Source of the DNA: Actinomycetes bacterium
Lineage (GTDB): Bacteria; Actinomycetota; Acidimicrobiia; Acidimicrobiales; Poriferisodalaceae
Assembly: GCA_024228575.1 (NCBI GenBank)
Contig: JAAETH010000310.1
Coordinates: 1-44,152 of the forward strand
Reading direction: 5' to 3'
Length of the DNA stretch: 44,152 nucleotides
Shown here: positions 1 to 44,152 of the stretch, one piece after another
How the letters are laid out: every line of letters begins with the position of its first letter
How positions within the stretch are numbered: position 1 is the stretch's first letter
The notes under the pieces: generated by a model
Database searches by the model: none
The model's input: the letters and a program-made list of their open reading frames with translations, nothing else
What the model was told of the DNA's origin: nothing
Translations under genes and position numbers: made by a program

Positions 1-240
1 ACAAGAGCAACGACCCGAGGTGTGCCCAGGACCTCGACATCACCACTGCCCAACGCCACGGCCGTGTCTGCCTCGGTGACCGTCGCCTGCCTGGTTGCAG
101 CCGAGCCAATGCTGGGTCCATCCATGAGACGACTCTAGGCCCACCTATGGGGGTTCCTCGGTCGAGTGGCCCGTCGAGCGGGGCACCATCCAGGGAGGCC
201 AAACGTGGAGGAGCCCGAACAGCTCAACTAGACAGATGGC

Positions 241-1863
241 ATGGCATTGAACATCCCGAAGACTCGCTGGACTCTCGTGGAGGCGATTCGATCAGCGGCC
301 GAACAGTTCGCGGAGCGAAGCTTTCTCGCATTTTCCGAGGGGGGCGGGTTCAGCTTCGACGAATACGACGCCGAGTCCGACCTGTTGGCCGGAGCTCTCG
401 CCGAGCTCGGGGTTGTTCGGGGAAGCAGGGTTCTGGCCTTTGGGCACAACACGCCGCAGTTCATGCTCGCTCTCGGTGCGACGGCCAAGAGAGGGGCGAC
501 CTTCGTCCCGGTGAATACCGAGCTGAAGGGCGGATTTCTCGAGCACCAGGTCCGCAACGCCGAGCCGACGGTTGTTGTGTGCGACCACGAACTGCTTTCT
601 GCGATGGCGACGGTCGAGGGTCATTTCGACTCGGTGAGGGCTGTTGTTGTCATCGGTGGCCCCGCCGACGCTGACTCCTGTAGCGCCTTCCCCTTGGCTC
701 GCTGGTCGACCTTCGAGCAGCTGGTGGCGACGGGAGCCGCCGGACAGGTACTCGAGCCACAGCCGAGCGACATCGCGATGATCATGTACACCTCCGGGAC
801 CACGGGCCCGTCGAAAGGTGTGCTGATGCCGCACGCACATTGTTACGTGTTCGGGCTCGGATTGAGCACGTCGGTAGGTGCGACCGAGGATGACCACTAC
901 TACGTCTGTATGCCCCTGTTCCATGCGAACGGCATGTTGATGCAAGTCATCGGATGCCTTATCGCGGGAACCTCGGCCACGGTGGCCAAACGTTTCTCAG
1001 CCACAGGTTGGTTGGACGAGGTCCGGGCGTGTGATGCCACCCTCACAAACGCTCTCGGGGTCATGCCCGAGTTCATCGTTCGTCAGCCCGTCACCGAACA
1101 CGACAGGGACAACCGGCTTCGCCTGGTAATGGCGGTTCCGATTTCCGACGAGTGGGGTACCGAGTTCGAGCAACGGTTCGGCGTGAAGCTGTTCCAGGGG
1201 TTCGGCATGACCGAGTGCAACATGATCGCCTACACGCGGCACGGTGACGATCTCATCCCTGGATGTGCAGGTCACCCGCTCGACGACCTCTTCGAGGTGC
1301 GGATCGTCGAACCCGACACGGACGAACCACTGGCGGTCGACCAGGTCGGAGAGATCACAGTCCGACCGAAGGAACCGTCGTGTTTCATGGCGGGCTACGA
1401 CAAGATGCCCGACAGGACTGTCGAGGCATGGCGGAACCTGTGGTTCCACACCGGCGATGCCGGAAGGATCGATGTCGAGGGTCGCCTTCACTTCGTGGAC
1501 CGCATCAAGGACCGCATTCGGCGCAGGGGTGAGAACATCTCGTCATTCGAGGTCGAGCAGGTGATCAACAACCACGGGTCGGTTCAGGAGAGCGCTGTCG
1601 TGGGCGTGAGGATCGAGGATGCCGGCGGTGAGGACGAGTTGAAAGCCGCCGTTGTGCTGATCGAGGGCGTCGATCTCGATCCGGTCGATCTGCTCGATCA
1701 TTGTCGTGACAACATGCCCAGGTATGCGGTGCCCCGATTTGTCGAGTTCGTGAACGAACTCGACAAGACTCCGACAGGCAAGCTACGCAAACAAGGCCTC
1801 CGCGACGAGGGGGTTGGTGCAGCCTGGGATCGCGAAAGTGTCGGCTACGTCATCCCGCGATAG
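241..1863 (+). CDS. AMP-dependent acyl-CoA synthetase/ligase (adenylate-forming enzyme)
   Basis: 540-aa ORF with the canonical AMP-binding signature 'YTSGTTGPSKGV' plus downstream 'GYGMTE'-like and 'TGD' motifs. Domain order is typical of fatty-acyl-CoA ligases. Confidence 0.9.
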   Translation: MALNIPKTRWTLVEAIRSAAEQFAERSFLAFSEGGGFSFDEYDAESDLLAGALAELGVVRGSRVLAFGHNTPQFMLALGATAKRGATFVPVNTELKGGFLEHQVRNAEPTVVVCDHELLSAMATVEGHFDSVRAVVVIGGPADADSCSAFPLARWSTFEQLVATGAAGQVLEPQPSDIAMIMYTSGTTGPSKGVLMPHAHCYVFGLGLSTSVGATEDDHYYVCMPLFHANGMLMQVIGCLIAGTSATVAKRFSATGWLDEVRACDATLTNALGVMPEFIVRQPVTEHDRDNRLRLVMAVPISDEWGTEFEQRFGVKLFQGFGMTECNMIAYTRHGDDLIPGCAGHPLDDLFEVRIVEPDTDEPLAVDQVGEITVRPKEPSCFMAGYDKMPDRTVEAWRNLWFHTGDAGRIDVEGRLHFVDRIKDRIRRRGENISSFEVEQVINNHGSVQESAVVGVRIEDAGGEDELKAAVVLIEGVDLDPVDLLDHCRDNMPRYAVPRFVEFVNELDKTPTGKLRKQGLRDEGVGAAWDRESVGYVIPR

Positions 1864-1892
1864 CCCGGCTCGCCCAGGGGCAGCGCCACGGT

Positions 1893-2756
1893 TTACACGA
1901 GGGTGATGTCGAAGTCCGCCGATGCACCGGTGAGGGCGCCACTGGCTCTGTCGATGAGGTCGCGACCCGGTTCGACGAGTGGAGGGTCGGCGGGGCGCAC
2001 TCCGTGCGAGCGATACGCCATGAGCTTGATCCGCATCGAGGGGTCGACCTCGGCCAACCAGGTTCCGGTTCGTCCCAGTAGGTTCGGTTCGTCGTTGATC
2101 CCTGCCACCAGGAGCAACCTGACCTCGTACAGCAACCCGAGGTGGGCAAGGTGTTCGATCGACTCGAGAGTCCTGTTGTTGGAGGACCCTGTCATCTGCT
2201 GATGAATGCCATCGTCGAAACACTTGAGGTCGACCATCGCTGCGTCCATCACTCCGCTGAGCCGGTTCCACACGGAGGTGTCGACGGCACCGTTCGTGTC
2301 GACCATGCAGCTGAGCCGGGCGACTCTGGGGTTCGTGCTCGACTTGATCGCCGTGAACAGGGCATCGACGAAGTCGGCCTGCTGGGTTGCCTCTCCGCCC
2401 GACACCGTGACGCCGGAGAGGAACGGCGCTGCTCTTTCGATGTCGATCAGCAACGACCTCACAGACCGTCGCTTCGCCTTCGGGGTCGCGTCGATCGGGC
2501 AGACGCTGGTGCATTGGTCGCCGCCGTCGCAGGCGTCCTGATTCCAGTCGACACCGTCGGAGCCGATGACCAAGGCTCCGGTGGGACAGCCCTCGACGCA
2601 GGCGCCACAGTCGTCGCACACACCGATCGTGTATGGGTTGTGGCAGGCCACGCAGTTGAAGTTGCAGCCCTGAAGGAAGACGGTGAACCGGTTGCCCGGG
2701 CCGTCGACGTTCGAGAATGGGATGGTGTCAGTGACCAGGCCGTGGGTCTCGTTCAT
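1893..2756 (-). CDS. Glycyl-radical enzyme activating protein, YjjW-like (radical SAM with ferredoxin-type insert)
   Basis: 287 aa. N-terminal radical-SAM motif CNFNCVACHN (CxxxCxxC) preceded by 'GPGNRFTVFLQGC', as in PflA-type activases. Two extra Cys clusters (CDDCGACVEGCP; CDGGDQCTSVCP). Same length as E. coli YjjW. Lies immediately downstream of the yjjI-like gene with a 29-nt overlap. Confidence 0.85.
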   Translation of the reverse strand: MNETHGLVTDTIPFSNVDGPGNRFTVFLQGCNFNCVACHNPYTIGVCDDCGACVEGCPTGALVIGSDGVDWNQDACDGGDQCTSVCPIDATPKAKRRSVRSLLIDIERAAPFLSGVTVSGGEATQQADFVDALFTAIKSSTNPRVARLSCMVDTNGAVDTSVWNRLSGVMDAAMVDLKCFDDGIHQQMTGSSNNRTLESIEHLAHLGLLYEVRLLLVAGINDEPNLLGRTGTWLAEVDPSMRIKLMAYRSHGVRPADPPLVEPGRDLIDRASGALTGASADFDITLV

Positions 2757-4284
2757 GAGATCCGACCCGTTTCGTAGCCCGTTCGGTCAGGTGGTAGCCG
2801 CGTTCGGTTCCTGCGGCGAGGAAGTCGCTGGTGTGTCGTGACCCGATCTCGTCGATGTCGACGATGTCGCATTTGCGGACGAGATACCCGGTGATGCGGA
2901 TGAACTCGTTCGAGTCGAGGTTGAAGGTGAAGTCGCGCATTCCCGATTCGAACGCTCCTCGGATCACGTCGACGATCGCTCGGGGGTTGCGCCGTGCCGT
3001 CTCGTCGAAGTGGAAGATGTCGCTGACGCCCGACGCGAACAGGTGGTGGTGTGGGGCACACGTCAAGATGTGATCGAGTAGCTCGGGTTCCTCGCCGACA
3101 GGAATACGTGTTCCGGCCGTCACCTTGTCGTCGAGGTCGATGCCGCTCTGTGAGTGAAGGTAGGCATACCCGCCTCCGCCCTCACAGTACGGCTGAGGTC
3201 TCGACGCGACCAGCTCTGCCACCCGCTCGACAACCCGCACCGAGAAGGCGTCCGCGAACTCGCCGTGTCCGTAGCGTTCGCTGGTCTTTCCTTCGTGTTG
3301 CATCAAGATGTTGACGCACTCGGCCAGTCCGAAGATGCCGAACATCGCCGAGAACTGCTCCAGCGAGATGAACCCCTCAGCGGCGAGCCAGCTGCTCTCG
3401 AAGAACCGCTGGTCTTCGACCAACGAGCGGATACGTGCCTCGAGCAGTTCTGCGGTGAGTTCGACGTAGTGAGGGAGGGTCGATTCGAGGAACAATTCGG
3501 CCGAGCCCTCGTGACGAAGCGCCGCCTCCTTCAGGTTCAACCGCACCAACGTGTGTGAACCGCCACCGATCTTCAGCGAGTTGTAGCAGCTGACCGATGC
3601 GTACCTCTCACCGTGATCGCCGACCATCATCGGGTGGTTCACGAAATGGGGTTTTGCGGTCTCGAAGACCGTCAACACGGCCTCTTGAACGAGCGAATCC
3701 GGCGTGATGTCGGGGTCGACCTTGAGGGTGATGTTGGGAACCGCCTGGCGTAGCGTTCGCTCGACACGAAGGATCGAGCGGGTTATTCGACTGTCGTGAG
3801 GCCCGAGATCTGTGTGGGCGAAGGCGTCGGGCTGCATCCGGTCTATGCCAATCCAGAACCGCCGCAACATGGTGTCGAGATCGTCGTCGGAGATCGAGTC
3901 GTCGACGAAGGGTGCGAGGACCTTGTCGAGATCGCCCAGATAGACGGGATATGTCGTGACCGACGGGACGTTGGCGTACATGATCTGGAGGAACGCCAGC
4001 GCATCGGGCAGGTTCTGGGGAGGTTCGAGTTCGAGATACTCGATGCCCTCTGACACCGCCTTTTCGTAGTCGGGGAGTATGTACCTCGCCGTGTACGGGG
4101 TGTTGCCCTCGTACATGTCGCAGATGATGCCCTTGTCGAAAGCCTCGTTGCACTCCTGAGAAAGCTCGGGATATGGCATCGCCTCGAGGGCCAAGGACGC
4201 CAGCTGCCGCAGCTTCTGGTCGTAGGCGAGATGGTTCGCCCGGATAATCGAAGCGACCCGATCTTGGAACTCTTGCATGTGCAC
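2728..4284 (-). CDS. Short glycyl-radical enzyme, YjjI family (DUF3029-type); function unknown
   Basis: 518 aa, the size of E. coli YjjI (516 aa). C-terminal 'FIRITGYLVRK' resembles the glycyl-radical fingerprint RVSGY. It is paired with a YjjW-type activase in yjjI-yjjW order. Confidence 0.75.
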   Translation of the reverse strand: MHMQEFQDRVASIIRANHLAYDQKLRQLASLALEAMPYPELSQECNEAFDKGIICDMYEGNTPYTARYILPDYEKAVSEGIEYLELEPPQNLPDALAFLQIMYANVPSVTTYPVYLGDLDKVLAPFVDDSISDDDLDTMLRRFWIGIDRMQPDAFAHTDLGPHDSRITRSILRVERTLRQAVPNITLKVDPDITPDSLVQEAVLTVFETAKPHFVNHPMMVGDHGERYASVSCYNSLKIGGGSHTLVRLNLKEAALRHEGSAELFLESTLPHYVELTAELLEARIRSLVEDQRFFESSWLAAEGFISLEQFSAMFGIFGLAECVNILMQHEGKTSERYGHGEFADAFSVRVVERVAELVASRPQPYCEGGGGYAYLHSQSGIDLDDKVTAGTRIPVGEEPELLDHILTCAPHHHLFASGVSDIFHFDETARRNPRAIVDVIRGAFESGMRDFTFNLDSNEFIRITGYLVRKCDIVDIDEIGSRHTSDFLAAGTERGYHLTERATKRVGSHERDPRPGH

Positions 4285-4337
4285 GAGTCAACCAATACCG
4301 GTGTGCGGAAGCACTGACAAGGGCCAAATGTCGGCAT

Positions 4338-4405
4338 TGTGTTCAGCGGGCACGCGCCGAGTGTTCGGCGGGCACGCCCCCGGCTGTGCGTCGTAGTGTT
4401 CGGGG
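4338..4405. promoter_or_regulatory. Tandem direct repeats (GTGTTCRGCGGGCACGCSCC x2 plus a partial third) in the yjjI-operon/ridA divergent promoter
   Basis: tgtgttcagcgggcacgcgcc (4338-4358) and agtgttcggcgggcacgcccc (4360-4380) are adjacent with a 22-bp period. A truncated third copy agtgttcgggg (4395-4405) abuts the ridA start. Candidate operator for a direct-repeat-binding regulator. Confidence 0.4.
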
Positions 4406-4888
4406 ATGGGAAAGATCGAAGATCGGCTGGCCGAACTCGACGTCGTGCTTCCACCACCGGTTGTCACCCCTCCCGGGGTGGTGCTTCCGTTCGCCTTCGT
4501 CCATGTTGTCGACAACAGGGCAATGATCTCGGGTCATGCCCCTCAGACGAGCGATGGATCGCTCGCAGGGCCCTTCGGAAAGTTGGGTACAGACCTGACA
4601 GTCGAACAGGGGTATGTGTCCGCCAGGCTTGTCGGGTTGTCGATCCTCGGTTCGTTGCAACGCGAGCTGGGCACCCTCGATCGTGTACATGGCTGGGTGA
4701 AGGCTCTGGGAATGGTGAATGCTGACGCCGACTTCACCGATCATCCGGCGGTTATCAACGGGTTCTCCGACCTGATTCTCGAGGTGTTCGGTCCCGATGT
4801 TGGTGTGCACTCGCGTTCAGCGGTCGGAATGGCGTCGCTGCCGTGGTCGATCCCCGTCGAGATCGAAGCCGAAGTCGTCGTTCGCTAG
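4406..4888 (+). CDS. RidA/YjgF-like (Rid family) protein
   Basis: 160 aa. The C-terminal 'PWSIPVEIEAEVVV' matches the Rid-family C-terminal strand. Size and hydrophobic pattern are typical. Divergent from the yjjI operon. Confidence 0.65.
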   Translation: MGKIEDRLAELDVVLPPPVVTPPGVVLPFAFVHVVDNRAMISGHAPQTSDGSLAGPFGKLGTDLTVEQGYVSARLVGLSILGSLQRELGTLDRVHGWVKALGMVNADADFTDHPAVINGFSDLILEVFGPDVGVHSRSAVGMASLPWSIPVEIEAEVVVR

Positions 4889-4938
4889 AACAGGCGGTCG
4901 TGTTGGGCGGGCTCGGCGCAAGAAGGGTCGGCCGCGTT

Positions 4939-6579
4939 CTAGCGGTCGGCTTCGCGATCGGAGGACTTGATGGAGACAGCGAGCCGTCTCCACTCGGGCC
5001 GCCTGCGGCTGTCGGCTGCTGTTTCGGAGAGTCTGAACGCCCAGTTGTGTGATCCCACCGTGCCCGGCTGGTTGATGCGGTCCTCGAGCCCGAACAGGTC
5101 GGTGATCATGACGGCTGCGTACCTCGACCGGCTTGCCATCAGGGCATCGATGAGTGCCCATCGCTCCTGGTCTCCGAACGGGCCGTTCGGCTCGATATCG
5201 CCGAAGGCGGCCAGGCGTTGCCACAGCTCGGCTGCCTCGATCGCGTCGTCGGTGTCGGTGACGTTGGTCGAGCGCTCTGCGAGGTCTAGCCACAGGCTTG
5301 CCAGTGGGTCGTGATCGTGGGTCGCGTATGTGGCGAACGTGCACTCGTCGATCTCGTCGGGCGAGATCACCTTGCCATCGTCGTCGGCGTCCCAATGGGG
5401 AATGCGAAAGCCCGCCACGTCGAGCGAGGTCATGTGGGGTCTGACGTAGTCGGGGACAACACCGAGGTCTTCACCGACGACCTGCGCTCCGCCGGCAGCG
5501 TCGATGACCATCTTCAGTCTGTGGTCGCCGTCGGCTCGGTTCGCGTCGCGGTTCGTCTCGAGATCGTCGGGGCGTGGAACCCAGCGCGGTAACACGCCAC
5601 CGGTTCGTTCGGCTGCTTCGGCCCCCGTCAAGGCGAGGAACTGCTCGTTGAACTGGGGGAGCCACGGGAAGGCGTAGATGCGGTAGAGCCCAAGAATGTG
5701 ATCGATTCGAAACACATGGAAGATGTCGGTCAGTTTCTGGATCCGTCGGCGCCACCACGGATAGTCCTCCGAGCGCATCTTCGCCCAGTCGTAGAGCGGG
5801 ATTCCCCAGTTCTGACCCCACCGCCGGATGAACTCATCGTGTTTGAACATGGTCTCGGGAGGTGCACCACCACACCATTCGAGGTCGAAGTCGTCGCGCT
5901 GGAAGAAGACATCGGCCGAGTATCTTCCGATGCCGATCGGTATGTCGCCCATGAGCTGGACGCCTCGTTCGTCGGCGAACCGACGAACTGCGAGCCACTG
6001 TCCAAAACACAACCACTGGACCCAAGCGAAGAATTCCGTGAGATCGCTGTGTTCGGCAGCGCACGCTCGAGCCTCGGTCGGGTCGTGAACCTCGTCTGGC
6101 CACTCGTCCCAGATGGCGGAGCCGAACACCTCGACCAGCGTTCGGAAGTTGGCGTAGTCGTCGAGCCAGGCGGCTTCGGCTCGTCGGAACCGGTCGAACT
6201 CGTGGTGAAGCCCCGGTTCGGCCTGGGGCCAGCGTTTCCACGCGCTGTCGAGGAGGCGCCGCTTCCTGCGACGTACCTCGTCGTAGTCGACGGGTCCCGG
6301 TGACACCTCGGCCGTCGCTGCTGCAACCTCGGAGGGATCGATCCCGGGGACCTCTTCCATCGCCAGATAGAGCGGCTCGAGAGCAACCGACGAGAGTGCG
6401 TCGTAGGGGCTGTCGTCAGAGCCCACCTCGTTGATGGGAAGGAGCTGGAGAAGCCCGACCGCGTGGTCGGCGGCCAACGCGATCCACTCGATGAGAGCCC
6501 GGGTGTCCCCGATGCCGAGATCCGCGTCGCGACGGGTTGTGAAGGCGGGTATGACAAGTCCGGCGAGTCGTCGGCTCAT
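4939..6579 (-). CDS. malQ: 4-alpha-glucanotransferase (amylomaltase, GH77)
   Basis: 546 aa. It carries GH77-like blocks ('GDIPIGIGRYSADVF', 'HILGLYRIYAFPW', 'HDHDPL'). Size and layout match MalQ. Confidence 0.85.
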   Translation of the reverse strand: MSRRLAGLVIPAFTTRRDADLGIGDTRALIEWIALAADHAVGLLQLLPINEVGSDDSPYDALSSVALEPLYLAMEEVPGIDPSEVAAATAEVSPGPVDYDEVRRRKRRLLDSAWKRWPQAEPGLHHEFDRFRRAEAAWLDDYANFRTLVEVFGSAIWDEWPDEVHDPTEARACAAEHSDLTEFFAWVQWLCFGQWLAVRRFADERGVQLMGDIPIGIGRYSADVFFQRDDFDLEWCGGAPPETMFKHDEFIRRWGQNWGIPLYDWAKMRSEDYPWWRRRIQKLTDIFHVFRIDHILGLYRIYAFPWLPQFNEQFLALTGAEAAERTGGVLPRWVPRPDDLETNRDANRADGDHRLKMVIDAAGGAQVVGEDLGVVPDYVRPHMTSLDVAGFRIPHWDADDDGKVISPDEIDECTFATYATHDHDPLASLWLDLAERSTNVTDTDDAIEAAELWQRLAAFGDIEPNGPFGDQERWALIDALMASRSRYAAVMITDLFGLEDRINQPGTVGSHNWAFRLSETAADSRRRPEWRRLAVSIKSSDREADR

Positions 6580-6715
6580 GGCCTGGCTCGCTCACCGCTG
6601 ACACATCCTGTCCCTGGTGATGAAGACATCGCTTCGAGCGTACGCCATCAGCCGAGCGAATCTGCGTGGCTCTCCGCTATGGTCGCAGCGTTGGGAGTCA
6701 GCCTGGGAGGGTGCT

Positions 6716-8569
6716 TTGACCTATCAGCTCGGTGTAGATCTTGGCACTACATACACCTCGGCCGCGATCCGGCGCGATGGGCGCACACGCATATTCGAGC
6801 TGGGCAATCGCACCTCGACGATTCCGTCGGTCATCTACCTGGGAGAAGACGGGACGGTCCTTACCGGCGAGGCCGCCAATCGCCGAGGGGTCACCGAACC
6901 GAACCGGGTGGTCCGCGAGTTCAAGAGACGCATCGGCGACCCGACACCGATCCTCCTGGGCGGTACCCCCTATTCAGCCGAGGCATTGTCGGCGAAGCTG
7001 CTCAGCTGGGTTATCGAGCGGGTCAGCGAACGCGAGGGTTCGCACCCCGGCCGGGTTGCTGTGACACACCCGGCGAACTGGGGTCCGTACAAGCTCGACT
7101 TGCTCGAGCAAGCAGTGCGCATGGCCAACCTCGAAGATGTTGTCACGCTCACCGAGCCCGAGGCCGCCGCCATCCATTACGCGAGCATGGAGCGCATCGA
7201 TCCCGGGATGATCGTGGCTGTGTTCGACCTGGGTGGGGGCACCTTCGACGCAGCGACTTTGAAGAAGACCGAGGCTGGTTTCGAGTTCCTCGGTCGTCCC
7301 GAGGGCATTGAACGCCTCGGTGGTATCGATTTCGATGAGGCGGTGTTCGGATTTGTAGGACGGTCTCTCGGAGGTGCCCTTCAAGAACTCGACCCTACCG
7401 ATCCGACCGCTCTCGCAGCTGTGGCGCGCCTTCGAGCCGAGTGTGTGGAGGCAAAAGAAGCGCTTTCGGGCGACACCGAGGCGGCAATCCCCGTCGTGCT
7501 GCCGAACGTTCAGACCGAGGTCCGCCTCACTCGCGGCGAGTTCGAGCAACTGATCCGACCCAGCCTCGCCGACGCTATCTCGGCGATGCGCCGCGCAGTG
7601 CGAACCGCCGATCTCGAGATGGAACAAATCGATCTGGTTCTTCTCGTCGGCGGTAGCAGCCGCATACCGCTGATCGGCCAAATGGTCGGTGGCGAGCTGG
7701 GCCGCCCCATCGCCATCGATGCACACCCGAAACACTCGGTCGCACTCGGGGCTGCCAGGGCGGCTGCCGACGAGGGCGCAACCCACCCGGTCAGCGTCGA
7801 AGATACGGGTGCAGCCGTTGCGGCCGTTGTACCCCCCGAACCGATTGCGCCCTCTGAAGCGGTTGCGCCTTCCGAACCGGTTGTGCCTTCCGAACCAATC
7901 GTTCCCGCCGCCGCTGCAGCCCCGTTGGACCATACGGCTACAACACCACCGGATGGTCCAAACAAGGGCCTGCTCATCGGTATCGCTGTGGTGGTCATCG
8001 TCGCCATCATCGCTGGGGTGGTGTTCCTGGGCGGAGGCGGCGATTCAGGCGACGATGAGATCGTGGCTGGCGAATCGCCCTTCACCGTTGACGAAGACAC
8101 GTCGACAACGGCTGCGGCTGTCACAACGACCGTGGTCGAGGTCACCACCACAGAGGCGACCACAACGACCGAGGCCGAGATCACCACAACGACCGAACCT
8201 CCGTTCGTGTGCCTCGGATTCTGTTCGGTCATCGAGGAGATCGATGTGGTCGACGGCGAGCTGAGCGTGACATGGACGGCCCACAATTTCTCGCCAGATG
8301 TCGGCAACATCCACGTGCACTTCTTCTTCGACGTGTTCCGGCCGTCGCAGGTCGGTTTGAACTTCGATTCCTGGGGTGAGACGGTCAGGGGATCCTGGGA
8401 TCTGACCGATCAGATTCCGTACTCGACGGCCGGAACGTCGCTGTCGATGAGCAATGTGCCGTCCGGGGCCACCCAGCTGTGTGTGACCCCGACCGATTCG
8501 CAGCACGGTGTCCTCGACCCTGAAAAGTTCGACTGTGTCGACATTCCGGCCGAGTTCGTTCCCGGCTGA
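6716..8569 (+). CDS. Hsp70-family ATPase, membrane-anchored, with Pro/Thr-rich linker and C-terminal extracytoplasmic domain
   Basis: N-terminal actin-like ATPase motifs of Hsp70 ('GVDLGTTYTSAA', 'VFDLGGGTFDAATL'). Then a PSEP/AVP repeat linker, one strong TM helix (LLIGIAVVVIVAIIAGVVFLGG), a Thr-rich acidic stretch and a Cys-containing ~150-aa C-terminal domain. The track ORF begins at 6617, but a GGGAGG Shine-Dalgarno at 6705-6710 followed by TTG at 6716 aligns with the Hsp70 N-terminus, so the start is placed at 6716. Confidence 0.8.
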   Translation: MTYQLGVDLGTTYTSAAIRRDGRTRIFELGNRTSTIPSVIYLGEDGTVLTGEAANRRGVTEPNRVVREFKRRIGDPTPILLGGTPYSAEALSAKLLSWVIERVSEREGSHPGRVAVTHPANWGPYKLDLLEQAVRMANLEDVVTLTEPEAAAIHYASMERIDPGMIVAVFDLGGGTFDAATLKKTEAGFEFLGRPEGIERLGGIDFDEAVFGFVGRSLGGALQELDPTDPTALAAVARLRAECVEAKEALSGDTEAAIPVVLPNVQTEVRLTRGEFEQLIRPSLADAISAMRRAVRTADLEMEQIDLVLLVGGSSRIPLIGQMVGGELGRPIAIDAHPKHSVALGAARAAADEGATHPVSVEDTGAAVAAVVPPEPIAPSEAVAPSEPVVPSEPIVPAAAAAPLDHTATTPPDGPNKGLLIGIAVVVIVAIIAGVVFLGGGGDSGDDEIVAGESPFTVDEDTSTTAAAVTTTVVEVTTTEATTTTEAEITTTTEPPFVCLGFCSVIEEIDVVDGELSVTWTAHNFSPDVGNIHVHFFFDVFRPSQVGLNFDSWGETVRGSWDLTDQIPYSTAGTSLSMSNVPSGATQLCVTPTDSQHGVLDPEKFDCVDIPAEFVPG

Positions 8570-8653
8570 CCACCTAGTGTGAGATCGGCCCGCCTCAGCG
8601 TGGGGGTGACGGTGGTGGACGAGCGGCTCGGCGATCGGTGAGACACGTTCAGC

Positions 8654-11269
8654 GTGCAAGCGGCTCGTCGTTGCGCGAAGATCACCACGATGCGTGAGGA
8701 TCTGGATCTCGATCATCTTTGCGCTCCCGGCCGATCGGGGTGGGTCGTCATTGGCAAGGGGGGCGCAGGCAAGACGGCTGCCCTGCGGGCGATCGCGGCG
8801 GCGAGCGGTTCGTCGAAGCCAACGCGATGGATCAGGGGCGGGAGGCTCGCGACATCCGAACCATACGAGTCCCTCGAGGCGGTATTGCCCTTCGATGTCC
8901 TGGAGAAACTCCTCGAAGGTGGAACACGACTGGCCCGGCTGAAGGCCCAGAGAGCACTATTGGGCGGGCTCGAAACCGACGGAATCCTCGTGGTCGACGA
9001 TGCCCAGTGGTTGGATCCAGAGACCCTGGGTCTGTTGGCCGGGTTGGCCGAGTCGCGTGAATCGCTCGGACTCGAGATGGTCGTGGGCCACCGCCCGCGA
9101 CTGGACCGAAACCACCTTGCTCATCTCGACTCGATCCTGACCTTCGGTCATCCTGCGGTGGTGTTGGGACATCTTGACGATGAATCGGCCCGTCGTTACG
9201 TCGCATCGGGTCCGCTCGGCGGCCTGGGACCCGTCGCAGTCGACCATGCTGTCGGTCGTTGCGGAGGAGTGACAGGCCTGATCGATCTCCTGGCCGACTC
9301 GTGTGACACCGATTCGTCGGCCCATGAAGCCTGGGTCGGGGGATCAGCTGCCCCACCTCATGTGACCGAGGGGGTCAGGTCGAAGGTGTCGCTGTTGTCC
9401 CAGGGTGCGAGGGAACTCCTGCTCGCGATGTGTTTCGGGGCATCGCCCAACGATGACCTGGTTGAGCAACTGGACGGTGTCGCCGACCACCGCGCCCTCG
9501 GTGCAGCGATGTTCGAGATCGACGACGAGGGGTTTCTCGACGCCGACGGGGCCGAACCGGTTCCCCTGATCGCCGTCGTCGTACCCGAACTCCAGCCGCC
9601 TACCGAGCGAAGCCGCTATCACCTGACGGTTGCATCGGCGCTGTCCGGGCGTTCGGACGCGGTGGTCGCCCGCGCCGAACACCTGCTCGCCGGCGGCGAA
9701 CACTCGGCGTTGGCGGTCGATGTGTTCTTGGCCGCATGTGACCATCTCGTCGACGATGCACCCGATCTCGCGGCGGAGTGGCTCGAGCGCGCCGAATCGG
9801 GCGGCGCTGATCGACTCGAGGTCGCCACTCGCCGTGTGGTGGTGAATGTGCGGCAGGGACGACCCCTCGAAGCTATTCGAGCCGCCGGGCCGCTGTTCCA
9901 GGATGGCAACCGGGTCGATGAGTTGTTTGCCGTCGCCAACGCCTACGTGGACGCGCGGCGCCCGTCGCAGGCAGCCGGTGCCCTGATGCCAATGTTGGCG
10001 GGTAGGCCGGGCGATGTCGGCGACATCGCACACATGTCGGCTGGGCTCTGTCGAGTGATCGCAGGCTCGCTCGACGACGACTACGACATCGTCACCGCTG
10101 CGCTGGGAAGCCGCCCGTTGGCCGATCCCCAGGCCGAGGTTGCCCGGTTGGTGGCGGTTTCGGTCTGCTTGCTGGGTACGGGTGAATGGATTGCTTCGCT
10201 TGCGAGCGCCGCCGATGCCAGCGCCCTCGAGCTGGCGGTGTTGCGCGAGCAGCGACTTCCTTTCTCCGCCAATTCGTTCGCAACCTGGCTTGGCCTGTAT
10301 GTAGGCGACCTCGGCTATTCGCGTCGAATCTGTGACCGCGCTCTCGCGGCGCCGTCGCGTACCGACGCCATCCGGCGCAGCCGGGTACTTCGAAGCGAGC
10401 TCGTGTCCGTGCTCGGAGGTGCGGTCAAGACGTCGATAGACCCTCTGGCGGACTGGTCCGATCTCGGGCCAGTGGACCGGCTGGTGTCGGTTGCGGTGGC
10501 CGCGGGCGCCGCTCGCCGCTCGAACGATATCTCTCGCCTGCATCAGCTACGGCCGCTTCTACACGAGGTCCTTCTGCAACCGCCCGACCTTCTCGGTCTG
10601 GCCGCGTACGGAGAAGTCATGGCGGGCGTGGCGAGGGTCGGCGATCTCGACGTTGCGGATGCTGCGTGTGTTGCGCGCGATCGGGCAATGGAGTTCTGTG
10701 TCCAGCAGCCGGTGCAGGTTCTTCTCGCGTGGATCGATCTGCAGGTCACTATCGCTGCCGACAGGAGGGAACGGTTGCCCGCACTAGTCGATCGACTCGA
10801 GTCCATCGGTCCGCTCGAAGGTCGGCCCGGTGAATTGGTCGCGGCCATGAAGGTGTGGTGCAGCTCGCTGCACGGCTCTGTAGACGCGCAGGCTGTGACG
10901 ACTGCCGGCGGAGCACTCCGCAATCTCGGCTATCGGTGGGAGGCGACACGTATTGTTGGGACGGCGGCGATGCATATCGACGACCAGGCGGCGGCCAAGA
11001 ACCTCCTGGCTGCAGCTCGCGAGATGAGGGCTGATCTGCGCGCAAGCGACGCAGCGCACGCCCCGTTGTCCGCGAAGTTGTCCGAACGCGAGATGGAGGT
11101 GGCCGCTCTCATCAGCGACGGCAACACCCACAAACAGGTCGGCGCCAAGCTGTTCATCTCGCCCAAGACGGTTGAACACCATGTCGCCCGCATACGCCAG
11201 AGGCTTGGGGTCTCATCGCGAGCAGAGATGCTCGAGCTGATCCGCGTCGAACTCGAAACGGCGAAATAG
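8654..11269 (+). CDS. LAL-family transcriptional regulator (N-terminal AAA/STAND ATPase + C-terminal LuxR HTH); IniR-like
   Basis: 871 aa. Walker A 'VIGKGGAGKTAAL' near the N-terminus, then a long helical/TPR-like middle. C-terminal LuxR-type HTH ('EREMEVAALISDGNTHKQVGAKLFISPKTVEHHVARIRQRLGV'). Same architecture and size class as M. tuberculosis IniR (Rv0339c). Start is ambiguous: GTG at 8654 or ATG at 8690. Confidence 0.85.
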   Translation: MQAARRCAKITTMREDLDLDHLCAPGRSGWVVIGKGGAGKTAALRAIAAASGSSKPTRWIRGGRLATSEPYESLEAVLPFDVLEKLLEGGTRLARLKAQRALLGGLETDGILVVDDAQWLDPETLGLLAGLAESRESLGLEMVVGHRPRLDRNHLAHLDSILTFGHPAVVLGHLDDESARRYVASGPLGGLGPVAVDHAVGRCGGVTGLIDLLADSCDTDSSAHEAWVGGSAAPPHVTEGVRSKVSLLSQGARELLLAMCFGASPNDDLVEQLDGVADHRALGAAMFEIDDEGFLDADGAEPVPLIAVVVPELQPPTERSRYHLTVASALSGRSDAVVARAEHLLAGGEHSALAVDVFLAACDHLVDDAPDLAAEWLERAESGGADRLEVATRRVVVNVRQGRPLEAIRAAGPLFQDGNRVDELFAVANAYVDARRPSQAAGALMPMLAGRPGDVGDIAHMSAGLCRVIAGSLDDDYDIVTAALGSRPLADPQAEVARLVAVSVCLLGTGEWIASLASAADASALELAVLREQRLPFSANSFATWLGLYVGDLGYSRRICDRALAAPSRTDAIRRSRVLRSELVSVLGGAVKTSIDPLADWSDLGPVDRLVSVAVAAGAARRSNDISRLHQLRPLLHEVLLQPPDLLGLAAYGEVMAGVARVGDLDVADAACVARDRAMEFCVQQPVQVLLAWIDLQVTIAADRRERLPALVDRLESIGPLEGRPGELVAAMKVWCSSLHGSVDAQAVTTAGGALRNLGYRWEATRIVGTAAMHIDDQAAAKNLLAAAREMRADLRASDAAHAPLSAKLSEREMEVAALISDGNTHKQVGAKLFISPKTVEHHVARIRQRLGVSSRAEMLELIRVELETAK

Positions 11270-11324
11270 AACCTCGCGCGCTGGGCCGGGGACACCTTTC
11301 GCCCGTCACGACTTCTCCCGTCGA

Positions 11325-12800
11325 CTAGACCTGGGCCGCACGCCCCGCCGCCAGCAGGCCTTCACACGTACGGGTGAGGATGCGCGCTGCTTCGATCGTT
11401 TCGCGGGGCATCAGGGGATTCTCGCCCAGACGCTGCCAGTAGGTGTGCTGGCCGATGGCCAATCTGGACAACTCGCCCGCCTCGGTGTTCTGGTCGGCCC
11501 CGAGCCGCTGATGAGCGAGCCCGCCATGAGTTCCGAGCAAACGTTCGGCCCTTTCGGCATCTGGTTCGGACATGTTCACGAATCCAGAGCGGATCGCATT
11601 CAGCAGCTGAACCTCTGCGAACTCGTGCACACTCGACATGATGCGCTCGAGCTCCACGTCGAATTCACGCGAGTTGACCCCGGGGACCGAGCTGACGACA
11701 CGGTCGAAGGTCAGCAGAGCAGATCTGGCCCTGAGAACGTCGCTGCGAGCCGTCAGATGGCTGTGGAGGATTCGTCGGAGTTCGCCGAGGCCGCTGCGAT
11801 CGACGAGCATGTTCGACAATTCGGTGCTGGTGGTGGCCCGTCCCTGGCGCAATAACACAAATGCCAGGCGAACGCCGAAGATGCCGAAGCGGTCTAGCAG
11901 TTCGGAGCGTTCGATCGGCGTGATTGGCAGATCGGTCTCCGCGTTGACAAACCTGTCGACGGTCAACATCAGAGGATCGACCGCTGATCGGTCAGCCTCT
12001 GCAAGCATCAGGAGGACGCGGAACTCGTCCTGGCGCAGGGTTCCGGCGGTTTCGGCGAGTAGTCCGGCTACTGGTATGACGGTTTGACACAGCCGCTTGA
12101 TCTTCGGGTCGGCTCCATAACGCTTCGATATCCGCCGCGCCGACGCGAGTGCATCCAGCCTGCCGACACCGATCTCGTCGGCCCTCGACAAGATGCCGAT
12201 CGAGTTGATGGCACTCGGCCTCGATGTTTCCTGGTCGTGGAACGCTTCGAGGAATCGGACGTCGCTAGCGTGCAGGTGCCGCATCAGGTACAACACAGCG
12301 TCGGTCGTGCTCGCTCCATCGTCTGGTGTGAGGAAGTCGCGGGTCCGGTCCGAGAGGTGTGTGCTGATCGAATCGATACCAGGCGTGTCGATGAGGGTCA
12401 CATCGGACAGAGCCGTCGATGGCCACTCGATTTCGAGGCGTTCGATCTGGTCGGTCGGGGTGCCTCTCAGATCGATGTTCAGCGAACCCTCCTCGCGGGT
12501 GAACGGCAGCTGAGCTGGATCGCCGGCATGAGGGTGCATCGTGACCCGATAGGTCGACCCGTCGCGGTACCAGGTGACCACCGTGGTGCACTCGCCAGCG
12601 TCGGTCGGGGCCAACCGTTCGCTCACGAGGGCGTTCAACAGTGTGGACTTTCCTGCCTTCACCTTGCCGGCGATGGCAACCCGAAGCGGCTGGTCGAGTC
12701 GCCGTTTTGCCTCGTCGATCTGTTGTTGGGCTCCCGTGCCCGCCACGAGGCGCGAAGCCAAACCAGCGAGCATCGACAGCTCATCGCTCAGGACCGTCAT
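11325..12800 (-). CDS. Dynamin-family GTPase, IniC-like
   Basis: 491 aa. G1 'IAGKVKAGKSTLLNAL' and 'LAPTDAGECTTVVTWY' follow the IniC-type N-terminal pattern, with G3 'DTPGIDS'. Size matches IniC (about 490 aa). It is the last gene of the ini-like operon. Confidence 0.85.
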   Translation of the reverse strand: MTVLSDELSMLAGLASRLVAGTGAQQQIDEAKRRLDQPLRVAIAGKVKAGKSTLLNALVSERLAPTDAGECTTVVTWYRDGSTYRVTMHPHAGDPAQLPFTREEGSLNIDLRGTPTDQIERLEIEWPSTALSDVTLIDTPGIDSISTHLSDRTRDFLTPDDGASTTDAVLYLMRHLHASDVRFLEAFHDQETSRPSAINSIGILSRADEIGVGRLDALASARRISKRYGADPKIKRLCQTVIPVAGLLAETAGTLRQDEFRVLLMLAEADRSAVDPLMLTVDRFVNAETDLPITPIERSELLDRFGIFGVRLAFVLLRQGRATTSTELSNMLVDRSGLGELRRILHSHLTARSDVLRARSALLTFDRVVSSVPGVNSREFDVELERIMSSVHEFAEVQLLNAIRSGFVNMSEPDAERAERLLGTHGGLAHQRLGADQNTEAGELSRLAIGQHTYWQRLGENPLMPRETIEAARILTRTCEGLLAAGRAAQV

Positions 12801-12812
12801 CGCAGCACCCGC

Positions 12813-12914
12813 GCCTTCTGGCCGGCCCTTTGGGCCGTCTCCGTGCGGCTGTGTCTTGGTCTCGCCTTCTGGCCGGCCCTTTGGGCCGTCTCCGTGCGGC
12901 TCGGTCGTGGCCGG
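12813..12914. repeat. 51-bp tandem direct repeat (2 copies) in the iniA-like/iniC-like intergenic region, each unit containing a small GGCCC-TTT-GGGCC hairpin
   Basis: gccttctggccggccctttgggccgtctccgtgcggct occurs at 12813 and again at 12864, a 38-nt perfect match with diverged 13-nt tails. The repeat fills the 115-bp gap between the two dynamin genes. Confidence 0.8.
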
Positions 12915-12915
12915 T

Positions 12916-14739
12916 TCATGACAGGACCTCTACCGAGGCCTTGAGGATGCGCTCGAGCTGATCGATCGAAGCATCGAGCTTCTTGATCTTCTCCTTGCGT
13001 TTGGCCTGGCCGGTCTTCAGCGCGACCTGGGTTGCCTTCAGCGACTCTGTGGCCGTTGTGGCCAGCTCCCTGGCCCTTTCGAGGTTCGTATCGCGCAGAT
13101 CTCTCTGGACCTGGCGAAGGGTGTCACGGCTGTGTTTCGTCACGCCGAAGACAACCTCATCGAGGTACTTCTTGATGCCCATCTTGGCTTGCTGGCGGCG
13201 CATCGTGAGCTGGCGTTCGCGCTCCTCCTTGGCGGCCTTGCGGCCCAGCAAACCCCCGACCGCCAGGCTGATGGGCCCGAAGGTAGCCAGTCCGACCAGC
13301 GAACCGAGCATGCCGAACATCAACATGCCGCCATAGCTCCCACGCATGCCCGTGAGCATCGACTGGGCATAGGAAGGAGCTTCGGCAACCTCGACGTCTA
13401 GGGTCTTTCGCCCGGCGAGGACCTCGTCGGGGGTTGCGACCTTCACGTCGGCGATGGCATCGAGCTCGAACACGTCGAGTACACGTTCCGACAACTCGAG
13501 GGCATCGCGTCGAAGGAGATGGTAGTTCTCGGCGATGTCTGCCATCAGCCGTTCCTCGACCATCGGGAAGAGCTCGTCGCCGATCTTGGCCGGATCGTTC
13601 TCGTCGATGAGCACATCGATCTCTGCGACGAGGGTCCGGGTTCGTGTCTTCAGGTCGTGGTCGGTGTTCGATGTCAGGTCAGAGATGCCGTCGTTGAGGA
13701 CAACCTGCCACCGCGATGCAGCGGCCTTCATGTTCTCGGCTCGCTCCTTGGCCTCCCGAGCCTTGGTCTCGAGTTCCTCTCGGCTCGCGGGGTCGGCAAG
13801 TACGTCTCGCATCGTGGTCTCGGTGTCGAGCAGCTGGCCGGCGACTGCTCTGACGTCCGTCATCGCTGCAGTGACGTGGATTGTCTCTGCCTCGGCGAGG
13901 ATCTTCTGTTCGACGCGCTCGACCAGGGCGGGGAAACCACTCTCGTCGTGCATCTCGGGGTCGTTCAGGTCGAGAGCCTTGGTTCGAAGTGGCGAGGCAA
14001 CAGCAAAGATGTCGATTTCGAGACCGGCGTTCGCGAGGTGTTGCTCGTTGAGTTCGAGGATCTTCCTCCAGCGCGGGTAGACATCGATCTTGCTCATGGC
14101 GCAGATGACGTTGGGGCAGCGTTCGTATGCGATGACCAGGAACTCGAGCTCGCTCGCTGTCAATTCCTGAGAGCTGTCGGTGACGAAGACAACAGCGTCG
14201 GTCATGGCCAGAGCGCCCATGGTCGCCTTGCCATGGGCCGACTCGAGGCCTCCGACGCCAGGGGTGTCGACCACACGCAACCCGGCTCGCAGGATCCGGC
14301 GGGGAATCCTGACCTCGACGGTGTGCACCTTCTGGTTGGTGCCTGCAATGTGACCCGAGACCACGAAGGCGGCCGCGTCGTTCAGCTTGATCTCGTGACG
14401 TACATCCTCGTCGGAGCCTTCGGGGCCGGCACAGGTGATCGAAGCTTCGGAGTGTTCGGCGTAGCCGATGACGGTTGCGACGGCCGTGGCCACGTCGTCG
14501 TCGACGGGACATACTGGCGCCTTCACCAGGGCGTTGACCAGGCTCGACTTCCCCTGCTTGAACTCGCCGATGACCAGGACGGTGACCTCGGGTTCGGCGA
14601 GTCGAGCTGTTGTGGTCCTGAGTCTTGTCACGAGGTCTGCGCGTTCGAGGCGGGTGGCTGCACCCTTGACAGCCTCGACGATTTCGGTGGCTCGATTGCG
14701 TCTTGATGTCTGCTGTTCGGTGTTCACATCTACGTCCAT
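12916..14739 (-). CDS. Dynamin-family GTPase, IniA-like (bacterial dynamin-like protein with membrane paddle)
   Basis: G1 'VIGEFKQGKSSLVNAL' and G3 'VVDTPGVGG'. A long helical stalk follows, with a hydrophobic hairpin near the C-terminus (MLMFGMLGSLVGLATFGPISLAVGGLLG). The track ORF extends to 14925, but those first 62 codons overlap the upstream gene, are low-complexity, and sit upstream of a hairpin/U-tract. The ATG at 14739 is therefore preferred. Confidence 0.85.
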   Translation of the reverse strand: MDVDVNTEQQTSRRNRATEIVEAVKGAATRLERADLVTRLRTTTARLAEPEVTVLVIGEFKQGKSSLVNALVKAPVCPVDDDVATAVATVIGYAEHSEASITCAGPEGSDEDVRHEIKLNDAAAFVVSGHIAGTNQKVHTVEVRIPRRILRAGLRVVDTPGVGGLESAHGKATMGALAMTDAVVFVTDSSQELTASELEFLVIAYERCPNVICAMSKIDVYPRWRKILELNEQHLANAGLEIDIFAVASPLRTKALDLNDPEMHDESGFPALVERVEQKILAEAETIHVTAAMTDVRAVAGQLLDTETTMRDVLADPASREELETKAREAKERAENMKAAASRWQVVLNDGISDLTSNTDHDLKTRTRTLVAEIDVLIDENDPAKIGDELFPMVEERLMADIAENYHLLRRDALELSERVLDVFELDAIADVKVATPDEVLAGRKTLDVEVAEAPSYAQSMLTGMRGSYGGMLMFGMLGSLVGLATFGPISLAVGGLLGRKAAKEERERQLTMRRQQAKMGIKKYLDEVVFGVTKHSRDTLRQVQRDLRDTNLERARELATTATESLKATQVALKTGQAKRKEKIKKLDASIDQLERILKASVEVLS

Positions 14740-14740
14740 G

Positions 14741-14784
14741 AAAAGAGAGAACTCGGGTCCCGACCGGTGGCCGGGACCCGAGTT
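14741..14784 (-). terminator. Intrinsic terminator/attenuator-like hairpin + U-tract between the iniB-like and iniA-like genes
   Basis: The minus-strand RNA would read ACUCGGGUCCCG-GCCACCGGU-CGGGACCCGAGU. That is a perfect 12-13 bp GC-rich stem with a 9-nt loop, followed immediately by UUCUCUCUUUU and then the ATG of the iniA-like gene. Confidence 0.55.
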
Positions 14785-14812
14785 TGTCGCTAAGTCGGGT
14801 TGGAAATCCAGC

Positions 14813-16462
14813 TCAGTCGAGGATCTCCACGTCGCCAGTGTCGAAGTTGGCTTCTTCGGTGACGTCGACACTGTCGGCGACCGCAGTGCCGAAGTCCTCG
14901 GACAACGCCGAGCCGTGGTCAGCAACGTTCGAATCGTCGATCGTCGTGAGATCGGTGTCGATCTCGGTGCTGATGTCGGTGTCGATCTCGGTGTTGATGT
15001 CGGTGTCGTTGTCCTCGAGGACGTCGTTGTCTTCGATGGTGGTGGTGTCGTTGTCCTCGAGGACGTCGTTGTCTTCGATGGTTGTGGTGTCGTTGTCTTC
15101 GATGGTTGTGGTGTCGTTGTCCTCGAGGGTTGTGGTTGTGGTGTCGTTGTCCTCGATGGTGGTCGTGGTGGTGTCGTTGTCCTCGTTCGTCGTCTCGACG
15201 TCGGTGACGGTCTGGTCGCCCTGGAGGTTCAGGTTCAGGTCGTCGCCGCTCGAGATGTCGCCGATGCTGAGGTCGGTCTGGTCGCCGGCGCCCGTGTTGA
15301 CATTGCCTTCGCTGTCGATGGCGTCGCCACCAGCTGCCTGGGAACCGTCGGTGGCGGTGATGTTGCCGTCGCCGACCACTGTGGTTCCGCTGCCACCGCT
15401 GGCGTCGACCTGGGTGACCTCGGAGCCGTCGGTTGCGACGGTGGCGTCGCCACCGCTGGCGTCGATATCGGTCACCTCCGAACCGTTGGTTGCCACGTTG
15501 CCGTCGCCGGTGTTGGTGGTCATGTCGCCGCCAACCTCGCCGGTGTTGGTGCCTGTGACATCGCCGTCGCCGCTGTTGACCACGCCGTCGACATCGCCGG
15601 TCACCGTTCCACCGGACACATCACCTTGGACGACCGTCGAGCCGATCACCTCACCGGTGATCGCACCCTCGACTGGGCCGTCGGCTGCGATGGCGCCGTC
15701 GGTTGCGATGTTCGAGTCCTCGACTTCGGCGTTCTCGCCTACCTGAACCGCTCCATCGCCCGCTGTTTGGATGTCGTTCTCGACGTCGAAGTTCTTGGCG
15801 CTCACATCGCCGTCGATGTTTGTGCTGGCGTCGATGTTTGTGTCGCGATCGTCGACGTTGTTGACCGTGCTCTGGTCGATGTGGTTGGTGACGTTCGTGA
15901 CGTAGTAGGTGATCTGTTGCGACATCGCCTCGACAGGGTCGGTGGCGTCGACAACCGGGGGAGCCGGAGGAGGCGTCGGTGCTGCAGTCGGAGCGGGTGC
16001 AGGAGCAGGAGCAGGTGCGGGGCTCGAGACCGGACCTGTGGTGGTCGGCGATGCAGCGATGCCGGCATCGACCTGGCTGACGCCACCGATATCGCCGCCG
16101 GCGACGTTGGTGTCGCCCTCGACGGCTTGGTTGATGACCGGGCCCGACTGGACCGTGGTGTCGGCAACGTCGACACCCTGATCGGCGGCGTTGGAAACGG
16201 CCGCCGCCTGGTTCGTCGCCGTGGTCATGTCCATGTCGTTTGACGAGGTTGTGACCGGAGCCAGCATGCTTGCCTGCTCGGGAGGAAGCTCTTCGCTCAT
16301 CAGCGTTACAGCTTCGTGCAGGTCTTCGGGGGTCAGGTCGTCGAGGCCGTCTTGGACCAGCATCTCCTGCCGGCCGTCGGCGTCGGCTTCTGCCCAGGCC
16401 TGCTGCTTTTCTCCGAACATGATGTCGTAGAGCTTGTCGAAGATCATGGTGTCATCCGCCAT
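14813..16462 (-). CDS. Highly acidic Asp/Thr/Gly/Val-rich tandem-repeat protein in the IniB position (IniB-like by context only)
   Basis: Start ATG at 16462 is preceded by AAAGAGG (the track ORF starts at 16519). A short N-terminal segment 'MADDTMIFDKLYDIMFGEKQQAW' and an APAPAPAP linker lead into about 400 aa of low complexity with octapeptide repeats (IEDNDTTT/LEDNDTTT, IDTDISTE). It is the first gene of the operon, followed by two dynamins, as in iniB-iniA-iniC. Composition differs from the Gly/Ala-rich M. tuberculosis IniB, so this is a positional analogue only. Confidence 0.6.
   Translation of the reverse strand: MADDTMIFDKLYDIMFGEKQQAWAEADADGRQEMLVQDGLDDLTPEDLHEAVTLMSEELPPEQASMLAPVTTSSNDMDMTTATNQAAAVSNAADQGVDVADTTVQSGPVINQAVEGDTNVAGGDIGGVSQVDAGIAASPTTTGPVSSPAPAPAPAPAPTAAPTPPPAPPVVDATDPVEAMSQQITYYVTNVTNHIDQSTVNNVDDRDTNIDASTNIDGDVSAKNFDVENDIQTAGDGAVQVGENAEVEDSNIATDGAIAADGPVEGAITGEVIGSTVVQGDVSGGTVTGDVDGVVNSGDGDVTGTNTGEVGGDMTTNTGDGNVATNGSEVTDIDASGGDATVATDGSEVTQVDASGGSGTTVVGDGNITATDGSQAAGGDAIDSEGNVNTGAGDQTDLSIGDISSGDDLNLNLQGDQTVTDVETTNEDNDTTTTTIEDNDTTTTTLEDNDTTTIEDNDTTTIEDNDVLEDNDTTTIEDNDVLEDNDTDINTEIDTDISTEIDTDLTTIDDSNVADHGSALSEDFGTAVADSVDVTEEANFDTGDVEILD
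14935..15190. repeat. Intragenic tandem repeats (21/24/42-bp units) encoding octapeptide repeats of the acidic IniB-like protein
   Basis: Near-identical units are visible directly (gtcgttgtcctcgaggacgtcgttgtcttcgatggtKgtggtgtcgttgtc...). They encode IEDNDTTT/LEDNDTTT repeats on the minus strand. A second array (ggtgtcgatctcggtgYtgat) encodes the IDTDISTE repeats. Confidence 0.85.
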
Positions 16463-16703
16463 TGTCGTGCCTCTTTCGTGCTTCTCGGCGCCCGGCGCCG
16501 TGTTGTTGTGCATCCACACCGTTGTTGGTGTGTGACATCAACGTACGGAGAATCCGATCCGAGGTCATCGGGGAGAATCCACCCTTGTCGTCGGGTAGGT
16601 GGGAGCCCGATCCCCCTAGGCGTCGATGGGGGATTGGGCGATGCCCCGTAGGGGGTTCGGGGGGTGCTTGGGGGACAACCCCTCGCCGGACCCACCGTTG
16701 TGG
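16463..16703 (-). promoter_or_regulatory. Promoter/operator region of the ini-like operon: palindromes, GGAGAATCC direct repeat and a G-run cluster
   Basis: A 240-bp non-coding gap between the CBS gene stop and the iniB-like start. Contains CACACC-N6-GGTGTG, GGAGAATCC twice about 30 bp apart, and ATCCCCC-N11-GGGGGAT. Plus-strand G-runs: GGGGG-N3-GGG-N12-GGGGG-N3-GGGGGG-N5-GGGGG (about 16617-16672). Confidence 0.45.
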
Positions 16704-17117
16704 TCACTGTTCGGTGGTGTCGACGATGTAGCGGGCCAGGTCGGTGGTCGTGACGATGCCGGCGAGCCGGTCCTCGTCGAGAACAACGATCGAGTGGAAG
16801 GTGCCCTGAGACAAGATGATTGCGGCATCGCGCACCGAGGACGTCGCCGAAATCGATTGAAGGCCCACCGACATCGCGTCTTCGATGGTGTAGTACTCGT
16901 CGATCGTGTTCCGGAGAGGTCCGTCGATCTCGAACTCCATGTCGTGGAGCAACCGGACCAGATCTGTGGTCGAGAGCATCCCGACCGGCTGATCGTTCTC
17001 AGTGACGACGAGGTGGTGGTACGGGGCTGATTCGAGGGCAGACATCGCGGCGGAAAGCGGATCGGCTCTGTCGATTGTGGTCGGATCGACCGTCATGATC
17101 TTCTTGACTGGTGTCAT
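16704..17117 (-). CDS. CBS-domain pair protein (standalone)
   Basis: Two CBS-like repeats ('IMTVDPTTI...HHLVVTENDQPVGMLSTTDLV' and 'YTIEDAMS...HSIVVLDEDRLAGIVTTTDLARY'). The track ORF starts further upstream in Arg/Ser-rich low-complexity sequence, so the internal M ('MTPVKKIM') is preferred as start. Exact start is uncertain by a few nt. Confidence 0.7.
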   Translation of the reverse strand: MTPVKKIMTVDPTTIDRADPLSAAMSALESAPYHHLVVTENDQPVGMLSTTDLVRLLHDMEFEIDGPLRNTIDEYYTIEDAMSVGLQSISATSSVRDAAIILSQGTFHSIVVLDEDRLAGIVTTTDLARYIVDTTEQ

Positions 17118-17193
17118 CGGGCAAATCCTAGGCGAACCCTTCGGGGTCGGAGACCGTTCGTCGCAGGCACCCCGAGCACATCGGGCTCGGTTG

Positions 17194-17403
17194 TCAGGAT
17201 TTGGTCTTTTCAGCGGTGCTGAACTCGAACAGTCGGTACAACGGGCAGAACCCGACAGCGCCCGTGACGAGAGCGATGAGGCCCACGATTCCGAGAAGCG
17301 CGCCGAGCGTTCCGCCAACCGCGACAAATCCGACGATGATCAGCACGATGCCAAGCACCGTGCGGGCGATTCGTTCTGTATTCGCCTCGTTGATCTTCAT
17401 CAT
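17194..17403 (-). CDS. DUF2892 (YgaP-like) small membrane protein
   Basis: 69 aa 'MMKINEANTERIARTVLGIVLIIVGF...GFCPLYRLF', the typical DUF2892 signature with two TM helices. A perfect AAGGAGG Shine-Dalgarno lies 5 nt upstream of the ATG. The longer track ORF to 17658 is low-complexity upstream sequence. Confidence 0.65.
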   Translation of the reverse strand: MMKINEANTERIARTVLGIVLIIVGFVAVGGTLGALLGIVGLIALVTGAVGFCPLYRLFEFSTAEKTKS

Positions 17404-17488
17404 TCCTCCTTGTACTTCTTCTTGTGTCCATTGTGCTGATTGGACCAACGGAATATCGAGAACTTCTTGTCGGACCGACCGCCGCACG

Positions 17489-18280
17489 CTACTTCGACGT
17501 CCAGCCGCCGTCGACTGTGATCGTCTGTCCGGTGATGTAGCTTCCCAAATCGGTCGCCAACAGCAGTAGGGCACCGTCGAGTTCACCCTCGATGCCGGCT
17601 CGGCGAAGGTACGTTCCGCTCTCGATGTAGCGTCTCCCGCCAGCGGCGGCTTCGCCATGGAACATCAGGTGGGTCAATTCGGTCTCGAAGTAACCCGGCG
17701 CGATCGTGTTGACCCTGATCGAGTGCCGAGCCCATTGAGCCGCCAACTCCTTGGTGAGGGTGTGAATGGCTCCCTTCGAGGCGACGTAGGCGGCCTGATG
17801 GTTCGGCGAAGCTGACACGAAGCCGTGCACCGACCCGATGTTGACGATGCTCCCACCGGTTCCTCGTTCGATCATCCTCGTCGCAGTCATCGCAGCCAGC
17901 ACGAAACATGCGTTGAGGTTCACATCGACCACACGCCTGAACACGGCTGGGTCCTCGTCCTCGGCCCTTGTCACAGCGTCGGACGAACCGGCGTTGTTGA
18001 CCAGGACGGCGAGGTCTCCGGGAAGGCTGCTTGCGAATTCGACGACGTCGCTCAACTGATCGTCGCAAGATACGTCGCACTGGGTTGCCACGATTCCATC
18101 GACCTCGGAGGCGAGCTGCTCGAGACGGTCCAGACGCCGGGCACAAGCCACGACCGTGGCTCCGGCATCGGCGAGAACTCTTGAGAAGCGCTCACCAAAT
18201 CCGCTGGATGCGCCCGTGACGATTGCAACCTTGCCGTCGAGGCGCGAGCTGGGTATCGGGGTGTCGTGCAGGGATGGCAT
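17489..18280 (-). CDS. Short-chain dehydrogenase/reductase (SDR) family oxidoreductase
   Basis: 'GKVAIVTGASSGFG' Rossmann motif and 'NNAG'. A YxxxK-region equivalent is present ('AAYVASKGA'). Start taken at the internal ATG (MPSLHD...), 28 nt downstream of the giant ATPase stop. Confidence 0.85.
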   Translation of the reverse strand: MPSLHDTPIPSSRLDGKVAIVTGASSGFGERFSRVLADAGATVVACARRLDRLEQLASEVDGIVATQCDVSCDDQLSDVVEFASSLPGDLAVLVNNAGSSDAVTRAEDEDPAVFRRVVDVNLNACFVLAAMTATRMIERGTGGSIVNIGSVHGFVSASPNHQAAYVASKGAIHTLTKELAAQWARHSIRVNTIAPGYFETELTHLMFHGEAAAGGRRYIESGTYLRRAGIEGELDGALLLLATDLGSYITGQTITVDGGWTSK

Positions 18281-18308
18281 CGAGCAGTTGTAGCACGATG
18301 CCGGCGCG

Positions 18309-21300
18309 TCATTGTCGGCCGAGGGCGTCGGCAATTCGACCCAGCGCTGCAACGACGTCGGCCGCGGGGTCGGCCGTTGCCCTGGCGAAGTTCGCCTTGA
18401 TCGCCTTCCAGCGCTTCTCATCTGTCGCGTCGAGGGTTCCTCGAAGGGCAGCCAGGGCCAGCAGGTTCTGCTCGGCCCTGTCGGTCAACGTCTGGGCTTC
18501 GGACGCGTAGTGATCGTCGATGACGGCCGCCAGTTCATCGTCGGTCATGGCCGGAACGATTCGCGACGATATTCGAGCCATGTTGCGGTACGAACCTTGG
18601 AGAAGGAACGGGGGAGCTTCCCGATCGGCGTCGGCGCTCGCGGCCGAGTCGACGTAGGCGTCGTTGACCTGCATGACCACGGTTGCGGCTCGATCGAGCA
18701 ACTCGAGAACCCGAACGGTCTCATCGAGCTCGGAGGAATCCCACCGATGATCGAGTCCATCGGAGCTGACGGCTCTGCGTCCGCGCGACATGGCGACCAT
18801 CACCTCGACATCGTCGATCAGTTTCGTCGACCTGGGGGCAATCGCTGGGCAGGCGGTCACGCTGTTCTCGAGATACGACAGTGCGAATTCGGCGGCGTGT
18901 TCGTCGGCGACATCGCCGAGGTTGTACACGTCGGCACGGTTCACGAGCATGTCGGGCAACTCGAACCGCGAACCGGCGGTCGAGTAGGGGTTGCCGGCCA
19001 TGACGATGGCGAATCGTTTGCTACGCAGATCGTAGGTGCGGGCTTGTCCGGCGTGTACTCCCTCGATGCGACGGGTTGCGTCGGCGAGCGGGATGAAGCG
19101 AGACAGGAACTCGGGATTCGTGAATTGGATGTCGTCGATGAACAACACGACATTGCGAGCCATCGCCAGTGCCAGGTTGACCTTCTCCACCTCGGCCCTG
19201 GCCGTTGCGTTGGGGGCGTCGGCGGGATCGAGCGATGTTGTGGCGAAACCGAGAGCGGGGCCGTTCACCTTCACCATCAGCAACCCAAGGCGTGCTGCCA
19301 TCCAAGACATGAGGGTCGTCTTGCCGTAGCCGGGGGGTGAGGTCAGGACCAGGAGCCCCGACCGACTGAGGTCGTTCGAGTCGACGGTACCCAGCTGCCG
19401 AGCCAGGTTGGCGCCGACGAGGGGAAGGAGCGTGCGGTCGATCAGGCGGTTGCGAACAAAACCGGCCATCACCACCGGCCGGTGAGAGTCGAGATCGATG
19501 TCGTCGCGGACCGCTGAAGTCACGCCACGGCGCAGTTCCTGATACGCAGGCCATCGGGTGGCCATCTCGTCGAAGAGCGGGCCGACCCGTGCCGCCAACT
19601 CGTCCAGCCGAACCGAGATCTGCCCCTGGATGATGTGGCGGTGGTCGCTGACCAGACCACTTGCTGTCACGGCTCCCGAAGTCGGCTGTTCGAAGTGGGC
19701 GATGCCCGGGGTGGCGAGGATTGCGGCAGCCTCGTCGACATCGAAGTCGAGGCGTGCGAGCCGGGGATTGGCTGCGACAAAAGCGCTGAGCCACTCGGCG
19801 AGGTGGGTGTAGCGCTCGTAGAGGTCGGTGCTGTCGATCGATGTGAGGACAACATCACGAATCCGAGACTCGACCGAAGTCTCGAACTCGTCGACCAGCT
19901 CGATGGCCGTCGATGTTGCCGGCAATAGCCCGTCGGTGGGACGGAGTTGGTCGCAGATGTAGCCAGCGGCCACCCTGCAGTCGCGGCGCGACAGAGTCGG
20001 GACGATGTTGGCGAGGTCTTGGGACACCGTTCTCTGCAGACGGTCCGACACCGTGTGGGCGTCGAAGGAGTCGAGAGCGACTCGGGCGGCCTGTACACCG
20101 GCCCCCAGCGCCTGCCGCTGCTGATCGTCGAGTTCGCTGAGAAACAGGCGACCGATGGCCCGCGCGGAACCTGGATAGCCGACACCGTCGGTGCTGCCAG
20201 TCGTCAACAGGGCGGTCAAGAGAACGGCGGCATCGTGATCGTGAACCCCGATCTCGTACCCCTCACCGTGTCGACGCTCGGCGTGTGAGCGAACTCGTTC
20301 GGCGATGTGTTCGGGTATGGCAGCTGCGCTACGCAGTTCTGACACCTTCGACCCAGAAGCGGCATCGTGGTAGACCGCCCAGGCGAGATACTCACATCTG
20401 GCGACCTCTTGTGATTCCGACGGGTAGGAGCGGTTCAGCAGGTCGGCAAATTCCGACAGCTCGTCCGTGACGTCGACCGAGAGATCGGTTCCTGTGATAT
20501 CGACACTCACGCGCCCATTTGATGTCGACATCACGGTCTCGAAGGGTTGGTGATTGGGTGCGAATCGAAACGGGCCGAACCTCAGGGCTCCGTCGTCGTC
20601 GCTGAGGTCCGAGCGATCGCGGACAGTACGACGGGCGGCTTCGGCTCCGGCTCGGAGGGCATTCTTGAGCTCGGCGGCCTGACCCGATTCGCCCAGCTCG
20701 TCCAACTCGCCGGCCAGATCGCGAACCCGGAGCACCATCTGATCGGCCGCGAATAGCGAGGCGACCTCTGCTTCGTCTTCTGCTTCCTCGGCGCGGCGCA
20801 GGATCGTGACGAGCAACCGCTCGCCCGCATCGACAAGTCGTTTGGTTCTCTGTGCCCTCTGATCGACGAGTTCGGAGCGACGTGAGCCGAAGACCTCGTT
20901 CATTCGGTCGCGCAATTCGATGATTCGGATCAGCCGGTCTGGGTCTTCTCCGTGGCGACTCTCGAGGCGTTCGGCGTTGACGAGAAGTCGAGCCAGCTCG
21001 GTGTCGACCTCGTCGGGAGTTGTGGTCGCCATGACCGCCCCCGACAGGGTCTGTTCGAGCAACGCCACCTCGGCGTCGAAGGCTTCTGCCGTTTCGTTGT
21101 CGGCCAGCTCGCGGCGCCTGGCTTCGAGCACAGCGCGCGACCTGTTCGACGCGGCTGTGATGTCGGCAACCCGGCGCACGATGCGGGTACGTGCGGTCGG
21201 ATCGACATTGTCGAGTGCCCCGACAGCGTCGACCACTGCGTCCAGATCTGACGTCACGACCGCCAACCGCGCGGCCGTCTCGGCGACCACCCCGGCCGTC

Positions 21301-23147
21301 GAGGCCTGTGTTCCCTCGATGGTCAGGTCGTCCAGGCGTGTTCTGAACTCGTCGAACGCCGTGTTGTCGTCGAGCACCTCACCGGCTCGCTCGGCCAGAG
21401 CGGTGAGAGACTTGTCGAGATCGGTGATCAGATCCACGATTGCGTCGTCGTCGACCTCGGGGATGTCTTCGAGGAGCGTCACCTCACCGCGCGCACGTCT
21501 GAGGGACCCCAGCGCAGACACAACATCTGTCGGTGTTGTTGCGTTACCGGAAGCAGCGATCTGCCTGCCCACCGAACGTCTTGCTTCGTCGATGCGGGCC
21601 GCAGCATCGGCTCTGAGCCGGCGGACCTTTGTGTACTCGTCGACCAACAGACCGGCGGTCGATGCGGTGTCGCGCATCGCGGCGTGGAGGTCGGTGGCCT
21701 CGGGGTCGGCCAACCAGAGGTTTGTGTCGAGCGCTCGGCGGGCGGCGATGATCAGTGCCTCCCAGGTGCGCTCGCTCGGGTCGGACTCGTCGAGCAGACG
21801 ACCCACGTCGAATACATCGGCCAGGCCCGACACGAGATCGGCGTTGCCTACTCGTGCCACCCAGCCATCGTCACTAGGAGCACTCGACGTGTGGTCGTCG
21901 TCGACGAATGGGGTTGTCCACCACTGGATCGGGTGAACCCGCCTCGGCTCGGCATCGTCGGCTCCGCCCCGGAACAGGACGGTGTCGCCGTTGTCGAACG
22001 TCGCGAATCCGTGGCAAGGAACGACCTGGTTGATCTCGCGTCTGACCAGGTTGTACGGAGCCAGCAGGTATTCGCCCTTGTCGCGTTGGTGGAACACGTA
22101 GAGCAGGTCTTCGCCGTTCGGCGAGGCCACGATCTCCTCGAAGATCATCCCGTCGGTGCCGAGATCGAACACTCGGGTTCCCGCCGTGGCCAGGTGATAG
22201 CCGCCGGGGAACACGACACCCTCACCTCCGGGCAACACCCGGACCGCCTTGCCGATGGCGTCGACGCGTTCGACCGAACGCGTGCGTCGACTGTAGATGT
22301 AGAAGCGAGCGGGTTCGTTGTAGAGACCGATCCTGAGTAGGACGATCTGGTCACCGACTCGGGCGAAGGCCACAGACACATCGGCGAGCGATTGGCCGGC
22401 GTCGTCGACGGCTTCCTCGATCGCTACAAACCCTCCATGGGTCCCGTCCTCGACTCTCAGCTGAAGGCGACCATTGCGGAAGCCGACGAACACCTCGTCC
22501 AGGACGGCTACTGCGGGATGGGCGCCGGCTACCTGGTCGTCTCGTCCACAGGCAACCCACGAGAAATCGTGGGCGCTGGGCCACCGATAGTCGCGGTCAC
22601 CGCGTGCGTCGACGAAGGAGACCCGACCCGCCGTGTCCACCGTCCAGCGCAGGACCACCAGGTCCTCGGTTCGTTCGCCGATGCTGAACGCTGCCAGCAT
22701 CTGTCCGCCGGCGACCCTCAGATCAACAAAGCGGGCCTTGCCGTAGAAGCGGTGGAGCTTGTCGAATTCCTCGCGAAACACCGGGTCTGAGAGGAAGTTC
22801 CGCTCATCGTCGGGTTGCAGCGGCAAGAGCTCGTCGTCGCCGCGCCGATAGAGAGCGAACACGTGCTCGGGTTCAACCTTTCCGAGGTCGAGTTCGACGT
22901 TGTACCCGAGCACCACGAGGTTGCCCACATGGGCCATGTCGCGCGGCGAGCAGGTCAACTCGGTTCGCAGGCGGTCGGATCTCGTGAGCCTGACAGGCAC
23001 AGAACCAAATGTCTGGATGCGTTCGGCATCGATCGCCGAAGCCGCCGTGAGAGCGTCGTCGACGCGTTGTGCCAGTCGGCGTCTCAGCAGGTCATAGGAC
23101 GCTCCGTCGGGAACGCCCGGGTCGTCAACCACCTGTGACCGCCTCAA
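18309..23147 (-). CDS. Giant (1612 aa) uncharacterised protein: N-terminal beta-rich region, long alpha-helical/coiled-coil middle, C-terminal AAA_5 (MoxR/McrB/dynein-like) ATPase module
   Basis: A single uninterrupted ORF with uniformly high GC3. Walker A 'LTSPPGYGKTTLMSW', Walker B 'NVVLFIDDIQ' and the sensor/AAA_5 block 'RFAIVMAGNPYSTAGSRFELPDMLVNRADV' sit in the last ~350 aa. The start overlaps the flotillin stop (TTG at 23147, or GTG at 23132 with GAGG upstream). No confident family assignment for the N-terminal 1200 aa. Confidence 0.8.
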   Translation of the reverse strand: MRRSQVVDDPGVPDGASYDLLRRRLAQRVDDALTAASAIDAERIQTFGSVPVRLTRSDRLRTELTCSPRDMAHVGNLVVLGYNVELDLGKVEPEHVFALYRRGDDELLPLQPDDERNFLSDPVFREEFDKLHRFYGKARFVDLRVAGGQMLAAFSIGERTEDLVVLRWTVDTAGRVSFVDARGDRDYRWPSAHDFSWVACGRDDQVAGAHPAVAVLDEVFVGFRNGRLQLRVEDGTHGGFVAIEEAVDDAGQSLADVSVAFARVGDQIVLLRIGLYNEPARFYIYSRRTRSVERVDAIGKAVRVLPGGEGVVFPGGYHLATAGTRVFDLGTDGMIFEEIVASPNGEDLLYVFHQRDKGEYLLAPYNLVRREINQVVPCHGFATFDNGDTVLFRGGADDAEPRRVHPIQWWTTPFVDDDHTSSAPSDDGWVARVGNADLVSGLADVFDVGRLLDESDPSERTWEALIIAARRALDTNLWLADPEATDLHAAMRDTASTAGLLVDEYTKVRRLRADAAARIDEARRSVGRQIAASGNATTPTDVVSALGSLRRARGEVTLLEDIPEVDDDAIVDLITDLDKSLTALAERAGEVLDDNTAFDEFRTRLDDLTIEGTQASTAGVVAETAARLAVVTSDLDAVVDAVGALDNVDPTARTRIVRRVADITAASNRSRAVLEARRRELADNETAEAFDAEVALLEQTLSGAVMATTTPDEVDTELARLLVNAERLESRHGEDPDRLIRIIELRDRMNEVFGSRRSELVDQRAQRTKRLVDAGERLLVTILRRAEEAEDEAEVASLFAADQMVLRVRDLAGELDELGESGQAAELKNALRAGAEAARRTVRDRSDLSDDDGALRFGPFRFAPNHQPFETVMSTSNGRVSVDITGTDLSVDVTDELSEFADLLNRSYPSESQEVARCEYLAWAVYHDAASGSKVSELRSAAAIPEHIAERVRSHAERRHGEGYEIGVHDHDAAVLLTALLTTGSTDGVGYPGSARAIGRLFLSELDDQQRQALGAGVQAARVALDSFDAHTVSDRLQRTVSQDLANIVPTLSRRDCRVAAGYICDQLRPTDGLLPATSTAIELVDEFETSVESRIRDVVLTSIDSTDLYERYTHLAEWLSAFVAANPRLARLDFDVDEAAAILATPGIAHFEQPTSGAVTASGLVSDHRHIIQGQISVRLDELAARVGPLFDEMATRWPAYQELRRGVTSAVRDDIDLDSHRPVVMAGFVRNRLIDRTLLPLVGANLARQLGTVDSNDLSRSGLLVLTSPPGYGKTTLMSWMAARLGLLMVKVNGPALGFATTSLDPADAPNATARAEVEKVNLALAMARNVVLFIDDIQFTNPEFLSRFIPLADATRRIEGVHAGQARTYDLRSKRFAIVMAGNPYSTAGSRFELPDMLVNRADVYNLGDVADEHAAEFALSYLENSVTACPAIAPRSTKLIDDVEVMVAMSRGRRAVSSDGLDHRWDSSELDETVRVLELLDRAATVVMQVNDAYVDSAASADADREAPPFLLQGSYRNMARISSRIVPAMTDDELAAVIDDHYASEAQTLTDRAEQNLLALAALRGTLDATDEKRWKAIKANFARATADPAADVVAALGRIADALGRQ

Positions 23148-25165
23148 CTCTCGCCGGCGTCGATGATGTTGCCGAGGGGACGATCACCGAGTCCCGATTC
23201 GCCAACAGCGTTCCTGAGAGCCTCGACCAGGCCGCCGGCCTCGGAACCGAGACCGCCAGCGAGGCGGTTGACGAAGTCGGCGACGGTGAGGTCGCGTATG
23301 CCGGCGGCGCCAAGGCCACCGAGACCTTCGGAGATGTCGGCGATGATGCTGGCATCACCTTCGAGGTAGGGCTTGAGCATGCGGCGCCCGGCGTTTCCAC
23401 TCGAGACGAAACCATCGATCGCCTGACCGTGACCGGCCGCCGACAGGATCCTTTCGACGATCCCCTCGTCGGAGACGATCTGCATGTCCGCGTTGGACAA
23501 CGACTCGCCCAGAGCACTTGCTGCCGACCGGGCCACATCGGCTCGTGCCTCGATGGCCGCAAGTTCGATCTCGCGCTCCGCGTCGAGGCGCAGCCTGAAC
23601 TCTTCGTGACCCTGACCGGCCGCGGTCATGGCTCCGACACCTTCGGACTTGGCCTTCAGGCCTTCGCCCTCACCCTTGAGGCGCGACCGGGTGGCCTCAC
23701 CTTCTGCGTCTCCGAGTTCGCGAACAGCCTCGGCATCGGCGCGCTTGACATCGACTTCGGCGATGCCGGTGGCCTTGATGGCATCGGCGCGTTCGCGTTC
23801 GACCTGCACCGAGGCAAGGCCTTCGGCGGCTGACTCGGCCTGGAAACCCTCGGCCCTGCGTTTTGATGCCTGCATCTCCTGGGACGCTGCTTCGGCTTCG
23901 GCCCTCGCCAGGATTGTTCGGCGCTCGGCCTCCGAAGCTGCGGCCTGTTTGTCGGCATCTGCTTCCTTGACCCTGGCGATGAAGTTGGCCTCTGCCGAAC
24001 CCTCTGCGGTACGGACCTCTGCGTCGGCATGGCGCTTGGCTTCCTCGACGACCCGGAGGCTGGCGATCTCCTCTTCCCTCTCGGCAACACCCAGATCGGC
24101 CTCGACACGTTCGCGCGATATCTCGGCCAACTCGCGAGCCTGGACCTCTTTCTCCTTGCCTGCTTCTGCCACCGCTGTTTCGCGGCCGACAGCGGCCAGA
24201 TGGCGATCGCGCTCGATCTCTTCGGTTTGTACGGCGATGACCCGCTGGCGGTTGGCGTCGGCGAGGGCGATCTCGCGGTCCTTGTTCTGGTCGGCAACAC
24301 CGACCCCTTGTTCTGCCGCGATATTGGCCTCTTCGGCGGCGCGTCTGGACTCGGCCTCCACCTCGGCAGCAGCGGCCTGGGCCCGAGCTTCCACAGTGCG
24401 GATTTCCTGCTGCTGTCGCGCTTCGGCTTCGGCCCTATCGCGCTCCATCTCGAACACGGCCTTGTCGGCGTCGGTTGTGCGGCGAGTTGTTTCCTCGCGT
24501 TCGCGTTCGCGAGCATCGTTGGTGCGAATGTGCTGATCGGCTGTGCGTTCGGTGATCTTGCGGATGCCGTCCGCGTCGAGGATGTTGTCGGGGTCGAGGG
24601 CTTCGACAGGTGTCTGCTCGAGATAGTCGATGGCGACGTCCTCGAGAACGTAGCCGTTGAGATCCTGGCCGATGATCCCGATGATCACGTCCTTGAACTC
24701 TTGGCGCGATGTGTACAGGTCCTCGAAGTTGAACTCCTTGCCCGCGGACTTCAACGCCTCCGAGAACTTCGCTGCGAACAGCTCGCGAAGCGTGCCCTGG
24801 TCTGACGCCCTATCGACGCCGACCTGTTGAGCGACTCTGACGACGGACTCCTCGGTCTTGTCGACCTTCACGTAGAACTCGACTGCGATGTCGGCCCTGA
24901 CGTTGTCCTTGCAGACCAGGCCATCCTTGCCTCGACGGTCGATCTGGATGTTCTTCACCGAGATGTCCATCGCCTCGGCCTTGTGAACCACGGGGATGAC
25001 GACCTGGCCTGTGAATGTGACCACGACCTCTTTCCACTTGGACACCACCAAGGCGTGTCCCTGTGGCACCTTCCGAAAAAGCCTCGTCACCAGCAGGCCA
25101 AGGCCCAGTGTGACGATCACCAAGATCATGATGACCACACCCACCGCCGTCAGCACTCCACCCAT
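23144..25165 (-). CDS. Flotillin-like SPFH/Band-7 protein (YqiK/FloT-type)
   Basis: N-terminal TM helix (GVLTAVGVVIMILVIVTLGLGLL), then the SPFH domain ('GHALVVSKWKEVVVTFTGQVVIPVVHKAEAMDISV...'). A long Ala/Glu/Arg-rich coiled coil (EA-repeat flotillin tail) follows. Start taken at the ATG that overlaps the NfeD stop (TGATG). Confidence 0.9.
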   Translation of the reverse strand: MGGVLTAVGVVIMILVIVTLGLGLLVTRLFRKVPQGHALVVSKWKEVVVTFTGQVVIPVVHKAEAMDISVKNIQIDRRGKDGLVCKDNVRADIAVEFYVKVDKTEESVVRVAQQVGVDRASDQGTLRELFAAKFSEALKSAGKEFNFEDLYTSRQEFKDVIIGIIGQDLNGYVLEDVAIDYLEQTPVEALDPDNILDADGIRKITERTADQHIRTNDAREREREETTRRTTDADKAVFEMERDRAEAEARQQQEIRTVEARAQAAAAEVEAESRRAAEEANIAAEQGVGVADQNKDREIALADANRQRVIAVQTEEIERDRHLAAVGRETAVAEAGKEKEVQARELAEISRERVEADLGVAEREEEIASLRVVEEAKRHADAEVRTAEGSAEANFIARVKEADADKQAAASEAERRTILARAEAEAASQEMQASKRRAEGFQAESAAEGLASVQVERERADAIKATGIAEVDVKRADAEAVRELGDAEGEATRSRLKGEGEGLKAKSEGVGAMTAAGQGHEEFRLRLDAEREIELAAIEARADVARSAASALGESLSNADMQIVSDEGIVERILSAAGHGQAIDGFVSSGNAGRRMLKPYLEGDASIIADISEGLGGLGAAGIRDLTVADFVNRLAGGLGSEAGGLVEALRNAVGESGLGDRPLGNIIDAGES

Positions 25166-25794
25166 CAGTTGTCTCCTGTCTCGTTGAAGATCTCTTTGTC
25201 GCGAACCACCTTGTAGATGCGCAGCTCGCGGTCCCACCCGATAAGTCGGACCAGATCACCCGCCGTCAAGCCCCTGTCGGCCGGTGCCCGAACCTCTATT
25301 CGCGACATCGTGCCGTCGTCCCAGGTGGCGTCGGCGTATCCGAACGTCTCGTCGACTCGTCCCGATCGGATGACGGCCTCGTGACCGATCAACTCGTCGT
25401 CGTGTGGTGCCCGAGCCGTTTCCATCATCGAACCGAGGGGCCTTGCGACCTTCGCTCCGAGGTACAGGGCGGAAACGAGTGAGACCACGAAGATCAAGAC
25501 TGAAACGCCGACGAGGGCTATCCCTTCGACGGGGTCGAGCAGGAACATGGCCGCGATGACGGACACGAACCAGCCGATGAGGCTGACGATGGTGATCACC
25601 ACAAGCGGTGGAACCCCGGCCATGCCGACGCCATCGAGGGCATCGCCGAGCGTTCCGTCGAGCGCATCGCCATCGAAGTCGAGCACTCCGAGGGCACCGA
25701 CCAACCACAAGACGAGTGAAATCGCCAATGGGACCCCGAAGACGAGGGCAACCGGCGAGGTCGCCGCATCCATGAATTCAGTCATCGGCTCCAC
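25165..25794 (-). CDS. NfeD-like membrane protein (YqiJ-type) with C-terminal OB-fold
   Basis: 209 aa with several TM helices followed by an OB-fold-like C-terminus ('GHEAVIRSGRVDETFGYADATWDDGTMSRIEVRAPADRGLTAGDLVRLIGWDRELRIYKV'). Lies immediately upstream of the flotillin gene, the canonical NfeD-flotillin pair. Confidence 0.8.
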   Translation of the reverse strand: MEPMTEFMDAATSPVALVFGVPLAISLVLWLVGALGVLDFDGDALDGTLGDALDGVGMAGVPPLVVITIVSLIGWFVSVIAAMFLLDPVEGIALVGVSVLIFVVSLVSALYLGAKVARPLGSMMETARAPHDDELIGHEAVIRSGRVDETFGYADATWDDGTMSRIEVRAPADRGLTAGDLVRLIGWDRELRIYKVVRDKEIFNETGDN

Positions 25795-25938
25795 CCAGTA
25801 TTCCCATAGTGAACGTCAAACGACCGTTCCGACCGAGGAGTTCCCAGTACCGGTCGGCCGCACATCAACTCGCTTCACTCCGAAAGCTAGTTCTGGTCCT
25901 GCGGGTGGTTTGTGGATAGGTATCCCAGCGGTCGGCGG

Positions 25939-27123
25939 TCAAGCAGCGCGCGAGGCCGGCAGCGCAACGACGACGGCCGAGCTGACGATGGCGATGGTCA
26001 AGATGATGACCGGTGCCGTGCTCGATGAGTTGTCGGACAACCAGCCGGCGAGGGGTGGCCCGATCAACCCACCGATTCCGAATGCTGCGTACAACACGCC
26101 CATCCGTTTGCCCAGGCCCGCTGTGCCGTGGGTGACGATCATCAACTCGGGGCCGACAGCGACAAACCCGCCGTAGGCAACCCCCAGTACGCCACCAAAC
26201 GCGACGAGCATCCAGTAGTTGCCATCGGAGAGCAGCCAGATGACATAGGCGATCGGCTGCAGGGCCAACGCCGCCAGGAAGACCGATCCCGGTCCGAAGC
26301 GAGCGGTCAGCGTCGAGAGCCCGAGGCGCCCAACGATGCTCGTCATGCCGATGACGGCGATGAGCCTGGCGGCGGCCTGACTCGTGATTCCCGCATCCTC
26401 GGCAAACGGCACCACAAAGGCGAATGCCACGTAGAGGCCGATGGACATCAGGAGTGACGAGAAGAACAGCGACCGGTACTCGAGGCTTGCGAAGAGTTTC
26501 ACCGAGGCGTCCTCTGGCACCGGAGTCGGCACCCGCCCGCGGGTCCCGATCAGCGGCACTGCGGCCACGAACACGACGCCGGCGATGACCGCCAGCCACA
26601 GATAGGCCGAACGCCAGCCGTTGCGCTCTATCAGCTCGGCCGACAGGGGCGACATCACCAGGGTTCCGACACCGTTGCCCGCGGCGAGTGTGGCGAGAGC
26701 GACGGCTCTGCGTTGCACAAAAAGTCGTCCCACCTGGGCACTGAGTGGAGCTATGAACATGCCAGCACCAACACCGACTCCGATGCCGTAGGTGAGATAT
26801 CCCAGCCAGAGGTGTTCCACGGTCGAGGTGACGGCGAGTCCTGTGACGAAGACCGTGGCGCCGATGACGAACATCGGGAGTGCACCGAACCGATCGCCGA
26901 GAGGTCCGGCCACAGCTCCGCCACCGAAGAAGAACAGCAACGTCAGGCCGAAGATGACAGCGGTCGGTCCCCGGGTGGCGTCGAACTCGTCGGCCATGGC
27001 GTCGACGAAGTTGCCGAATGTGTAGGCGATACCGAAGGCAGTCCCGTTGGCGGCCGCACAAGCGCCAGCTGCCCCCCAGGCCCTGCGCGAGTCGAGCTCG
27101 ATCGGGGTGCGTTGTTTGATCAT
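25939..27123 (-). CDS. MFS transporter
   Basis: 394 aa with about 12 predicted TM segments. MFS-like 'GPLGDRFG' motif after TM2. The overlapping 433-aa alternate-frame ORF (25865..27166) is Arg-rich and is rejected. Confidence 0.8.
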   Translation of the reverse strand: MIKQRTPIELDSRRAWGAAGACAAANGTAFGIAYTFGNFVDAMADEFDATRGPTAVIFGLTLLFFFGGGAVAGPLGDRFGALPMFVIGATVFVTGLAVTSTVEHLWLGYLTYGIGVGVGAGMFIAPLSAQVGRLFVQRRAVALATLAAGNGVGTLVMSPLSAELIERNGWRSAYLWLAVIAGVVFVAAVPLIGTRGRVPTPVPEDASVKLFASLEYRSLFFSSLLMSIGLYVAFAFVVPFAEDAGITSQAAARLIAVIGMTSIVGRLGLSTLTARFGPGSVFLAALALQPIAYVIWLLSDGNYWMLVAFGGVLGVAYGGFVAVGPELMIVTHGTAGLGKRMGVLYAAFGIGGLIGPPLAGWLSDNSSSTAPVIILTIAIVSSAVVVALPASRAA

Positions 27124-27223
27124 GATGGTTGCCCCCGATACGGATCATCCGGCGGGCCGAACACAAGCCCGATCGTCTCCCGCTCGTCCGTTTCGCTGAA
27201 CTCGTATGGCCCGATGTGGATCG

Positions 27224-28207
27224 TCAAGGCTTGACCGCCAGACGACCACTGACCTTGCGGAGGCGGATGCGCTCGAACGCGCCGAGCAGATCGGTCAGAT
27301 CGACCTTTTCGACCTTCGGTGGATCGAGTCGGCCCGCCTGGTAGGCCGCCATGATCTGGTCGTGGGCATGTTCGACGACGTGGCGTCGCTCGAGCGTCAG
27401 ATATGACCCCCAGTAGAGGCCGATGATCGAGTAGTTCTTCACCAGGGCGTGGTTTGCCGGATAGCTGGGCACCGCGCCTGTCGCGAAACCGATGATCAGC
27501 AAACGCCCTTCCCAGGCCATCATTCGTCTGGTCAGATCTCCCAGCTCGCCACCAACAGCGTCGTAGGCAACATCAACTCCGCGTCCGCCCGTTATGGACA
27601 TGACCTCCTCGTAGACGTCTGCGTGATGGCTGTCGATTACGTGATGTGCACGCAACGATTTGACGTATTCGACCTTGTCGACACCGCCGGCGGTCGCGAT
27701 GACCGTGGCGCCTGCGGCTATGCCGAGCTGTACCGCTGACGAGCCGACGCCCCCCGATGCACCGTGGACGAGCAGGAATTCGCCCGGTTGGAGCCGAGCT
27801 CTGTGATGCAGCGCGACGTGCGACGTCTGGTAGGTCGTGAACAGCACCGTGGCGGCTTCTGGCGAGACCTCTGGTGGGATGACCAGCACAGACCTCGACG
27901 CGAGCAACGCCAGCTCTGCATACCCGCCGGCTCCAGACGAGGTCACCCCGACGACTCGATCACCGACCTTGCACCGTCCTGATCGGTCGGACTCGACGAC
28001 GATTCCGCAGGTCTCGACCCCGGGCGTGAATGGAAGCTCTGGCTTCTCCTGATATGTGCCACGACATTGGAGGATGTCTGCGAAGTTGACGTTTGTTGCC
28101 TCGACCCTGATCAGGATTTCGTCGGGATCCGGTTGGGGATCGTCCATGTCGCCGAGACAGAGGACGTCCTCGGGTTCTCCGAGCTCAACGAGTTGCCATC
28201 CCCTCAA
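27224..28207 (-). CDS. Zn-independent MDR-family NAD(P)H:quinone oxidoreductase
   Basis: 327 aa. 'LVHGASGGVGSSAVQLGIAAGATVIATAG' nucleotide-binding motif. N-terminal GroES-like fold typical of Qor/zeta-crystallin. Confidence 0.85.
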   Translation of the reverse strand: MRGWQLVELGEPEDVLCLGDMDDPQPDPDEILIRVEATNVNFADILQCRGTYQEKPELPFTPGVETCGIVVESDRSGRCKVGDRVVGVTSSGAGGYAELALLASRSVLVIPPEVSPEAATVLFTTYQTSHVALHHRARLQPGEFLLVHGASGGVGSSAVQLGIAAGATVIATAGGVDKVEYVKSLRAHHVIDSHHADVYEEVMSITGGRGVDVAYDAVGGELGDLTRRMMAWEGRLLIIGFATGAVPSYPANHALVKNYSIIGLYWGSYLTLERRHVVEHAHDQIMAAYQAGRLDPPKVEKVDLTDLLGAFERIRLRKVSGRLAVKP

Positions 28208-28231
28208 TTTGAGTCCCCCTCCCAGGTCGGA

Positions 28232-28771
28232 TCAAACAACGACGGCCAGCGCCATCACCGCCAAGCCGACGACGAACACACCGCCCGCCAGAAGCATCGC
28301 AAACACCGAGGCTGCAAGTCGAGCCGGGGCGAGGGTGCCCACCGCCGAGCTGAATGGGGCGAGTTCCTCATCGAGTGATCCCCGTACCTCGCCGAGAAGT
28401 GAGACGGCGTTGCGAACAGTTCCGATCAACCCCGACCGTCGAGCCGCAGCAACCTTGACCGCGTCGACGCGTTTGAGCAGAACATCGTCGAGCTCCACAA
28501 GCCCTCTGACAGCATCTGGCAGCTCGAGGACGGCGGCCATCGCCTGGCGGGTCGACCATAGGAGTAGGGCGGGAACTGCCAGGACGGCACAGAAGGGAAT
28601 GACCAGGATGAACCAGGCTCCACGGGCGCCGAGCCAGATGAATCCGAAGAAGGTGAGTGCAGTTCCGGCGACGGACGCGGCGGTACCCATGAGCAGAACC
28701 GCCCTGGCCCCACGGACGACCGGAATGGCGCGCTCGAGCCAATCGACGGCCTTGGCGGCAGCGGCTCTCAC
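28232..28771 (-). CDS. Hypothetical membrane protein
   Basis: 179 aa with 3-4 hydrophobic helices. Co-directional and tightly spaced between the acdH-like and qor-like genes. No recognisable family. Confidence 0.4.
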   Translation of the reverse strand: MRAAAAKAVDWLERAIPVVRGARAVLLMGTAASVAGTALTFFGFIWLGARGAWFILVIPFCAVLAVPALLLWSTRQAMAAVLELPDAVRGLVELDDVLLKRVDAVKVAAARRSGLIGTVRNAVSLLGEVRGSLDEELAPFSSAVGTLAPARLAASVFAMLLAGGVFVVGLAVMALAVVV

Positions 28772-28781
28772 CTCGGGTTGC

Positions 28782-29972
28782 TCAACTGAAGGCGTTCTGG
28801 CCGGTGATGGCCTGGCCCATCACGAGGGTGTGGATCTCGTTGGTGCCTTCGTAGGTGTAGACCGACTCGAGGTTGTTCATGTGGCGGATTACCGGGTATT
28901 CGGTCGTGATGCCGTTCGCTCCCAAAATGCTGCGGGCTTCGCGCGCCACGTCGATGGCCATCTGGACATTGGTCATCTTGCCGAAGCTGACCTGAGCGGG
29001 CGACAACATGTCCTGGTCCTTCAACCGACCCAGGTGATAGGCGGTGAGGGTGCCCTTCTGTACGGCGACCATGAAGTCGACGAGCTTCTTCTGGGTGAGC
29101 TGGAATCTGGCGATGGGCCCACCGAACTGAATCCGGGTCGTGGCGTAGTCGAGGGCTGCCTCGTAACACGCCCGCCCGGCGCCAACCGCTCCGAAGAGGA
29201 TTCCGAAACGGGCTTCGTTGAGGCACGACAGCGGTCCGCGCAGCGAGGCCACACCCGGCAACACGGCGGCTTCGGGGAGCCTGACGTTGTCGAGGATCAA
29301 CTCGGAGGTCACCGACGCACGAAGCGAGACCTTGCGATGAATCTCCGGGGCGGAGAAGCCGGGGGTGTCCGTCGGCACGACGAAGCCGCGAACGCCCTCA
29401 TCGGTGCGAGCCCAAACGACGGCGACGTCGGCCACCGAGCCGTTGGTGATCCACATCTTTGCGCCGTTGAGGATCCAATCGCCCGACGGATCCTGCTTGG
29501 CGTGGGTTCGCATCGACGACGGATCCGAGCCAGAGTCGGGCTCGGTCAATCCGAAGCACCCGATGGCCTCACCCGCGGCCATCGGAGGCAACCACTCTTC
29601 CTTCTGCTCTTCGGATCCGTATGCCCAGATCGGGAACATGGCAAGTGAACCCTGAACACTGACGAAGCTGCGCAACCCCGAGTCGCCGGCTTCGAGTTCC
29701 ATACACGCGAGGCCATACATCATCGCCGATGAACCCGAGCAGCCGTAGCCCTCCAGGTGCATGCCGAGCAGGCCGAGCTTGCCGACAGCTGGAGCGACTT
29801 CCTTGATCGGGAAGGTTCCGGCATCGAACCACTCGCCGACGTGGTCGAGGATGTTGTCGGCAACGTAGCGGCGGACGGTGTCGCGAAGCATGATCTCGTC
29901 ATCGTCGAGCAGGCCGTCGGTTGCCAGGAAGTCTCTTGGTGATTCCTTGCGTGGGCGAAGGGGCGTTGCCAT
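28782..29972 (-). CDS. Acyl-CoA dehydrogenase (glutaryl-CoA dehydrogenase-like)
   Basis: 396 aa. Blocks 'GCFGLTEPDSGSDPSSMRT', 'ITNGSVADVAVVWA' and 'YEGTNEIHTLVMGQAITG' are ACAD family signatures. Confidence 0.9.
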   Translation of the reverse strand: MATPLRPRKESPRDFLATDGLLDDDEIMLRDTVRRYVADNILDHVGEWFDAGTFPIKEVAPAVGKLGLLGMHLEGYGCSGSSAMMYGLACMELEAGDSGLRSFVSVQGSLAMFPIWAYGSEEQKEEWLPPMAAGEAIGCFGLTEPDSGSDPSSMRTHAKQDPSGDWILNGAKMWITNGSVADVAVVWARTDEGVRGFVVPTDTPGFSAPEIHRKVSLRASVTSELILDNVRLPEAAVLPGVASLRGPLSCLNEARFGILFGAVGAGRACYEAALDYATTRIQFGGPIARFQLTQKKLVDFMVAVQKGTLTAYHLGRLKDQDMLSPAQVSFGKMTNVQMAIDVAREARSILGANGITTEYPVIRHMNNLESVYTYEGTNEIHTLVMGQAITGQNAFS

Positions 29973-30047
29973 TGGTGCATTCCTGTGTGTCGATCCGGAA
30001 CTCGAAGTATCGCATAGCCAGTCGGTTTCACCTCAGGGTTCCGGTGT

Positions 30048-30063
30048 GCGAACATGTGTTCGA
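30048..30063 (+). promoter_or_regulatory. Actinobacterial LexA/SOS box (Cheo-like) at dinB
   Basis: GCGAACATGTGTTCGA matches the mycobacterial/actinobacterial LexA consensus TCGAAC-N4-GTTCGA in 15 of 16 positions. It is a perfect palindrome across CGAAC/GTTCG and overlaps the dinB start codon. Confidence 0.75.
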
Positions 30064-31238
30064 TGTACCTACACGCCGATCTCGATGCGTTCTACGCCTC
30101 GGTCGAGCAACGCGACAACCCGAGGCTCCGCGGCAAGCCGGTCATCGTCGGGGGTGGCGTCGTGCTCGCCGCCAGCTACGAGGCCAAACGTCGTGGGGTC
30201 AAGACGGCCATGGGTGGCCGCGCGGCCAGGGCGGTGTGTCCCGACGCAATCGTGGTGCCGCCGCGTATGGACGCCTACACAACTGCCTCCAAAGCGGTGT
30301 TCTCGATCTTCCGGGAAACATCGCCCTGGGTAGAGGGCCTGTCGATCGACGAGGCGTTCCTCGATGTCTCGGGATTGCGACGTTTGTCCGGCTCACCAGA
30401 ACAGATCGCCGCTCACCTGCGGGACCGCGTGAGAGACGAGGTCGGCCTCGCCATCACCGTAGGTGTGGCCAATACCAAGTTCCTGGCGAAGGTCGCCAGC
30501 GGCGTGGGTAAGCCCGACGGGCTGCTCCTCGTCGAACCGGGCTACGAACTCGCGTTCCTCCACCCGCTGACTGTCGAGCGGTTGTGGGGAGTAGGCCCCG
30601 TCACCGCCCGCAAGCTGAACGACCGTGGGCTGACCACGGTCGCCCAGGTCGCCCAACTCGACGTCGGTGTACTGGTCGGTCTCCTCGGCAAGGGGCAGGG
30701 CCAGCACCTTCACGCCCTCGCCCACAATCTCGATCCGAGACCGATTCGGGTCGGTCACAGGCGAGGGTCAATCGGCTCACAGCGTGCCCTCGGACGGATG
30801 AATCCATCTCGAGATGAGTCCCAGGTGATGCTCATCGGCCTCGTCGATCGCATCACCCGGAGAATGCGCCGCGCCGAGCGAGTCGGGCGGACCGTGGTCT
30901 TGCGGATGCGCTACGACGACTTCACCAAGGGCACTCGCAGTCACACCCTGGACGAGGCGACCAGCGAGACAGCACCGATCCTCGCATCGACCCGAATGCT
31001 TCTCAACAGGGCGTGGCCGATGCTCGACGAGAGAGGTCTGACGATGATTGGTGTGTCGGTCACAAACCTGAGCAATGCCAATGCCGTTCAGTTGACCCTT
31101 CCGCTGGGTCCGCGGGCACGACCATCGGTCGATTCGGCATTCGACGAGATCCGCGACAAGTTCGGTACCAACAGCTTGAAGCGTGCCACCCACCTCGGCG
31201 AAAGTCAGCATTCGATCATGCCGATGCTCCCCGATTGA
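30063..31238 (+). CDS. dinB: DNA polymerase IV (Y-family translesion polymerase)
   Basis: '[31 protein letters not shown]' is the canonical DinB N-terminus. Palm, finger and little-finger order is as in DinB. Start placed at the ATG at 30063 (the track gives 30054). An SOS box overlaps the start. Confidence 0.9.
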
Positions 31239-31347
31239 GCCCCTGAGCCGCACCCGTGGCTGCCCCGTCGAAATCGGCACGACCCCCGCCATACTGATCA
31301 TTCCCAAGACGACACCGGGCCTCGGGTCGGAACCAAGGAGCATGGAC

Positions 31348-31848
31348 ATGGCACAGATCACCCTCGGCGGGAGCCCGATCAACACCGGTGGAACGGTTCC
31401 CATGGTGGGTTCGCCCGCCCCCGCGTTCACGCTGACGGCTGGCGATCTCAGCCCCGTTCAGAACGCCGACTTCGCCGGTCAGAACCTGGTGCTCAACATC
31501 TTTCCGAGCATCGATACGCCCACGTGTGCCACCAGTGTCCGCACCTTCAACGAACGCGCGGCTGGTGTCGACAACACCGTCGTGCTGAACGTCTCGGCCG
31601 ATCTTCCCTTCGCCCAGGGCCGATTCTGTGGAGCGGAGGGCATCGAGAATGTCTCGAACGCCTCGACGTTCAAGAACCCCGAGTTCCTCATCGCCTACGG
31701 CGTGAACATGGTCGACGGCAAGCTCGAGGGTCTCTGTGCCCGTGCCGTTGTGGTGATCGATGGCGAAGGCAACGTCATCCACAGCGAGCTCGTACCCGAG
31801 ATCGCCCAAGAGCCCGACTACGACGCAGCCCTCGGCGCCCTCGGCTGA
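31348..31848 (+). CDS. tpx: Thiol peroxidase (atypical 2-Cys peroxiredoxin Tpx)
   Basis: '[23 protein letters not shown]' matches the Tpx active-site block. The AAGGAG Shine-Dalgarno sits only 2 nt before the first ATG (31342) and 8 nt before the ATG at 31348, so the latter is the likely start. The track ORF from 31183 is a spurious N-terminal extension. Confidence 0.9.
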
Positions 31849-31911
31849 CCCAGCCCGGTATCTCCTTCGGTGCGCGTCTTCGAAGAGCAGGGCCGAACGC
31901 GACGGTTTGTT

Positions 31912-33036
31912 CTATCCGGGGAGGGTGTCGAGGCGCGACGCCCACGAGGCGGCGATGGCTACCAAGCCCACCGCGGCAGCACCCGCGAATGCTAGCGACG
32001 GGTTGCGGGTGAACACCGGCAGCCAGATGATCTGGCTGAGGCCCACTCCTGCGAAACGATAGGCGAGCATCATGGACAATCCGCCGCCGCGGTTGTTCTC
32101 GATCGCCCCTGCACCGATCGCGTGGAACGAGACGACGGACAGGTTTGCGATGACCCATGTCGCCAACCATGCCGTGGCAAGAACCGCACCGTTGGTGTCG
32201 AACACGCCGGCGAGGACGAGGTTCCCGACGATCGCTCCCGCCAGCCCGATCGCCACACCTCTGCGGCCACCGAGTCGGTCCATGCGCCCGCCCATCAATG
32301 GACCGGTCAAGGCTGCGCCGAGGCCCGCGATCAACAGGATCATCCCGGTGGTTCGACCATCGAGTCCGAGCTCGTCGCGAGCTGCCAACCCGACCAGGAT
32401 TCCGGCACCGAGTGGACCGATCGATCCGGCCATGAAGCCGAACCCCAACAGGTTGATCGGTCTTGTGAAAAGGGGGCGCAGCGAAGGCGGGCTTGTCGCG
32501 ACACGACCGGCCTCGGGCGGGGCGAAGATGGCAATGCTGAGCGCCACCGCGGCCGCGACAACAAAGGCCGAGCGCCATTCGGCGTCTGCTGCCAGACCGC
32601 CCACGAGTGGCGCGGCCGCTGTGCCGACGGCCTGGAAACTCGAGTAGAAACCCACCGCCCGACCCAACAACTCCGATGGTGTCGTCTCGGCGAGTGCGGC
32701 CACCAGCAATGGTGTGAAGAAGGCGTTGAGCATGCCCTGTAGGGCCCTTCCGAAGAGGAACCACCCGAAGCTTGGTGCGAGTGCACATATCAACGATGCG
32801 CCCGCGTAACCCGCCGCTGTCAGGCGAACGGTGCGGTTGCGTCCCCATCGTTCGCCCAGGGTGCCCGAGAAGACCATGAGGGCGGCCATCGGCAGCACGT
32901 ACATCGTGATGTTGAGGCCGGCGACCTCGGTACTGACCGAGAACTCGTCGCGCAGCTCTGGCAGCATCGGGACGGTGACGATGGTCCCGAACGGGCCAAG
33001 GAAACCGCCGAGGTACAGCGCGAAACGGCGGCTCAT
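31912..33036 (-). CDS. MFS transporter
   Basis: About 12 TM helices. Start chosen at internal M ('MSRRFALYLGGF') because the first 38 track codons are Arg/Pro-rich low complexity. Confidence 0.75.
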   Translation of the reverse strand: MSRRFALYLGGFLGPFGTIVTVPMLPELRDEFSVSTEVAGLNITMYVLPMAALMVFSGTLGERWGRNRTVRLTAAGYAGASLICALAPSFGWFLFGRALQGMLNAFFTPLLVAALAETTPSELLGRAVGFYSSFQAVGTAAAPLVGGLAADAEWRSAFVVAAAVALSIAIFAPPEAGRVATSPPSLRPLFTRPINLLGFGFMAGSIGPLGAGILVGLAARDELGLDGRTTGMILLIAGLGAALTGPLMGGRMDRLGGRRGVAIGLAGAIVGNLVLAGVFDTNGAVLATAWLATWVIANLSVVSFHAIGAGAIENNRGGGLSMMLAYRFAGVGLSQIIWLPVFTRNPSLAFAGAAAVGLVAIAASWASRLDTLPG

Positions 33037-33043
33037 GGGTGAG

Positions 33044-34819
33044 CTACGAACCCGCCGCCAACACCGACTCGGGGATCGAGGCAACCCGGGCCCTGAGCCA
33101 CTCGCCCAAGGCCTTTGCCTGGCTGTCCTGGCGACTCGATGCAGCGACACCTTCTTCGAGTAGGCCGTGGATGACGAAGTTCAGGGACCGGATCTTGGGG
33201 AACCGGTGACGCTCGATGTCCATATCGCCGGCCTCGGGCAGCAACCTTCTGAGCTCGTCGGTGGTCATTGTGTTGTCGAGCCAGGCCCATGCCTCGTCGG
33301 TTCGGGCGAAGAGCCCGAGGTTGGCATCGCCACCCTTGTCGCCGGAGCGAGCTCCGATGATCGATCCGATGGGAACATCAACAGCGGGACCCTGTGGAAG
33401 CGGGGCAGGGCTGGCCACAGCGACGTCGATCGCGTCGGCGCTCGGAGCGACCGAGTCGATCATGTTTGTTGTACCACCCATGATGTGGGAGTACTGGGGC
33501 ACCAGTTCGGACTCGACCAGGGCAGGGCGGTAGACCCCGAAAGGCCTGCCCGCCGTGGGCCCACCTCCAAGGCCGTGGAAGCCGGGAATCGAGGCGAGTG
33601 CTGTGTGGATCAGGGCGTCGCTGAAGGCCCGTCCGACCTTTCGTTCGTCGGGGTCCTTTACGGTGACACGCCAGATGCCGGTGGCCTCTTCCTCGGTTCC
33701 GGGATCGGGTTTGTCGGTCCGTACGACGTTGCTGGTGATCGCCTCGAAATCGGAAGGTTCGTATGGGCATGCATCCCAGAACGCGGCCTGGGCAAACTCG
33801 GCCTTGGCCTCGACGTCGAGACCGGTGAGGGCGACCGTGAACGAGTTCCTGAAGCCGCCGAGTTCGTTCATGGCGACCTTCAGCGTGGACGGAGGTGCCT
33901 GGCCCTTGACCCCAGAGACGCGCACACGATCGCGACCCACATCCTCGAGTTCGATGGTGTCGAAACGGGTGGTGACGTCGGGACCCAGATACTCGGGTCC
34001 GCCGATCTCGTAGAGAAGCTGGGAGGTGATGGTGCCGACCGATACCTGGCCACCGGTGCCGTCGTGTTTGCCGATGACGCTCGATCCGTCAGAGGCGACA
34101 TCGGCCCAGGGGAAGCCGAACCGGGCTCCGCCAGGCTGGTCGATGCCAGGAATCTCGGTGAAGAACGAATAGTTGCCGCCCGTGGCCTGAGCCGAGCACT
34201 CGATCACGTGGCCCGCAACGACGGCACCGGCCAACTGGTCCCAGTCGTCGCGAGCCCAGCCGTGATGCCAGGCCGCCGGGCCGCAGACCACCGCTGCGTC
34301 GGTCACCCGTCCGGTGATGACGATGTCCGCACCGCGGGTGAGTGCATCCACGATGCCCCAACAACCGAGGTAGGCATTGGCGCTCAGATACTTGCCGGGA
34401 TCGCCGAGGGTCGTGTCGGCGAAGGGCTGTAGATCGCCAGATGCTGCCAGGTCTGTGACCCGTGAAAGCAGGTTGTCTCCGTCTATGTAGGCCACGGTTG
34501 GTGACAGGCCGAGCTTGTCGGCAACTTCGGAGACCGCCTCGGCACAGCCATCGGGGTCGAGTCCTCCCGCGTTCGAGACGACCTTGATGCCCCTGTCGAG
34601 GCAGGTGCCCATCACCTCTTCCATCTGGGTCACGAAGGTTCGGGCGTATCCGGCCCCGGGACGTTTGGCTCTGATGCGGCTGAGGATGAGCATCGTCAAC
34701 TCTGCGAGCCAGTCGCCGGTGAGAACGTCGATTGGTCCTCCTTCGACCATTTCTCGAGCTGCGCTCGGGCGGTCTCCAAAGAATCCGGAGCAGTTGGCAA
34801 TCCTGATCGGTTCGGTCAC
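33044..34819 (-). CDS. AtuA-family protein (acyclic terpene utilisation, DUF1446)
   Basis: 591 aa. N-terminus 'IRIANCSGFFGDR' and overall length are typical of the AtuA family. Confidence 0.75.
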   Translation of the reverse strand: MTEPIRIANCSGFFGDRPSAAREMVEGGPIDVLTGDWLAELTMLILSRIRAKRPGAGYARTFVTQMEEVMGTCLDRGIKVVSNAGGLDPDGCAEAVSEVADKLGLSPTVAYIDGDNLLSRVTDLAASGDLQPFADTTLGDPGKYLSANAYLGCWGIVDALTRGADIVITGRVTDAAVVCGPAAWHHGWARDDWDQLAGAVVAGHVIECSAQATGGNYSFFTEIPGIDQPGGARFGFPWADVASDGSSVIGKHDGTGGQVSVGTITSQLLYEIGGPEYLGPDVTTRFDTIELEDVGRDRVRVSGVKGQAPPSTLKVAMNELGGFRNSFTVALTGLDVEAKAEFAQAAFWDACPYEPSDFEAITSNVVRTDKPDPGTEEEATGIWRVTVKDPDERKVGRAFSDALIHTALASIPGFHGLGGGPTAGRPFGVYRPALVESELVPQYSHIMGGTTNMIDSVAPSADAIDVAVASPAPLPQGPAVDVPIGSIIGARSGDKGGDANLGLFARTDEAWAWLDNTMTTDELRRLLPEAGDMDIERHRFPKIRSLNFVIHGLLEEGVAASSRQDSQAKALGEWLRARVASIPESVLAAGS

Positions 34820-34904
34820 GGCACCAGCTTCTCAACAACGAGGCCCGACGTCCAAAGGGAGTGTCAGTTGGTCCGAGGCGTCAACCACTCCTACGATCCA
34901 ACCC

Positions 34905-35681
34905 ATGGACGTAACGACCGTGCTTCAGGACCTCCTCGACGAGCAACAGGTGCTCGACGACATCATGGCCCCCCTCGCCGACACAGACTGGGCGAAGCAG
35001 TCCCCCAGCCCTGGTTGGACGGTCGGCGACCAGATCGGTCATCTGACCTATTTCGACGCTACGGCCGCTCAGGCGATCACCGATCCCGATGCCTTCAAGG
35101 ACTCGGTGGCCGCCTTGTTTGGCCAGGAGATCGACGTCGACGAGCTGACGCTTGGCGCGTATCGGGCGATGAGTCCGTCGGAACTGCTCGAAGCGTGGCG
35201 GGCGAATCGTCGCTTGTTGGCCAGTGCCGGCGCCACACTCGAGAACGACACGCGAGTGCCGTGGTATGGACCCTCGATGGGGGCAAAGTCGTTTCTGACC
35301 GCGCGCCTGATGGAGGCTTGGGCTCACGGGCAGGACATTGTCGACACCATCGGTGTCGAGCGGTCCGGCTCGGACCGTTTGCGCCATGTGGCTCAGATCG
35401 GATTCATCACGCGCGGGTGGTCCTACATCAACAGGGGAGAAACCCCGCCGGACGAGCCCGTCAGGGCCGAGTTGGTGGCGGCTTCTGGCGAGACGTGGAC
35501 TCTCGGGCCCGAGGATGCCACCGAGTCGGTGGTCGGGACCGCTCTCGACTTCTGCCTCGTCGTGACCCAGCGACGTCACCTCGACGACACAGATCTCGTG
35601 ACGAGCCCGGTCGCTCGCGATTGGCTGGTTCGGGCGCAGGCATTCGCCGGTCCGCCCACGGAACGGCCCGCTTCCGCGTGA
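34905..35681 (+). CDS. Mycothiol-dependent maleylpyruvate isomerase-like / DinB_2 superfamily protein (TIGR03084-like)
   Basis: 258 aa. N-terminus 'LLDEQQVLDDIMAPLADTDWAKQSPSPGWTVGDQIGHL' has the TIGR03083/03084 pattern with a conserved His. Start at the ATG at 34905. The track ORF from 34515 is antisense overlap with atuA-like. Confidence 0.65.
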   Translation: MDVTTVLQDLLDEQQVLDDIMAPLADTDWAKQSPSPGWTVGDQIGHLTYFDATAAQAITDPDAFKDSVAALFGQEIDVDELTLGAYRAMSPSELLEAWRANRRLLASAGATLENDTRVPWYGPSMGAKSFLTARLMEAWAHGQDIVDTIGVERSGSDRLRHVAQIGFITRGWSYINRGETPPDEPVRAELVAASGETWTLGPEDATESVVGTALDFCLVVTQRRHLDDTDLVTSPVARDWLVRAQAFAGPPTERPASA

Positions 35682-35768
35682 CGGCGTGATTCTCGGGATC
35701 CGTGTCCGCCAGAAGCCCCGAACCCGAGGTGGGTCCAGACCCGAGCCGGCCCTGGCGTAACCACAGCC

Positions 35769-36323
35769 GTGGACGGATCAGCTCGTAGGACAGCGGTCAT
35801 CCTGTCCTCGAGTGCCGGGGTGGCGCACGTGATCTACAACTGCCTCACCGGTGTGGCAGCGCTCATGTTGCTGATCCCGTATGTGGAGGTCGCGGAACAC
35901 ATCAACCCCAGTGCGGCCTCGACCCAATCCGAGAGAGTTCGCACCGAGCGGCTCCTCGATCGGATCGACCGACCTCGACAACTGCGTGCGCCCGCGAACG
36001 ATCCGGCTCTCACCGATGCATCTCGCATAATCACGGGACTGGTCGAGCGGTTCGGGAACTGGCTGAACCGGACCGACGACCTCTCGCCCGAAGATGTTGA
36101 GTTCATCGCTCGTGCGCTCGACACCCATCGGCGTCGGTTCAGATCGACTCAGATTGCAGAGGCGGTCGGGGGTCTGTTGTCCGCCGAGGAGATCGATACC
36201 CGGCTGGACACCATGCGATGGTTGGCGCGCGTCGCCGCTCACGTATGGCGTGTGACCACATACCTGTCGCCGGCGGCGCCGGTCGATGTCGCCCTGACGC
36301 AGCGTCTCGAGACCGGCGACTAG
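35769..36323 (+). CDS. Hypothetical protein
   Basis: 184-aa ORF between co-directional genes. N-terminal hydrophobic segment, no recognisable family. Coding status uncertain. Confidence 0.35.
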   Translation: MDGSARRTAVILSSSAGVAHVIYNCLTGVAALMLLIPYVEVAEHINPSAASTQSERVRTERLLDRIDRPRQLRAPANDPALTDASRIITGLVERFGNWLNRTDDLSPEDVEFIARALDTHRRRFRSTQIAEAVGGLLSAEEIDTRLDTMRWLARVAAHVWRVTTYLSPAAPVDVALTQRLETGD

Positions 36324-36389
36324 ATCGCTGGTTCGCAGCGGTGTTGGTCGTTTCAGTACTGGCTGTGCGTAGGCACAACTCGGTCCGGA

Positions 36390-37304
36390 TCAGGTTCGTT
36401 GGTAGCGGCCCGGCTCGACTTCTGAGATCTCGCCGCGGTCGAGCATGCGGGCGAGGTGAAGTTCGGCCGTGCGCTGTTCTACCTTTTCGGCGAACGACAA
36501 GATGACGTTGGGCCGGTACACGAAACGGCGAGCCACCATGTCTGCCAACGATCTCGGTTCGGTCATGAACTCGAGCATCTCGCCGTTGCGTCGCCCGATG
36601 ACCGAGTGGAACTGATCGATCATCTCCGTGAAGGCAGCGCGTCCCTCGATGATGCCCTTGTGGTGGAAGGTGACGTACCACTCGGCTTCGACCTCTCGGG
36701 CCTTGTGCAGGCTGTCCTCGAACTGCTCGAGACTCGACCAGGCATCGCCGTAGTAGGGGCCAAACCCGGTCAGGTCGATATCGCTGAGGAAGAAGACCCC
36801 TCCATCGATGAGGAAGCCACTGTGCCCCCTGGTGTGTCCGGGCAGGTGCATCGCTTCGACGGATACCTCGCCGAGGTCGAACACGTGGCCATCGCCGAAT
36901 CCTGTGGCGTCGGGCCGGGGTGTGAAGTGATACTCCTCGACGAACTGAACAGCCTGCTCGGAGCGAGTCTCTTCGCCGAATCCGAAGACATCGAGAATTC
37001 CATCGAGACTCTGCACACCCGGAAGGTCATCGTGGTGGGCGTGAACCCTTGCCTGGGCAAACATGCCGTTTCCTGCCACATGGTCCTCGTGGGCATGGGA
37101 GTTGACGACCACATCGACGGTGATCGGTGCCCCTCCGCGCTCGACAACCGTCACCGAGGGGTCGACGATCATCGATTCGGCCGAGCCACGAACGACGATC
37201 GAGTTGCCGCTCGGGTACTTGCCCTTGTCGGTTCCGACCAGAACGCTGACACGATCGGTGAGCTTCAGCTCATGGTCGTTCCAGTCACCGATGGGGGTGC
37301 TCAT
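36390..37304 (-). CDS. MBL-fold metallo-hydrolase
   Basis: 'VVNSHAHEDHVAGNGMF' (HxHxDH) and downstream His/Asp ligands. The start ATG overlaps the stop of the upstream GATase1 gene (ATGA). Confidence 0.8.
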   Translation of the reverse strand: MSTPIGDWNDHELKLTDRVSVLVGTDKGKYPSGNSIVVRGSAESMIVDPSVTVVERGGAPITVDVVVNSHAHEDHVAGNGMFAQARVHAHHDDLPGVQSLDGILDVFGFGEETRSEQAVQFVEEYHFTPRPDATGFGDGHVFDLGEVSVEAMHLPGHTRGHSGFLIDGGVFFLSDIDLTGFGPYYGDAWSSLEQFEDSLHKAREVEAEWYVTFHHKGIIEGRAAFTEMIDQFHSVIGRRNGEMLEFMTEPRSLADMVARRFVYRPNVILSFAEKVEQRTAELHLARMLDRGEISEVEPGRYQRT

Positions 37305-38008
37305 GATCCGGCACCAGCGCGCTCGACGAGCCATACGAAACATGGGTCGGTGGCCCGGGATCTCATCATCTCGGGATGCCACTGAACCGCGAGTACGCCG
37401 TCGCCTCCTTCGAGGACCTCGACCTCGCCGTCGGTGCTCCTGCCTGTGATCGTCAGACCCTCTCCGAGATCAGCGACCGTCTGATGATGGAGACTGTTGA
37501 CCTCGACGCTGGCGCCGTAGATCTGATGCGCCCTGCTGCCGGGTTCGATCTGGACCTGATGCACCGGCTCGTATGGGGATGTGTCGAACCGGCTGTGCGC
37601 AGGCACGTGTTGCTCGAGCGTTCCACCATGGCAGACGTTGATGACCTGAAGACCTCTGCAGATGCCCAGAACCGGCGTTCCTCTCGCGACCGCTGCGTGG
37701 TAGAGGGCGATCTCGAGAGCGTCCCGTTCGTCTTCGACCGCCGCGAGATCCGGATCGGGTTCGGCGCCGTAACGCGCAGGGTCGATATCGGCGCCACCGG
37801 TCAACAACACACCATCGAGGTGTTCGATGATCGATTCCGGGTCGACATCCATCGGGATGTGCACCGGCAGACCGCCTGCCTCGATGAGGCCACGGGTGTA
37901 GTCGGCCAGGTACATATCGATTTCGAGATTCTCGAGGGTTCCTTCGAACCCGTCGACCTGTCGGCCGACCTTGCGGCGCCCCGGTAATCCGATCAATGGG
38001 TGAGTCAC
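37301..38008 (-). CDS. Class I glutamine amidotransferase-like hydrolase (peptidase C26 / gamma-glutamyl-GABA hydrolase PuuD-like)
   Basis: 235 aa. 'PVLGICRGLQVINV' nucleophile-Cys elbow. 'LAVQWHPE' His/Glu motif. Confidence 0.85.
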   Translation of the reverse strand: MTHPLIGLPGRRKVGRQVDGFEGTLENLEIDMYLADYTRGLIEAGGLPVHIPMDVDPESIIEHLDGVLLTGGADIDPARYGAEPDPDLAAVEDERDALEIALYHAAVARGTPVLGICRGLQVINVCHGGTLEQHVPAHSRFDTSPYEPVHQVQIEPGSRAHQIYGASVEVNSLHHQTVADLGEGLTITGRSTDGEVEVLEGGDGVLAVQWHPEMMRSRATDPCFVWLVERAGAGS

Positions 38009-38075
38009 GACGAGCGCTTTCCTCGGGGGCAGAGTCCGTCAGAGGTTACTGCGAGCGGCCATGGCTGGCGCCCGT

Positions 38076-38813
38076 TCAGGAAGCCGAGCCCGAGAATGCG
38101 ACCTCGTCCAGGAACCAGTCGACCAGGGCGTGGCATTGGGCTCTGTTGCGGCCTTCGTGTTCGGCCATCTCGGCCTTCATGACGTGTCGGTCGACACCGT
38201 GGTCGTCGAGGTACTCGTCCAGAGCCATCTCGAGGAATCCGTCCATATGTGCACAGTCGACCTCGGGATGGAACTGGGTGCCGACGGTGCGGCCGAGCCG
38301 CATCAGTTGTACGGCGTTCTCGTTGACCGCCAGCACGTCTGCGCCGGGGGGCGGAACGAATCGATCGTGGTGCCACTCGAACCACGGCCCGGGGCCAACC
38401 GGGTTCTCGGCACCTTCGGGTGCCGCAATCTTGTACCACCCGATTTCGGTGACCGGCGCCTTCTCGACACTGCCTCCGAGCGCCTCGGCGATGATCTGCC
38501 CGCCGAAACACACACCGAGGACCGGCATGCCATCGGTGTGTGCCATCCGGACCATTTCGAGTTCGTCGTGGATCCACGAATCGATCTCTTCGGTGTTGGT
38601 GAGGGAGCGCACCGACCCCATGACGATGAGCATGTCGTAGCCCACCAATTCAGGAAACGGTGTGGCCACGTTTGGTTGGCCGTGGTCGGCTGTCACGAGA
38701 TGTGTGGTGACTTCCCACCCGCGCATGAGCAGCCTGACCTCGATCTGGCAAGCAGGTCCCTCGAGCTCGTGGGCGAGCACGAGGGCCCGTTTGTGGTCAC
38801 GTTCCGACAACAT
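38076..38813 (-). CDS. Type 1 glutamine amidotransferase domain protein (GMP-synthase-like standalone GATase1)
   Basis: 'PVLGVCFGGQIIAEALGG' Cys elbow and 'GTQFHPE' motif. Start chosen at internal M (MLSERD...). Confidence 0.75.
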   Translation of the reverse strand: MLSERDHKRALVLAHELEGPACQIEVRLLMRGWEVTTHLVTADHGQPNVATPFPELVGYDMLIVMGSVRSLTNTEEIDSWIHDELEMVRMAHTDGMPVLGVCFGGQIIAEALGGSVEKAPVTEIGWYKIAAPEGAENPVGPGPWFEWHHDRFVPPPGADVLAVNENAVQLMRLGRTVGTQFHPEVDCAHMDGFLEMALDEYLDDHGVDRHVMKAEMAEHEGRNRAQCHALVDWFLDEVAFSGSAS

Positions 38814-38958
38814 CGGCGGGACGATAGCGGACCCGGTGATCCCCAGCGGGGAAGCTGACCGGAATAGGCAAACACGAGGAACACTTCTGTGTTGGTATGG
38901 CCGAACACCTTCCTGCACGTCCACTAGAAATGCAGCACACCTTCAGGGGGAATGCCGA

Positions 38959-40239
38959 GTGACTTCGAAGCTGGGACCTTTCACCGACAGCGCCTCCCAT
39001 GACGAGGCCCTCTCGCTCGACGCAACGGCTGCGATGGGGCAGTGGCGAGACCAATTCGTCGAGTCCGATCCAGACCTCGTGTACCTGTTGGGCAATTCGC
39101 TCGGTCGGCTGCCGGCGGCAGCGGTCGATCTCGTCGGCCACGTTGTCGATGTCGAGTGGGGCGATCGATTGATCCGCTCGTGGAACGAAGGATGGTGGGA
39201 TCGACACGTCGAACTGGGTGACTCGGTCGCGTCGATCATCGGGGCGGAGCCGGGCGAGGTCGCGATCTCCGACAGCACATCGGTGAACCTGCACAAGCTC
39301 GCACTGGCAGCGGTCAGGGCCAGGCCCGGACGGACCAAGATCGTCACCGAAGACCTCAACTTCCCGAGCGACTACTACGTTCTCGACTCTGTTGCCGAAC
39401 TTGTAGGGGGCCGGGTCGAGATGGTCACCTCGGATGGGATCCACGGTCCTGTCGACGAATTGATCGCGGCCATCGACGAGGACACGGCATTGGTTTCGTT
39501 GTCCCACACGGTCTTCAAGTCCGGGTACACGTACGATCTTGGCGCCCTGACCTCCGAGGCACACGCTGCCGGTGCGTTGGTGTTGTGGGACATGAGCCAC
39601 TCGGCAGGCGTGATCGCCGATGGTGTCGGTCGTGCAGGGGTTGATCTGGCGGTTGGTTGTACCTACAAGTACCTGAACGGCGGACCCGGCTCGCCAGCTT
39701 TCGTGTACGTGAGATCCGACCTCCAGAGCATGCTTCACAACCCGGTTCGCGGCTGGTGGGGACACGACGATCCCTTCGCCTTCGAGTCCGCTTACCGGCC
39801 GGTCGATGGCATTCGTGCCTTCCATGCGGGCACCATGCCGATCCTGTCGTTGTCCGCGGCGCGCCCCGGCATCGAGATGATCGCCGACGTGGGTGTGGGT
39901 CGGTTGCGCGACGTATCGGTGTCGTTGCTCGCATTCGCCGAGCGGCTCTTTGATGACGAGCTCGCAGATCTTGGGTTCAGGTGGAACACTCCCCGAGATC
40001 CGGCCCGCCGCGGTTCACACGTATCGCTCGCCCACAACAACGCTTGGCAGATTGCCCAAGCTCTGGAGGGTGAGGCCAAGGTCCTCCTTGATTTTCGTGC
40101 ACCGGACAACATCCGTCTCGGATTTGCCCCGTTGTACACACGTCATGTCGATGTGCACACGTCGATGATGCGCATCCGGCACGTGGTCGAGTCGGAGGTG
40201 TGGCGCAAGTATCCCGCCACGATCGCGGGCGTCACCTGA
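38959..40239 (+). CDS. kynU: Kynureninase (PLP-dependent)
   Basis: 426 aa from GTG at 38959 (GGGGGA upstream). KynU blocks 'YLLGNSLG' and 'DLAVGCTYKYLNGGPGSPAFVYV' (the PLP-lysine region), plus 'FRAPDNIRLGFAPLYT' at the C-terminus. The track ORF from 38662 is an upstream extension overlapping the divergent gene. Confidence 0.85.
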   Translation: MTSKLGPFTDSASHDEALSLDATAAMGQWRDQFVESDPDLVYLLGNSLGRLPAAAVDLVGHVVDVEWGDRLIRSWNEGWWDRHVELGDSVASIIGAEPGEVAISDSTSVNLHKLALAAVRARPGRTKIVTEDLNFPSDYYVLDSVAELVGGRVEMVTSDGIHGPVDELIAAIDEDTALVSLSHTVFKSGYTYDLGALTSEAHAAGALVLWDMSHSAGVIADGVGRAGVDLAVGCTYKYLNGGPGSPAFVYVRSDLQSMLHNPVRGWWGHDDPFAFESAYRPVDGIRAFHAGTMPILSLSAARPGIEMIADVGVGRLRDVSVSLLAFAERLFDDELADLGFRWNTPRDPARRGSHVSLAHNNAWQIAQALEGEAKVLLDFRAPDNIRLGFAPLYTRHVDVHTSMMRIRHVVESEVWRKYPATIAGVT

Positions 40240-40254
40240 ACGCCGGGCGCTAAC

Positions 40255-41691
40255 TTGGCGGCGATGCCCGATCAGCCCGTGGACGCGATATTTCTGGATC
40301 GGCTGTGTTCGGTCGTCGGCGAGAACGGTGTGTTGACAGGTGCCGACAGCGAGCCGTTCCTGAACGATCACCGTCGGGTCTATTCCTGTGGCCGGGCTCC
40401 GGTTGTGAGGCCCCGTTCGGTCGATCAGGTTGCCGAGGTTGTCCGTATCTGTGCCGACAGCGGGGTGGTGATCGTTCCCCAAGGGGGGAACACGGGCCTG
40501 TCGGGTGGTGCGGTCGTCGAACCGGATCGAACCTCGGTCGTCTTGTCGACGACCCTGCTGAACAAGATCGAGGCTCTCGACGACGAGAGAGCGACCATGA
40601 CCGTCCAGGCAGGGGTCACGGTAGAGGCGATTCAGAACGCAGCGGCGACCCGCGGGCTGCAGTTTGCCCCCGACTGGGGAGCGCGAGGCACGGCTACCAT
40701 CGGCGGAGGAATCGCCACGAACGCCGGCGGAAACAACGTGGTCAGATACGGAGGTATGCGGTCGCACATCCTCGGGCTCGAAGTCGTGCTTGCCGATGGT
40801 CGTGTGTTGAACATGTTGCGTTCTCTTCGCAAGGACTCGTCCGGATACGACCTGAAGCAGCTGCTCATCGGTTCGGAGGGCACTCTGGGAGTCGTCACCC
40901 GCGCTGTTGTTTCACTGGTCGCCGCCACCCCACATTCCCAATCGGCGTTTGCAGCTGTGGCCGATCTGGACCGTCTGGCCGATCTGACGACCCTGATCCG
41001 GCGCAGCGCAGGGGCCGAGTTGACCGCCTTTGAACTGGTTCCCGACATCGGTGTCGATCTGGTGTGCGAACACTACGGGGTCGCCCGCCCGATCGAGACG
41101 CGCTCCGAGTTCTACGTCCTCATCAAGCTCGCCGGGGTGAAACCGGTCTTCGATGCCCTGGTCGACCTGCTCGCCGAAGCTGTCGAGGATGGGTTGCTGC
41201 TGGATGCCGTGGTGGCCGAGTCGACATCACAGAACGAGGCCCTGTGGTTCATCCGTGACGAACTACCACCGGAGCGCTACTACGAGTACCAAGCGCTGGC
41301 GCTGAAGCTCGACACTGCGATTCCGACCGACCACATCCGAGAGTTTCTAGTGATCACCCAAGAGATCACCACAGAAGTGTCTCCGGGAGCTGTCTGTTAT
41401 GGGTTCGGCCATGTTGGAGATGGAAACATCCATATGCGGATTCTTCCCATCGTCGACGACGACGTGGAACACTTCGTTTCGGCTCGTCCGGAACTGGTGG
41501 CGCGAATCGATGCCGCGACGTGGGACCTCGGTGGGACACTCAGCGCCGAGCACGGTATCGGTATCGAACTCGTCGATCGCATCGAGGAGCAGAAGAGCGC
41601 TGTCGAGTGGGATCTCATGCGATCGGTGAAAGCAGCGCTCGACCCGGCCGGGCTGATGAACCCGGGCAAGGTTCTGCCCCCACACTTGTGA
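40255..41691 (+). CDS. FAD-binding oxidoreductase (FAD-linked oxidase, GlcD/D-lactate dehydrogenase-like)
   Basis: 478 aa. The FAD-binding PCMH domain block 'VVIVPQGGNTGLSGGAV' lies in the N-terminal half. C-terminal FAD-oxidase_C domain. Confidence 0.85.
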   Translation: MAAMPDQPVDAIFLDRLCSVVGENGVLTGADSEPFLNDHRRVYSCGRAPVVRPRSVDQVAEVVRICADSGVVIVPQGGNTGLSGGAVVEPDRTSVVLSTTLLNKIEALDDERATMTVQAGVTVEAIQNAAATRGLQFAPDWGARGTATIGGGIATNAGGNNVVRYGGMRSHILGLEVVLADGRVLNMLRSLRKDSSGYDLKQLLIGSEGTLGVVTRAVVSLVAATPHSQSAFAAVADLDRLADLTTLIRRSAGAELTAFELVPDIGVDLVCEHYGVARPIETRSEFYVLIKLAGVKPVFDALVDLLAEAVEDGLLLDAVVAESTSQNEALWFIRDELPPERYYEYQALALKLDTAIPTDHIREFLVITQEITTEVSPGAVCYGFGHVGDGNIHMRILPIVDDDVEHFVSARPELVARIDAATWDLGGTLSAEHGIGIELVDRIEEQKSAVEWDLMRSVKAALDPAGLMNPGKVLPPHL

Positions 41692-41755
41692 GGTTGTCCC
41701 ACCCCCCGTCTAGTTTCGAACTCATCGCTCAACCCGAGTCCGAAAGGGGCAACAG

Positions 41756-42550
41756 ATGCCCGAGTTCACATCACACCCAGCGGGAACACCGTGTTGGGTC
41801 GACCTCATGAGTCCAGACGTCGACGCCTCCAAAATGTTCTACAGCGGCCTGTTCGGCTGGGATGCCGACGACCAGTACGACGACAACAACAACCGCGTGT
41901 ACGTCATGTTCAGCCTCGACGGCAAGGCCGTGGCCGGTCTCGGTGATCAGCCACCCGAGGTGGGTCCCATGCCAGCCGTCTGGAGCACCTACGTGGCCAC
42001 CGACGACTGCGACGCGACCGCTGCTGCGGTCGTGGCTGCGGGCGGATCGATCATGATGGCGCCGATGCAGGTCATGGCCGCAGGGCACATGGCCATCTTC
42101 GTCGATCCCACCGGGGCCGTCATCTCGGTGTGGAAGGCGGGCGAACACACCGGTGCCGAGATCTGCAACGAGCCCAACACATGGTCATGGAACGAGCTCA
42201 CCACAAGCGACGTCCAAGGTGCGAAGACCTTCTATTCGGCAGCTTTTGGATGGAGCTACGAGGAGATGGACATGGGCGAAGGGGGGACGTACAACGTCAT
42301 CGCGGGCGGCGACCACGGCGGCCTTGGAGGCATCATGGCGCGCATGCCCGAAATGCCTGCAGAGGTCCCCGACTGCTGGACGGTCTACTTCACCGTCTCC
42401 GACGCAGAGGCCACTCTGGCCAGGGTCGCGGAGTTGGGGGGCGCCATCGTGCAACCGGTGTTCCCCATCGAGGGGGTCGGGTTCGCTGCCATGGCGGCCG
42501 ATCCTCATGGTGGGGTCATAGGCCTGATGCAGCCGGCCGCGCCCCAATAG
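41756..42550 (+). CDS. Two-domain VOC (glyoxalase/bleomycin-resistance/dioxygenase) family protein
   Basis: 264 aa with an internal duplication ('PCWVDLMSPDVDASKMFYSGLFGW' and 'WSWNELTTSDVQGAKTFYSAAFGW'), typical of tandem VOC modules. Confidence 0.8.
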   Translation: MPEFTSHPAGTPCWVDLMSPDVDASKMFYSGLFGWDADDQYDDNNNRVYVMFSLDGKAVAGLGDQPPEVGPMPAVWSTYVATDDCDATAAAVVAAGGSIMMAPMQVMAAGHMAIFVDPTGAVISVWKAGEHTGAEICNEPNTWSWNELTTSDVQGAKTFYSAAFGWSYEEMDMGEGGTYNVIAGGDHGGLGGIMARMPEMPAEVPDCWTVYFTVSDAEATLARVAELGGAIVQPVFPIEGVGFAAMAADPHGGVIGLMQPAAPQ

Positions 42551-42617
42551 CGAGCTCGACGCCGGATCACGTTCGAACCCTGACTTCCGCTGGTTGTTCT
42601 GGCAATAACATCGCCTC

Positions 42618-43751
42618 ATGACTTCCTCGCCACTGAGTGGCATCACGGTCGTTTCGGTCGAGCAGGCCGTCGCCGCGCCCCTGTGTACTGCTCGCCTCGC
42701 CGACGCGGGCGCCCGGGTGATCAAGATCGAGCGCGATTCCGGCGACTTTGCCCGCGGCTACGACGTGGCTGCGGCGGGCGACAGTTCCTATTTCGCATGG
42801 GCGAATCACGGTAAGGAGTCGGTTGTCCTCAACATCGACGCGCCCGACGACGCCGAGTTGCTGGAGCGCCTCGCCGGTGCCGCCGACGTGTTCGTCCAGA
42901 ATCTGGCTCCCGGTGCGCTCGCCCGCAGGGGTTTTGGTGCCGACGACCTGCGAAGTCGGTACCCCCGGCTCGTCACCCTCGACATCTCTGGATATGGCGA
43001 GACGCCCCCGTTCGACAGGAAGCGAGCCTACGACCTGCTGGTGCAGGCCGAGAGTGGTCTCGTGTCGGTATCGGGTGGCCCCGGCGAGCTTGGTCGTATC
43101 GGTATCTCGTTGTGCGACATCGGGTGTGGGGTAACCGCCCACGCTGCTGTGCTCGAGGCTCTGGTCGAGCGTTCGGTGTCGGGGGTTGGGGCCTCACTCG
43201 CGGTGTCCCTGTTCGACGTCGCGGCCGAGTGGATGACGGTTCCCCTGTCGCTACACGAGGGTGCCCATGCTGGTCCCGAACGTTTGGGACTGCGGCATCC
43301 CTCCATTGCCCCGTACGGCGCGTTTGTTACCGCCGAGGGCTCACTCACCCTCATCGCCGTGCAGAACGAGCGCGAGTGGCTTCGTCTGTGTGACGAGGTG
43401 CTCGGCGACGCGGCGCTGGCTTGTGATCCCCGGTTCGACTCGAACGTGAACCGTGTGGCCAATCGTCGGGACCTCGAGGACCACATGGGCCGGGTTGTCG
43501 CCTCTTTTGGGCGTGACGACTTTTGCGACCGTCTCGCAGCGGCCTCGATTGCGTTCGGTGCCGTCAGCAGCCTCGATGATCTGGCTCGCCATCCAGCCCT
43601 CAGGCGCCGCGCGGTGATCGCCAGCGGAGGTGAGGCGGCATCACTACCCGCCCACCCTGTGCGTTGGTCTGGTGTGTCGCCCAGTTCGCACCCTGCGGTC
43701 CCAAAGGTGGGGCAACACACCGAGGCGATACGAGCGGAGTTTTGGGGCTAG
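42618..43751 (+). CDS. Family III CoA-transferase (CaiB/BaiF)
   Basis: 377 aa. N-terminus 'LSGITVVSVEQAVAAPLCTARLADAGARVIKIE' is the hallmark start of family III CoA-transferases. The conserved Asp region 'GYDLLVQAESGL' is present. Confidence 0.85.
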   Translation: MTSSPLSGITVVSVEQAVAAPLCTARLADAGARVIKIERDSGDFARGYDVAAAGDSSYFAWANHGKESVVLNIDAPDDAELLERLAGAADVFVQNLAPGALARRGFGADDLRSRYPRLVTLDISGYGETPPFDRKRAYDLLVQAESGLVSVSGGPGELGRIGISLCDIGCGVTAHAAVLEALVERSVSGVGASLAVSLFDVAAEWMTVPLSLHEGAHAGPERLGLRHPSIAPYGAFVTAEGSLTLIAVQNEREWLRLCDEVLGDAALACDPRFDSNVNRVANRRDLEDHMGRVVASFGRDDFCDRLAAASIAFGAVSSLDDLARHPALRRRAVIASGGEAASLPAHPVRWSGVSPSSHPAVPKVGQHTEAIRAEFWG

Positions 43752-44040
43752 ATGATTGGTTCCAAGGGGTGATGGGTTGGCGTGGGTCGCGTGTGTCCAT
43801 CGCTTGGAGCTTGCGAGCACCCAGGATCGGGGGTGTTCAAGACATCGCTCTGATCACCCATGTCGGCCTCGATATTGGCGGCATCACCCTCGTCCGTTCC
43901 ACTACTCACAGTGAGACGTCGCAACCTGGTCAACACGCTCTAGGAGCGTGGCGCCAGACCATCGGGTTGATCTTTGACACCCTCGAGGACCAATTTGGCC
44001 TCGAACGCCACGGGGGGTGTTCCTGTCTTGTTGTCAAGCG

Positions 44041-44152
44041 GCAATTTGAAGGTTCTTGGCGATGGGTTGCCGGTAGGTCGTCTCGTTTTTGAGCATGGCG
44101 AGGATGAGGTCGCAGCGTCGTCGGGCGACGCAGATGACGGCCGCGTTGTGCT
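44041..44152 (-). CDS. 3' end of an ORF running off the window (unknown; possibly mobile-element/transposase-like)
   Basis: The minus-strand frame reads '...HNAAVICVARRRCDLILAMLKNETTYRQPIAKNLQIAA*' with the stop near 44041. It lies in the lower-GC tail of the window. Identity cannot be established from 37 aa. Confidence 0.25.

Follow-up and report, generated by a model that had tools for sequence, protein, structure and literature searches.

A probable ini-type membrane-stress module with a convergent IniR-like regulator in an uncultured marine actinobacterium

The iniBAC genes and their regulator IniR have so far been studied almost solely as a mycobacterial drug-response circuit. The operon has the order iniB-iniA-iniC, and IniR (Rv0339c/MMAR_0612) is its dedicated activator (PMC5760070). 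In M. tuberculosis, iniR is divergent from the operon, with the small iniB* gene in between, and mycobacterial IniB appears in stoichiometric excess (PMC5760070). IniA of M. smegmatis performs GTP-dependent membrane fission (PMC6715688), and IniA and IniC function in vesicle release (PMC10240201). Although IniR is cytoplasmic, the signal seems to be perceived outside the cytoplasmic membrane (Boot et al. 2017).

Here, we describe a related locus on a contig of 44,152 nucleotides (the window). The metagenome-assembled genome is labelled 'Actinomycetia bacterium' and its closest relatives carry the label Acidimicrobiales; the organism is an uncultured marine actinobacterium. The locus probably represents the mycobacterial iniBAC membrane-stress operon in a distant yet complete form, together with an IniR-type regulator, i.e., a five-gene ini module of the mycobacterial kind for membrane or envelope stress in a distantly related organism. 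The identities of the components and their conserved linkage are directly observed, and because these five genes are found together in dozens of independent genomes, the arrangement is not due to chance. The neighbourhood, as annotated in the window, is free of mobile-element and defence-island features, and the whole layout is preserved in a related genome on a 931-kb contig (locus L089).

The iniBAC-like genes

Four open reading frames of the locus map to positions 8654-11269(+), 11325-12800(-), 12916-14925(-) and 14813-16519(-), and the three on the minus strand correspond to the iniBAC-like operon that the original prediction had proposed, in the mycobacterial order iniB-iniA-iniC. The proposal is borne out by a full-length IniA match, a second dynamin gene downstream of it and an IniB N-terminal domain that is recognized by a profile.

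The IniA orthologue is a dynamin-like GTPase of 607 amino acids (12916-14739, minus strand) with an ATG start at 14739 and an exact match to MCP4960001.1. The mechanically called 669-amino acid frame, which extends to 14925, is over-extended relative to the annotated protein; thus, of the dynamin sizes of 669 and 491 amino acids given initially, only the latter stands. In a phmmer comparison the protein matches M. smegmatis IniA (6J72_A) with 377.5 bits (E 1.2e-111), and residues 81-661 in the numbering of the long frame align with residues 6-589 of 6J72. The M. smegmatis structures (PDB 6J72/6J73; PMC6715688) can be aligned end to end with the window protein, which is known from its sequence, including the GTPase domain, the neck and trunk helices and the lipid-binding loop, at an identity of about 40% as judged by eye from the alignment. 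As in mycobacteria, the GTPase domain (Dynamin_N, 73.2 bits at a Pfam cut-off of 27) and the hydrophobic membrane-inserting segment are kept; the latter (RGSYGGMLMFGML...GRKA) lies inside the 6J72 alignment, where the stretch RGSYGG...GRKA is aligned to 6J72_A.

A shorter GTPase of 491 amino acids is encoded 115 bp downstream of iniA (11325-12800, minus strand) and matches exactly MCP4960000.1, annotated as 'GTP-binding protein'. A Dynamin_N domain of 50.8 bits was found in this protein too (Pfam), confirming the dynamin-like nature of both GTPases. It scores 350-520 bits against the second dynamin-like protein after iniA in most of 85 loci, but only 37 bits against IniA 6J72, and is therefore the paralogous, IniC-like partner.

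The protein in the IniB position (549 amino acids from MADDTMIF; 14813-16462, minus strand) had been described as unrelated-looking, and a direct hmmscan against Pfam and NCBIfam indeed returned nothing; the curated IniB model NF038175 (threshold 40 bits) gave no match at E<=1. A positional homologue in L002, which has the convergent layout too, reaches 28.4 bits (E 1.2e-6) on this model. An IniB-N profile was seeded with NF038175-positive proteins and iterated over a database of 8190 ORFs, leaving both the window and L001 out of the profile, and it recognized residues 18-84 of the window ORF with an E-value of 4.2e-7 in round 2 and of 1.3e-11 at convergence. The IniB N-terminal domain is followed by a Pro/Ala linker, a conserved 'TYYVTN...VDDRDT' block and a highly acidic, D/T/N/G-rich repeat tail (15.7% D, 14.4% T, 6.7% N; 121 D+E versus 5 K+R), and the gene contains DNA tandem repeats of 24-57 bp. 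Whereas the tail of mycobacterial IniB, as in M. tuberculosis, is Gly/Ala-rich, the composition here fits non-mycobacterial IniB-N proteins, among which acidic tails are normal; the Pro-rich linker, the 'YxTN...VDDRDT' block and the acidic tail are common to NF038175-positive IniB proteins, including those of Pseudonocardia. By these sequence features, the protein is a real member of the IniB family, and the initial description does not hold.

The IniR-like regulator and its Hsp70-like neighbour

The regulator gene (8654-11269, plus strand) was called as an 871-amino acid ORF, and the annotated NCBI start at 8690 gives 859 amino acids (P0001/P0412). The product is a LAL/STAND regulator with an AAA+ nucleotide-binding domain (Walker A GKGGAGKT, Walker B VVDDAQW), a long α-solenoid sensor and a C-terminal LuxR helix-turn-helix (HTH) domain. 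The predicted combination of AAA+ and LuxR domains is confirmed by AAA_16, at 30 bits just under the Pfam cut-off of 32.6 (E 8.7e-7), and by GerE (56.6 bits); the Walker B aspartates are invariant or nearly so in the homologue alignment (A5). This architecture is shared with mycobacterial IniR and with E. coli MalT. The AlphaFold2 model (pLDDT 89.6) shows a confident STAND/MalT-like fold, and Foldseek matched it to the STAND-TPR protein 6MFV (E 1.8e-7), to MalT (8BOB_C, E 1.1e-5) and to Avs3 (E 1.2e-4).

As the reference for IniR, the NCBIfam model NF038181 was used in place of a mycobacterial IniR sequence. It provides the only full-length, non-HTH family match (112.2 bits, E 2.4e-32), split into two stretches, whereas the NCBIfam model of MalT covers just the HTH domain with 20.9 bits. 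Five generic LAL controls (P0019-P0024) had no IniR match at E<=1e-6. The ini-linked LAL proteins score 95-470 bits and form a graded series (470, 452, 448, 431, 421, 416, 402, 278, 251, 123, 117 and 112 bits), with those of the class Actinomycetes at 400-470 bits against 112 for the window protein. Together with the position of its homologues next to ini genes, these results group the regulator with the IniR-related clade and not with MalT or generic LAL proteins, as had been proposed. The equivalog threshold of NF038181 is 750 bits, and therefore the protein is not filed as IniR proper. It is, by sequence, a remote relative of IniR for which 'IniR-like' is the correct label, while orthology to IniR with the same signal is unproven.

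Directly upstream of the regulator gene and on the same strand lies a gene for an Hsp70-like, membrane-anchored ATPase (6617-8569, plus strand), with a probable true start at TTG 6716 as deduced from the L089 orthologue. The original prediction did not mention this conserved partner. The protein consists of an Hsp70/actin-fold nucleotide-binding domain (NBD, residues ~36-385), a Pro/Ala linker, one transmembrane helix (GLLIGIAVVVIVAIIAGVVFLGGGG), a Thr-rich linker and a Cys/His-containing C-terminal domain of about 115 amino acids that is predicted to be extracytoplasmic. Pfam HSP70 matches the NBD only (168 bits), and NCBIfam returned partial HscA/DnaK matches. The C-terminal domain is conserved, with an invariant HxH, a further His and two Cys (alignment A4); its single-sequence model is all-β with low confidence (pLDDT 56.8). 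The gene is found in 64 of 86 ini loci, and a transmembrane helix follows the NBD in at least 36 of the 50 complete copies. In a literature search of incomplete coverage, neither an Hsp70-like partner nor ini/IniR synteny beyond the mycobacteria was found to have been described.

The pair of Hsp70-like and regulator genes is itself divergent to a GH77 (4-alpha-glucanotransferase, MalQ-like) gene at 4939-6579 on the minus strand, and L089 shows the same arrangement.

Linkage and gene order across Actinomycetota

In the window, the stop codons of the regulator and of the iniC-like gene face each other across a gap of 55 bp (11270-11324), as stated at the outset. A genome scan was sampled through its best 80 IniA loci, among which Mycobacterium is absent, and word-indexed homologue searches likewise yielded no mycobacterial sequences. 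An IniR-like LAL gene was present within 10 kb in 64 of 86 iniA loci; conversely, five of the seven LAL homologues examined adjoin an iniA/iniC pair, the other two are convergent to genes for IniB-N proteins, and no ini genes are found around a generic LAL control. The ini-linked examples inspected were the window, L001-L005, L086, L087 and L089. These data uphold the claim of a preserved linkage. In the remaining 22 loci no LAL gene is within reach; many of these contigs end early, but several of the loci are flanked by about 9-10 kb in each direction, and thus the pair of dynamin-like proteins can exist without a linked LAL regulator.

The difference from M. tuberculosis is equally real, as the window regulator lies downstream of iniC and convergent to it. 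Regarding this geometry as a distinct evolutionary solution is, however, not tenable. Convergence of the LAL gene with iniC is what the sample shows most often (36 of the 64 loci with a LAL gene, including Pseudonocardia and Lentzea) and spans both basal and derived LAL clades in a neighbour-joining tree calculated without support values. Since the tail-to-tail layout is common, the finding as first stated is ordinary, and the layout of mycobacteria appears to be one of several variants. Other ini modules of Actinomycetota (Pseudonocardia, Lentzea, Blastococcus, Arthrobacter and Acidimicrobiia MAGs; L001-L089) contain the same five components, including the acidic IniB tail and the transmembrane-anchored Hsp70-like protein, which distinguishes the window from mycobacterial iniBAC as well. 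Most of these loci have the Hsp70-like gene upstream of iniB and divergent from it; a position directly 5' of the LAL gene and on its strand is shared by the window, L001 and L089, and also by L003, L004, L005 and L062, where the LAL gene is not convergent with iniC.

The same neighbourhood data bear on two other readings, to both of which we give very little credence. MalT controls malPQ in E. coli, and the window regulator, which has the MalT fold and is encoded next to GH77 in both the window and L089, might be a MalT-type sugar regulator of that gene with an incidental dynamin neighbour. The adjacency is confined to these two closest genomes, though, and L001, which is convergent too, has other neighbours. 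Across 64 loci and many genera, the LAL homologues track iniA/iniC or IniB-N genes and not GH77, and the sequence relationship to MalT does not extend beyond the HTH domain; the linked genes differ as well. MalT-like control of GH77 was rejected on these grounds. It appears just as improbable that the paired dynamins belong to an anti-phage 'Dynamins' system of the LeoABC type or to another GTPase/Hsp70 conflict system and not to an envelope-stress module. PADLOC reports weak matches to LeoA/LeoBC (77 and 73 bits for the IniA-like protein, 35 and 31 bits for the IniC-like protein), and paired GTPases with Hsp70 proteins are known from DO-GTPase conflict systems (PMC7159879). Against LeoABC stands the full-length IniA match at 377 bits versus 77 to LeoA, and this identity was discarded for want of a close match. 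DO-GTPases are described as a separate TRAFAC family that has zinc ribbons and a GAP1 partner (PMC7159879), features by which they were set apart; the module has no extra gene able to encode a GAP1-like protein. Furthermore, the gene content of ini modules is stable across Actinomycetota and free of variable effectors, and no mobile-element or defence-island features are seen around the module. An ini-type module remains the preferred reading.

Non-coding elements and the proposed circuit

The intergenic sequence that precedes the gene in the IniB position (16463-16703, minus strand), proposed before as the promoter, was aligned with the orthologous promoters of L089 and L001 and inspected for inverted repeats. 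It contains an inverted GGGGAT pair (16610-16615, minus, and 16629-16634, plus), a conserved block GGTGGATTCTCCCCGATG (16583-16566) abutting the -35 position, a -10-like TACGTT (16545-16540) and, where the 5' end of the mRNA is predicted, an inverted repeat CACACC/GGTGTG (16532-16515). Two of the 20 GGGGAT copies in the window lie within the iniB promoter (0.11 expected), as do two of seven in L089 and six of 11 in L001. The palindrome formed by these boxes is perfect in L089 and L001 and degenerate in the window: GATCCCCTAGGGGATC, with up to three mismatches, has no match in the window's own iniB promoter, and the single match that it does have, at 28126, is no more than expected by chance. 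The proposed operator is thus based on half-sites and the alignment only. A sigma-70 consensus scan of positions 6300-17500 found no promoter. We consider the GGGGAT boxes candidate LAL operators to which the regulator may bind, and cooperative binding in the style of MalT would suit several short boxes near -35.

In the spacer that separates the iniB stop from the iniA start, a terminator scan revealed a GC-rich 16-bp stem-loop with a U-rich tract behind it (14750-14784, minus strand; -35.9 kcal/mol, z -4.2). Hairpins of different sequence occupy the equivalent position in L089 (z -5.2) and L001 (z -3.2). This element is a candidate intra-operon attenuator or 3' stabiliser, through which IniB would be made in larger amounts than IniA and IniC.

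The convergent gap (11270-11324), in contrast, has no significant hairpin or bidirectional terminator on either strand (RNA folds at z +0.6 and +1.8 versus shuffles), which, together with its shortness, raises the question whether the convergence itself is regulatory. Purely by inference, read-through from a strongly induced iniBAC operon would run antisense into the LAL gene, and likewise in the other direction, so that transcriptional interference or negative feedback would supplement or replace simple activation; we consider this reading unlikely. The spacing in related loci ranges from an overlap of 36 bp to about 250 bp, with 0-250 bp in many loci and stop regions overlapping by 4-36 bp in L002, L040, L050, L066 and L082, and the convergent layout is retained across deep LAL clades. 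Tight convergent spacing is, however, frequent in compact genomes, a hairpin scan of the 55-bp gap is blind to Rho-dependent termination, and in other clades the linked genes are divergent or co-directional, which shows that convergence is dispensable for function.

For the ini-type module itself, the following circuit can be proposed, with iniB, iniA and iniC forming a single minus-strand operon. By analogy to mycobacteria, IniA and IniC would act as paired dynamin-like GTPases in the remodelling or repair of the cytoplasmic membrane, and IniB, with its conserved N-terminal domain and acidic tail, would be an abundant accessory protein whose message probably exceeds that of iniA and iniC due to the conserved hairpin. 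The IniR-like ATPase would oligomerise upon a signal, bind to GGGGAT-type boxes near -35 upstream of iniB and switch on the operon in the manner of mycobacterial IniR. The Hsp70-like protein, a conserved fifth member, probably works together with the regulator or with the dynamins. A more speculative, rather doubtful possibility is that it serves IniR-type regulators as their missing envelope sensor or as a partner switch: its extracytoplasmic domain, with the invariant HxH...H and Cys pair, would pass a signal to the cytoplasmic STAND ATPase, analogous to the control of MalT by MalK and MalY. Abutting convergent 3' ends could add transcriptional-interference feedback beside such sensing. If true, an Hsp70-like sensor would address the question, noted by Boot et al. 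2017, of outside sensing with a cytoplasmic IniR.

Acidimicrobiales are not known to make mycolic acids, and because the closest relatives of the window carry this label, a trehalose signal is doubtful here; the inducing signal need not be trehalose. The genes of the window, deposited as 'hypothetical protein' or 'GTP-binding protein', can now be renamed, and the module extends to lineages whose closest relatives bear the Acidimicrobiales label. The data suggest that the window and its related loci represent an older and widespread actinobacterial membrane-stress module. The mycobacterial gene order would then be a derived variant, and mycolate-derived trehalose is unlikely to be the ancestral signal. 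For work on mycobacteria, the transmembrane Hsp70-like partner and the candidate operator boxes provide leads, and a hairpin after iniB could account for the excess of IniB.

The ini-type operon and its gene neighbourhood

All ORFs named in the original prediction were recovered by ORF calling. The window, one contig of 44,152 bp in a metagenome-assembled genome (MAG), has a G+C content of about 63% and its nearest relatives carry the label Acidimicrobiales. The regulator and both GTPases have exact matches in GenBank (MCP4959999.1, MCP4960000.1 and MCP4960001.1), which are labelled 'Actinomycetia bacterium', bear GY925/GY708 locus tags and are annotated just as 'hypothetical protein' or 'GTP-binding protein'.

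In mycobacteria, IniA carries out membrane fission in a GTP-dependent manner (PMC6715688), and both IniA and IniC take part in vesicle release (PMC10240201). The iniA-like gene is found on the minus strand as a mechanical ORF at 12916-14925, with the annotated protein of 607 aa starting at 14739. It can be aligned over its full length with the known structure of M. smegmatis IniA, including the hydrophobic membrane-inserting segment (377.5 bits, E 1.2e-111; query 81-661, chain 6-589), and judged by this alignment it is an IniA orthologue. The iniC-like gene on the same strand (11325-12800) encodes a 491-aa protein with a Pfam Dynamin_N domain, which scores just 37 bits against IniA. In most other loci, iniA is followed by a second dynamin, which the 491-aa protein matches at 350-520 bits, and this makes it the paralogue at the IniC position. 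A role in phage defence, as for the 'Dynamins' of defence systems, is not favoured, because the PADLOC LeoA/LeoBC models matched weakly (77 and 73 bits).

The gene at the iniB position (minus strand, ORF 14813-16519, likely start ATG at 16462, 549 aa) had been described as unrelated-looking, and no curated Pfam or NCBIfam model matches its product. At the same position in other loci, its homologues are IniB_NTERM proteins (62 bits in Blastococcus, 59 bits in Actinophytocola, 28 bits in locus L002). These homologues seeded a profile of this N-terminal domain (IniB-N), which was refined by iteration over the ORFs of every locus except the window and L001, its closest orthologue. The profile matches residues 18-84 of the window ORF with E 4.2e-7 in round 2 and 1.3e-11 at convergence. 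The remainder of the protein shares the plan of Pseudonocardia IniB, with a Pro-rich linker, the motifs 'TYYVTN...VDDRDT' and 'EDSNIATDGA', and a D/N/T/G-rich tail, and strong acidity is common to every IniB-position protein compared (12-24% Asp, with Lys and Arg very scarce). The domain match, the shared plan and the acidity thus identify a typical non-mycobacterial IniB-family member that differs from M. tuberculosis IniB just in tail composition, and the held-out profile together with the common architecture refutes the claim of unrelatedness.

Within the iniB-like gene, several DNA tandem-repeat arrays at 14952-15508 (periods of 24, 30, 42 and 57 bp; 83-96% matches) encode IEDNDTTT-type repeats and likely differ in length from strain to strain. 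Upstream of iniA, many loci have two or three IniB-N paralogues; these tandems occur in many Actinomycetes-class loci, including L022, L023, L024, L035 and L052, and resemble the mycobacterial pair of iniB* and iniB. Downstream of iniC in L012, L018 and L032, some IniB-N genes adjoin the Hsp70-like gene.

A CBS-domain gene (16704-17327, minus strand) lies directly upstream of the iniB promoter and on the same strand as iniB, as it does in L089, a 931-kb Acidimicrobiales contig; the ORF may be over-extended in the window (207 aa versus 135 aa in L089). Two overlapping genes (18309-25237, minus strand) share the strand of the iniB-like gene and lie about 1.8 kb upstream of it. They encode a DUF3686 + DUF7902 + AAA_5 ATPase of 1612 aa and, upstream of it, a flotillin-like SPFH/Band-7 protein of 697 aa. 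This further membrane-associated ATPase pair beside the ini module is absent from the 10 kb that were read on the upstream side of iniA in L089. At the other end of the module, a GH77 4-alpha-glucanotransferase gene (MalQ-like; 4939-6579, minus strand) is divergent to the Hsp70-like/LAL pair, an arrangement that recurs in L089 and not in L001, with no wider conservation. Downstream of the gene for a YjjI-like glycyl-radical enzyme (2728-4284, minus strand; 628 bits) comes an ORF of 287 aa on the same strand (1893-2756). In L089, the YjjI-like gene is followed by one for a radical-SAM/4Fe-4S protein, which is probably the activase of the YjjI-like enzyme, and such a pair would point to anaerobic capacity in the MAG.

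The LAL regulator and its linkage to ini loci

The LAL gene (8654-11269, plus strand; annotated start 8690, 859 aa) encodes a protein with Pfam matches to AAA_16 and GerE, the AAA_16 match of 30 bits lying under the curated cut-off of 32.6 bits. The Walker A (GKGGAGKT) and Walker B (VVDDAQW) motifs are intact, and the DD is kept across the alignment. An exhaustive homologue search retrieved 108 cluster representatives with E<=1e-30, most of them 760-900 aa long and alignable over most of their length. A confident AlphaFold model built with 38 homologues (pLDDT 89.6, pTM 0.75) predicts a P-loop NOD followed by a long solenoid of helices, with an HTH at the end, and its best fold matches in the PDB are the STAND-TPR protein 6MFV (E 1.8e-7), MalT (8BOB_C, E 1.1e-5) and Avs3.

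Among NCBIfam models, the best match and the sole one outside the HTH is the IniR equivalog NF038181 (112 bits, E 2.4e-32, against an equivalog cut-off of 750 bits). The specificity of this score was checked by scoring other LALs on the same model. The ini-adjacent LALs form a graded, full-length series from Arthrobacter (470 bits), Blastococcus (452), L082 (448), L035 (431), Pseudonocardia (421), L053 (416) and Lentzea (402) through L019 (278), L002 (251) and the homologue P0008 (239) down to L051 (123), L001 (117), P0003 (112) and P0013 (95), while none of five generic AAA_16/TPR/LuxR LALs gave an IniR match at E<=1e-6. The NCBIfam MalT model covers just the HTH (20.9 bits). The graded series, the generic LALs without a match and the fold thus define the protein as a remote member of the IniR-related LAL clade, which is neither MalT nor a strict-equivalog IniR. 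The original prediction of an IniR-like regulator therefore holds at the level of the broad family.

When the contigs of seven LAL homologues were read, five (L001-L005) had the LAL gene adjoining an iniA/iniC pair. In the remaining two, L086 (6026-9639) and L087 (4833-8202), an IniR-like LAL is convergent to a small acidic protein with an IniB N-terminal domain, and no dynamin genes are present in the available flanks of these short contigs. This suggests that LAL and IniB, as a pair, may form a tighter core within the module. No ini genes were found near the generic LAL control L088.

A scan of the genome collection with an IniA alignment provided the best 80 further loci, in which LALs within 10 kb were identified by calling ORFs, by BLAST and with an HMM built for the LAL clade. 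In this sample, which leans towards IniA sequences most like the query, 64 of 86 iniA loci contain an IniR-like LAL. After hand correction of the layout counts for two over-extended-ORF artefacts (L034 and L044), the LAL is convergent and downstream of iniC in 36 loci (mostly 0-250 bp apart, overlapping in some), upstream and co-directional in 14, upstream and divergent in 12, and downstream and co-directional in two; none was found in 22, many of which are truncated contigs. Among the convergent loci are those of many Pseudonocardia, of Lentzea, of one MAG labelled Mycobacteriales and of Acidimicrobiia-type MAGs. A rough NJ tree, with generic LALs as the root and without support values, groups every ini-linked LAL together and places the window LAL in a basal, wholly convergent clade with P0003, L001, L021 and L036. 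L089 corresponds to the window gene for gene, in the order CBS, iniB, iniA, iniC, convergent LAL, Hsp70-like, GH77 and YjjI-like. The contrast drawn with M. tuberculosis, where iniR is divergent with iniB* in between (PMC5760070), is correct, but the tail-to-tail arrangement is not a special solution: it prevails in the sample, with 36 of 64 LAL-bearing loci.

The Hsp70-like membrane protein and non-coding elements

On the same strand as the LAL gene and 5' of it, an Hsp70-like gene (6617-8569, plus strand; probable start 6716) encodes a protein in which the Hsp70 match is confined to the nucleotide-binding domain. This domain is followed by a single TM helix between two linkers, the first of Pro/Ala and the second Thr-rich, and then by a C-terminal domain of about 115 aa. 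Homologues are present in 64 of 86 ini loci, usually divergent and upstream of iniB; in some loci the gene is paired with the LAL gene, with a 4-bp overlap in L004 and L005. The TM helix is found in at least 36 of 50 complete copies. The C-terminal domain (8186-8566, plus strand) matches no Pfam family, and a single-sequence AF2 model predicts an all-beta fold with low confidence. An HxH motif, a third His and two Cys are invariant across ten Acidimicrobiia-type orthologues; the domain is predicted to be extracytoplasmic, and it could combine a metal site and a disulfide. In the searched literature there is no report of an Hsp70-like partner of the ini module, and the DO-GTPase/Hsp70 systems involve a different GTPase family and a GAP1 partner, as described (PMC7159879).

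Between iniB and iniA, a hairpin on the minus strand (14784-14750) consists of a 16-bp GC-rich stem-loop followed by a U-rich tract. Hairpins of different sequence occupy the same place in L089 and L001 (z -4.2 in the window, -5.2 in L089 and -3.2 in L001). The element could be a partial terminator or a 3' stabiliser, which fits the remark that IniB is seemingly made in excess (PMC5760070). Folding against shuffles revealed no significant hairpin in the 55-bp gap between the stop codons of the convergent LAL and iniC-like genes.

In discrete blocks, the promoter region of iniB (16463-16703) can be aligned with its counterparts in L089 and L001. The GGGGAT boxes are arranged as inverted pairs, which are perfect palindromes in L089 and L001 and degenerate in the window, and exceed expectation in all three (2 observed versus 0.11 expected in the window, 2 versus 0.08 in L089, 6 versus 0.12 in L001). 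The promoter also contains the block TCCCCGATG that adjoins the -35 position, a -10-like TACGTT further on, and a CACACC/GGTGTG inverted repeat at the transcript start. The GGGGAT boxes and the other blocks are candidate operator elements.

Regulation and meaning of the locus

With an IniA orthologue, an IniC-position paralogue, an IniB-family protein and conserved linkage, the predicted iniBAC-like operon is real. IniR is the dedicated activator of iniBAC in mycobacteria (PMC5760070), and the LAL of the window may likewise activate the iniB promoter via the conserved boxes. Stoichiometry would be tuned by the iniB-iniA hairpin, and we infer that the Hsp70-like membrane protein shares in sensing or control.

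In view of the MalT-like fold of the LAL and the induction by trehalose named in the original prediction, the adjacency of GH77 is suggestive, but its conservation stops at L089. Mycolic acid synthesis is not known from Acidimicrobiales, the name under which the nearest relatives are labelled, and a signal of mycolate-derived trehalose is therefore doubtful for this module. The locus adds a new and remote member to a system that is already known, and its layout is a common one. Its added value is modest and comes from the Hsp70-like partner, which is conserved, and from the non-coding elements.

Follow-up and report, generated by a model that had tools for sequence, protein, structure and literature searches.

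A GC-rich hairpin past the iniB-like gene of an actinobacterial ini-type locus: a candidate partial terminator or 3'-end-protecting element

What separates the first gene of an ini-type row from the two dynamin genes that follow it, and at which codon does the first of these dynamins begin? Both questions are raised by a locus on a window of 44,152 nucleotides (the whole stretch of DNA that was analysed), in which the initial annotation had placed a Rho-independent terminator inside an operon, just before an iniA-like start codon. The genes of the row and their putative regulator are as follows.

14813-16462, minus strand: acidic, repeat-rich IniB-like gene (549 aa; stop TGA at 14815-14813)
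12916-14727, minus strand: IniA-like dynamin GTPase gene (603 aa from GTG, 607 aa from ATG)
12797-12919, minus strand: basic 40-codon ORF that links iniA to iniC, overlapping each of them by ATGA
11325-12800, minus strand: IniC-like second dynamin GTPase gene (491 aa), directly downstream of the iniA-like gene
8654-11269, plus strand: IniR-like regulator (871 aa) with AAA_16 and LuxR/GerE domains

The IniA-like protein matches Dynamin_N (E = 2.5e-20), aligns with M. smegmatis IniA (6J72) over residues 15-595 of 603 (E = 9e-112) and is about 35% identical to mycobacterial IniA. Dynamin_N is also matched by the IniC-like protein (E = 2.5e-13), whose N-terminus and synteny agree with those of its relatives. 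The IniR-like gene is convergent with iniC, which it adjoins in relatives too, and an Hsp70-like gene, also convergent, is part of the locus. The acidic protein is 71% identical to the upstream gene product of locus L046, with the same start, and its central region is homologous (E = 1e-11) to a protein of locus L039 that carries the IniB N-terminal domain. This domain (NF038175) is matched above cut-off by the proteins of L039, L033 and L029, and no match at E <= 1 was obtained for the window protein or for those of L046, L048 and L055. The acidic protein was rejected as IniB proper, the NCBIfam and Pfam models failing to match, and the missing NF038175 match, taken together with the central homology to the L039 protein, led us to file it as a divergent IniB-like protein. 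Judged by its sequence, the locus is of the ini type, with a divergent IniB-like protein, IniA-like and IniC-like dynamins, and IniR-like and Hsp70-like proteins. In M. tuberculosis and M. marinum, iniBAC is controlled by IniR, and IniA and IniC are dynamin-like proteins. The row of an iniB-type gene, iniA and iniC, with IniR-like and Hsp70-like neighbours, is shared with these two species; unlike in mycobacterial iniBAC, the upstream protein of the window has no IniB N-terminal domain match. Within the 40-codon ORF lies a 51-nt tandem duplication that the relatives lack.

Between the IniB-like stop codon and the dynamin gene, the transcript of the minus strand folds into a single strong hairpin, made up of the following parts.

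14784-14750, minus strand: RNA hairpin with a 16-bp stem, including one G-U pair, and a 3-nt loop
14784-14769, minus strand: 5' arm, AACUCGGGUCCCGGCC
14768-14766, minus strand: loop, ACC
14765-14750, minus strand: 3' arm, GGUCGGGACCCGAGUU
14740-14751, minus strand: pyrimidine-rich, U-rich tail, UUCUCUCUUUUC (8 U and 4 C in 12 nt)

The order on the minus strand is TGA at 14815-14813, 28 nt, AACUCGGGUCCCGGCC/ACC/GGUCGGGACCCGAGUU, CUCUCUUUUC and AUG at 14739-14737, so that the stem begins beyond the footprint of a ribosome terminating at this TGA. The initial annotation had described a perfect GC stem of 12-13 bp followed by a U-tract and then AUG. The stem is real, but those pairs are only its core, as the supposed 9-nt loop pairs further, and 11 of the 16 pairs are G-C. 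The tail, whose first two U close the stem, is U-rich but not a clean U-tract: it contains at least 5 T in 8, the rule used in our terminator scan, and is interrupted by its 4 C. The 35-mer hairpin has a folding energy of -31.6 kcal/mol, compared with -13.2 +/- 2.6 for shuffled sequences (z = -7.2; 0 of 200 shuffles as good), and no simple hairpin on the two strands of the whole window is more stable. It is also the sole long-stem match of the terminator scan over the window, the remaining matches having 5-10 pairs and occurring in numbers close to chance. On the minus strand, 12-mers with at least 8 T are found at three places only, one of which abuts the stem. A d'Aubenton-Carafa-type score was +25 with the G-C closing pair and -4 when the two closing A-U pairs were counted as stem.

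The term attenuator had also been applied to this element. Taken as regulated termination, it finds no support: no antiterminator pairing that competes with the stem was found upstream or downstream, the best competing duplex reaching -17.9 against -32.9 kcal/mol for the stem, and in a 301-nt context each stem pair has a probability of about 1.0. The Rfam search, run over the whole window at the gathering threshold and at the site at E <= 10, returned no family, only meaningless noise from miRNA models. A regulated attenuator or riboswitch-type terminator was rejected on these grounds; lacking an alternative fold, the element would be expected to act constitutively. The other part of that description, which places a terminator-like element within an operon-like row of genes, is still the best reading. 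Between the hairpin and the iniA start a promoter has neither room nor a TANNNT hexamer. The stem ends 10 nt before the ATG at 14739 and 22 nt before a GTG at 14727, no TANNNT -10 hexamer occurs in 14770-14728, and a sigma-70 consensus scan, which captures actinobacterial promoters poorly, found no iniA promoter.

The choice between these start codons depends on the following features.

14725-14727, minus strand: GTG, the start conserved in close relatives, with GGA (14737-14735) 7 nt upstream
14737-14739, minus strand: ATG in frame, 10 nt past the stem and lacking a Shine-Dalgarno; not conserved
14740-14925, minus strand: 62-codon N-terminal extension of the longest ORF, spurious by its codon-position GC, non-coding in the iniA frame

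The start at 14925 had been doubted in the initial annotation because its 62-codon extension overlaps the upstream gene and crosses the hairpin, and this doubt was well founded. Close homologues have 603-606 aa, and the codon-position GC of the extension in the iniA frame (0.48/0.69/0.67) is atypical when set against that of the gene body (0.66/0.41/0.78). In the IniB-like frame, this DNA has a typical codon-position GC. By these measures the 14925 start is an artefact. The preference then given to 14739 did not survive comparison with the closest relatives, as the 90%-identical L045 has ACG at the same codon and the conserved start is GTG 14727, four codons downstream and in frame. The called start in L045, L046 and L047 is a GTG aligned to window position 14727, the motif GGA-N7-GTGAACAC is common to these three sequences and the window, and P0001, P0002 and P0003 begin MNT... 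By this alignment ATG 14739 is probably not the conserved start and was rejected in favour of GTG 14727; IniA-like translation most likely starts at GTG 14727, and ATG 14739 is possibly used in this strain. The predicted protein begins MNTEQQ... from the GTG and MDVDVNTEQQ... from the ATG. The missing Shine-Dalgarno at 14739 had suggested that a special initiation mechanism would be needed, which is not required when GGA and 7 nt precede the GTG. The gene model should be corrected to an iniA-like start at 14727 or 14739, not 14925.

The hairpin at this position recurs across Actinobacteria. A strong GC hairpin past the iniB-like gene was found in most related loci, including those of M. tuberculosis and M. 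marinum, where it lies 16-19 nt past the iniB stop. In 20 of 50 loci, no 50-nt fold of the whole locus is stronger than that found in the 240 nt upstream of the iniA homologue, and in 27 of the 50 this region falls below the 5th percentile of the pooled values (Mann-Whitney p = 4e-13). The stem sequences are unrelated between clades while the pairing is kept. In the window, L045, L046 and L047 alike, every one of the 16 pairs is kept; five pairs are variable, four with one-sided changes and one changed on both sides (in L046), and the loop and flanks vary freely. For covariation in these four alignable sequences the shuffle control (184/500) cannot discriminate, and it is the slide control and the 100% pairing that are informative. 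The more stable fold is that of the sense strand in 20 loci and that of the antisense strand in 8 (p = 0.013), G-U wobbles on the sense strand becoming A-C mismatches on the antisense strand; these comparisons support selection at the RNA level on the sense strand. Where iniB paralogs stand in tandem, each is followed, about 15-50 nt past its stop, by a separate hairpin that differs in sequence from the others, which ties the element to the 3' end of iniB and not to the 5' end of iniA. The distance from the iniB stop to the hairpin is steadier than that from the hairpin to the iniA start (about 0-120 nt). A tail with at least 5 T in 8 was found only in the window and L045 among 31 distinct homologous hairpins.

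On balance, we consider the hairpin to be probably the RNA-level 3' element of the IniB-like cistron in a co-transcribed row of iniB-like, iniA-like and iniC-like genes. With a confidence that is modest rather than strong, we propose that it acts as a constitutive partial terminator and/or a 3'-end-protecting hairpin, which would keep iniB-like mRNA above iniA/iniC mRNA. Once RNA polymerase moves out of the IniB-like gene, the transcript would fold into the 16-bp GC stem 28 nt past the stop codon; with the imperfect U-rich tail this stem would cause some polymerases to release the transcript at about 14745-14740, and the resulting 3' end would be shielded from exonucleases by the same stem. 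Polymerases that read through would proceed into iniA and iniC. Translation of iniA would begin just downstream, the single-stranded pyrimidine tract and the start being outside the stem, and the outcome would be a constitutive excess of IniB-like mRNA over dynamin mRNA. We infer partial termination, its efficiency and the stabilising role of the stem.

Such a mechanism belongs to a well-known class and is an ordinary control device. Internal partial Rho-independent terminators include the rplL-rpoB attenuator and the internal terminator of rpsU-dnaG-rpoD in E. coli. As in these, a stem rich in GC, with a short loop and followed by a U-rich tail, lies between the cistrons of one gene row, and more of the upstream product than of the downstream ones is to be expected. 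Unlike them, the window stem is unusually long (16 bp), its tail is C-interrupted, termination is a prediction, and the element belongs to a high-GC, Acidimicrobiales-like actinobacterium that is uncultured. Stabiliser hairpins between cistrons, known for instance from the puf operon of Rhodobacter and, as REP elements, from malEFG of E. coli, act through decay only. The window resembles them in having a stable intercistronic stem that would give a longer-lived upstream mRNA and unequal product ratios, but its U-rich tail suggests that real termination may occur as well. In Actinobacteria, long-stem 3' hairpins without U-tracts have been described as 'I-shaped' terminators or as stem-loops at Rho-dependent ends (PMC13613805, PMC3993855, bioRxiv 10.1101/2022.06.01.494293). 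The window hairpin shares with them a long GC stem located some tens of nt past a stop codon. This U-poor type accounts for 29 of the 31 homologous post-iniB hairpins. The U-tract of the mycobacterial hairpin is poor, unlike that of the window; the copies of the window and L045 differ by their U-rich tail, which by the criteria of PMC3993855 brings them closer to a functional intrinsic terminator.

The U-poor tails of these 29 hairpins and the 4 C of the window tail count against a partial terminator. Mycobacterial RNA polymerase terminates well at imperfect U-tracts, aided by NusG, and gives no in vitro termination at hairpins without a U-tract (PMC3993855). From this in vitro result and the prevalence of U-poor tails, the function across the family cannot be canonical intrinsic termination alone. 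A less probable but serious reading is that the hairpin does not terminate by itself, the end being made by Rho or by an endonuclease cut, while the stem pauses polymerase and/or blocks 3'-to-5' exonucleases; the stable iniB-like mRNA end would, with the same limited probability, lead to the same unequal stoichiometry. The lack of U-rich tails in most homologues is in line with it, as is the observation that actinobacterial 3' stem-loops are typically long and U-poor at Rho-independent and Rho-dependent ends alike (PMC13613805); termination in M. tuberculosis has been described as mostly Rho-dependent. A C-rich, G-poor stretch at 15180-14940, 155-400 nt upstream of the hairpin, reaches a C/G ratio of up to 3.5, above the window's 99th percentile. 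Yet this stretch lies within a translated ORF, only 28 nt being untranslated before the stem, and the window and its nearest relative do have the rare U-rich tail, at the very place that intrinsic termination requires. That the hairpin serves iniA as a 5'-UTR or translation element, shielding a processed iniA-iniC mRNA at its 5' end or offering a standby or S1-loading platform, appears unlikely. The short distance to either start codon, the single-stranded pyrimidine tract and GGA between stem and start, and the presence of the hairpin upstream of iniA in most loci speak for it; its S1-loading form, in which stem and pyrimidine tract serve an iniA start with a weak Shine-Dalgarno, is equally unlikely. 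The variable hairpin-to-start distance beside the more constant one from the iniB stop, the similar hairpins after iniB paralogs that are not followed by iniA, and the strong GAGGAG Shine-Dalgarno of L048 argue against such a role.

A complete terminator, with iniA-iniC as a separate transcription unit under its own promoter, is still less probable. The very strong stem with its U-rich tail would suit it, a separate iniA 5' leader is listed in M. tuberculosis, and in some relatives hairpin and start are 100-120 nt apart, with a TAGAAT hexamer there in L051. In the window itself only 10-22 nt separate stem and start, without a TANNNT hexamer, and transcription from a promoter upstream of the hairpin must still read through it. 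The near-perfect inverted repeat could also be thought to act as DNA, as an operator or a cruciform, or to be a chance or mobile repeat. We regard this as very improbable, as the pairing is conserved between clades and the sequence is not, the G-U wobbles are strand-specific, no second copy of the stem sequence beyond chance and no Rfam family were found in the window, and the stability is far from that of shuffled sequences (z = -7.2).

A partial terminator and/or protective hairpin predicts much acidic protein and fewer dynamins, as the initial annotation had stated, and this agrees with RNA-seq of M. tuberculosis under INH, where the IniR-dependent fold changes are 357 for iniB, 32.7 for iniA and 7.9 for iniC (PMC5760070). 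A stoichiometry favouring IniB was remarked by the authors of that study (PMC5760070). Term-seq of uninduced M. tuberculosis lists no sense 3' end at the iniB-iniA hairpin (H37Rv, about 410817-410865), but does list 3' ends inside iniC (412821) and after iniC (414256). The iniA 5' leader listed in this species starts at 410727, and the lower fold change of iniA could come from an IniR-independent start; the drop from iniA to iniC occurs without any hairpin. The annotated iniA ATG of M. tuberculosis (410838) is within the hairpin loop, and the 640-aa annotated IniA probably carries 23 spurious N-terminal codons, which correspond to the hairpin loop, the 3' arm and the following spacer; the annotated protein begins MVPAGL..., and the shorter one would begin (M)TQPDDPR...

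We put forward only tentatively, as doubtful, the wider idea of a dedicated phylum-wide post-iniB element that fixes the IniB:IniA:IniC ratio throughout the membrane-stress loci of the ini type, from Acidimicrobiia to Mycobacterium, partly independently of U-tracts (through pausing, Rho or 3'-end protection). If true, the post-iniB hairpin would explain the roughly 10-fold drop from iniB to iniA in M. tuberculosis, whose iniA start would be mis-annotated, the real one being GTG 410907. Within the literature searched, no sequence element had been tied to the published iniB > iniA > iniC polarity as its cause, and no iniB-iniA terminator or hairpin was found described; this coverage is incomplete and does not by itself prove novelty. 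Taken together, the three ini-type genes of the window are unlikely to be made in equal amounts, and the same arrangement is present in most of the sampled related actinobacterial loci, including M. tuberculosis. In M. tuberculosis, iniBAC serves as the classic reporter for drug stress on the cell wall. The value of these observations lies in annotation and in the design of ini reporters and constructs.

The gene of the IniB-like acidic protein ends in a TGA on the minus strand and, 28 nt past it, the transcript folds into a hairpin, AACUCGGGUCCCGGCC-ACC-GGUCGGGACCCGAGUU, followed by CUCUCUUUUC and then by AUG. The elements discussed are these:

18309-23147, minus strand: gene encoding 1612 aa, with the domains DUF3686 ('ATPase involved in DNA repair'), DUF7902 and AAA_5; the SDR and CBS genes lie downstream of it
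16605-16639 and 16545-16580, minus strand: two copies, 27 nt apart, of direct repeat GGATTCTCC, 5' of the iniB-like ATG
14940-15180, minus strand: C-rich, G-poor mRNA stretch, coding for the (E/L)DNDTTT repeats of the IniB-like protein, rut-like in composition
14815-14813, minus strand: TGA of the acidic-protein gene
14784-14750, minus strand: hairpin
14925, 14739 and 14727, minus strand: longest-ORF start, ATG and in-frame GTG of iniA
12797-12919, minus strand: about 119 nt at the iniA-iniC junction that are extra relative to the relatives
11270-11324: interval between the convergent iniC-like and IniR-like stops

The stem of 12-13 bp described in the initial annotation is correct but incomplete, as its proposed 9-nt loop pairs further to give 16 bp (including one G-U) and a loop of 3 nt. 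With -31.6 kcal/mol against -13.2 ± 2.6 for shuffled sequences (z = -7.2), this 35-mer is the most stable simple hairpin on both strands of the window and the only long-stem match of a terminator scan over all 44 kb, the remaining matches having 5-10 pairs each and a frequency close to chance. The T content of the minus strand is 17%, and only three places on it hold 12-mers with at least 8 T, one of which adjoins the stem. The feature is real and is no chance event. No hairpin was found at 11270-11324, which places the locus's strongest terminator-like structure inside the gene row rather than at its end.

The downstream gene encodes a full-length homologue of mycobacterial IniA (PDB 6J72, E = 9e-112; Dynamin_N) and is followed by an IniC-like second dynamin GTPase gene; the convergent neighbours are an AAA_16 and LuxR regulator of the IniR type and an Hsp70-like gene, and this gene order is the same in relatives. 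The acidic protein starts at ATG 16462, preceded by an AAGAGG Shine-Dalgarno, and shares this start and 71% identity with its counterpart in the homologous locus L046. Since its central region is homologous to proteins bearing the IniB N-terminal domain (E = 1e-11) and the domain model finds no match in the protein itself, we name it IniB-like and divergent. The repeat region upstream (16545-16639, minus strand) is a candidate operator/promoter region for the IniR-like regulator. Another hairpin, of 12 bp, lies 3' of the CBS-domain gene. The species-level genome set lacks this organism, its best IniA match being 50% identical; metagenomic relatives reach 90%, 78% and 77% identity, one of them an Acidimicrobiales MAG. 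The relatives all have an ATGA in which iniA stops and iniC starts. A tandem duplication of 51 nt, with 94% identity between its two 48-nt copies, is part of the extra junction DNA of the window; at its beginning the ancestral iniC 5' end is repeated. The resulting 40-codon basic ORF, MNRPRPSRTETAQRAGQKARPRHSRTETAQRAGQKARVLR, has ATGA overlaps at both ends and may pass translational coupling on from iniA to iniC.

The start at 14925, already doubted in the initial annotation, proved to be an artefact: the closest homologues have 603-606 aa, and the codon-position GC of the 62-codon extension is atypical (0.48/0.69/0.67 versus 0.66/0.41/0.78 in the gene body), the overlapped DNA having a typical composition in the iniB-like frame. 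The ATG at 14739, favoured in its place, is probably not the ancestral start, this codon being ACG in L045, whose protein is 90% identical; it may still be used in the window strain. The start in L045, L046 and L047 is a GTG aligned to 14727 (GTGAACAC), with GGA 7 nt 5' of it in these three and in the window, and therefore the missing Shine-Dalgarno at 14739 calls for no special initiation mechanism. This GTG is clear of the stem, the ATG being only 10 nt from its base.

Among 50 ini-type loci with enough upstream sequence, which are phylogenetically non-independent, the 240 nt before iniA hold the strongest 50-nt fold of the locus in 20, and in 27 their fold ranks under the 5th percentile of the pooled background blocks (Mann-Whitney p = 4e-13). 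The stem sequences are unrelated between clades (e.g., GACGGGGCCCCGG, CCGGCCCCGCCAC, CAGCUCCGCCAC, CGGAGGCCGGAUC, GGGCCCCGGGGG). Two or three iniB-type paralogs stand in tandem in many loci of Acidimicrobiia and Pseudonocardia (in the upstream 2.5-6 kb of L002, L003, L039, L033 and L006), and a strong hairpin comes after every paralog in the Acidimicrobiia and after the first and last in Pseudonocardia.

Of 31 distinct homologous hairpins, only those of the window and L045 have 5 or more T among the 8 nt past the stem. The gap from stem to start is about 45 nt longer in L046 and L047, and the shorter spacing in the window looks as if the DNA between two ACGGAC repeats, both persisting in L046, had been deleted. 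Actinobacterial 3'-end stem-loops are usually long and U-poor, at Rho-independent as well as Rho-dependent ends (PMC13613805). [quoted passage not shown] Most homologous hairpins must act via pausing, via Rho or by protecting the 3' end. In several Acidimicrobiia and related Actinomycetota loci (L002, L003, L039, L032, L038, L055), a (G/U)CGCGU(C/G)C-like motif recurs instead of U directly after the post-iniB hairpins, which may be a clade-specific terminator tail or processing signal. In L052 (59% identical, ~3716-3830), the iniB-like/iniA gap holds a long-range inverted repeat of ~23 nt flanking ~65 nt and, 3' of it, a second hairpin with a UCCCAUUUUAU tail; its called iniA start is probably 16 codons too short, an in-frame GTG being present upstream.

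All 16 pairs are kept in each of the window, L045, L046 and L047, and the five varying pairs change from U-A to U-G, from C-G to U-G (twice), from G-U to G-C or A-U and, at the closing pair, from A-U to G-U in L045 and to G-C in L046, the loop and flanks diverging freely. The wobbles are G-U on the sense strand and would be A-C mismatches on the antisense; across loci the sense fold is the more stable in 20 and the antisense in 8 (p = 0.013). It is thus the sense RNA that is under selection. We give a DNA-level palindrome hardly any credence. A 5'-UTR or translation element of iniA is an unlikely role: each of two or three tandem iniB paralogs is followed, a short way past its stop, by a hairpin whose sequence differs from the others, which ties the element to the iniB-type 3' end and not to the iniA 5' end. 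That the hairpin terminates fully and iniA has a promoter of its own is very unlikely, as sequence inspection and a scan found no promoter-like element in the 10-22 nt between stem and iniA start; iniA and iniC would thus be reached by read-through.

The proposal of an attenuator failed in the regulated sense: the best competing pairing has -17.9 against -32.9 kcal/mol, and the stem pair probability is ~1.0, so that nothing outcompetes the stem and the hairpin is not a switch. The main rival, possible though doubtful, is a hairpin that does not terminate alone and only marks or protects an end generated by Rho or RNase. The C-rich stretch, 155-400 nt upstream, speaks for it with a C/G ratio of up to 3.5, above the 99th percentile of the window; however, this stretch is translated. 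The hairpin has the structural features of an intrinsic terminator except a clean U-tract, and our preferred reading, held with moderate confidence, is constitutive, partial intrinsic termination combined with protection of the iniB-like 3' end. Part of the polymerases would terminate there and the rest would read through into iniA and iniC, the stem also shielding the 3' end of the iniB-like transcript. In this it would resemble the internal terminators and stabiliser hairpins of many operons.

In both M. tuberculosis and M. marinum, a hairpin lies 16-19 nt past the iniB stop, that of M. tuberculosis (L058 2980-3020; H37Rv ~410817-410857) being CACGAACCGGUGGGGAC-GUUCAUG-GUCCCCGCCGGUUUGUG; a U-G pair becomes C-G in M. 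marinum, and the stem of the MAG locus L029 is related. Literature searches, incomplete in coverage, turned up no earlier account of a hairpin or terminator between iniB and iniA. The IniR-dependent fold changes of iniB, iniA and iniC are 357, 32.7 and 7.9 with INH and 46.2, 5.6 and 1.9 with EMB (Boot et al., PMC5760070, S2 Table), and the authors remarked on a stoichiometry in favour of IniB. This gradient agrees with attenuation, or with differing stability, at the junction of iniB and iniA. Speaking against it, Term-seq of uninduced M. tuberculosis lists no sense 3' end at the hairpin; listed are 3' ends at 412821 (inside iniC) and 414256 (after iniC), and an iniA 5' leader from 410727 (bioRxiv 10.1101/2022.06.01.494293), so that an IniR-independent start could also lower the iniA fold change. 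The annotated iniA ATG (H37Rv 410838; L058 3001) is located in the hairpin loop, an in-frame TGA separates the hairpin from the GTG start (VTQPDDP...) in M. marinum, and other mycobacterial IniA have 607-617 aa against 640 aa in the M. tuberculosis model. Together these indicate that the model probably begins 23 codons too early, the same artefact as in the window, the true start being GTG 410907 (L058 3070). The points most worth passing on are the conservation of the hairpin across the phylum and this implication for the M. tuberculosis iniA start codon.

Follow-up and report, generated by a model that had tools for sequence, protein, structure and literature searches.

The window analyzed here, a 44,152-nucleotide stretch of DNA, carries on its minus strand a gene for a highly acidic protein, two dynamin-like genes and, on the opposite strand, a regulator gene:

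16470..16477, minus: Shine-Dalgarno-like GAAAGAGG, 7 nt 5' of the iniB-like ATG; homologues start at the equivalent Met
14813..16462, minus: iniB-like gene, 549 aa plus stop, calculated pI about 2.6 (basis: open reading frame, ribosome-binding site, GC3 of 0.815)
14750..14784, minus: GC-rich 16-bp hairpin with CUCUCUUUUC after it, in the gap from the iniB-like stop to the iniA-like ATG (14739); candidate terminator or attenuator
12916..14739, minus: iniA-like gene for a dynamin-like protein of 607 aa (Dynamin_N, 2.5e-20; IniA structure PDB 6J72, E 9.4e-112, residues 19-599)
11325..12800, minus: iniC-like gene for a dynamin-like protein of 491 aa (Dynamin_N, 2.5e-13; PDB matches to BDLP and IniA)
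8654..11269, plus: IniR-like regulator of 871 aa with AAA_16 and GerE/LuxR HTH domains, convergent with the dynamin pair

The ribosome-binding site, the GC3 value (0.74-0.78 in neighboring genes) and the conservation of the product establish the minus-strand iniB-like frame as a real gene; its homologues are 44-73% identical. As the initial annotation had stated, the product is extremely acidic, with 121 D+E against 5 K+R and a calculated net charge of about -116 at pH 7. Asp makes up 15.7% of the residues, Thr 14.4%, Gly and Ala 10% each, and D+E together 22%, while D, T, G, V, N, E, I, S and A account for 92.6% of aa 200-549. The protein lacks a TM segment or a signal-peptide-like hydrophobic core, also as annotated, because the Kyte-Doolittle mean over 19 residues reaches a maximum of only 0.77. 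Likewise, it has neither a Tat motif nor an anchor, and its sequence gives no sign of export or of wall binding.

Judged by sequence, the product of the iniA-like gene is an end-to-end IniA orthologue. The assignment of the acidic protein to the IniB position of a dynamin operon holds well, since its gene is co-oriented with the iniA-iniC pair and lies directly upstream of it, and this order recurs in each of the 11 related loci whose sequence extends far enough downstream. The IniR-like gene has the same arrangement in five loci (L001, L003, L005, L011, and L012). The other neighbors listed are a CBS-domain protein, an SDR and Hsp70, and secretion genes are absent among the conserved neighbors. 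Five loci (L001, L002, L003, L005, and L011) have a hairpin of comparable strength at the same place after iniB; this hairpin has no clean U-tract, and an Rfam scan of positions 11000-18000 found nothing. A strong hairpin conserved at the iniB-iniA junction would fit the acidic protein being the most abundant product of the operon, as first suggested.

Along the protein, the following parts can be distinguished:

16262..16462, minus: N-terminal helical domain, aa 1-67, of a divergent IniB_NTERM type (AF2 and hhalign)
15956..16024, minus: Pro/Ala-rich linker, aa 147-169, partly encoded by 6/12-bp repeats
15821..15937, minus: conserved helix and signature PVEAMSQQITYYVTNVTNHIDQST..DDRDTNIDAST, aa 176-214 (alignment A1 and AF2)
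15209..15778, minus: Asp/Gly/Thr/Val-rich mid-region, aa 229-418, about ten degenerate 19-residue units
15392..15508, minus: 57-bp x2.1 tandem duplication encoding two adjacent 19-aa units (ATNGSEVTDIDASGGDATV / ATDGSEVTQVDASGGSGTT)
14999..15187, minus: eight (I/L/N)EDND(T)n units, aa 426-488, in near-perfect 42-bp x2.4 and 30-bp x2.8 arrays
14933..15001, minus: (D/E)IDTD(I/L)xT units, aa 488-510, in a 24-bp x2.4 array
14816..14836, minus: C-terminal acidic-hydrophobic tip GDVEILD

The part before the (AP)n linker, previously described as a short segment, is about 146 aa long and comprises the folded 67-aa domain and a clade-specific segment. AF2 predicts five helices for aa 1-67 with pLDDT values of 91-95. 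Taken alone, the window protein does not match the IniB_NTERM model NF038175 even at E<=10, and its close relatives score 18-34 bits, the curated cut-off being 40 bits. However, NF038175 is matched by 8 of 16 and, in the enlarged set, 46 of 67 family members (best 1.3e-19). The N-terminus of the window clade aligns in hhalign with a profile built from the other family members (probability 98.3%, E 2e-14), and an HMM of the rest of the family scores 47 bits against the window protein over residues 1-67. Since the protein itself has no NF038175 match, it is connected to IniB indirectly, by way of its family. This profile link of the 67-aa domain bears out the resemblance to the IniB N-terminus proposed initially. 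The Rv0340 family (NF038176) is matched by 8 of the 67 members, and the Pseudonocardia homologues are named 'IniB N-terminal domain-containing protein' in RefSeq. When the N-domain profile was used in a word-index search, only 7 proteins were retrieved.

The linker keeps its position across the family with a variable composition, being rich in Asp, His and Arg in Pseudonocardia. Matches to synaptobrevin in the PDB fall on this linker and were discounted, as were matches to DEC-1_N, attributed to Pro/Ala linker noise. Past the linker, the alignment A1 shows invariant residues V188, N190, D205, D207, T208, and D211, with D211 kept in at least 90% of the 67 sequences, and AF2 places a helix at aa 176-199 (pLDDT 82-89). 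The mid-region was not resolved by AF2 with 16 sequences and improved with the 67-sequence alignment: the first four or so 19-residue units are modelled as a beta-helix, with pLDDT values of 68-84 at aa 230-305. Outside the N-domain, aa 176-199 and aa 230-305, the pLDDT is below 50 for most of the protein. A hexapeptide periodicity, as in left-handed beta-helices, was sought, and the autocorrelation is flat at lags 1-14; the true period of the mid-region is 19 residues. From the model, the core of the mid-region is probably beta-helical. A Foldseek comparison of the modelled structure with the PDB returned no match, a sequence search of the PDB with the family profiles no significant relative, and direct scans of the window protein with Pfam, NCBIfam, and PADLOC nothing meaningful. 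The D/T-rich composition described for the region after the linker is confirmed, but this region is not the uniform low-complexity stretch initially perceived: it spans about 375 residues with a conserved mid-domain, a 19-residue periodicity and a partial beta-helix prediction. At the end of the protein, the pattern [DE]-hydrophobic-hydrophobic-[DE] occurs within the last 8 residues of 18 of the 67 members against a background of 0.9%, for a pattern chosen post hoc.

Tandem Repeats Finder (TRF) identified arrays of 24 bp (2.4 copies, 96% matches, 14952-15008), 42 bp (2.4 copies, 96% matches, 15002-15102), and 30 bp (2.8 copies, 92% matches, 15103-15185), as well as a 57-bp repeat missing from the initial annotation (2.1 copies, 83% matches, 15392-15508). 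Of the 21-, 24- and 42-bp repeats first listed, the latter two are thus recovered, whereas 21 bp corresponds to a core length shared at the 24-, 30- and 42-bp spacings and is not a TRF period. The EDNDTTT- and IDTD-type repeats do arise, as proposed, from in-frame tandem DNA, with the arrays encoding eight EDND and the IDTD units. The EDND(T)n array has a pLDDT below 50 in the AF2 model, and the repeat tail is predicted to be disordered.

Searches at E<=1e-3, 1e-10, and 1e-30 retrieved 298, 135, and 31 cluster representatives of the family, respectively. Acidity is uniform among them (median D+E 20%, K+R 2%) and remains extreme family-wide while the tail sequence varies. Short acidic paralogues are present in two loci (L002 and L003). 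The protein is very probably the IniB component of an iniR-iniBAC-type locus, a modular acidic protein whose parts follow in the order of a 67-aa helical domain, Pro/Ala linker, helix with DDRDTxID, 19-residue units, EDND(T)n/IDTD tail, and acidic-hydrophobic tip. It is a divergent variant of the known, functionally unexplained IniB family, and the locus is no new type of system. No relevant publication turned up in literature searches on IniB variants of acidic sequence or on IniB combined with bactofilin.

An N-domain that is conserved and a gene position that is fixed in front of iniA-iniC point to a dynamin-linked role. On balance, we favor the acidic IniB as an accessory of IniA and IniC as the best overall explanation. 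It would be a cytoplasmic, membrane-proximal partner of the dynamin pair, with the folded N-terminal domain serving as a docking handle, and the hairpin 3' of its gene might cause it to be made in excess over the dynamins. A charge-based regulatory mechanism is a more tentative proposal, which we hold to be possible rather than probable: a rigid beta-helical stalk and a polyanionic tail would work by charge, not by the precise sequence. IniA binds membranes through basic, salt-sensitive surfaces that interact with lipids, and the tail may contact these surfaces; alternatively, it may bridge to anionic lipids via Mg2+ or Ca2+. Either contact would tune the place and timing of IniA/IniC action. 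The membrane binding of IniA is electrostatic, involves R488/K489 and is salt-sensitive (PMC6715688). In M. tuberculosis, complementation with iniAC yields more vesicles than complementation with iniBAC (PMC10240201). Such a mechanism would not be universal for IniB, because mycobacterial IniB tails are Gly/Ala-rich and not acidic (PMC7350357, PMC6715688).

The charge of the protein and its family-wide acidity, kept where the tail sequence is not, would also suit a protein that binds or senses Ca2+/Mg2+ with high capacity, a sharper form of the cation-binding role first suggested. Its Asp/Asn/Gly/Thr-rich units of 19 residues, like the tail, would be disordered at low cytosolic cation, and a rise in cation, for instance upon a membrane breach, would lead to folding or polymerization as a beta-solenoid, marking sites for the dynamins. 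Only part of the periodic region is modelled with confidence by AF2, which would be expected if the repeats fold conditionally, and the invariant D205/D207/T208/D211 cluster could be a metal site. However, mycobacterial IniB is Gly-rich and not acidic, the Ca-binding families of Pfam and NCBIfam are not matched, and the canonical Ca2+-binding motifs are absent from the window protein: EF-hand (PROSITE PS00018), RTX, DxDxDG, TSP3, and dockerin motifs number none in it and almost none in 66 relatives, and the GGxGxDxUx nonapeptide, even as a relaxed pattern, occurs in none of these 67 proteins. We regard a cation sensor as unlikely.

By analogy with a proposal made for M. tuberculosis IniB, the protein might instead leave the cell, either through a non-classical pathway or packed into dynamin-driven vesicles as cargo, and coat the wall or the vesicles. 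Thr-rich and Pro/Ala-rich segments like those seen here resemble the secreted or glycosylated linkers of actinobacteria, which speaks for export. M. tuberculosis IniB has been reported in cell-wall fractions and as extracellular vesicle cargo, which argues against a purely cytoplasmic role, and M. smegmatis made to express it has a less permeable envelope (PMC7350357, PMC10240201). The window protein, with its Kyte-Doolittle maximum of 0.77, nevertheless has none of the export or anchoring features named above, its sequence gives no sign of wall binding, and its conserved neighbors include no secretion genes, which leaves export a rather doubtful reading.

The repeats raise the question of a contingency locus, in which slipped-strand changes would switch or rapidly tune the protein among strains or cells. 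The arrays are near-perfect (92-96% matches) and their copy number differs between orthologues. The nearest orthologue (L005, 59% identity) has three or four EDND units against eight in the window protein, and the largest indels between the two fall in the EDND/IDTD arrays (20 aa in EDND, two of 5 aa in IDTD), with aa 176-425 being 64-76% identical. Likewise, the length differences between Pseudonocardia homologues that are 96-97% identical are confined to one tandem repeat, DRDHGGRDHDD. All TRF periods in the gene are nevertheless divisible by 3, and the main arrays (24, 30, 42, and 57 bp) hold two or three copies each, so that slippage would be slow, would not shift the frame, and would produce length polymorphism and not on/off phase variation. 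We reject the latter, as no frame-shifting unit or tract is found among the TRF repeats of the gene. The 'expandable' repeats of the initial annotation are therefore upheld as copy-number change between orthologues but not as a switch. No evidence of polymorphism emerged, as same-species sequences were absent from the collections searched: the exact protein is missing from a 15-billion-protein collection, and a metagenome scan with this single protein found no relative. A contingency locus is thus improbable, and it would describe the lability of the gene and not its function.

A RiPP-like precursor, with the N-domain as an NHLP/LigA-type leader and the tail as a modified, exported core, is suggested by a marginal match of the family N-terminal profile (67 sequences) to the LigA-domain precursor SonA (LigA/SonA chains, E 0.035-0.07) and by hits to TIGR04509 ('NHLP-related RiPP peptide') in 3 of the 67 members (best 4.7e-5). 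We reject this very remote reading on account of these marginal E-values, the lack of a LigA/SonA match with the window-clade profile alone, a 480-aa 'core' that is far too long, and the absence of RiPP machinery: no locus contains a modifying enzyme or a peptidase-ABC exporter, and dynamins, IniR, and Hsp70 are found instead. Long antisense frames at 14468-16243 and 14784-15746 (both plus strand), usual in GC-rich DNA, might make the acidic frame spurious or place the true gene on the opposite strand, but the ribosome-binding site, GC3 pattern, conserved domain architecture, and some 300 clusters of homologues, together with a gene order and orientation that do not vary, support the minus-strand gene and leave this a negligible chance, and the antisense frames were rejected as genes.

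Of the iniBAC products, IniB is the least understood. In mycobacteria, this operon serves as a marker of drug tolerance and of stress on the cell envelope, and it has been linked to vesicle release and to the fission of membranes by dynamins. Isoniazid, ethambutol and a trehalose signal are among the inducers associated with iniBAC-type operons. Acidimicrobiales, Pseudonocardia, and Jiangellaceae show that the IniB position is retained far beyond the mycobacteria; its occupant in these groups is polyanionic throughout, carries genuine sequence motifs and probably has a beta-helical core. The Gly-rich IniB can now be compared with a second version of opposite chemistry: the chemistry of the IniB tail is lineage-specific, and models of IniB function must fit both. 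The acidic version should be soluble, allowing easy in vitro assays with IniA/IniC, liposomes, and cations. We consider the advance incremental, consisting of a better-defined family and testable hypotheses rather than a new system. In a broader and decidedly speculative reading, which is probably wrong, the IniB family would be a general 'handle-plus-payload' dynamin partner. Its N-terminal, NHLP/LigA-related handle would dock on a partner, and its payload, in the acidic clade, would be a conditionally folded polyanionic beta-solenoid; divalent cations entering at membrane lesions would make it fold or polymerize and thereby recruit or gate IniA/IniC. If true, this would represent a bacterial counterpart of the membrane repair that Ca2+ triggers.

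Among known systems, bactofilins have a right-handed beta-helix core with windings of about 18 residues, compared with the 19-residue period of the mid-region, of which the first four or so units are modelled as a beta-helix. The bactofilin family PF04519 (BacA, PDB 2N3D; Thermus bactofilin, 6RIA) is matched neither by the window protein nor by 67 relatives at E<=1-10. Unlike Ca2+-dependent beta-solenoids (RTX proteins; region IV of the Marinomonas antifreeze protein, 3P4G), the window protein lacks the GGxGxDxUx repeat, a secretion system, and a match to the family HMMs. The NHLP/LigA leaders (SonA, PDB 7LTC, 8T1S) show a weak profile likeness to the family N-domain over about 55 residues, and both are small, helical and N-terminal to a variable C-terminal part, but the match is of marginal significance, RiPP machinery is absent near the window gene, and comparison at the fold level gave the likeness no support.

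Much closer are two proteins of Pseudonocardia alaniniphila, WP_241036636.1 and WP_241036635.1, which belong to the same profile family and resemble the window protein in the motif DDRDT, in a body that is acidic and D/N/G-rich, and in an acidic C-terminal tip. Their locus is of the same kind, with an Hsp70-like gene, the iniB-like genes, iniA, iniC, and iniR. They differ from the single long window gene in being two tandem paralogues of about 300 aa, in having the Asp/His/Arg repeat DRDHGGRDHDD as a linker in place of Pro/Ala, and in lacking the window-type EDND(T)n array; the identity is 34-40% over the matched parts.

The short Rv0340 protein (NF038176; the 'IniB*' of Boot et al. 2017) has the IniB N-terminal region and is encoded beside iniBAC, whereas in the window locus iniA and the CBS-domain gene have no such additional gene between them. 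In mycobacteria, the iniBAC-type locus responds to cell-envelope stress, the IniR regulator has been described, and the size of iniB varies strongly among species, from absent in M. smegmatis to 3 kb in M. marinum (PMC5760070). Compared with M. tuberculosis IniB (Rv0341), the window protein has an N-domain too divergent for the NF038175 cut-off alone, an Asp/Thr/Asn/Gly-rich tail (protein pI about 2.6) in place of a Gly/Ala-rich one, and an Acidimicrobiales-like host and not a mycolate actinobacterium. It lacks the Gly/Ala-rich C-terminal low-complexity region typical of Rv0341 orthologues (G 10% and A 10% against D+E 22% and T 14%) and has features of its own, namely INYYVTN, DDRDTxIDNS, the 19-residue units, and the EDND repeats. 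Both proteins nonetheless combine a small IniB_NTERM-type domain with a long low-complexity region and no signal peptide, and iniB precedes iniA-iniC as the leading gene of the isoniazid-inducible iniBAC operon, as its counterpart does in the window, a regulator of the IniR type lying next to the genes in both cases.

Comparison of protein profiles identifies the product of the window's iniB-like ORF as a divergent IniB-family member, encoded in an iniR-iniBAC-type locus. The IniB_NTERM model of NCBIfam (NF038175) finds no match in the window protein alone even at E<=10; among its aligned relatives, it matches 8 in a set of 16 and 46 in a set of 67 (best E-value 1.3e-19), and eight family members match the model of the Rv0340 family of IniB-related, 'IniB*'-type proteins. 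Aligning the window-clade N-terminal profile with that of the rest of the family in hhalign gives a probability of 98.3% (E 2e-14), and the rest-of-family HMM scores 47 bits over window residues 1-67. The family is already recognisable by this N-domain, and some members are so named in RefSeq ('IniB N-terminal domain-containing protein'; Pseudonocardia alaniniphila WP_241036636.1 and WP_241036635.1). The echo of the IniB N-terminus noticed in the initial annotation is therefore correct. The window locus comprises:

8654-11269, + strand: AAA_16 and LuxR-HTH protein of the IniR type (IniR is described in PMC5760070)
11325-12800, - strand: second dynamin-like protein, in the IniC-like position
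12916-14739, - strand: IniA-like protein, aligned end to end with the M. smegmatis IniA crystal structure PDB 6J72 (E 9.4e-112)
14813-16462, - strand: iniB-like ORF, 549 aa

IniA-like and then IniC-like dynamin genes lie 3' of the gene in all 11 related loci with enough downstream DNA; a convergent IniR-like gene is found in five related loci and a divergent Hsp70-like gene in several. In three of the related loci, this Hsp70/DnaK-like gene precedes the iniB-like gene (L001 5767-7731, L003 79-2058, L011 3299-5389), echoing the dnaK-like gene beside iniR in M. smegmatis (PMC5760070); in this position the window has genes for a CBS-domain protein (16704-17327) and an SDR (17489-18421). L002 (4933-7778), L003 (2243-5251) and L011 (5674-7950) carry tandem sets of two or three IniB-like paralogues, some of them short, acidic and 'IniB*'-like, and the window has one copy; the L003 paralogue at 2243-3230 carries an apparent frameshift, on a contig at 2x coverage. 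The PADLOC LeoA and LeoBC models match both dynamin-like proteins of the window (11325-14739, - strand; E 2.8e-22 to 4e-08), probably reflecting general dynamin similarity and not a defence role. At a distance of a few kb from the dynamin genes, outside the conserved synteny of the other loci, lies another membrane-associated module: a gene for a 697-aa SPFH/flotillin-like protein (23144-25237, - strand), upstream of and overlapping by 4 nt that of a 1612-aa protein with DUF3686, DUF7902 and AAA_5 (18309-23147, - strand). The window also encodes an anaerobic-type, YjjI-like glycyl radical enzyme (2728-4284, - strand; Pfam E 1e-188), in a region that otherwise resembles aerobic actinobacteria.

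A word-indexed search returned 15 homologues, all unnamed metagenomic proteins, with a single common architecture:

N-terminal domain, ~65 aa
Pro/Ala-rich linker
signature 'xQxINYYVTNV...DDRDTxIDNS', with D205, D207, T208 and D211 invariant
Asp/Gly/Thr/Val-rich body, conserved at many positions
acidic repeat tail, variable

Searched exhaustively with HMMER, a set of 1.84 billion cluster representatives yielded 298 family members at E<=1e-3, of which 135 reach E<=1e-10 and 31 reach E<=1e-30. The hosts are Acidimicrobiales MAGs, Pseudonocardia and Jiangellaceae, and the nearest full-length orthologue (59% identity) lies in locus L005 of an Acidimicrobiales MAG. Among 131 retrieved members of at least 250 aa, the median D+E is 20% and K+R 2%; extreme acidity thus characterises the family as a whole and not this gene in particular.

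The window protein itself contains 86 Asp, 79 Thr, 35 Glu, 3 Lys and 2 Arg residues, with a net charge of ~ -116 at pH 7 and a pI of ~2.6 (Henderson-Hasselbalch calculation). Residues 200-549 are drawn to 92.6% from the nine-letter alphabet (D, T, G, V, N, E, I, S, A) listed in the initial annotation, bearing out an acidic, Asp/Thr-rich composition. The highest 19-residue Kyte-Doolittle mean is only 0.77, so that the protein has neither a TM helix nor a signal peptide core, as also proposed there. The segment before the (AP)n linker (aa 147-169), which had been called short, spans ~146 residues; behind the linker the nine-letter composition holds, and uniform low complexity does not, a conserved periodic mid-region being located there. 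IniB has been found in vesicle cargo and is dispensable where a species lacks it (PMC10240201); it fractionates with the wall, and its expression alters envelope permeability (PMC7350357). For the window protein, a role as exported coat or vesicle cargo is unlikely.

An AlphaFold2 model built on a 67-sequence alignment shows the following regions:

aa 4-67: five helices, pLDDT 91-95
aa 176-199: helix with the INYYVTN motif, pLDDT 82-89
aa 230-305: short recurring beta-strands, pLDDT 68-84
most of aa 309-549, including all EDND/IDTD repeats: no resolved structure, pLDDT <50

Independently of the model, residues 229-418 can be arranged in ten rows of 19 residues. At lag 19, this region has a class identity of 0.41, compared to 0.23+/-0.03 in shuffles (0/5000 reach it); with one copy of a recent 57-bp (19-aa) duplication removed, the value is 0.36, reached by 2/5000 shuffles, or by 11/1000 when corrected for the scan of all lags. 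The family-average periodicity at lags 18-19 is weak. In the light of the model, the first ~four turns of the mid-domain likely form a beta-solenoid, and a continuation into further turns is plausible; this grading is guarded because bactofilin, hexapeptide and RTX sequence models do not match the family. The beta-solenoid model is no evidence for bactofilin membership, as no bactofilin sequence model matches. Despite its low pLDDT, the part best conserved relative to the nearest orthologue (aa 311-425, 76% identity) argues for structure or a specific function. The protein ends in an acidic-hydrophobic tip, GDVEILD (14816-14836). The pattern [DE]-h-h-[DE], set after data inspection, occurs within the last 8 residues of 18/67 members, compared to 0.9% of background windows. 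Family C-termini such as VEILD, DDEDLIDL and DDDVIDIA (family alignment A4) recall short C-terminal docking motifs.

Tandem Repeats Finder confirmed the near-perfect repeats underlying the tail (24, 30 and 42 bp, 92-96% matches) and reported a 57-bp array besides:

14952-15008: 24 bp x2.4, 96% matches
15002-15102: 42 bp x2.4, 96% matches
15103-15185: 30 bp x2.8, 92% matches
15392-15508: 57 bp x2.1, 83% matches

A 21-nt core recurs in the arrays at a spacing of 24/30/42 nt. Their translation yields (N/I/L)EDND(T)n units, eight in all (aa 426-488), as well as (D/E)IDTD(I/L)xT units (aa 488-510). Outside the repeat tail, the window protein aligns almost without gaps with the L005 orthologue; within it, the window has a surplus of 20 residues of EDND units (8 units vs 3-4) and two 5-residue IDTD pieces. 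Tail units of other relatives differ (e.g. DSVVDSEIDDS, DSFNTD), and EDNDTTT appears again in distant members. Seven Pseudonocardia homologues (P0172-P0178, alignment A6) are 96-97% identical and 296-318 aa long, with nearly all length variation confined to a tandem DRDHGGRDHDD array in the linker and the remainder almost invariant; the sole exception, an N-terminal MIT extension in P0173, looks like a differing start call. The Asp/His/Arg composition of this linker repeat looks metal-binding. As judged from these alignments, repeat copy number in the family shifts between evolutionarily close members; in the arrays of the window itself, the change is seen between orthologues only, no same-species sequence having been found in the collections searched. 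The window arrays hold 2-3 copies each, and their periods are all multiples of three. The expandability first proposed is thus supported in part, by copy-number change between orthologues and, in a different repeat, among near-identical Pseudonocardia proteins; the pattern fits a length polymorphism of a disordered tail and not frameshift phase variation, and a contingency locus is quite improbable.

The N-terminal domain (window 16262-16462) also brought up peptide leaders. The 67-sequence family profile weakly matches the SonA LigA-domain RiPP precursor in the PDB (E 0.035-0.07, ~55 residues), and 3/67 members match TIGR04509 ('NHLP-related RiPP peptide'); the window-clade profile alone gives no LigA/SonA match there. 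These marginal likenesses hint at kinship of IniB_NTERM with NHLP/Nif11-type leader domains; that the window protein is a RiPP-like precursor is very improbable.

The iniB-like ORF starts at the Met equivalent to the first Met of its homologues, 7 nt downstream of a Shine-Dalgarno-like GAAAGAGG (ATG at 16462, - strand), and its GC3 is 0.815 vs 0.74-0.78 in neighbouring genes; we give practically no credence to a spurious ORF. Two sets of elements flank it:

14750-14784, - strand: 16-bp GC-rich hairpin followed by CUCUCUUUUC, between the iniB-like stop and the iniA-like ATG (14739)
16612-16620, 16566-16574 and 16532-16548, - strand: upstream blocks shared with related loci

A very stable, GC-rich hairpin directly follows the iniB-like stop in 6/6 loci examined, the window included, with comparable strength at L001 ~9690-9725, L002 ~9180-9220, L003 ~4590-4625, L005 ~7555-7585 and L011 ~8010-8065. 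That of the window ends 10 nt short of the iniA ATG, before which no obvious Shine-Dalgarno is seen. As a terminator or attenuator candidate between iniB and iniA-iniC, it would fit partial termination or 3'-end stabilisation yielding more IniB-like product than dynamins. The upstream blocks, namely a CCTAGGGG palindrome, TCCCCGATG and a CGTACGTT-like block, are common to four Acidimicrobiales loci (window, L001, L004, L005) and are candidate promoter or possible IniR-binding sites.

The window protein is a modular, polyanionic member of the IniB family, in a fixed slot before IniA and IniC; it lacks export signals, and its repeat tail is labile. Membrane binding by IniA is electrostatic and salt-sensitive, with the contact made by basic residues in the lipid-interacting loop, and the protein mediates fission (PMC6715688). 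Vesicle release is driven by IniA and IniC, and complementation with iniAC gives more vesicles than with iniBAC (PMC10240201). We tentatively propose that the N-domain would serve as a docking handle, and that the stalk and polyanionic tail would act through charge, their target being the basic surfaces with which the dynamins bind membranes or, alternatively, anionic lipids reached by cation bridges, thereby tuning the dynamins during envelope stress. As a whole, this mechanism is a possibility somewhat stronger than the coat or cargo role.

No description of an acidic IniB variant was found in the literature searched. Neither the clade of the window protein, missed by the curated model, nor the conserved DDRDT motif, the EDND repeat tail or the mid-domain with its 19-residue period and probable beta-helical fold appears to have been described; the locus is not a new system. 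The acidic IniB offers a tractable counterpart, expected to be soluble, for finding what IniB proteins do. The tail of mycobacterial IniB is Gly/Ala-rich, whereas that of the window family is polyanionic; tail chemistry is therefore lineage-specific, and whatever all IniB proteins have in common is probably a matter of the N-domain and of the genomic setting.

Follow-up and report, generated by a model that had tools for sequence, protein, structure and literature searches.

The minus strand of the 44,152-nucleotide stretch analysed here (the window) very probably carries the Acidimicrobiia-type copy of a widespread, self-contained three-gene module, in the PspA-less form of the operon described by Ravi et al. 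in 2024. With equally high confidence, the module consists of a YqiJ/YuaF-like NfeD-class protein with three transmembrane (TM) segments, a long YqiK-like flotillin with one TM segment, and a giant soluble protein built from a propeller, a rod, a middle domain and an AAA+ module. The giant is most likely an ATP-driven factor that would remodel the flotillin (or PspA) assembly as part of membrane-stress maintenance. For this explanation as a whole, identity and mechanism taken together, we estimate a probability of about 0.5. The features of the locus are given in Table 1.

Table 1. Positions of the three genes in the window and of the domains and motifs of the giant protein
Feature	Position	Strand	Length and basis
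Small membrane protein, YqiJ/YuaF (DUF1449, NfeD-like) type	25165..25785	-	206 aa; YqiJ profile match, hydropathy
SPFH/flotillin-like protein, single N-terminal TM anchor	23144..25165	-	673 aa; Band_7, YqiK homology
Giant soluble protein, database name 'DNA repair ATPase'	18309..23132	-	1,607 aa; Pfam, homologue alignment
DUF3686 region (residues 30-470): N-terminal helix, then beta-propeller of ~6-7 blades (residues 48-406)	21723..23045	-	Pfam, AF2, Foldseek
Helical rod (residues 424-843), including DUF7902 (residues 592-675)	20604..21863	-	AF2, Pfam
Conserved middle domain (residues 865-1140): small beta sheet and helical bundle	19713..20540	-	AF2, invariant columns
AAA+ alpha/beta core (residues 1229-1404)	18921..19448	-	motifs, AF2 fold
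C-terminal helical lid and extension (residues 1405-1607)	18312..18920	-	AF2 model
Walker A, S1265-PPGYGKTT	19314-19340	-	giant AAA+ core
Walker B, VLFIDD	19131-19148	-	giant AAA+ core
Sensor-1 N1381 and candidate Arg finger R1399	18936-19016	-	giant AAA+ core
LQGSYRNM motif, invariant	18579-18599	-	putative MoxR-type sensor-2

Three tightly packed, co-directional minus-strand ORFs between positions 18309 and 25785 encode, in this order, the small membrane protein, the SPFH protein and the giant. The small gene begins with an ATG at 25785 preceded by GGAG, and its TGA (25167-25165) is overlapped by the ATG of the SPFH gene (25165-25163) to give TGATG; the packing and this overlap agree with the three-gene operon with overlapping codons proposed in the initial annotation. 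Translation from the overlapping ATG yields an SPFH product of 673 aa, not the 697 aa of the longest ORF that had been taken for the flotillin. An in-frame TTG at 23147 shares bases with the SPFH TGA (23146-23144), and a GTG at 23132 lies 11 nt past this stop with GAGG 8 nt upstream. For the giant gene, the GTG is preferred as start because of this GAGG and because the 1,607-aa product read from it matches the deposited protein with 100% identity. The giant gene thus does adjoin the SPFH stop as initially described, with a product of 1,607 aa instead of 1,612. A scan of the locus for promoters and terminators gave results no better than shuffled sequence. The neighbours of the triad in the window are ordinary metabolic genes; the window also has a gene for a DinB polymerase, 7 kb from the triad. 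Three dynamin-like genes located 2 kb downstream were considered as part of the module and rejected, since such genes occur near the triad in 0 of 80 loci.

The giant aligns across 97-100% of its length with homologues of 1,550-1,930 aa and contains no internal stop, so the ORF is a single gene as first called; the frameshift or gene fusion raised as a possible artefact is rejected by the full-length conservation. Pfam searches matched DUF3686 (E 1.6e-139), DUF7902 (E 6.5e-15) and AAA_5 (37.5 bits, cutoff 22), NCBIfam assigned no family to any of the three proteins, and the P-loop stretch was the sole match of the giant in a PDB sequence search. Two AlphaFold models have pLDDT values of 87 and 87.7. 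In the propeller domain, about 28 strands are modelled at pLDDT >90, and Foldseek matches include CyRPA, prolyl oligopeptidase and WD40 structures (E 1e-5 to 1e-4). The rod is a succession of helices, the longest of 58 residues, in which Ala, Arg, Glu and Leu make up 50% of residues. Of the coiled-coil-like middle of some 700 aa in the initial description, about 420 residues form this rod and the remainder is a separate conserved domain with neither a Pfam nor a PDB sequence match. This middle domain carries a motif that is invariant in the homologue alignment (G958, Y959, G962, H964, D965, D967). No hydrophobic segment, and hence no TM helix, was seen in a hydropathy scan of the giant.

From its motifs and modelled fold, the C-terminus of the giant is a MoxR/midasin-class AAA+ module, for which a hexamer and ATP hydrolysis are predicted only. 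The fold is that of the MoxR class (AAA_5 / helix-2-insert clade), with Walker A, Walker B, sensor 1, the candidate Arg finger and the putative sensor 2 all conserved. The closest modules are those of CbbQ, NorQ, midasin and dynein, with CbbQ and NorQ as the top structural matches. All catalytic motifs are invariant in alignments of 16-79 homologues, as are Q1512, G1513, S1514, Y1515 and R1516; the LQGSYRNM motif containing these residues we take to be sensor 2, from the 'G-x-S-x-R' pattern of MoxR/ChlI proteins. Walker B is VLFIDD. Walker A is SPPGYGKTT, its first Ser being invariant, and not the GPPGYGKTT given earlier. With DD in place of DE in Walker B and Ser at the first position of Walker A, the giant could be a slow, switch-like ATPase and not a motor. 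The conserved genes include no VWA/MIDAS partner, and no VWA-like alpha/beta domain appears in the models of the giant. This lack of a VWA/MIDAS partner or domain, together with the DD of Walker B, distinguishes the giant from CbbQ, NorQ, RavA and midasin/Rea1; midasin/Rea1 moreover has six fused AAA+ modules against one in the giant, whose binding domain would be the N-terminal propeller.

After its TM anchor, the SPFH protein has an SPFH domain at residues 32-209 and a helical stretch rich in Ala, Glu and Arg (about 215-540); its C-terminal part (541-673) is conserved. It scores 26.3-26.4 bits against Pfam Band_7 (cutoff 23.6) and is related to E. coli YqiK across the SPFH and coiled-coil regions (BLASTP E 8e-35; profile comparison 99.9%, E 1.8e-32). 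Only 10 of 35 orthologues reach Band_7 at E 0.01, which marks a divergent SPFH subfamily. None of the 35 matches Pfam Flot (PF15975), and the score against the NCBIfam FloT equivalog NF058507 is 16.2 bits (cutoff 700); by these two comparisons the protein is not a FloT orthologue. A PDB sequence search with it gave no match. Basic residues follow the TM helix, which suggests that the SPFH body lies in the cytoplasm, as the giant would.

In the small protein, overlapping hydrophobic stretches in a hydropathy scan are read as three TM segments, accompanied by an acidic loop and a beta-rich C-terminal domain. The Pfam NfeD (PF01957) and YqiJ models matched neither this protein, even at E 10, nor its 37 orthologues. 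A profile of the 37 orthologues aligned with E. coli YqiJ in hhalign (87% probability, E 3.8e-6), and the Hymenobacter orthologue carries a DUF1449 annotation. The protein is accordingly best classed, on profile similarity, as a remote YqiJ/DUF1449-type homologue; the gene had been called 'NfeD', a name for which Pfam gives no match.

Linkage of these genes is not accidental. At all 75 giant-family loci having upstream DNA, an SPFH orthologue lies upstream of the giant gene on the same strand, and in 74 it is directly adjacent, in agreement with the tight flotillin linkage proposed at the outset. The objection raised there, that homologues of the giant might generally lie apart from flotillin genes, does not hold for these loci. 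The SPFH orthologues at related loci are 37-75% identical. Triad loci span Actinomycetota, Myxococcota, Gamma- and Betaproteobacteria, Acidobacteriota and one Clostridia-labelled MAG; the Bacteroidota and Deinococcota members were found on plasmids, and megaplasmid copies include that of pQBR103. Only these three genes are common to the loci. A conserved fourth gene was sought without success, the downstream genes varying by lineage. The 4-nt overlap occurs in just 13 of the 75 loci and many gaps measure 50-400 nt, so the fixed stoichiometry once deduced from the codon overlap does not follow. The lengths of giant and flotillin show no supported co-variation (Spearman rho 0.22, p 0.06), which leaves the idea of a 'molecular ruler' unsupported. 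Phage-borne copies had 0 matches in 50,697 phage records, and a phage origin was rejected.

The association of flotillin and giant is already known, having been published in 2024 as a comparative-genomics prediction (Ravi et al., mSystems, PMC11237479); the view that the giant is not a described flotillin partner is thereby superseded. The PspA-associated Band-7/YqiJ-YuaF/beta-propeller-coiled-coil-AAA+ operon of that work has the same three proteins, domain architectures and gene order, an example being ANH61663.1 of Dokdonia donghaensis. The window likewise encodes a 3-TM YqiJ/YuaF-type protein and a Band_7 protein homologous to YqiK with a single N-terminal TM, and membership of its triad in the same family is confirmed. 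Compared with the full operon, the window copy is without PspA, CesT/Tir and phospholipase D. Operons without CesT/Tir-PspA are termed 'abbreviated' and are widespread (PMC11237479). DUF2170(CesT/Tir)-PspA genes stand ahead of the triad in Pseudoalteromonas, Thiodiazotropha, Aquabacterium and Hymenobacter (loci L072, L077 and L080 and a Hymenobacter plasmid), and the dyad is absent from the 44-kb window, which makes this copy an abbreviated one. The position of DUF2170-PspA ahead of the triad in some genomes ties the module to the membrane-stress machinery. Ravi et al. devote a few predictive sentences to the operon, without a structure model, the AAA+ clade, the link to Pfam DUF3686 or experiments. 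Our literature searches found no experimental work on any triad member (interaction, ATPase activity, phenotype or expression), nothing on 'DUF3686' or 'PF12458', and no paper linking 'DNA repair ATPase' with flotillin/SPFH.

Among better-known systems, E. coli YqiJ-YqiK and B. subtilis YuaF-FloT are likewise pairs in which the gene of a TM-anchored flotillin is closely preceded by that of a small protein with several TM segments and a beta domain at its C-terminus. Unlike the window triad, E. coli K-12 has no third gene after yqiK. The window flotillin is 120 residues longer and has its own conserved C-terminal region; its subfamily mostly escapes the Pfam Band_7 and Flot models, and the window protein scores far below the FloT equivalog cutoff. 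In HflK/C-FtsH, as is proposed for the window triad, an SPFH scaffold works together with an AAA+ ATPase at the cytoplasmic membrane. FtsH is a membrane-anchored AAA+ protease of the classical clade, whereas the giant is soluble, of MoxR class, without a protease domain and with a propeller and a rod.

The mechanism that we propose is tentative, with somewhat less than even odds as a whole. Cages attached to the membrane are known for SPFH proteins, and in HflK/C such a cage surrounds an AAA+ machine (PMC11260169). Like the solved SPFH complexes, the flotillin, aided by its small partner with a putative OB domain, would sit as a cage or scaffold against the cytoplasmic side of the membrane. 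The giant would oligomerise through its AAA+ ring, so that propellers on long rods could reach this scaffold; we infer the propeller-flotillin contact from synteny only. ATP binding and hydrolysis would then drive the building, opening or disassembly of the flotillin structure, and of the PspA structure too where PspA is present, with a mechanical logic akin to midasin/MoxR proteins pulling on a bound partner and unlike that of a threading unfoldase. Membrane-microdomain or membrane-repair scaffolds would thereby be kept dynamic under envelope stress. The role in microdomain remodelling or quality control put forward in the initial annotation is thus plausible for the giant. Several points count against the remodelling mechanism: the Walker B and Walker A variants may point to a slow switch instead of a motor, MoxR proteins normally pair with a VWA partner and none is found here, the middle domain with its HD-H-D motif could hold a different, possibly enzymatic, activity, and the giant and flotillin lengths do not co-vary. 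A bolder and more doubtful version sees in the giant the first AAA+ motor that is dedicated to an SPFH scaffold and does not act by proteolysis, with rod-mounted propellers that grip, open, close or strip the flotillin cage and a GY..G.HD.D middle domain that could add a second activity. If true, bacterial flotillin microdomains would be remodelled in an ATP-dependent manner and not be self-organising. The control and function of bacterial flotillin assemblies are still unclear, and a constant neighbour of one flotillin subfamily provides an experimental handle, the triad being present in tractable organisms such as Proteus mirabilis, Vibrio campbellii, Streptomyces, myxobacteria and the Pseudomonas megaplasmid pQBR103.

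Two other readings are each unlikely, and to a similar degree. By analogy with Vps4 acting on ESCRT-III, the AAA+ module might act on a polymer of PspA/IM30 (ESCRT-III type), with a membrane platform as the only contribution of the flotillin and the YqiJ-like protein and with PspA encoded elsewhere in genomes like this one. In several Proteobacteria, and also in Hymenobacter, DUF2170-PspA genes are indeed joined to the operon at its head, and Ravi et al. proposed ESCRT-like analogies and suggested that abbreviated operons act with PspA encoded elsewhere (PMC11237479). As in Vps4/ESCRT-III and PspF-PspA, the genes of an AAA+ ATPase and of an ESCRT-III-superfamily protein, here PspA, are linked in some genomes. 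However, tblastn with proteobacterial PspA queries found no PspA beside the triad in loci outside Proteobacteria and Bacteroidota, nor is there a further shared gene cluster; PspA is missing from the window as well, and the PspA link is optional, while the flotillin is invariably adjacent. The giant also differs from Vps4 and PspF in belonging to another AAA+ clade (MoxR/midasin, not the classical clade of Vps4) and in having no MIT or sigma-54 interaction domains. In the second of these readings, the flotillin cage would corral membrane-protein clients, which the ATPase would mature, extract or pass on, for example to intramembrane proteases, in parallel to FtsH in HflK/C without a fused protease. 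The HflK/C-FtsH precedent (PMC11260169), the resemblance to CbbQ and NorQ, MoxR proteins being maturation chaperones, and the rhomboid or M50-type proteases that adjoin some triads are consistent with it. These protease neighbours are nevertheless sporadic and not conserved, and a consensus reading found no aromatic residue after strand beta2 at the expected pore loop.

Much less probable than either is a role in anti-phage defence or another conflict, whereby the SPFH protein and the NTPase would detect an infection or abort it. Conflict systems do include large propeller-bearing NTPases, and the distribution of the triad is patchy across phyla, with copies on megaplasmids such as pQBR103. 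Against this, PADLOC reported no fitting system: the giant matched only RmrT (E 6e-4 over 66 residues) and mad8 (E 0.018), both weakly and in part, and the other two proteins matched nothing. No copy was found in the phage records, no effector domain (nuclease, protease, TIR etc.) is present, the neighbouring genes are metabolic, and the operon is linked to PspA membrane-stress genes.

Many public-database sequences of the giant family are named 'DNA repair ATPase', a name whose basis we did not find and which we consider unsupported. The function that it implies, following NCBI and Pfam naming, is highly improbable: the name itself, weak P-loop and fold similarity to RuvB and the nearby DinB gene speak for it, but Pfam, NCBIfam and PDB searches detected no DNA-binding or repair domain in the giant, and its conserved neighbours are membrane proteins.

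The three genes of the triad are co-directional on the minus strand (see table). The TGA of the small membrane protein gene (25167-25165) and the ATG of the SPFH gene (25165-25163) have one base in common, TGATG, which bears out the overlap described in the initial annotation. For the giant gene, either a TTG overlapping the flotillin stop or the GTG at 23132 had been proposed as the start. An in-frame TTG at 23147 does overlap the SPFH TGA (23146-23144); it is the second choice, since the GTG has the upstream GAGG and matches the start of the deposited 1,607-aa protein P0001 (contig JAANST010553364.1, GCA_024449685.1), to which the product is 100% identical. The longest ORF of the SPFH gene, 697 aa, was rejected as an upstream over-extension because homologues align from the ATG and the deposited protein has 673 aa. 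An SDR gene starts 28 nt past the giant gene stop; no conservation of it was found at other triad loci.

Genes of the triad (window positions) and parts of the giant protein (residues)
Feature	Position	Strand	Basis
Small membrane protein gene, 206 aa	25785-25165	minus	ATG start, GGAG upstream
SPFH gene, 673 aa	25165-23144	minus	Homologue alignment from ATG and deposited annotation
Giant gene, 1,607 aa	23132-18309	minus	GTG start, GAGG 8 nt upstream
N-terminal helix	res 11-42		AlphaFold2
Beta domain, about 28 strands	res 48-406		AlphaFold2
Long-helix run, single helices of up to 58 residues	res 424-843		AlphaFold2
Middle domain, small sheet and helical bundle	res 865-1140		AlphaFold2
AAA+ alpha/beta core	res about 1229-1404		AlphaFold2
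Helical lid and extension	core end to C terminus		AlphaFold2

The giant ORF is a single real gene: it contains no internal stop, and alignments with homologues of 1,550-1,930 aa cover 97-100% of its product, which disposes of the concern that a frameshift had fused two or more genes. Mean column identity was 48% among 16 diverse members. Locus L021 (6019-12752), in a MAG that carries the label uncultured Actinoplanes, has no ORF for the giant longer than 1,275 aa, and this one begins 968 nt past the SPFH stop; the tblastn alignment nonetheless covers residues 5-1602, and the short ORF is probably due to a frameshift or MAG assembly error.

Pfam matches in the giant protein were DUF3686 (residues 35-475 in the 1,612-aa frame, E 1.6e-139), DUF7902 (E 6.5e-15) and AAA_5 (37.5 bits; cutoff 22). 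Two AlphaFold2 models, of residues 1-1150 and 1101-1607, were built from a 79-sequence alignment, with pLDDT values of 87.0 and 87.7, respectively. Foldseek matches of the beta domain were beta-propellers (CyRPA, prolyl oligopeptidase and WD40 proteins). Modelled strands at 1355-1360 and 1363-1368, between the Walker B and sensor-1 strands, resemble the pre-sensor-1 hairpin that characterises this AAA+ superclade. The hydropathy scan found no hydrophobic segment, and the protein is therefore probably soluble. An invariant motif, G958-Y959..G962.H964-D965.D967 ('EGYxRGVHDHDAA'; window about 20232-20261, minus strand), lies in the middle domain, partly (residues 958-961) in a low-confidence loop of the model, and has no Pfam or PDB match; it is a possible metal- or ligand-binding site.

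The ATPase is of the MoxR/midasin class, and its motifs are intact and invariant in the alignment rather than degenerate: Walker A, S1265-PPGYGK1271-TT (window 19314-19340), Walker B, D1333-D1334 in 'LFIDDIQ' (window 19131-19148), N1381 as sensor 1 and R1399 as candidate Arg finger. An invariant Q-G-S-Y-R1516 in the C-terminal part is probably a MoxR-type sensor 2. The motifs deviate from the usual form in two ways: Walker A begins with Ser, previously read as Gly, and Walker B is DD rather than DE. DnaA, a slow, switch-like ATPase, has a similar 'IDDIQ' Walker B; the Asp-Asp Walker B and Ser-initial Walker A of the giant may indicate slow, switch-like ATP turnover.

The partners of the giant protein are membrane-anchored. 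By hydropathy, the SPFH protein has one hydrophobic anchor, at the N terminus, with basic residues behind it; it also has an Ala/Glu/Arg-rich helical region of 325 residues and a conserved C-terminal stretch of 130 residues. By sequence comparison it is a homologue of the E. coli flotillin YqiK (BLASTP E 8e-35; profile probability 99.9%, E 1.8e-32), yet of a distinct, longer subfamily, because Pfam Band_7 was reached by only 10 of 35 orthologues (barely by the window copy, 26.4 against 23.6 bits), Flot by none of the 35, and the FloT equivalog model gave 16 bits where 700 are required. In Streptomyces phaeochromogenes a second, canonical flotillin (Band_7 and Flot, 477 aa) with a 171-aa neighbour lies 5 kb from the triad (L002:20002-22070), so the triad flotillin there is an additional paralogue and not the sole flotillin. 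The small protein shows three hydrophobic segments, and its C terminus is rich in beta strand. A profile of 37 orthologues matched E. coli YqiJ (87% probability, E 3.8e-6) and NCBI labels the Hymenobacter orthologue 'DUF1449 family', while neither the window copy nor the orthologues matched Pfam; the earlier name 'NfeD' is thus right by class, not by family model. In some Streptomyces loci this protein is shorter, for example 146 aa with similarity at the N-terminal part only.

The triad is a conserved, self-contained module. A pattern scan in which each GTDB species was represented by one genome returned at least 585 relatives, and 80 loci were kept, from Actinomycetota, Myxococcota, Gamma- and Betaproteobacteria, Acidobacteriota and one Clostridia-labelled MAG. 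Five open at a contig edge and give no information here; each of the 75 others has an SPFH orthologue (37-75% identity) upstream in the same orientation, directly adjoining the giant in 74, contrary to the possibility that homologues generally lack this neighbour. The sole separated pair, in a Myxococcales MAG (L066:1557-7920), has the SPFH gene 6.4 kb upstream, with an OmpA-like lipoprotein bearing thrombospondin-type repeats and two other genes between. The small protein was detectable in 60-66 loci. When all ORFs were clustered, the triad genes alone were common to the loci, the remaining high-count clusters being shadow ORFs inside them. The same context was seen in Ilumatobacter coccineus, S. 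phaeochromogenes and two metagenome contigs. The SPFH stop overlaps the giant's reading frame by 4 nt in 13 loci and gaps of 50-400 nt occur in many others; coupling is therefore common, not universal, and has no bearing on the fixed stoichiometry once read from the overlap. DUF3686 matched 560 of 1.84 billion cluster representatives (50% identity, E <= 1e-3) and was N-terminal in nearly all of the 150 matches listed. Copies were seen on a few megaplasmids and chromids (Hymenobacter, Deinococcus, Streptomyces, P. fluorescens pQBR103), and none was found in 50,697 phage records.

The initial annotation was right about a three-gene flotillin operon with a giant ATPase and about its linkage, but the giant is not an undescribed flotillin partner, as the operon appears in Ravi et al. 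2024 (PMC11237479) and identity with that family was verified. There, CesT/Tir-PspA is combined with three further genes in operons, abbreviated forms that keep just the last two or three genes are more widely distributed, and the Dokdonia row of the table has the triad's gene order. The window triad is a new Acidimicrobiia-type case of an operon kind already recognised in silico, in the abbreviated form without the CesT/Tir-PspA of the full operon. In Pseudoalteromonas (L080), Thiodiazotropha (L077) and Aquabacterium (L072), the triad comes straight after genes for DUF2170 (YjfI-type, placed in the CesT/Tir superfamily by Ravi et al.) and PspA_IM30. The Hymenobacter plasmid annotation reads 'chaperone Tir - PspA/IM30 - DUF1449 - hypothetical - DNA repair ATPase'. 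On plasmid pQBR103 of P. fluorescens SBW25 (L088, record 89658-97641) the triad directly follows DUF1190 and glutathionylspermidine-synthase-family genes (YjfM-, YjfC-like), polyamine genes that echo the second operon class of Ravi et al.; in its 1,748-aa ATPase, tblastn similarity to the window protein was confined to the C-terminal third. Literature searches found no experimental work on a triad member, and for SPFH biology the triad is a good lead to follow by experiment rather than the discovery of a new kind.

MoxR proteins and midasin pull on bound partners by ATP, without threading them. Closed cages attached to the membrane are built by SPFH proteins, and that of HflK/C surrounds an AAA+ machine (PMC11260169). 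We tentatively favour (probability about 0.4) a mechanism in which the giant would oligomerise through its AAA+ ring, its rod-mounted propellers would contact the flotillin assembly, perhaps at the subfamily-specific C-terminal region, and it would drive scaffold assembly, opening or disassembly during membrane stress. Among the rival readings, Vps4-like action on PspA seems unlikely, and so does a client-directed chaperone or extractor working inside the cage or at it. A defence system is improbable. DNA repair can practically be dismissed, the database name 'DNA repair ATPase' being unsupported.

About 2 kb downstream of the triad, tandem minus-strand genes of 568 aa (no Pfam match), 607 aa and 491 aa (both Dynamin_N) at window 11325-16519 look like a bacterial dynamin-like membrane-remodelling cluster, which was not found near the triad in the 80 other loci. 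On the plus strand, the wider region is bordered by a LuxR-type regulator (AAA_16 and GerE, 859-871 aa; window 8654-11269) and by a DinB/IMS-family polymerase (window 30054-31238); neither is conserved beside the triad. Sporadic, non-conserved intramembrane proteases occur near triads at L069:13216-13782, L077:13234-13878, L084:338-1345 and L002:22956-24086, the types being Rhomboid (Xenorhabdus, Ilumatobacter), M50B-like (Thiodiazotropha) and M50 with CBS (Streptomyces).
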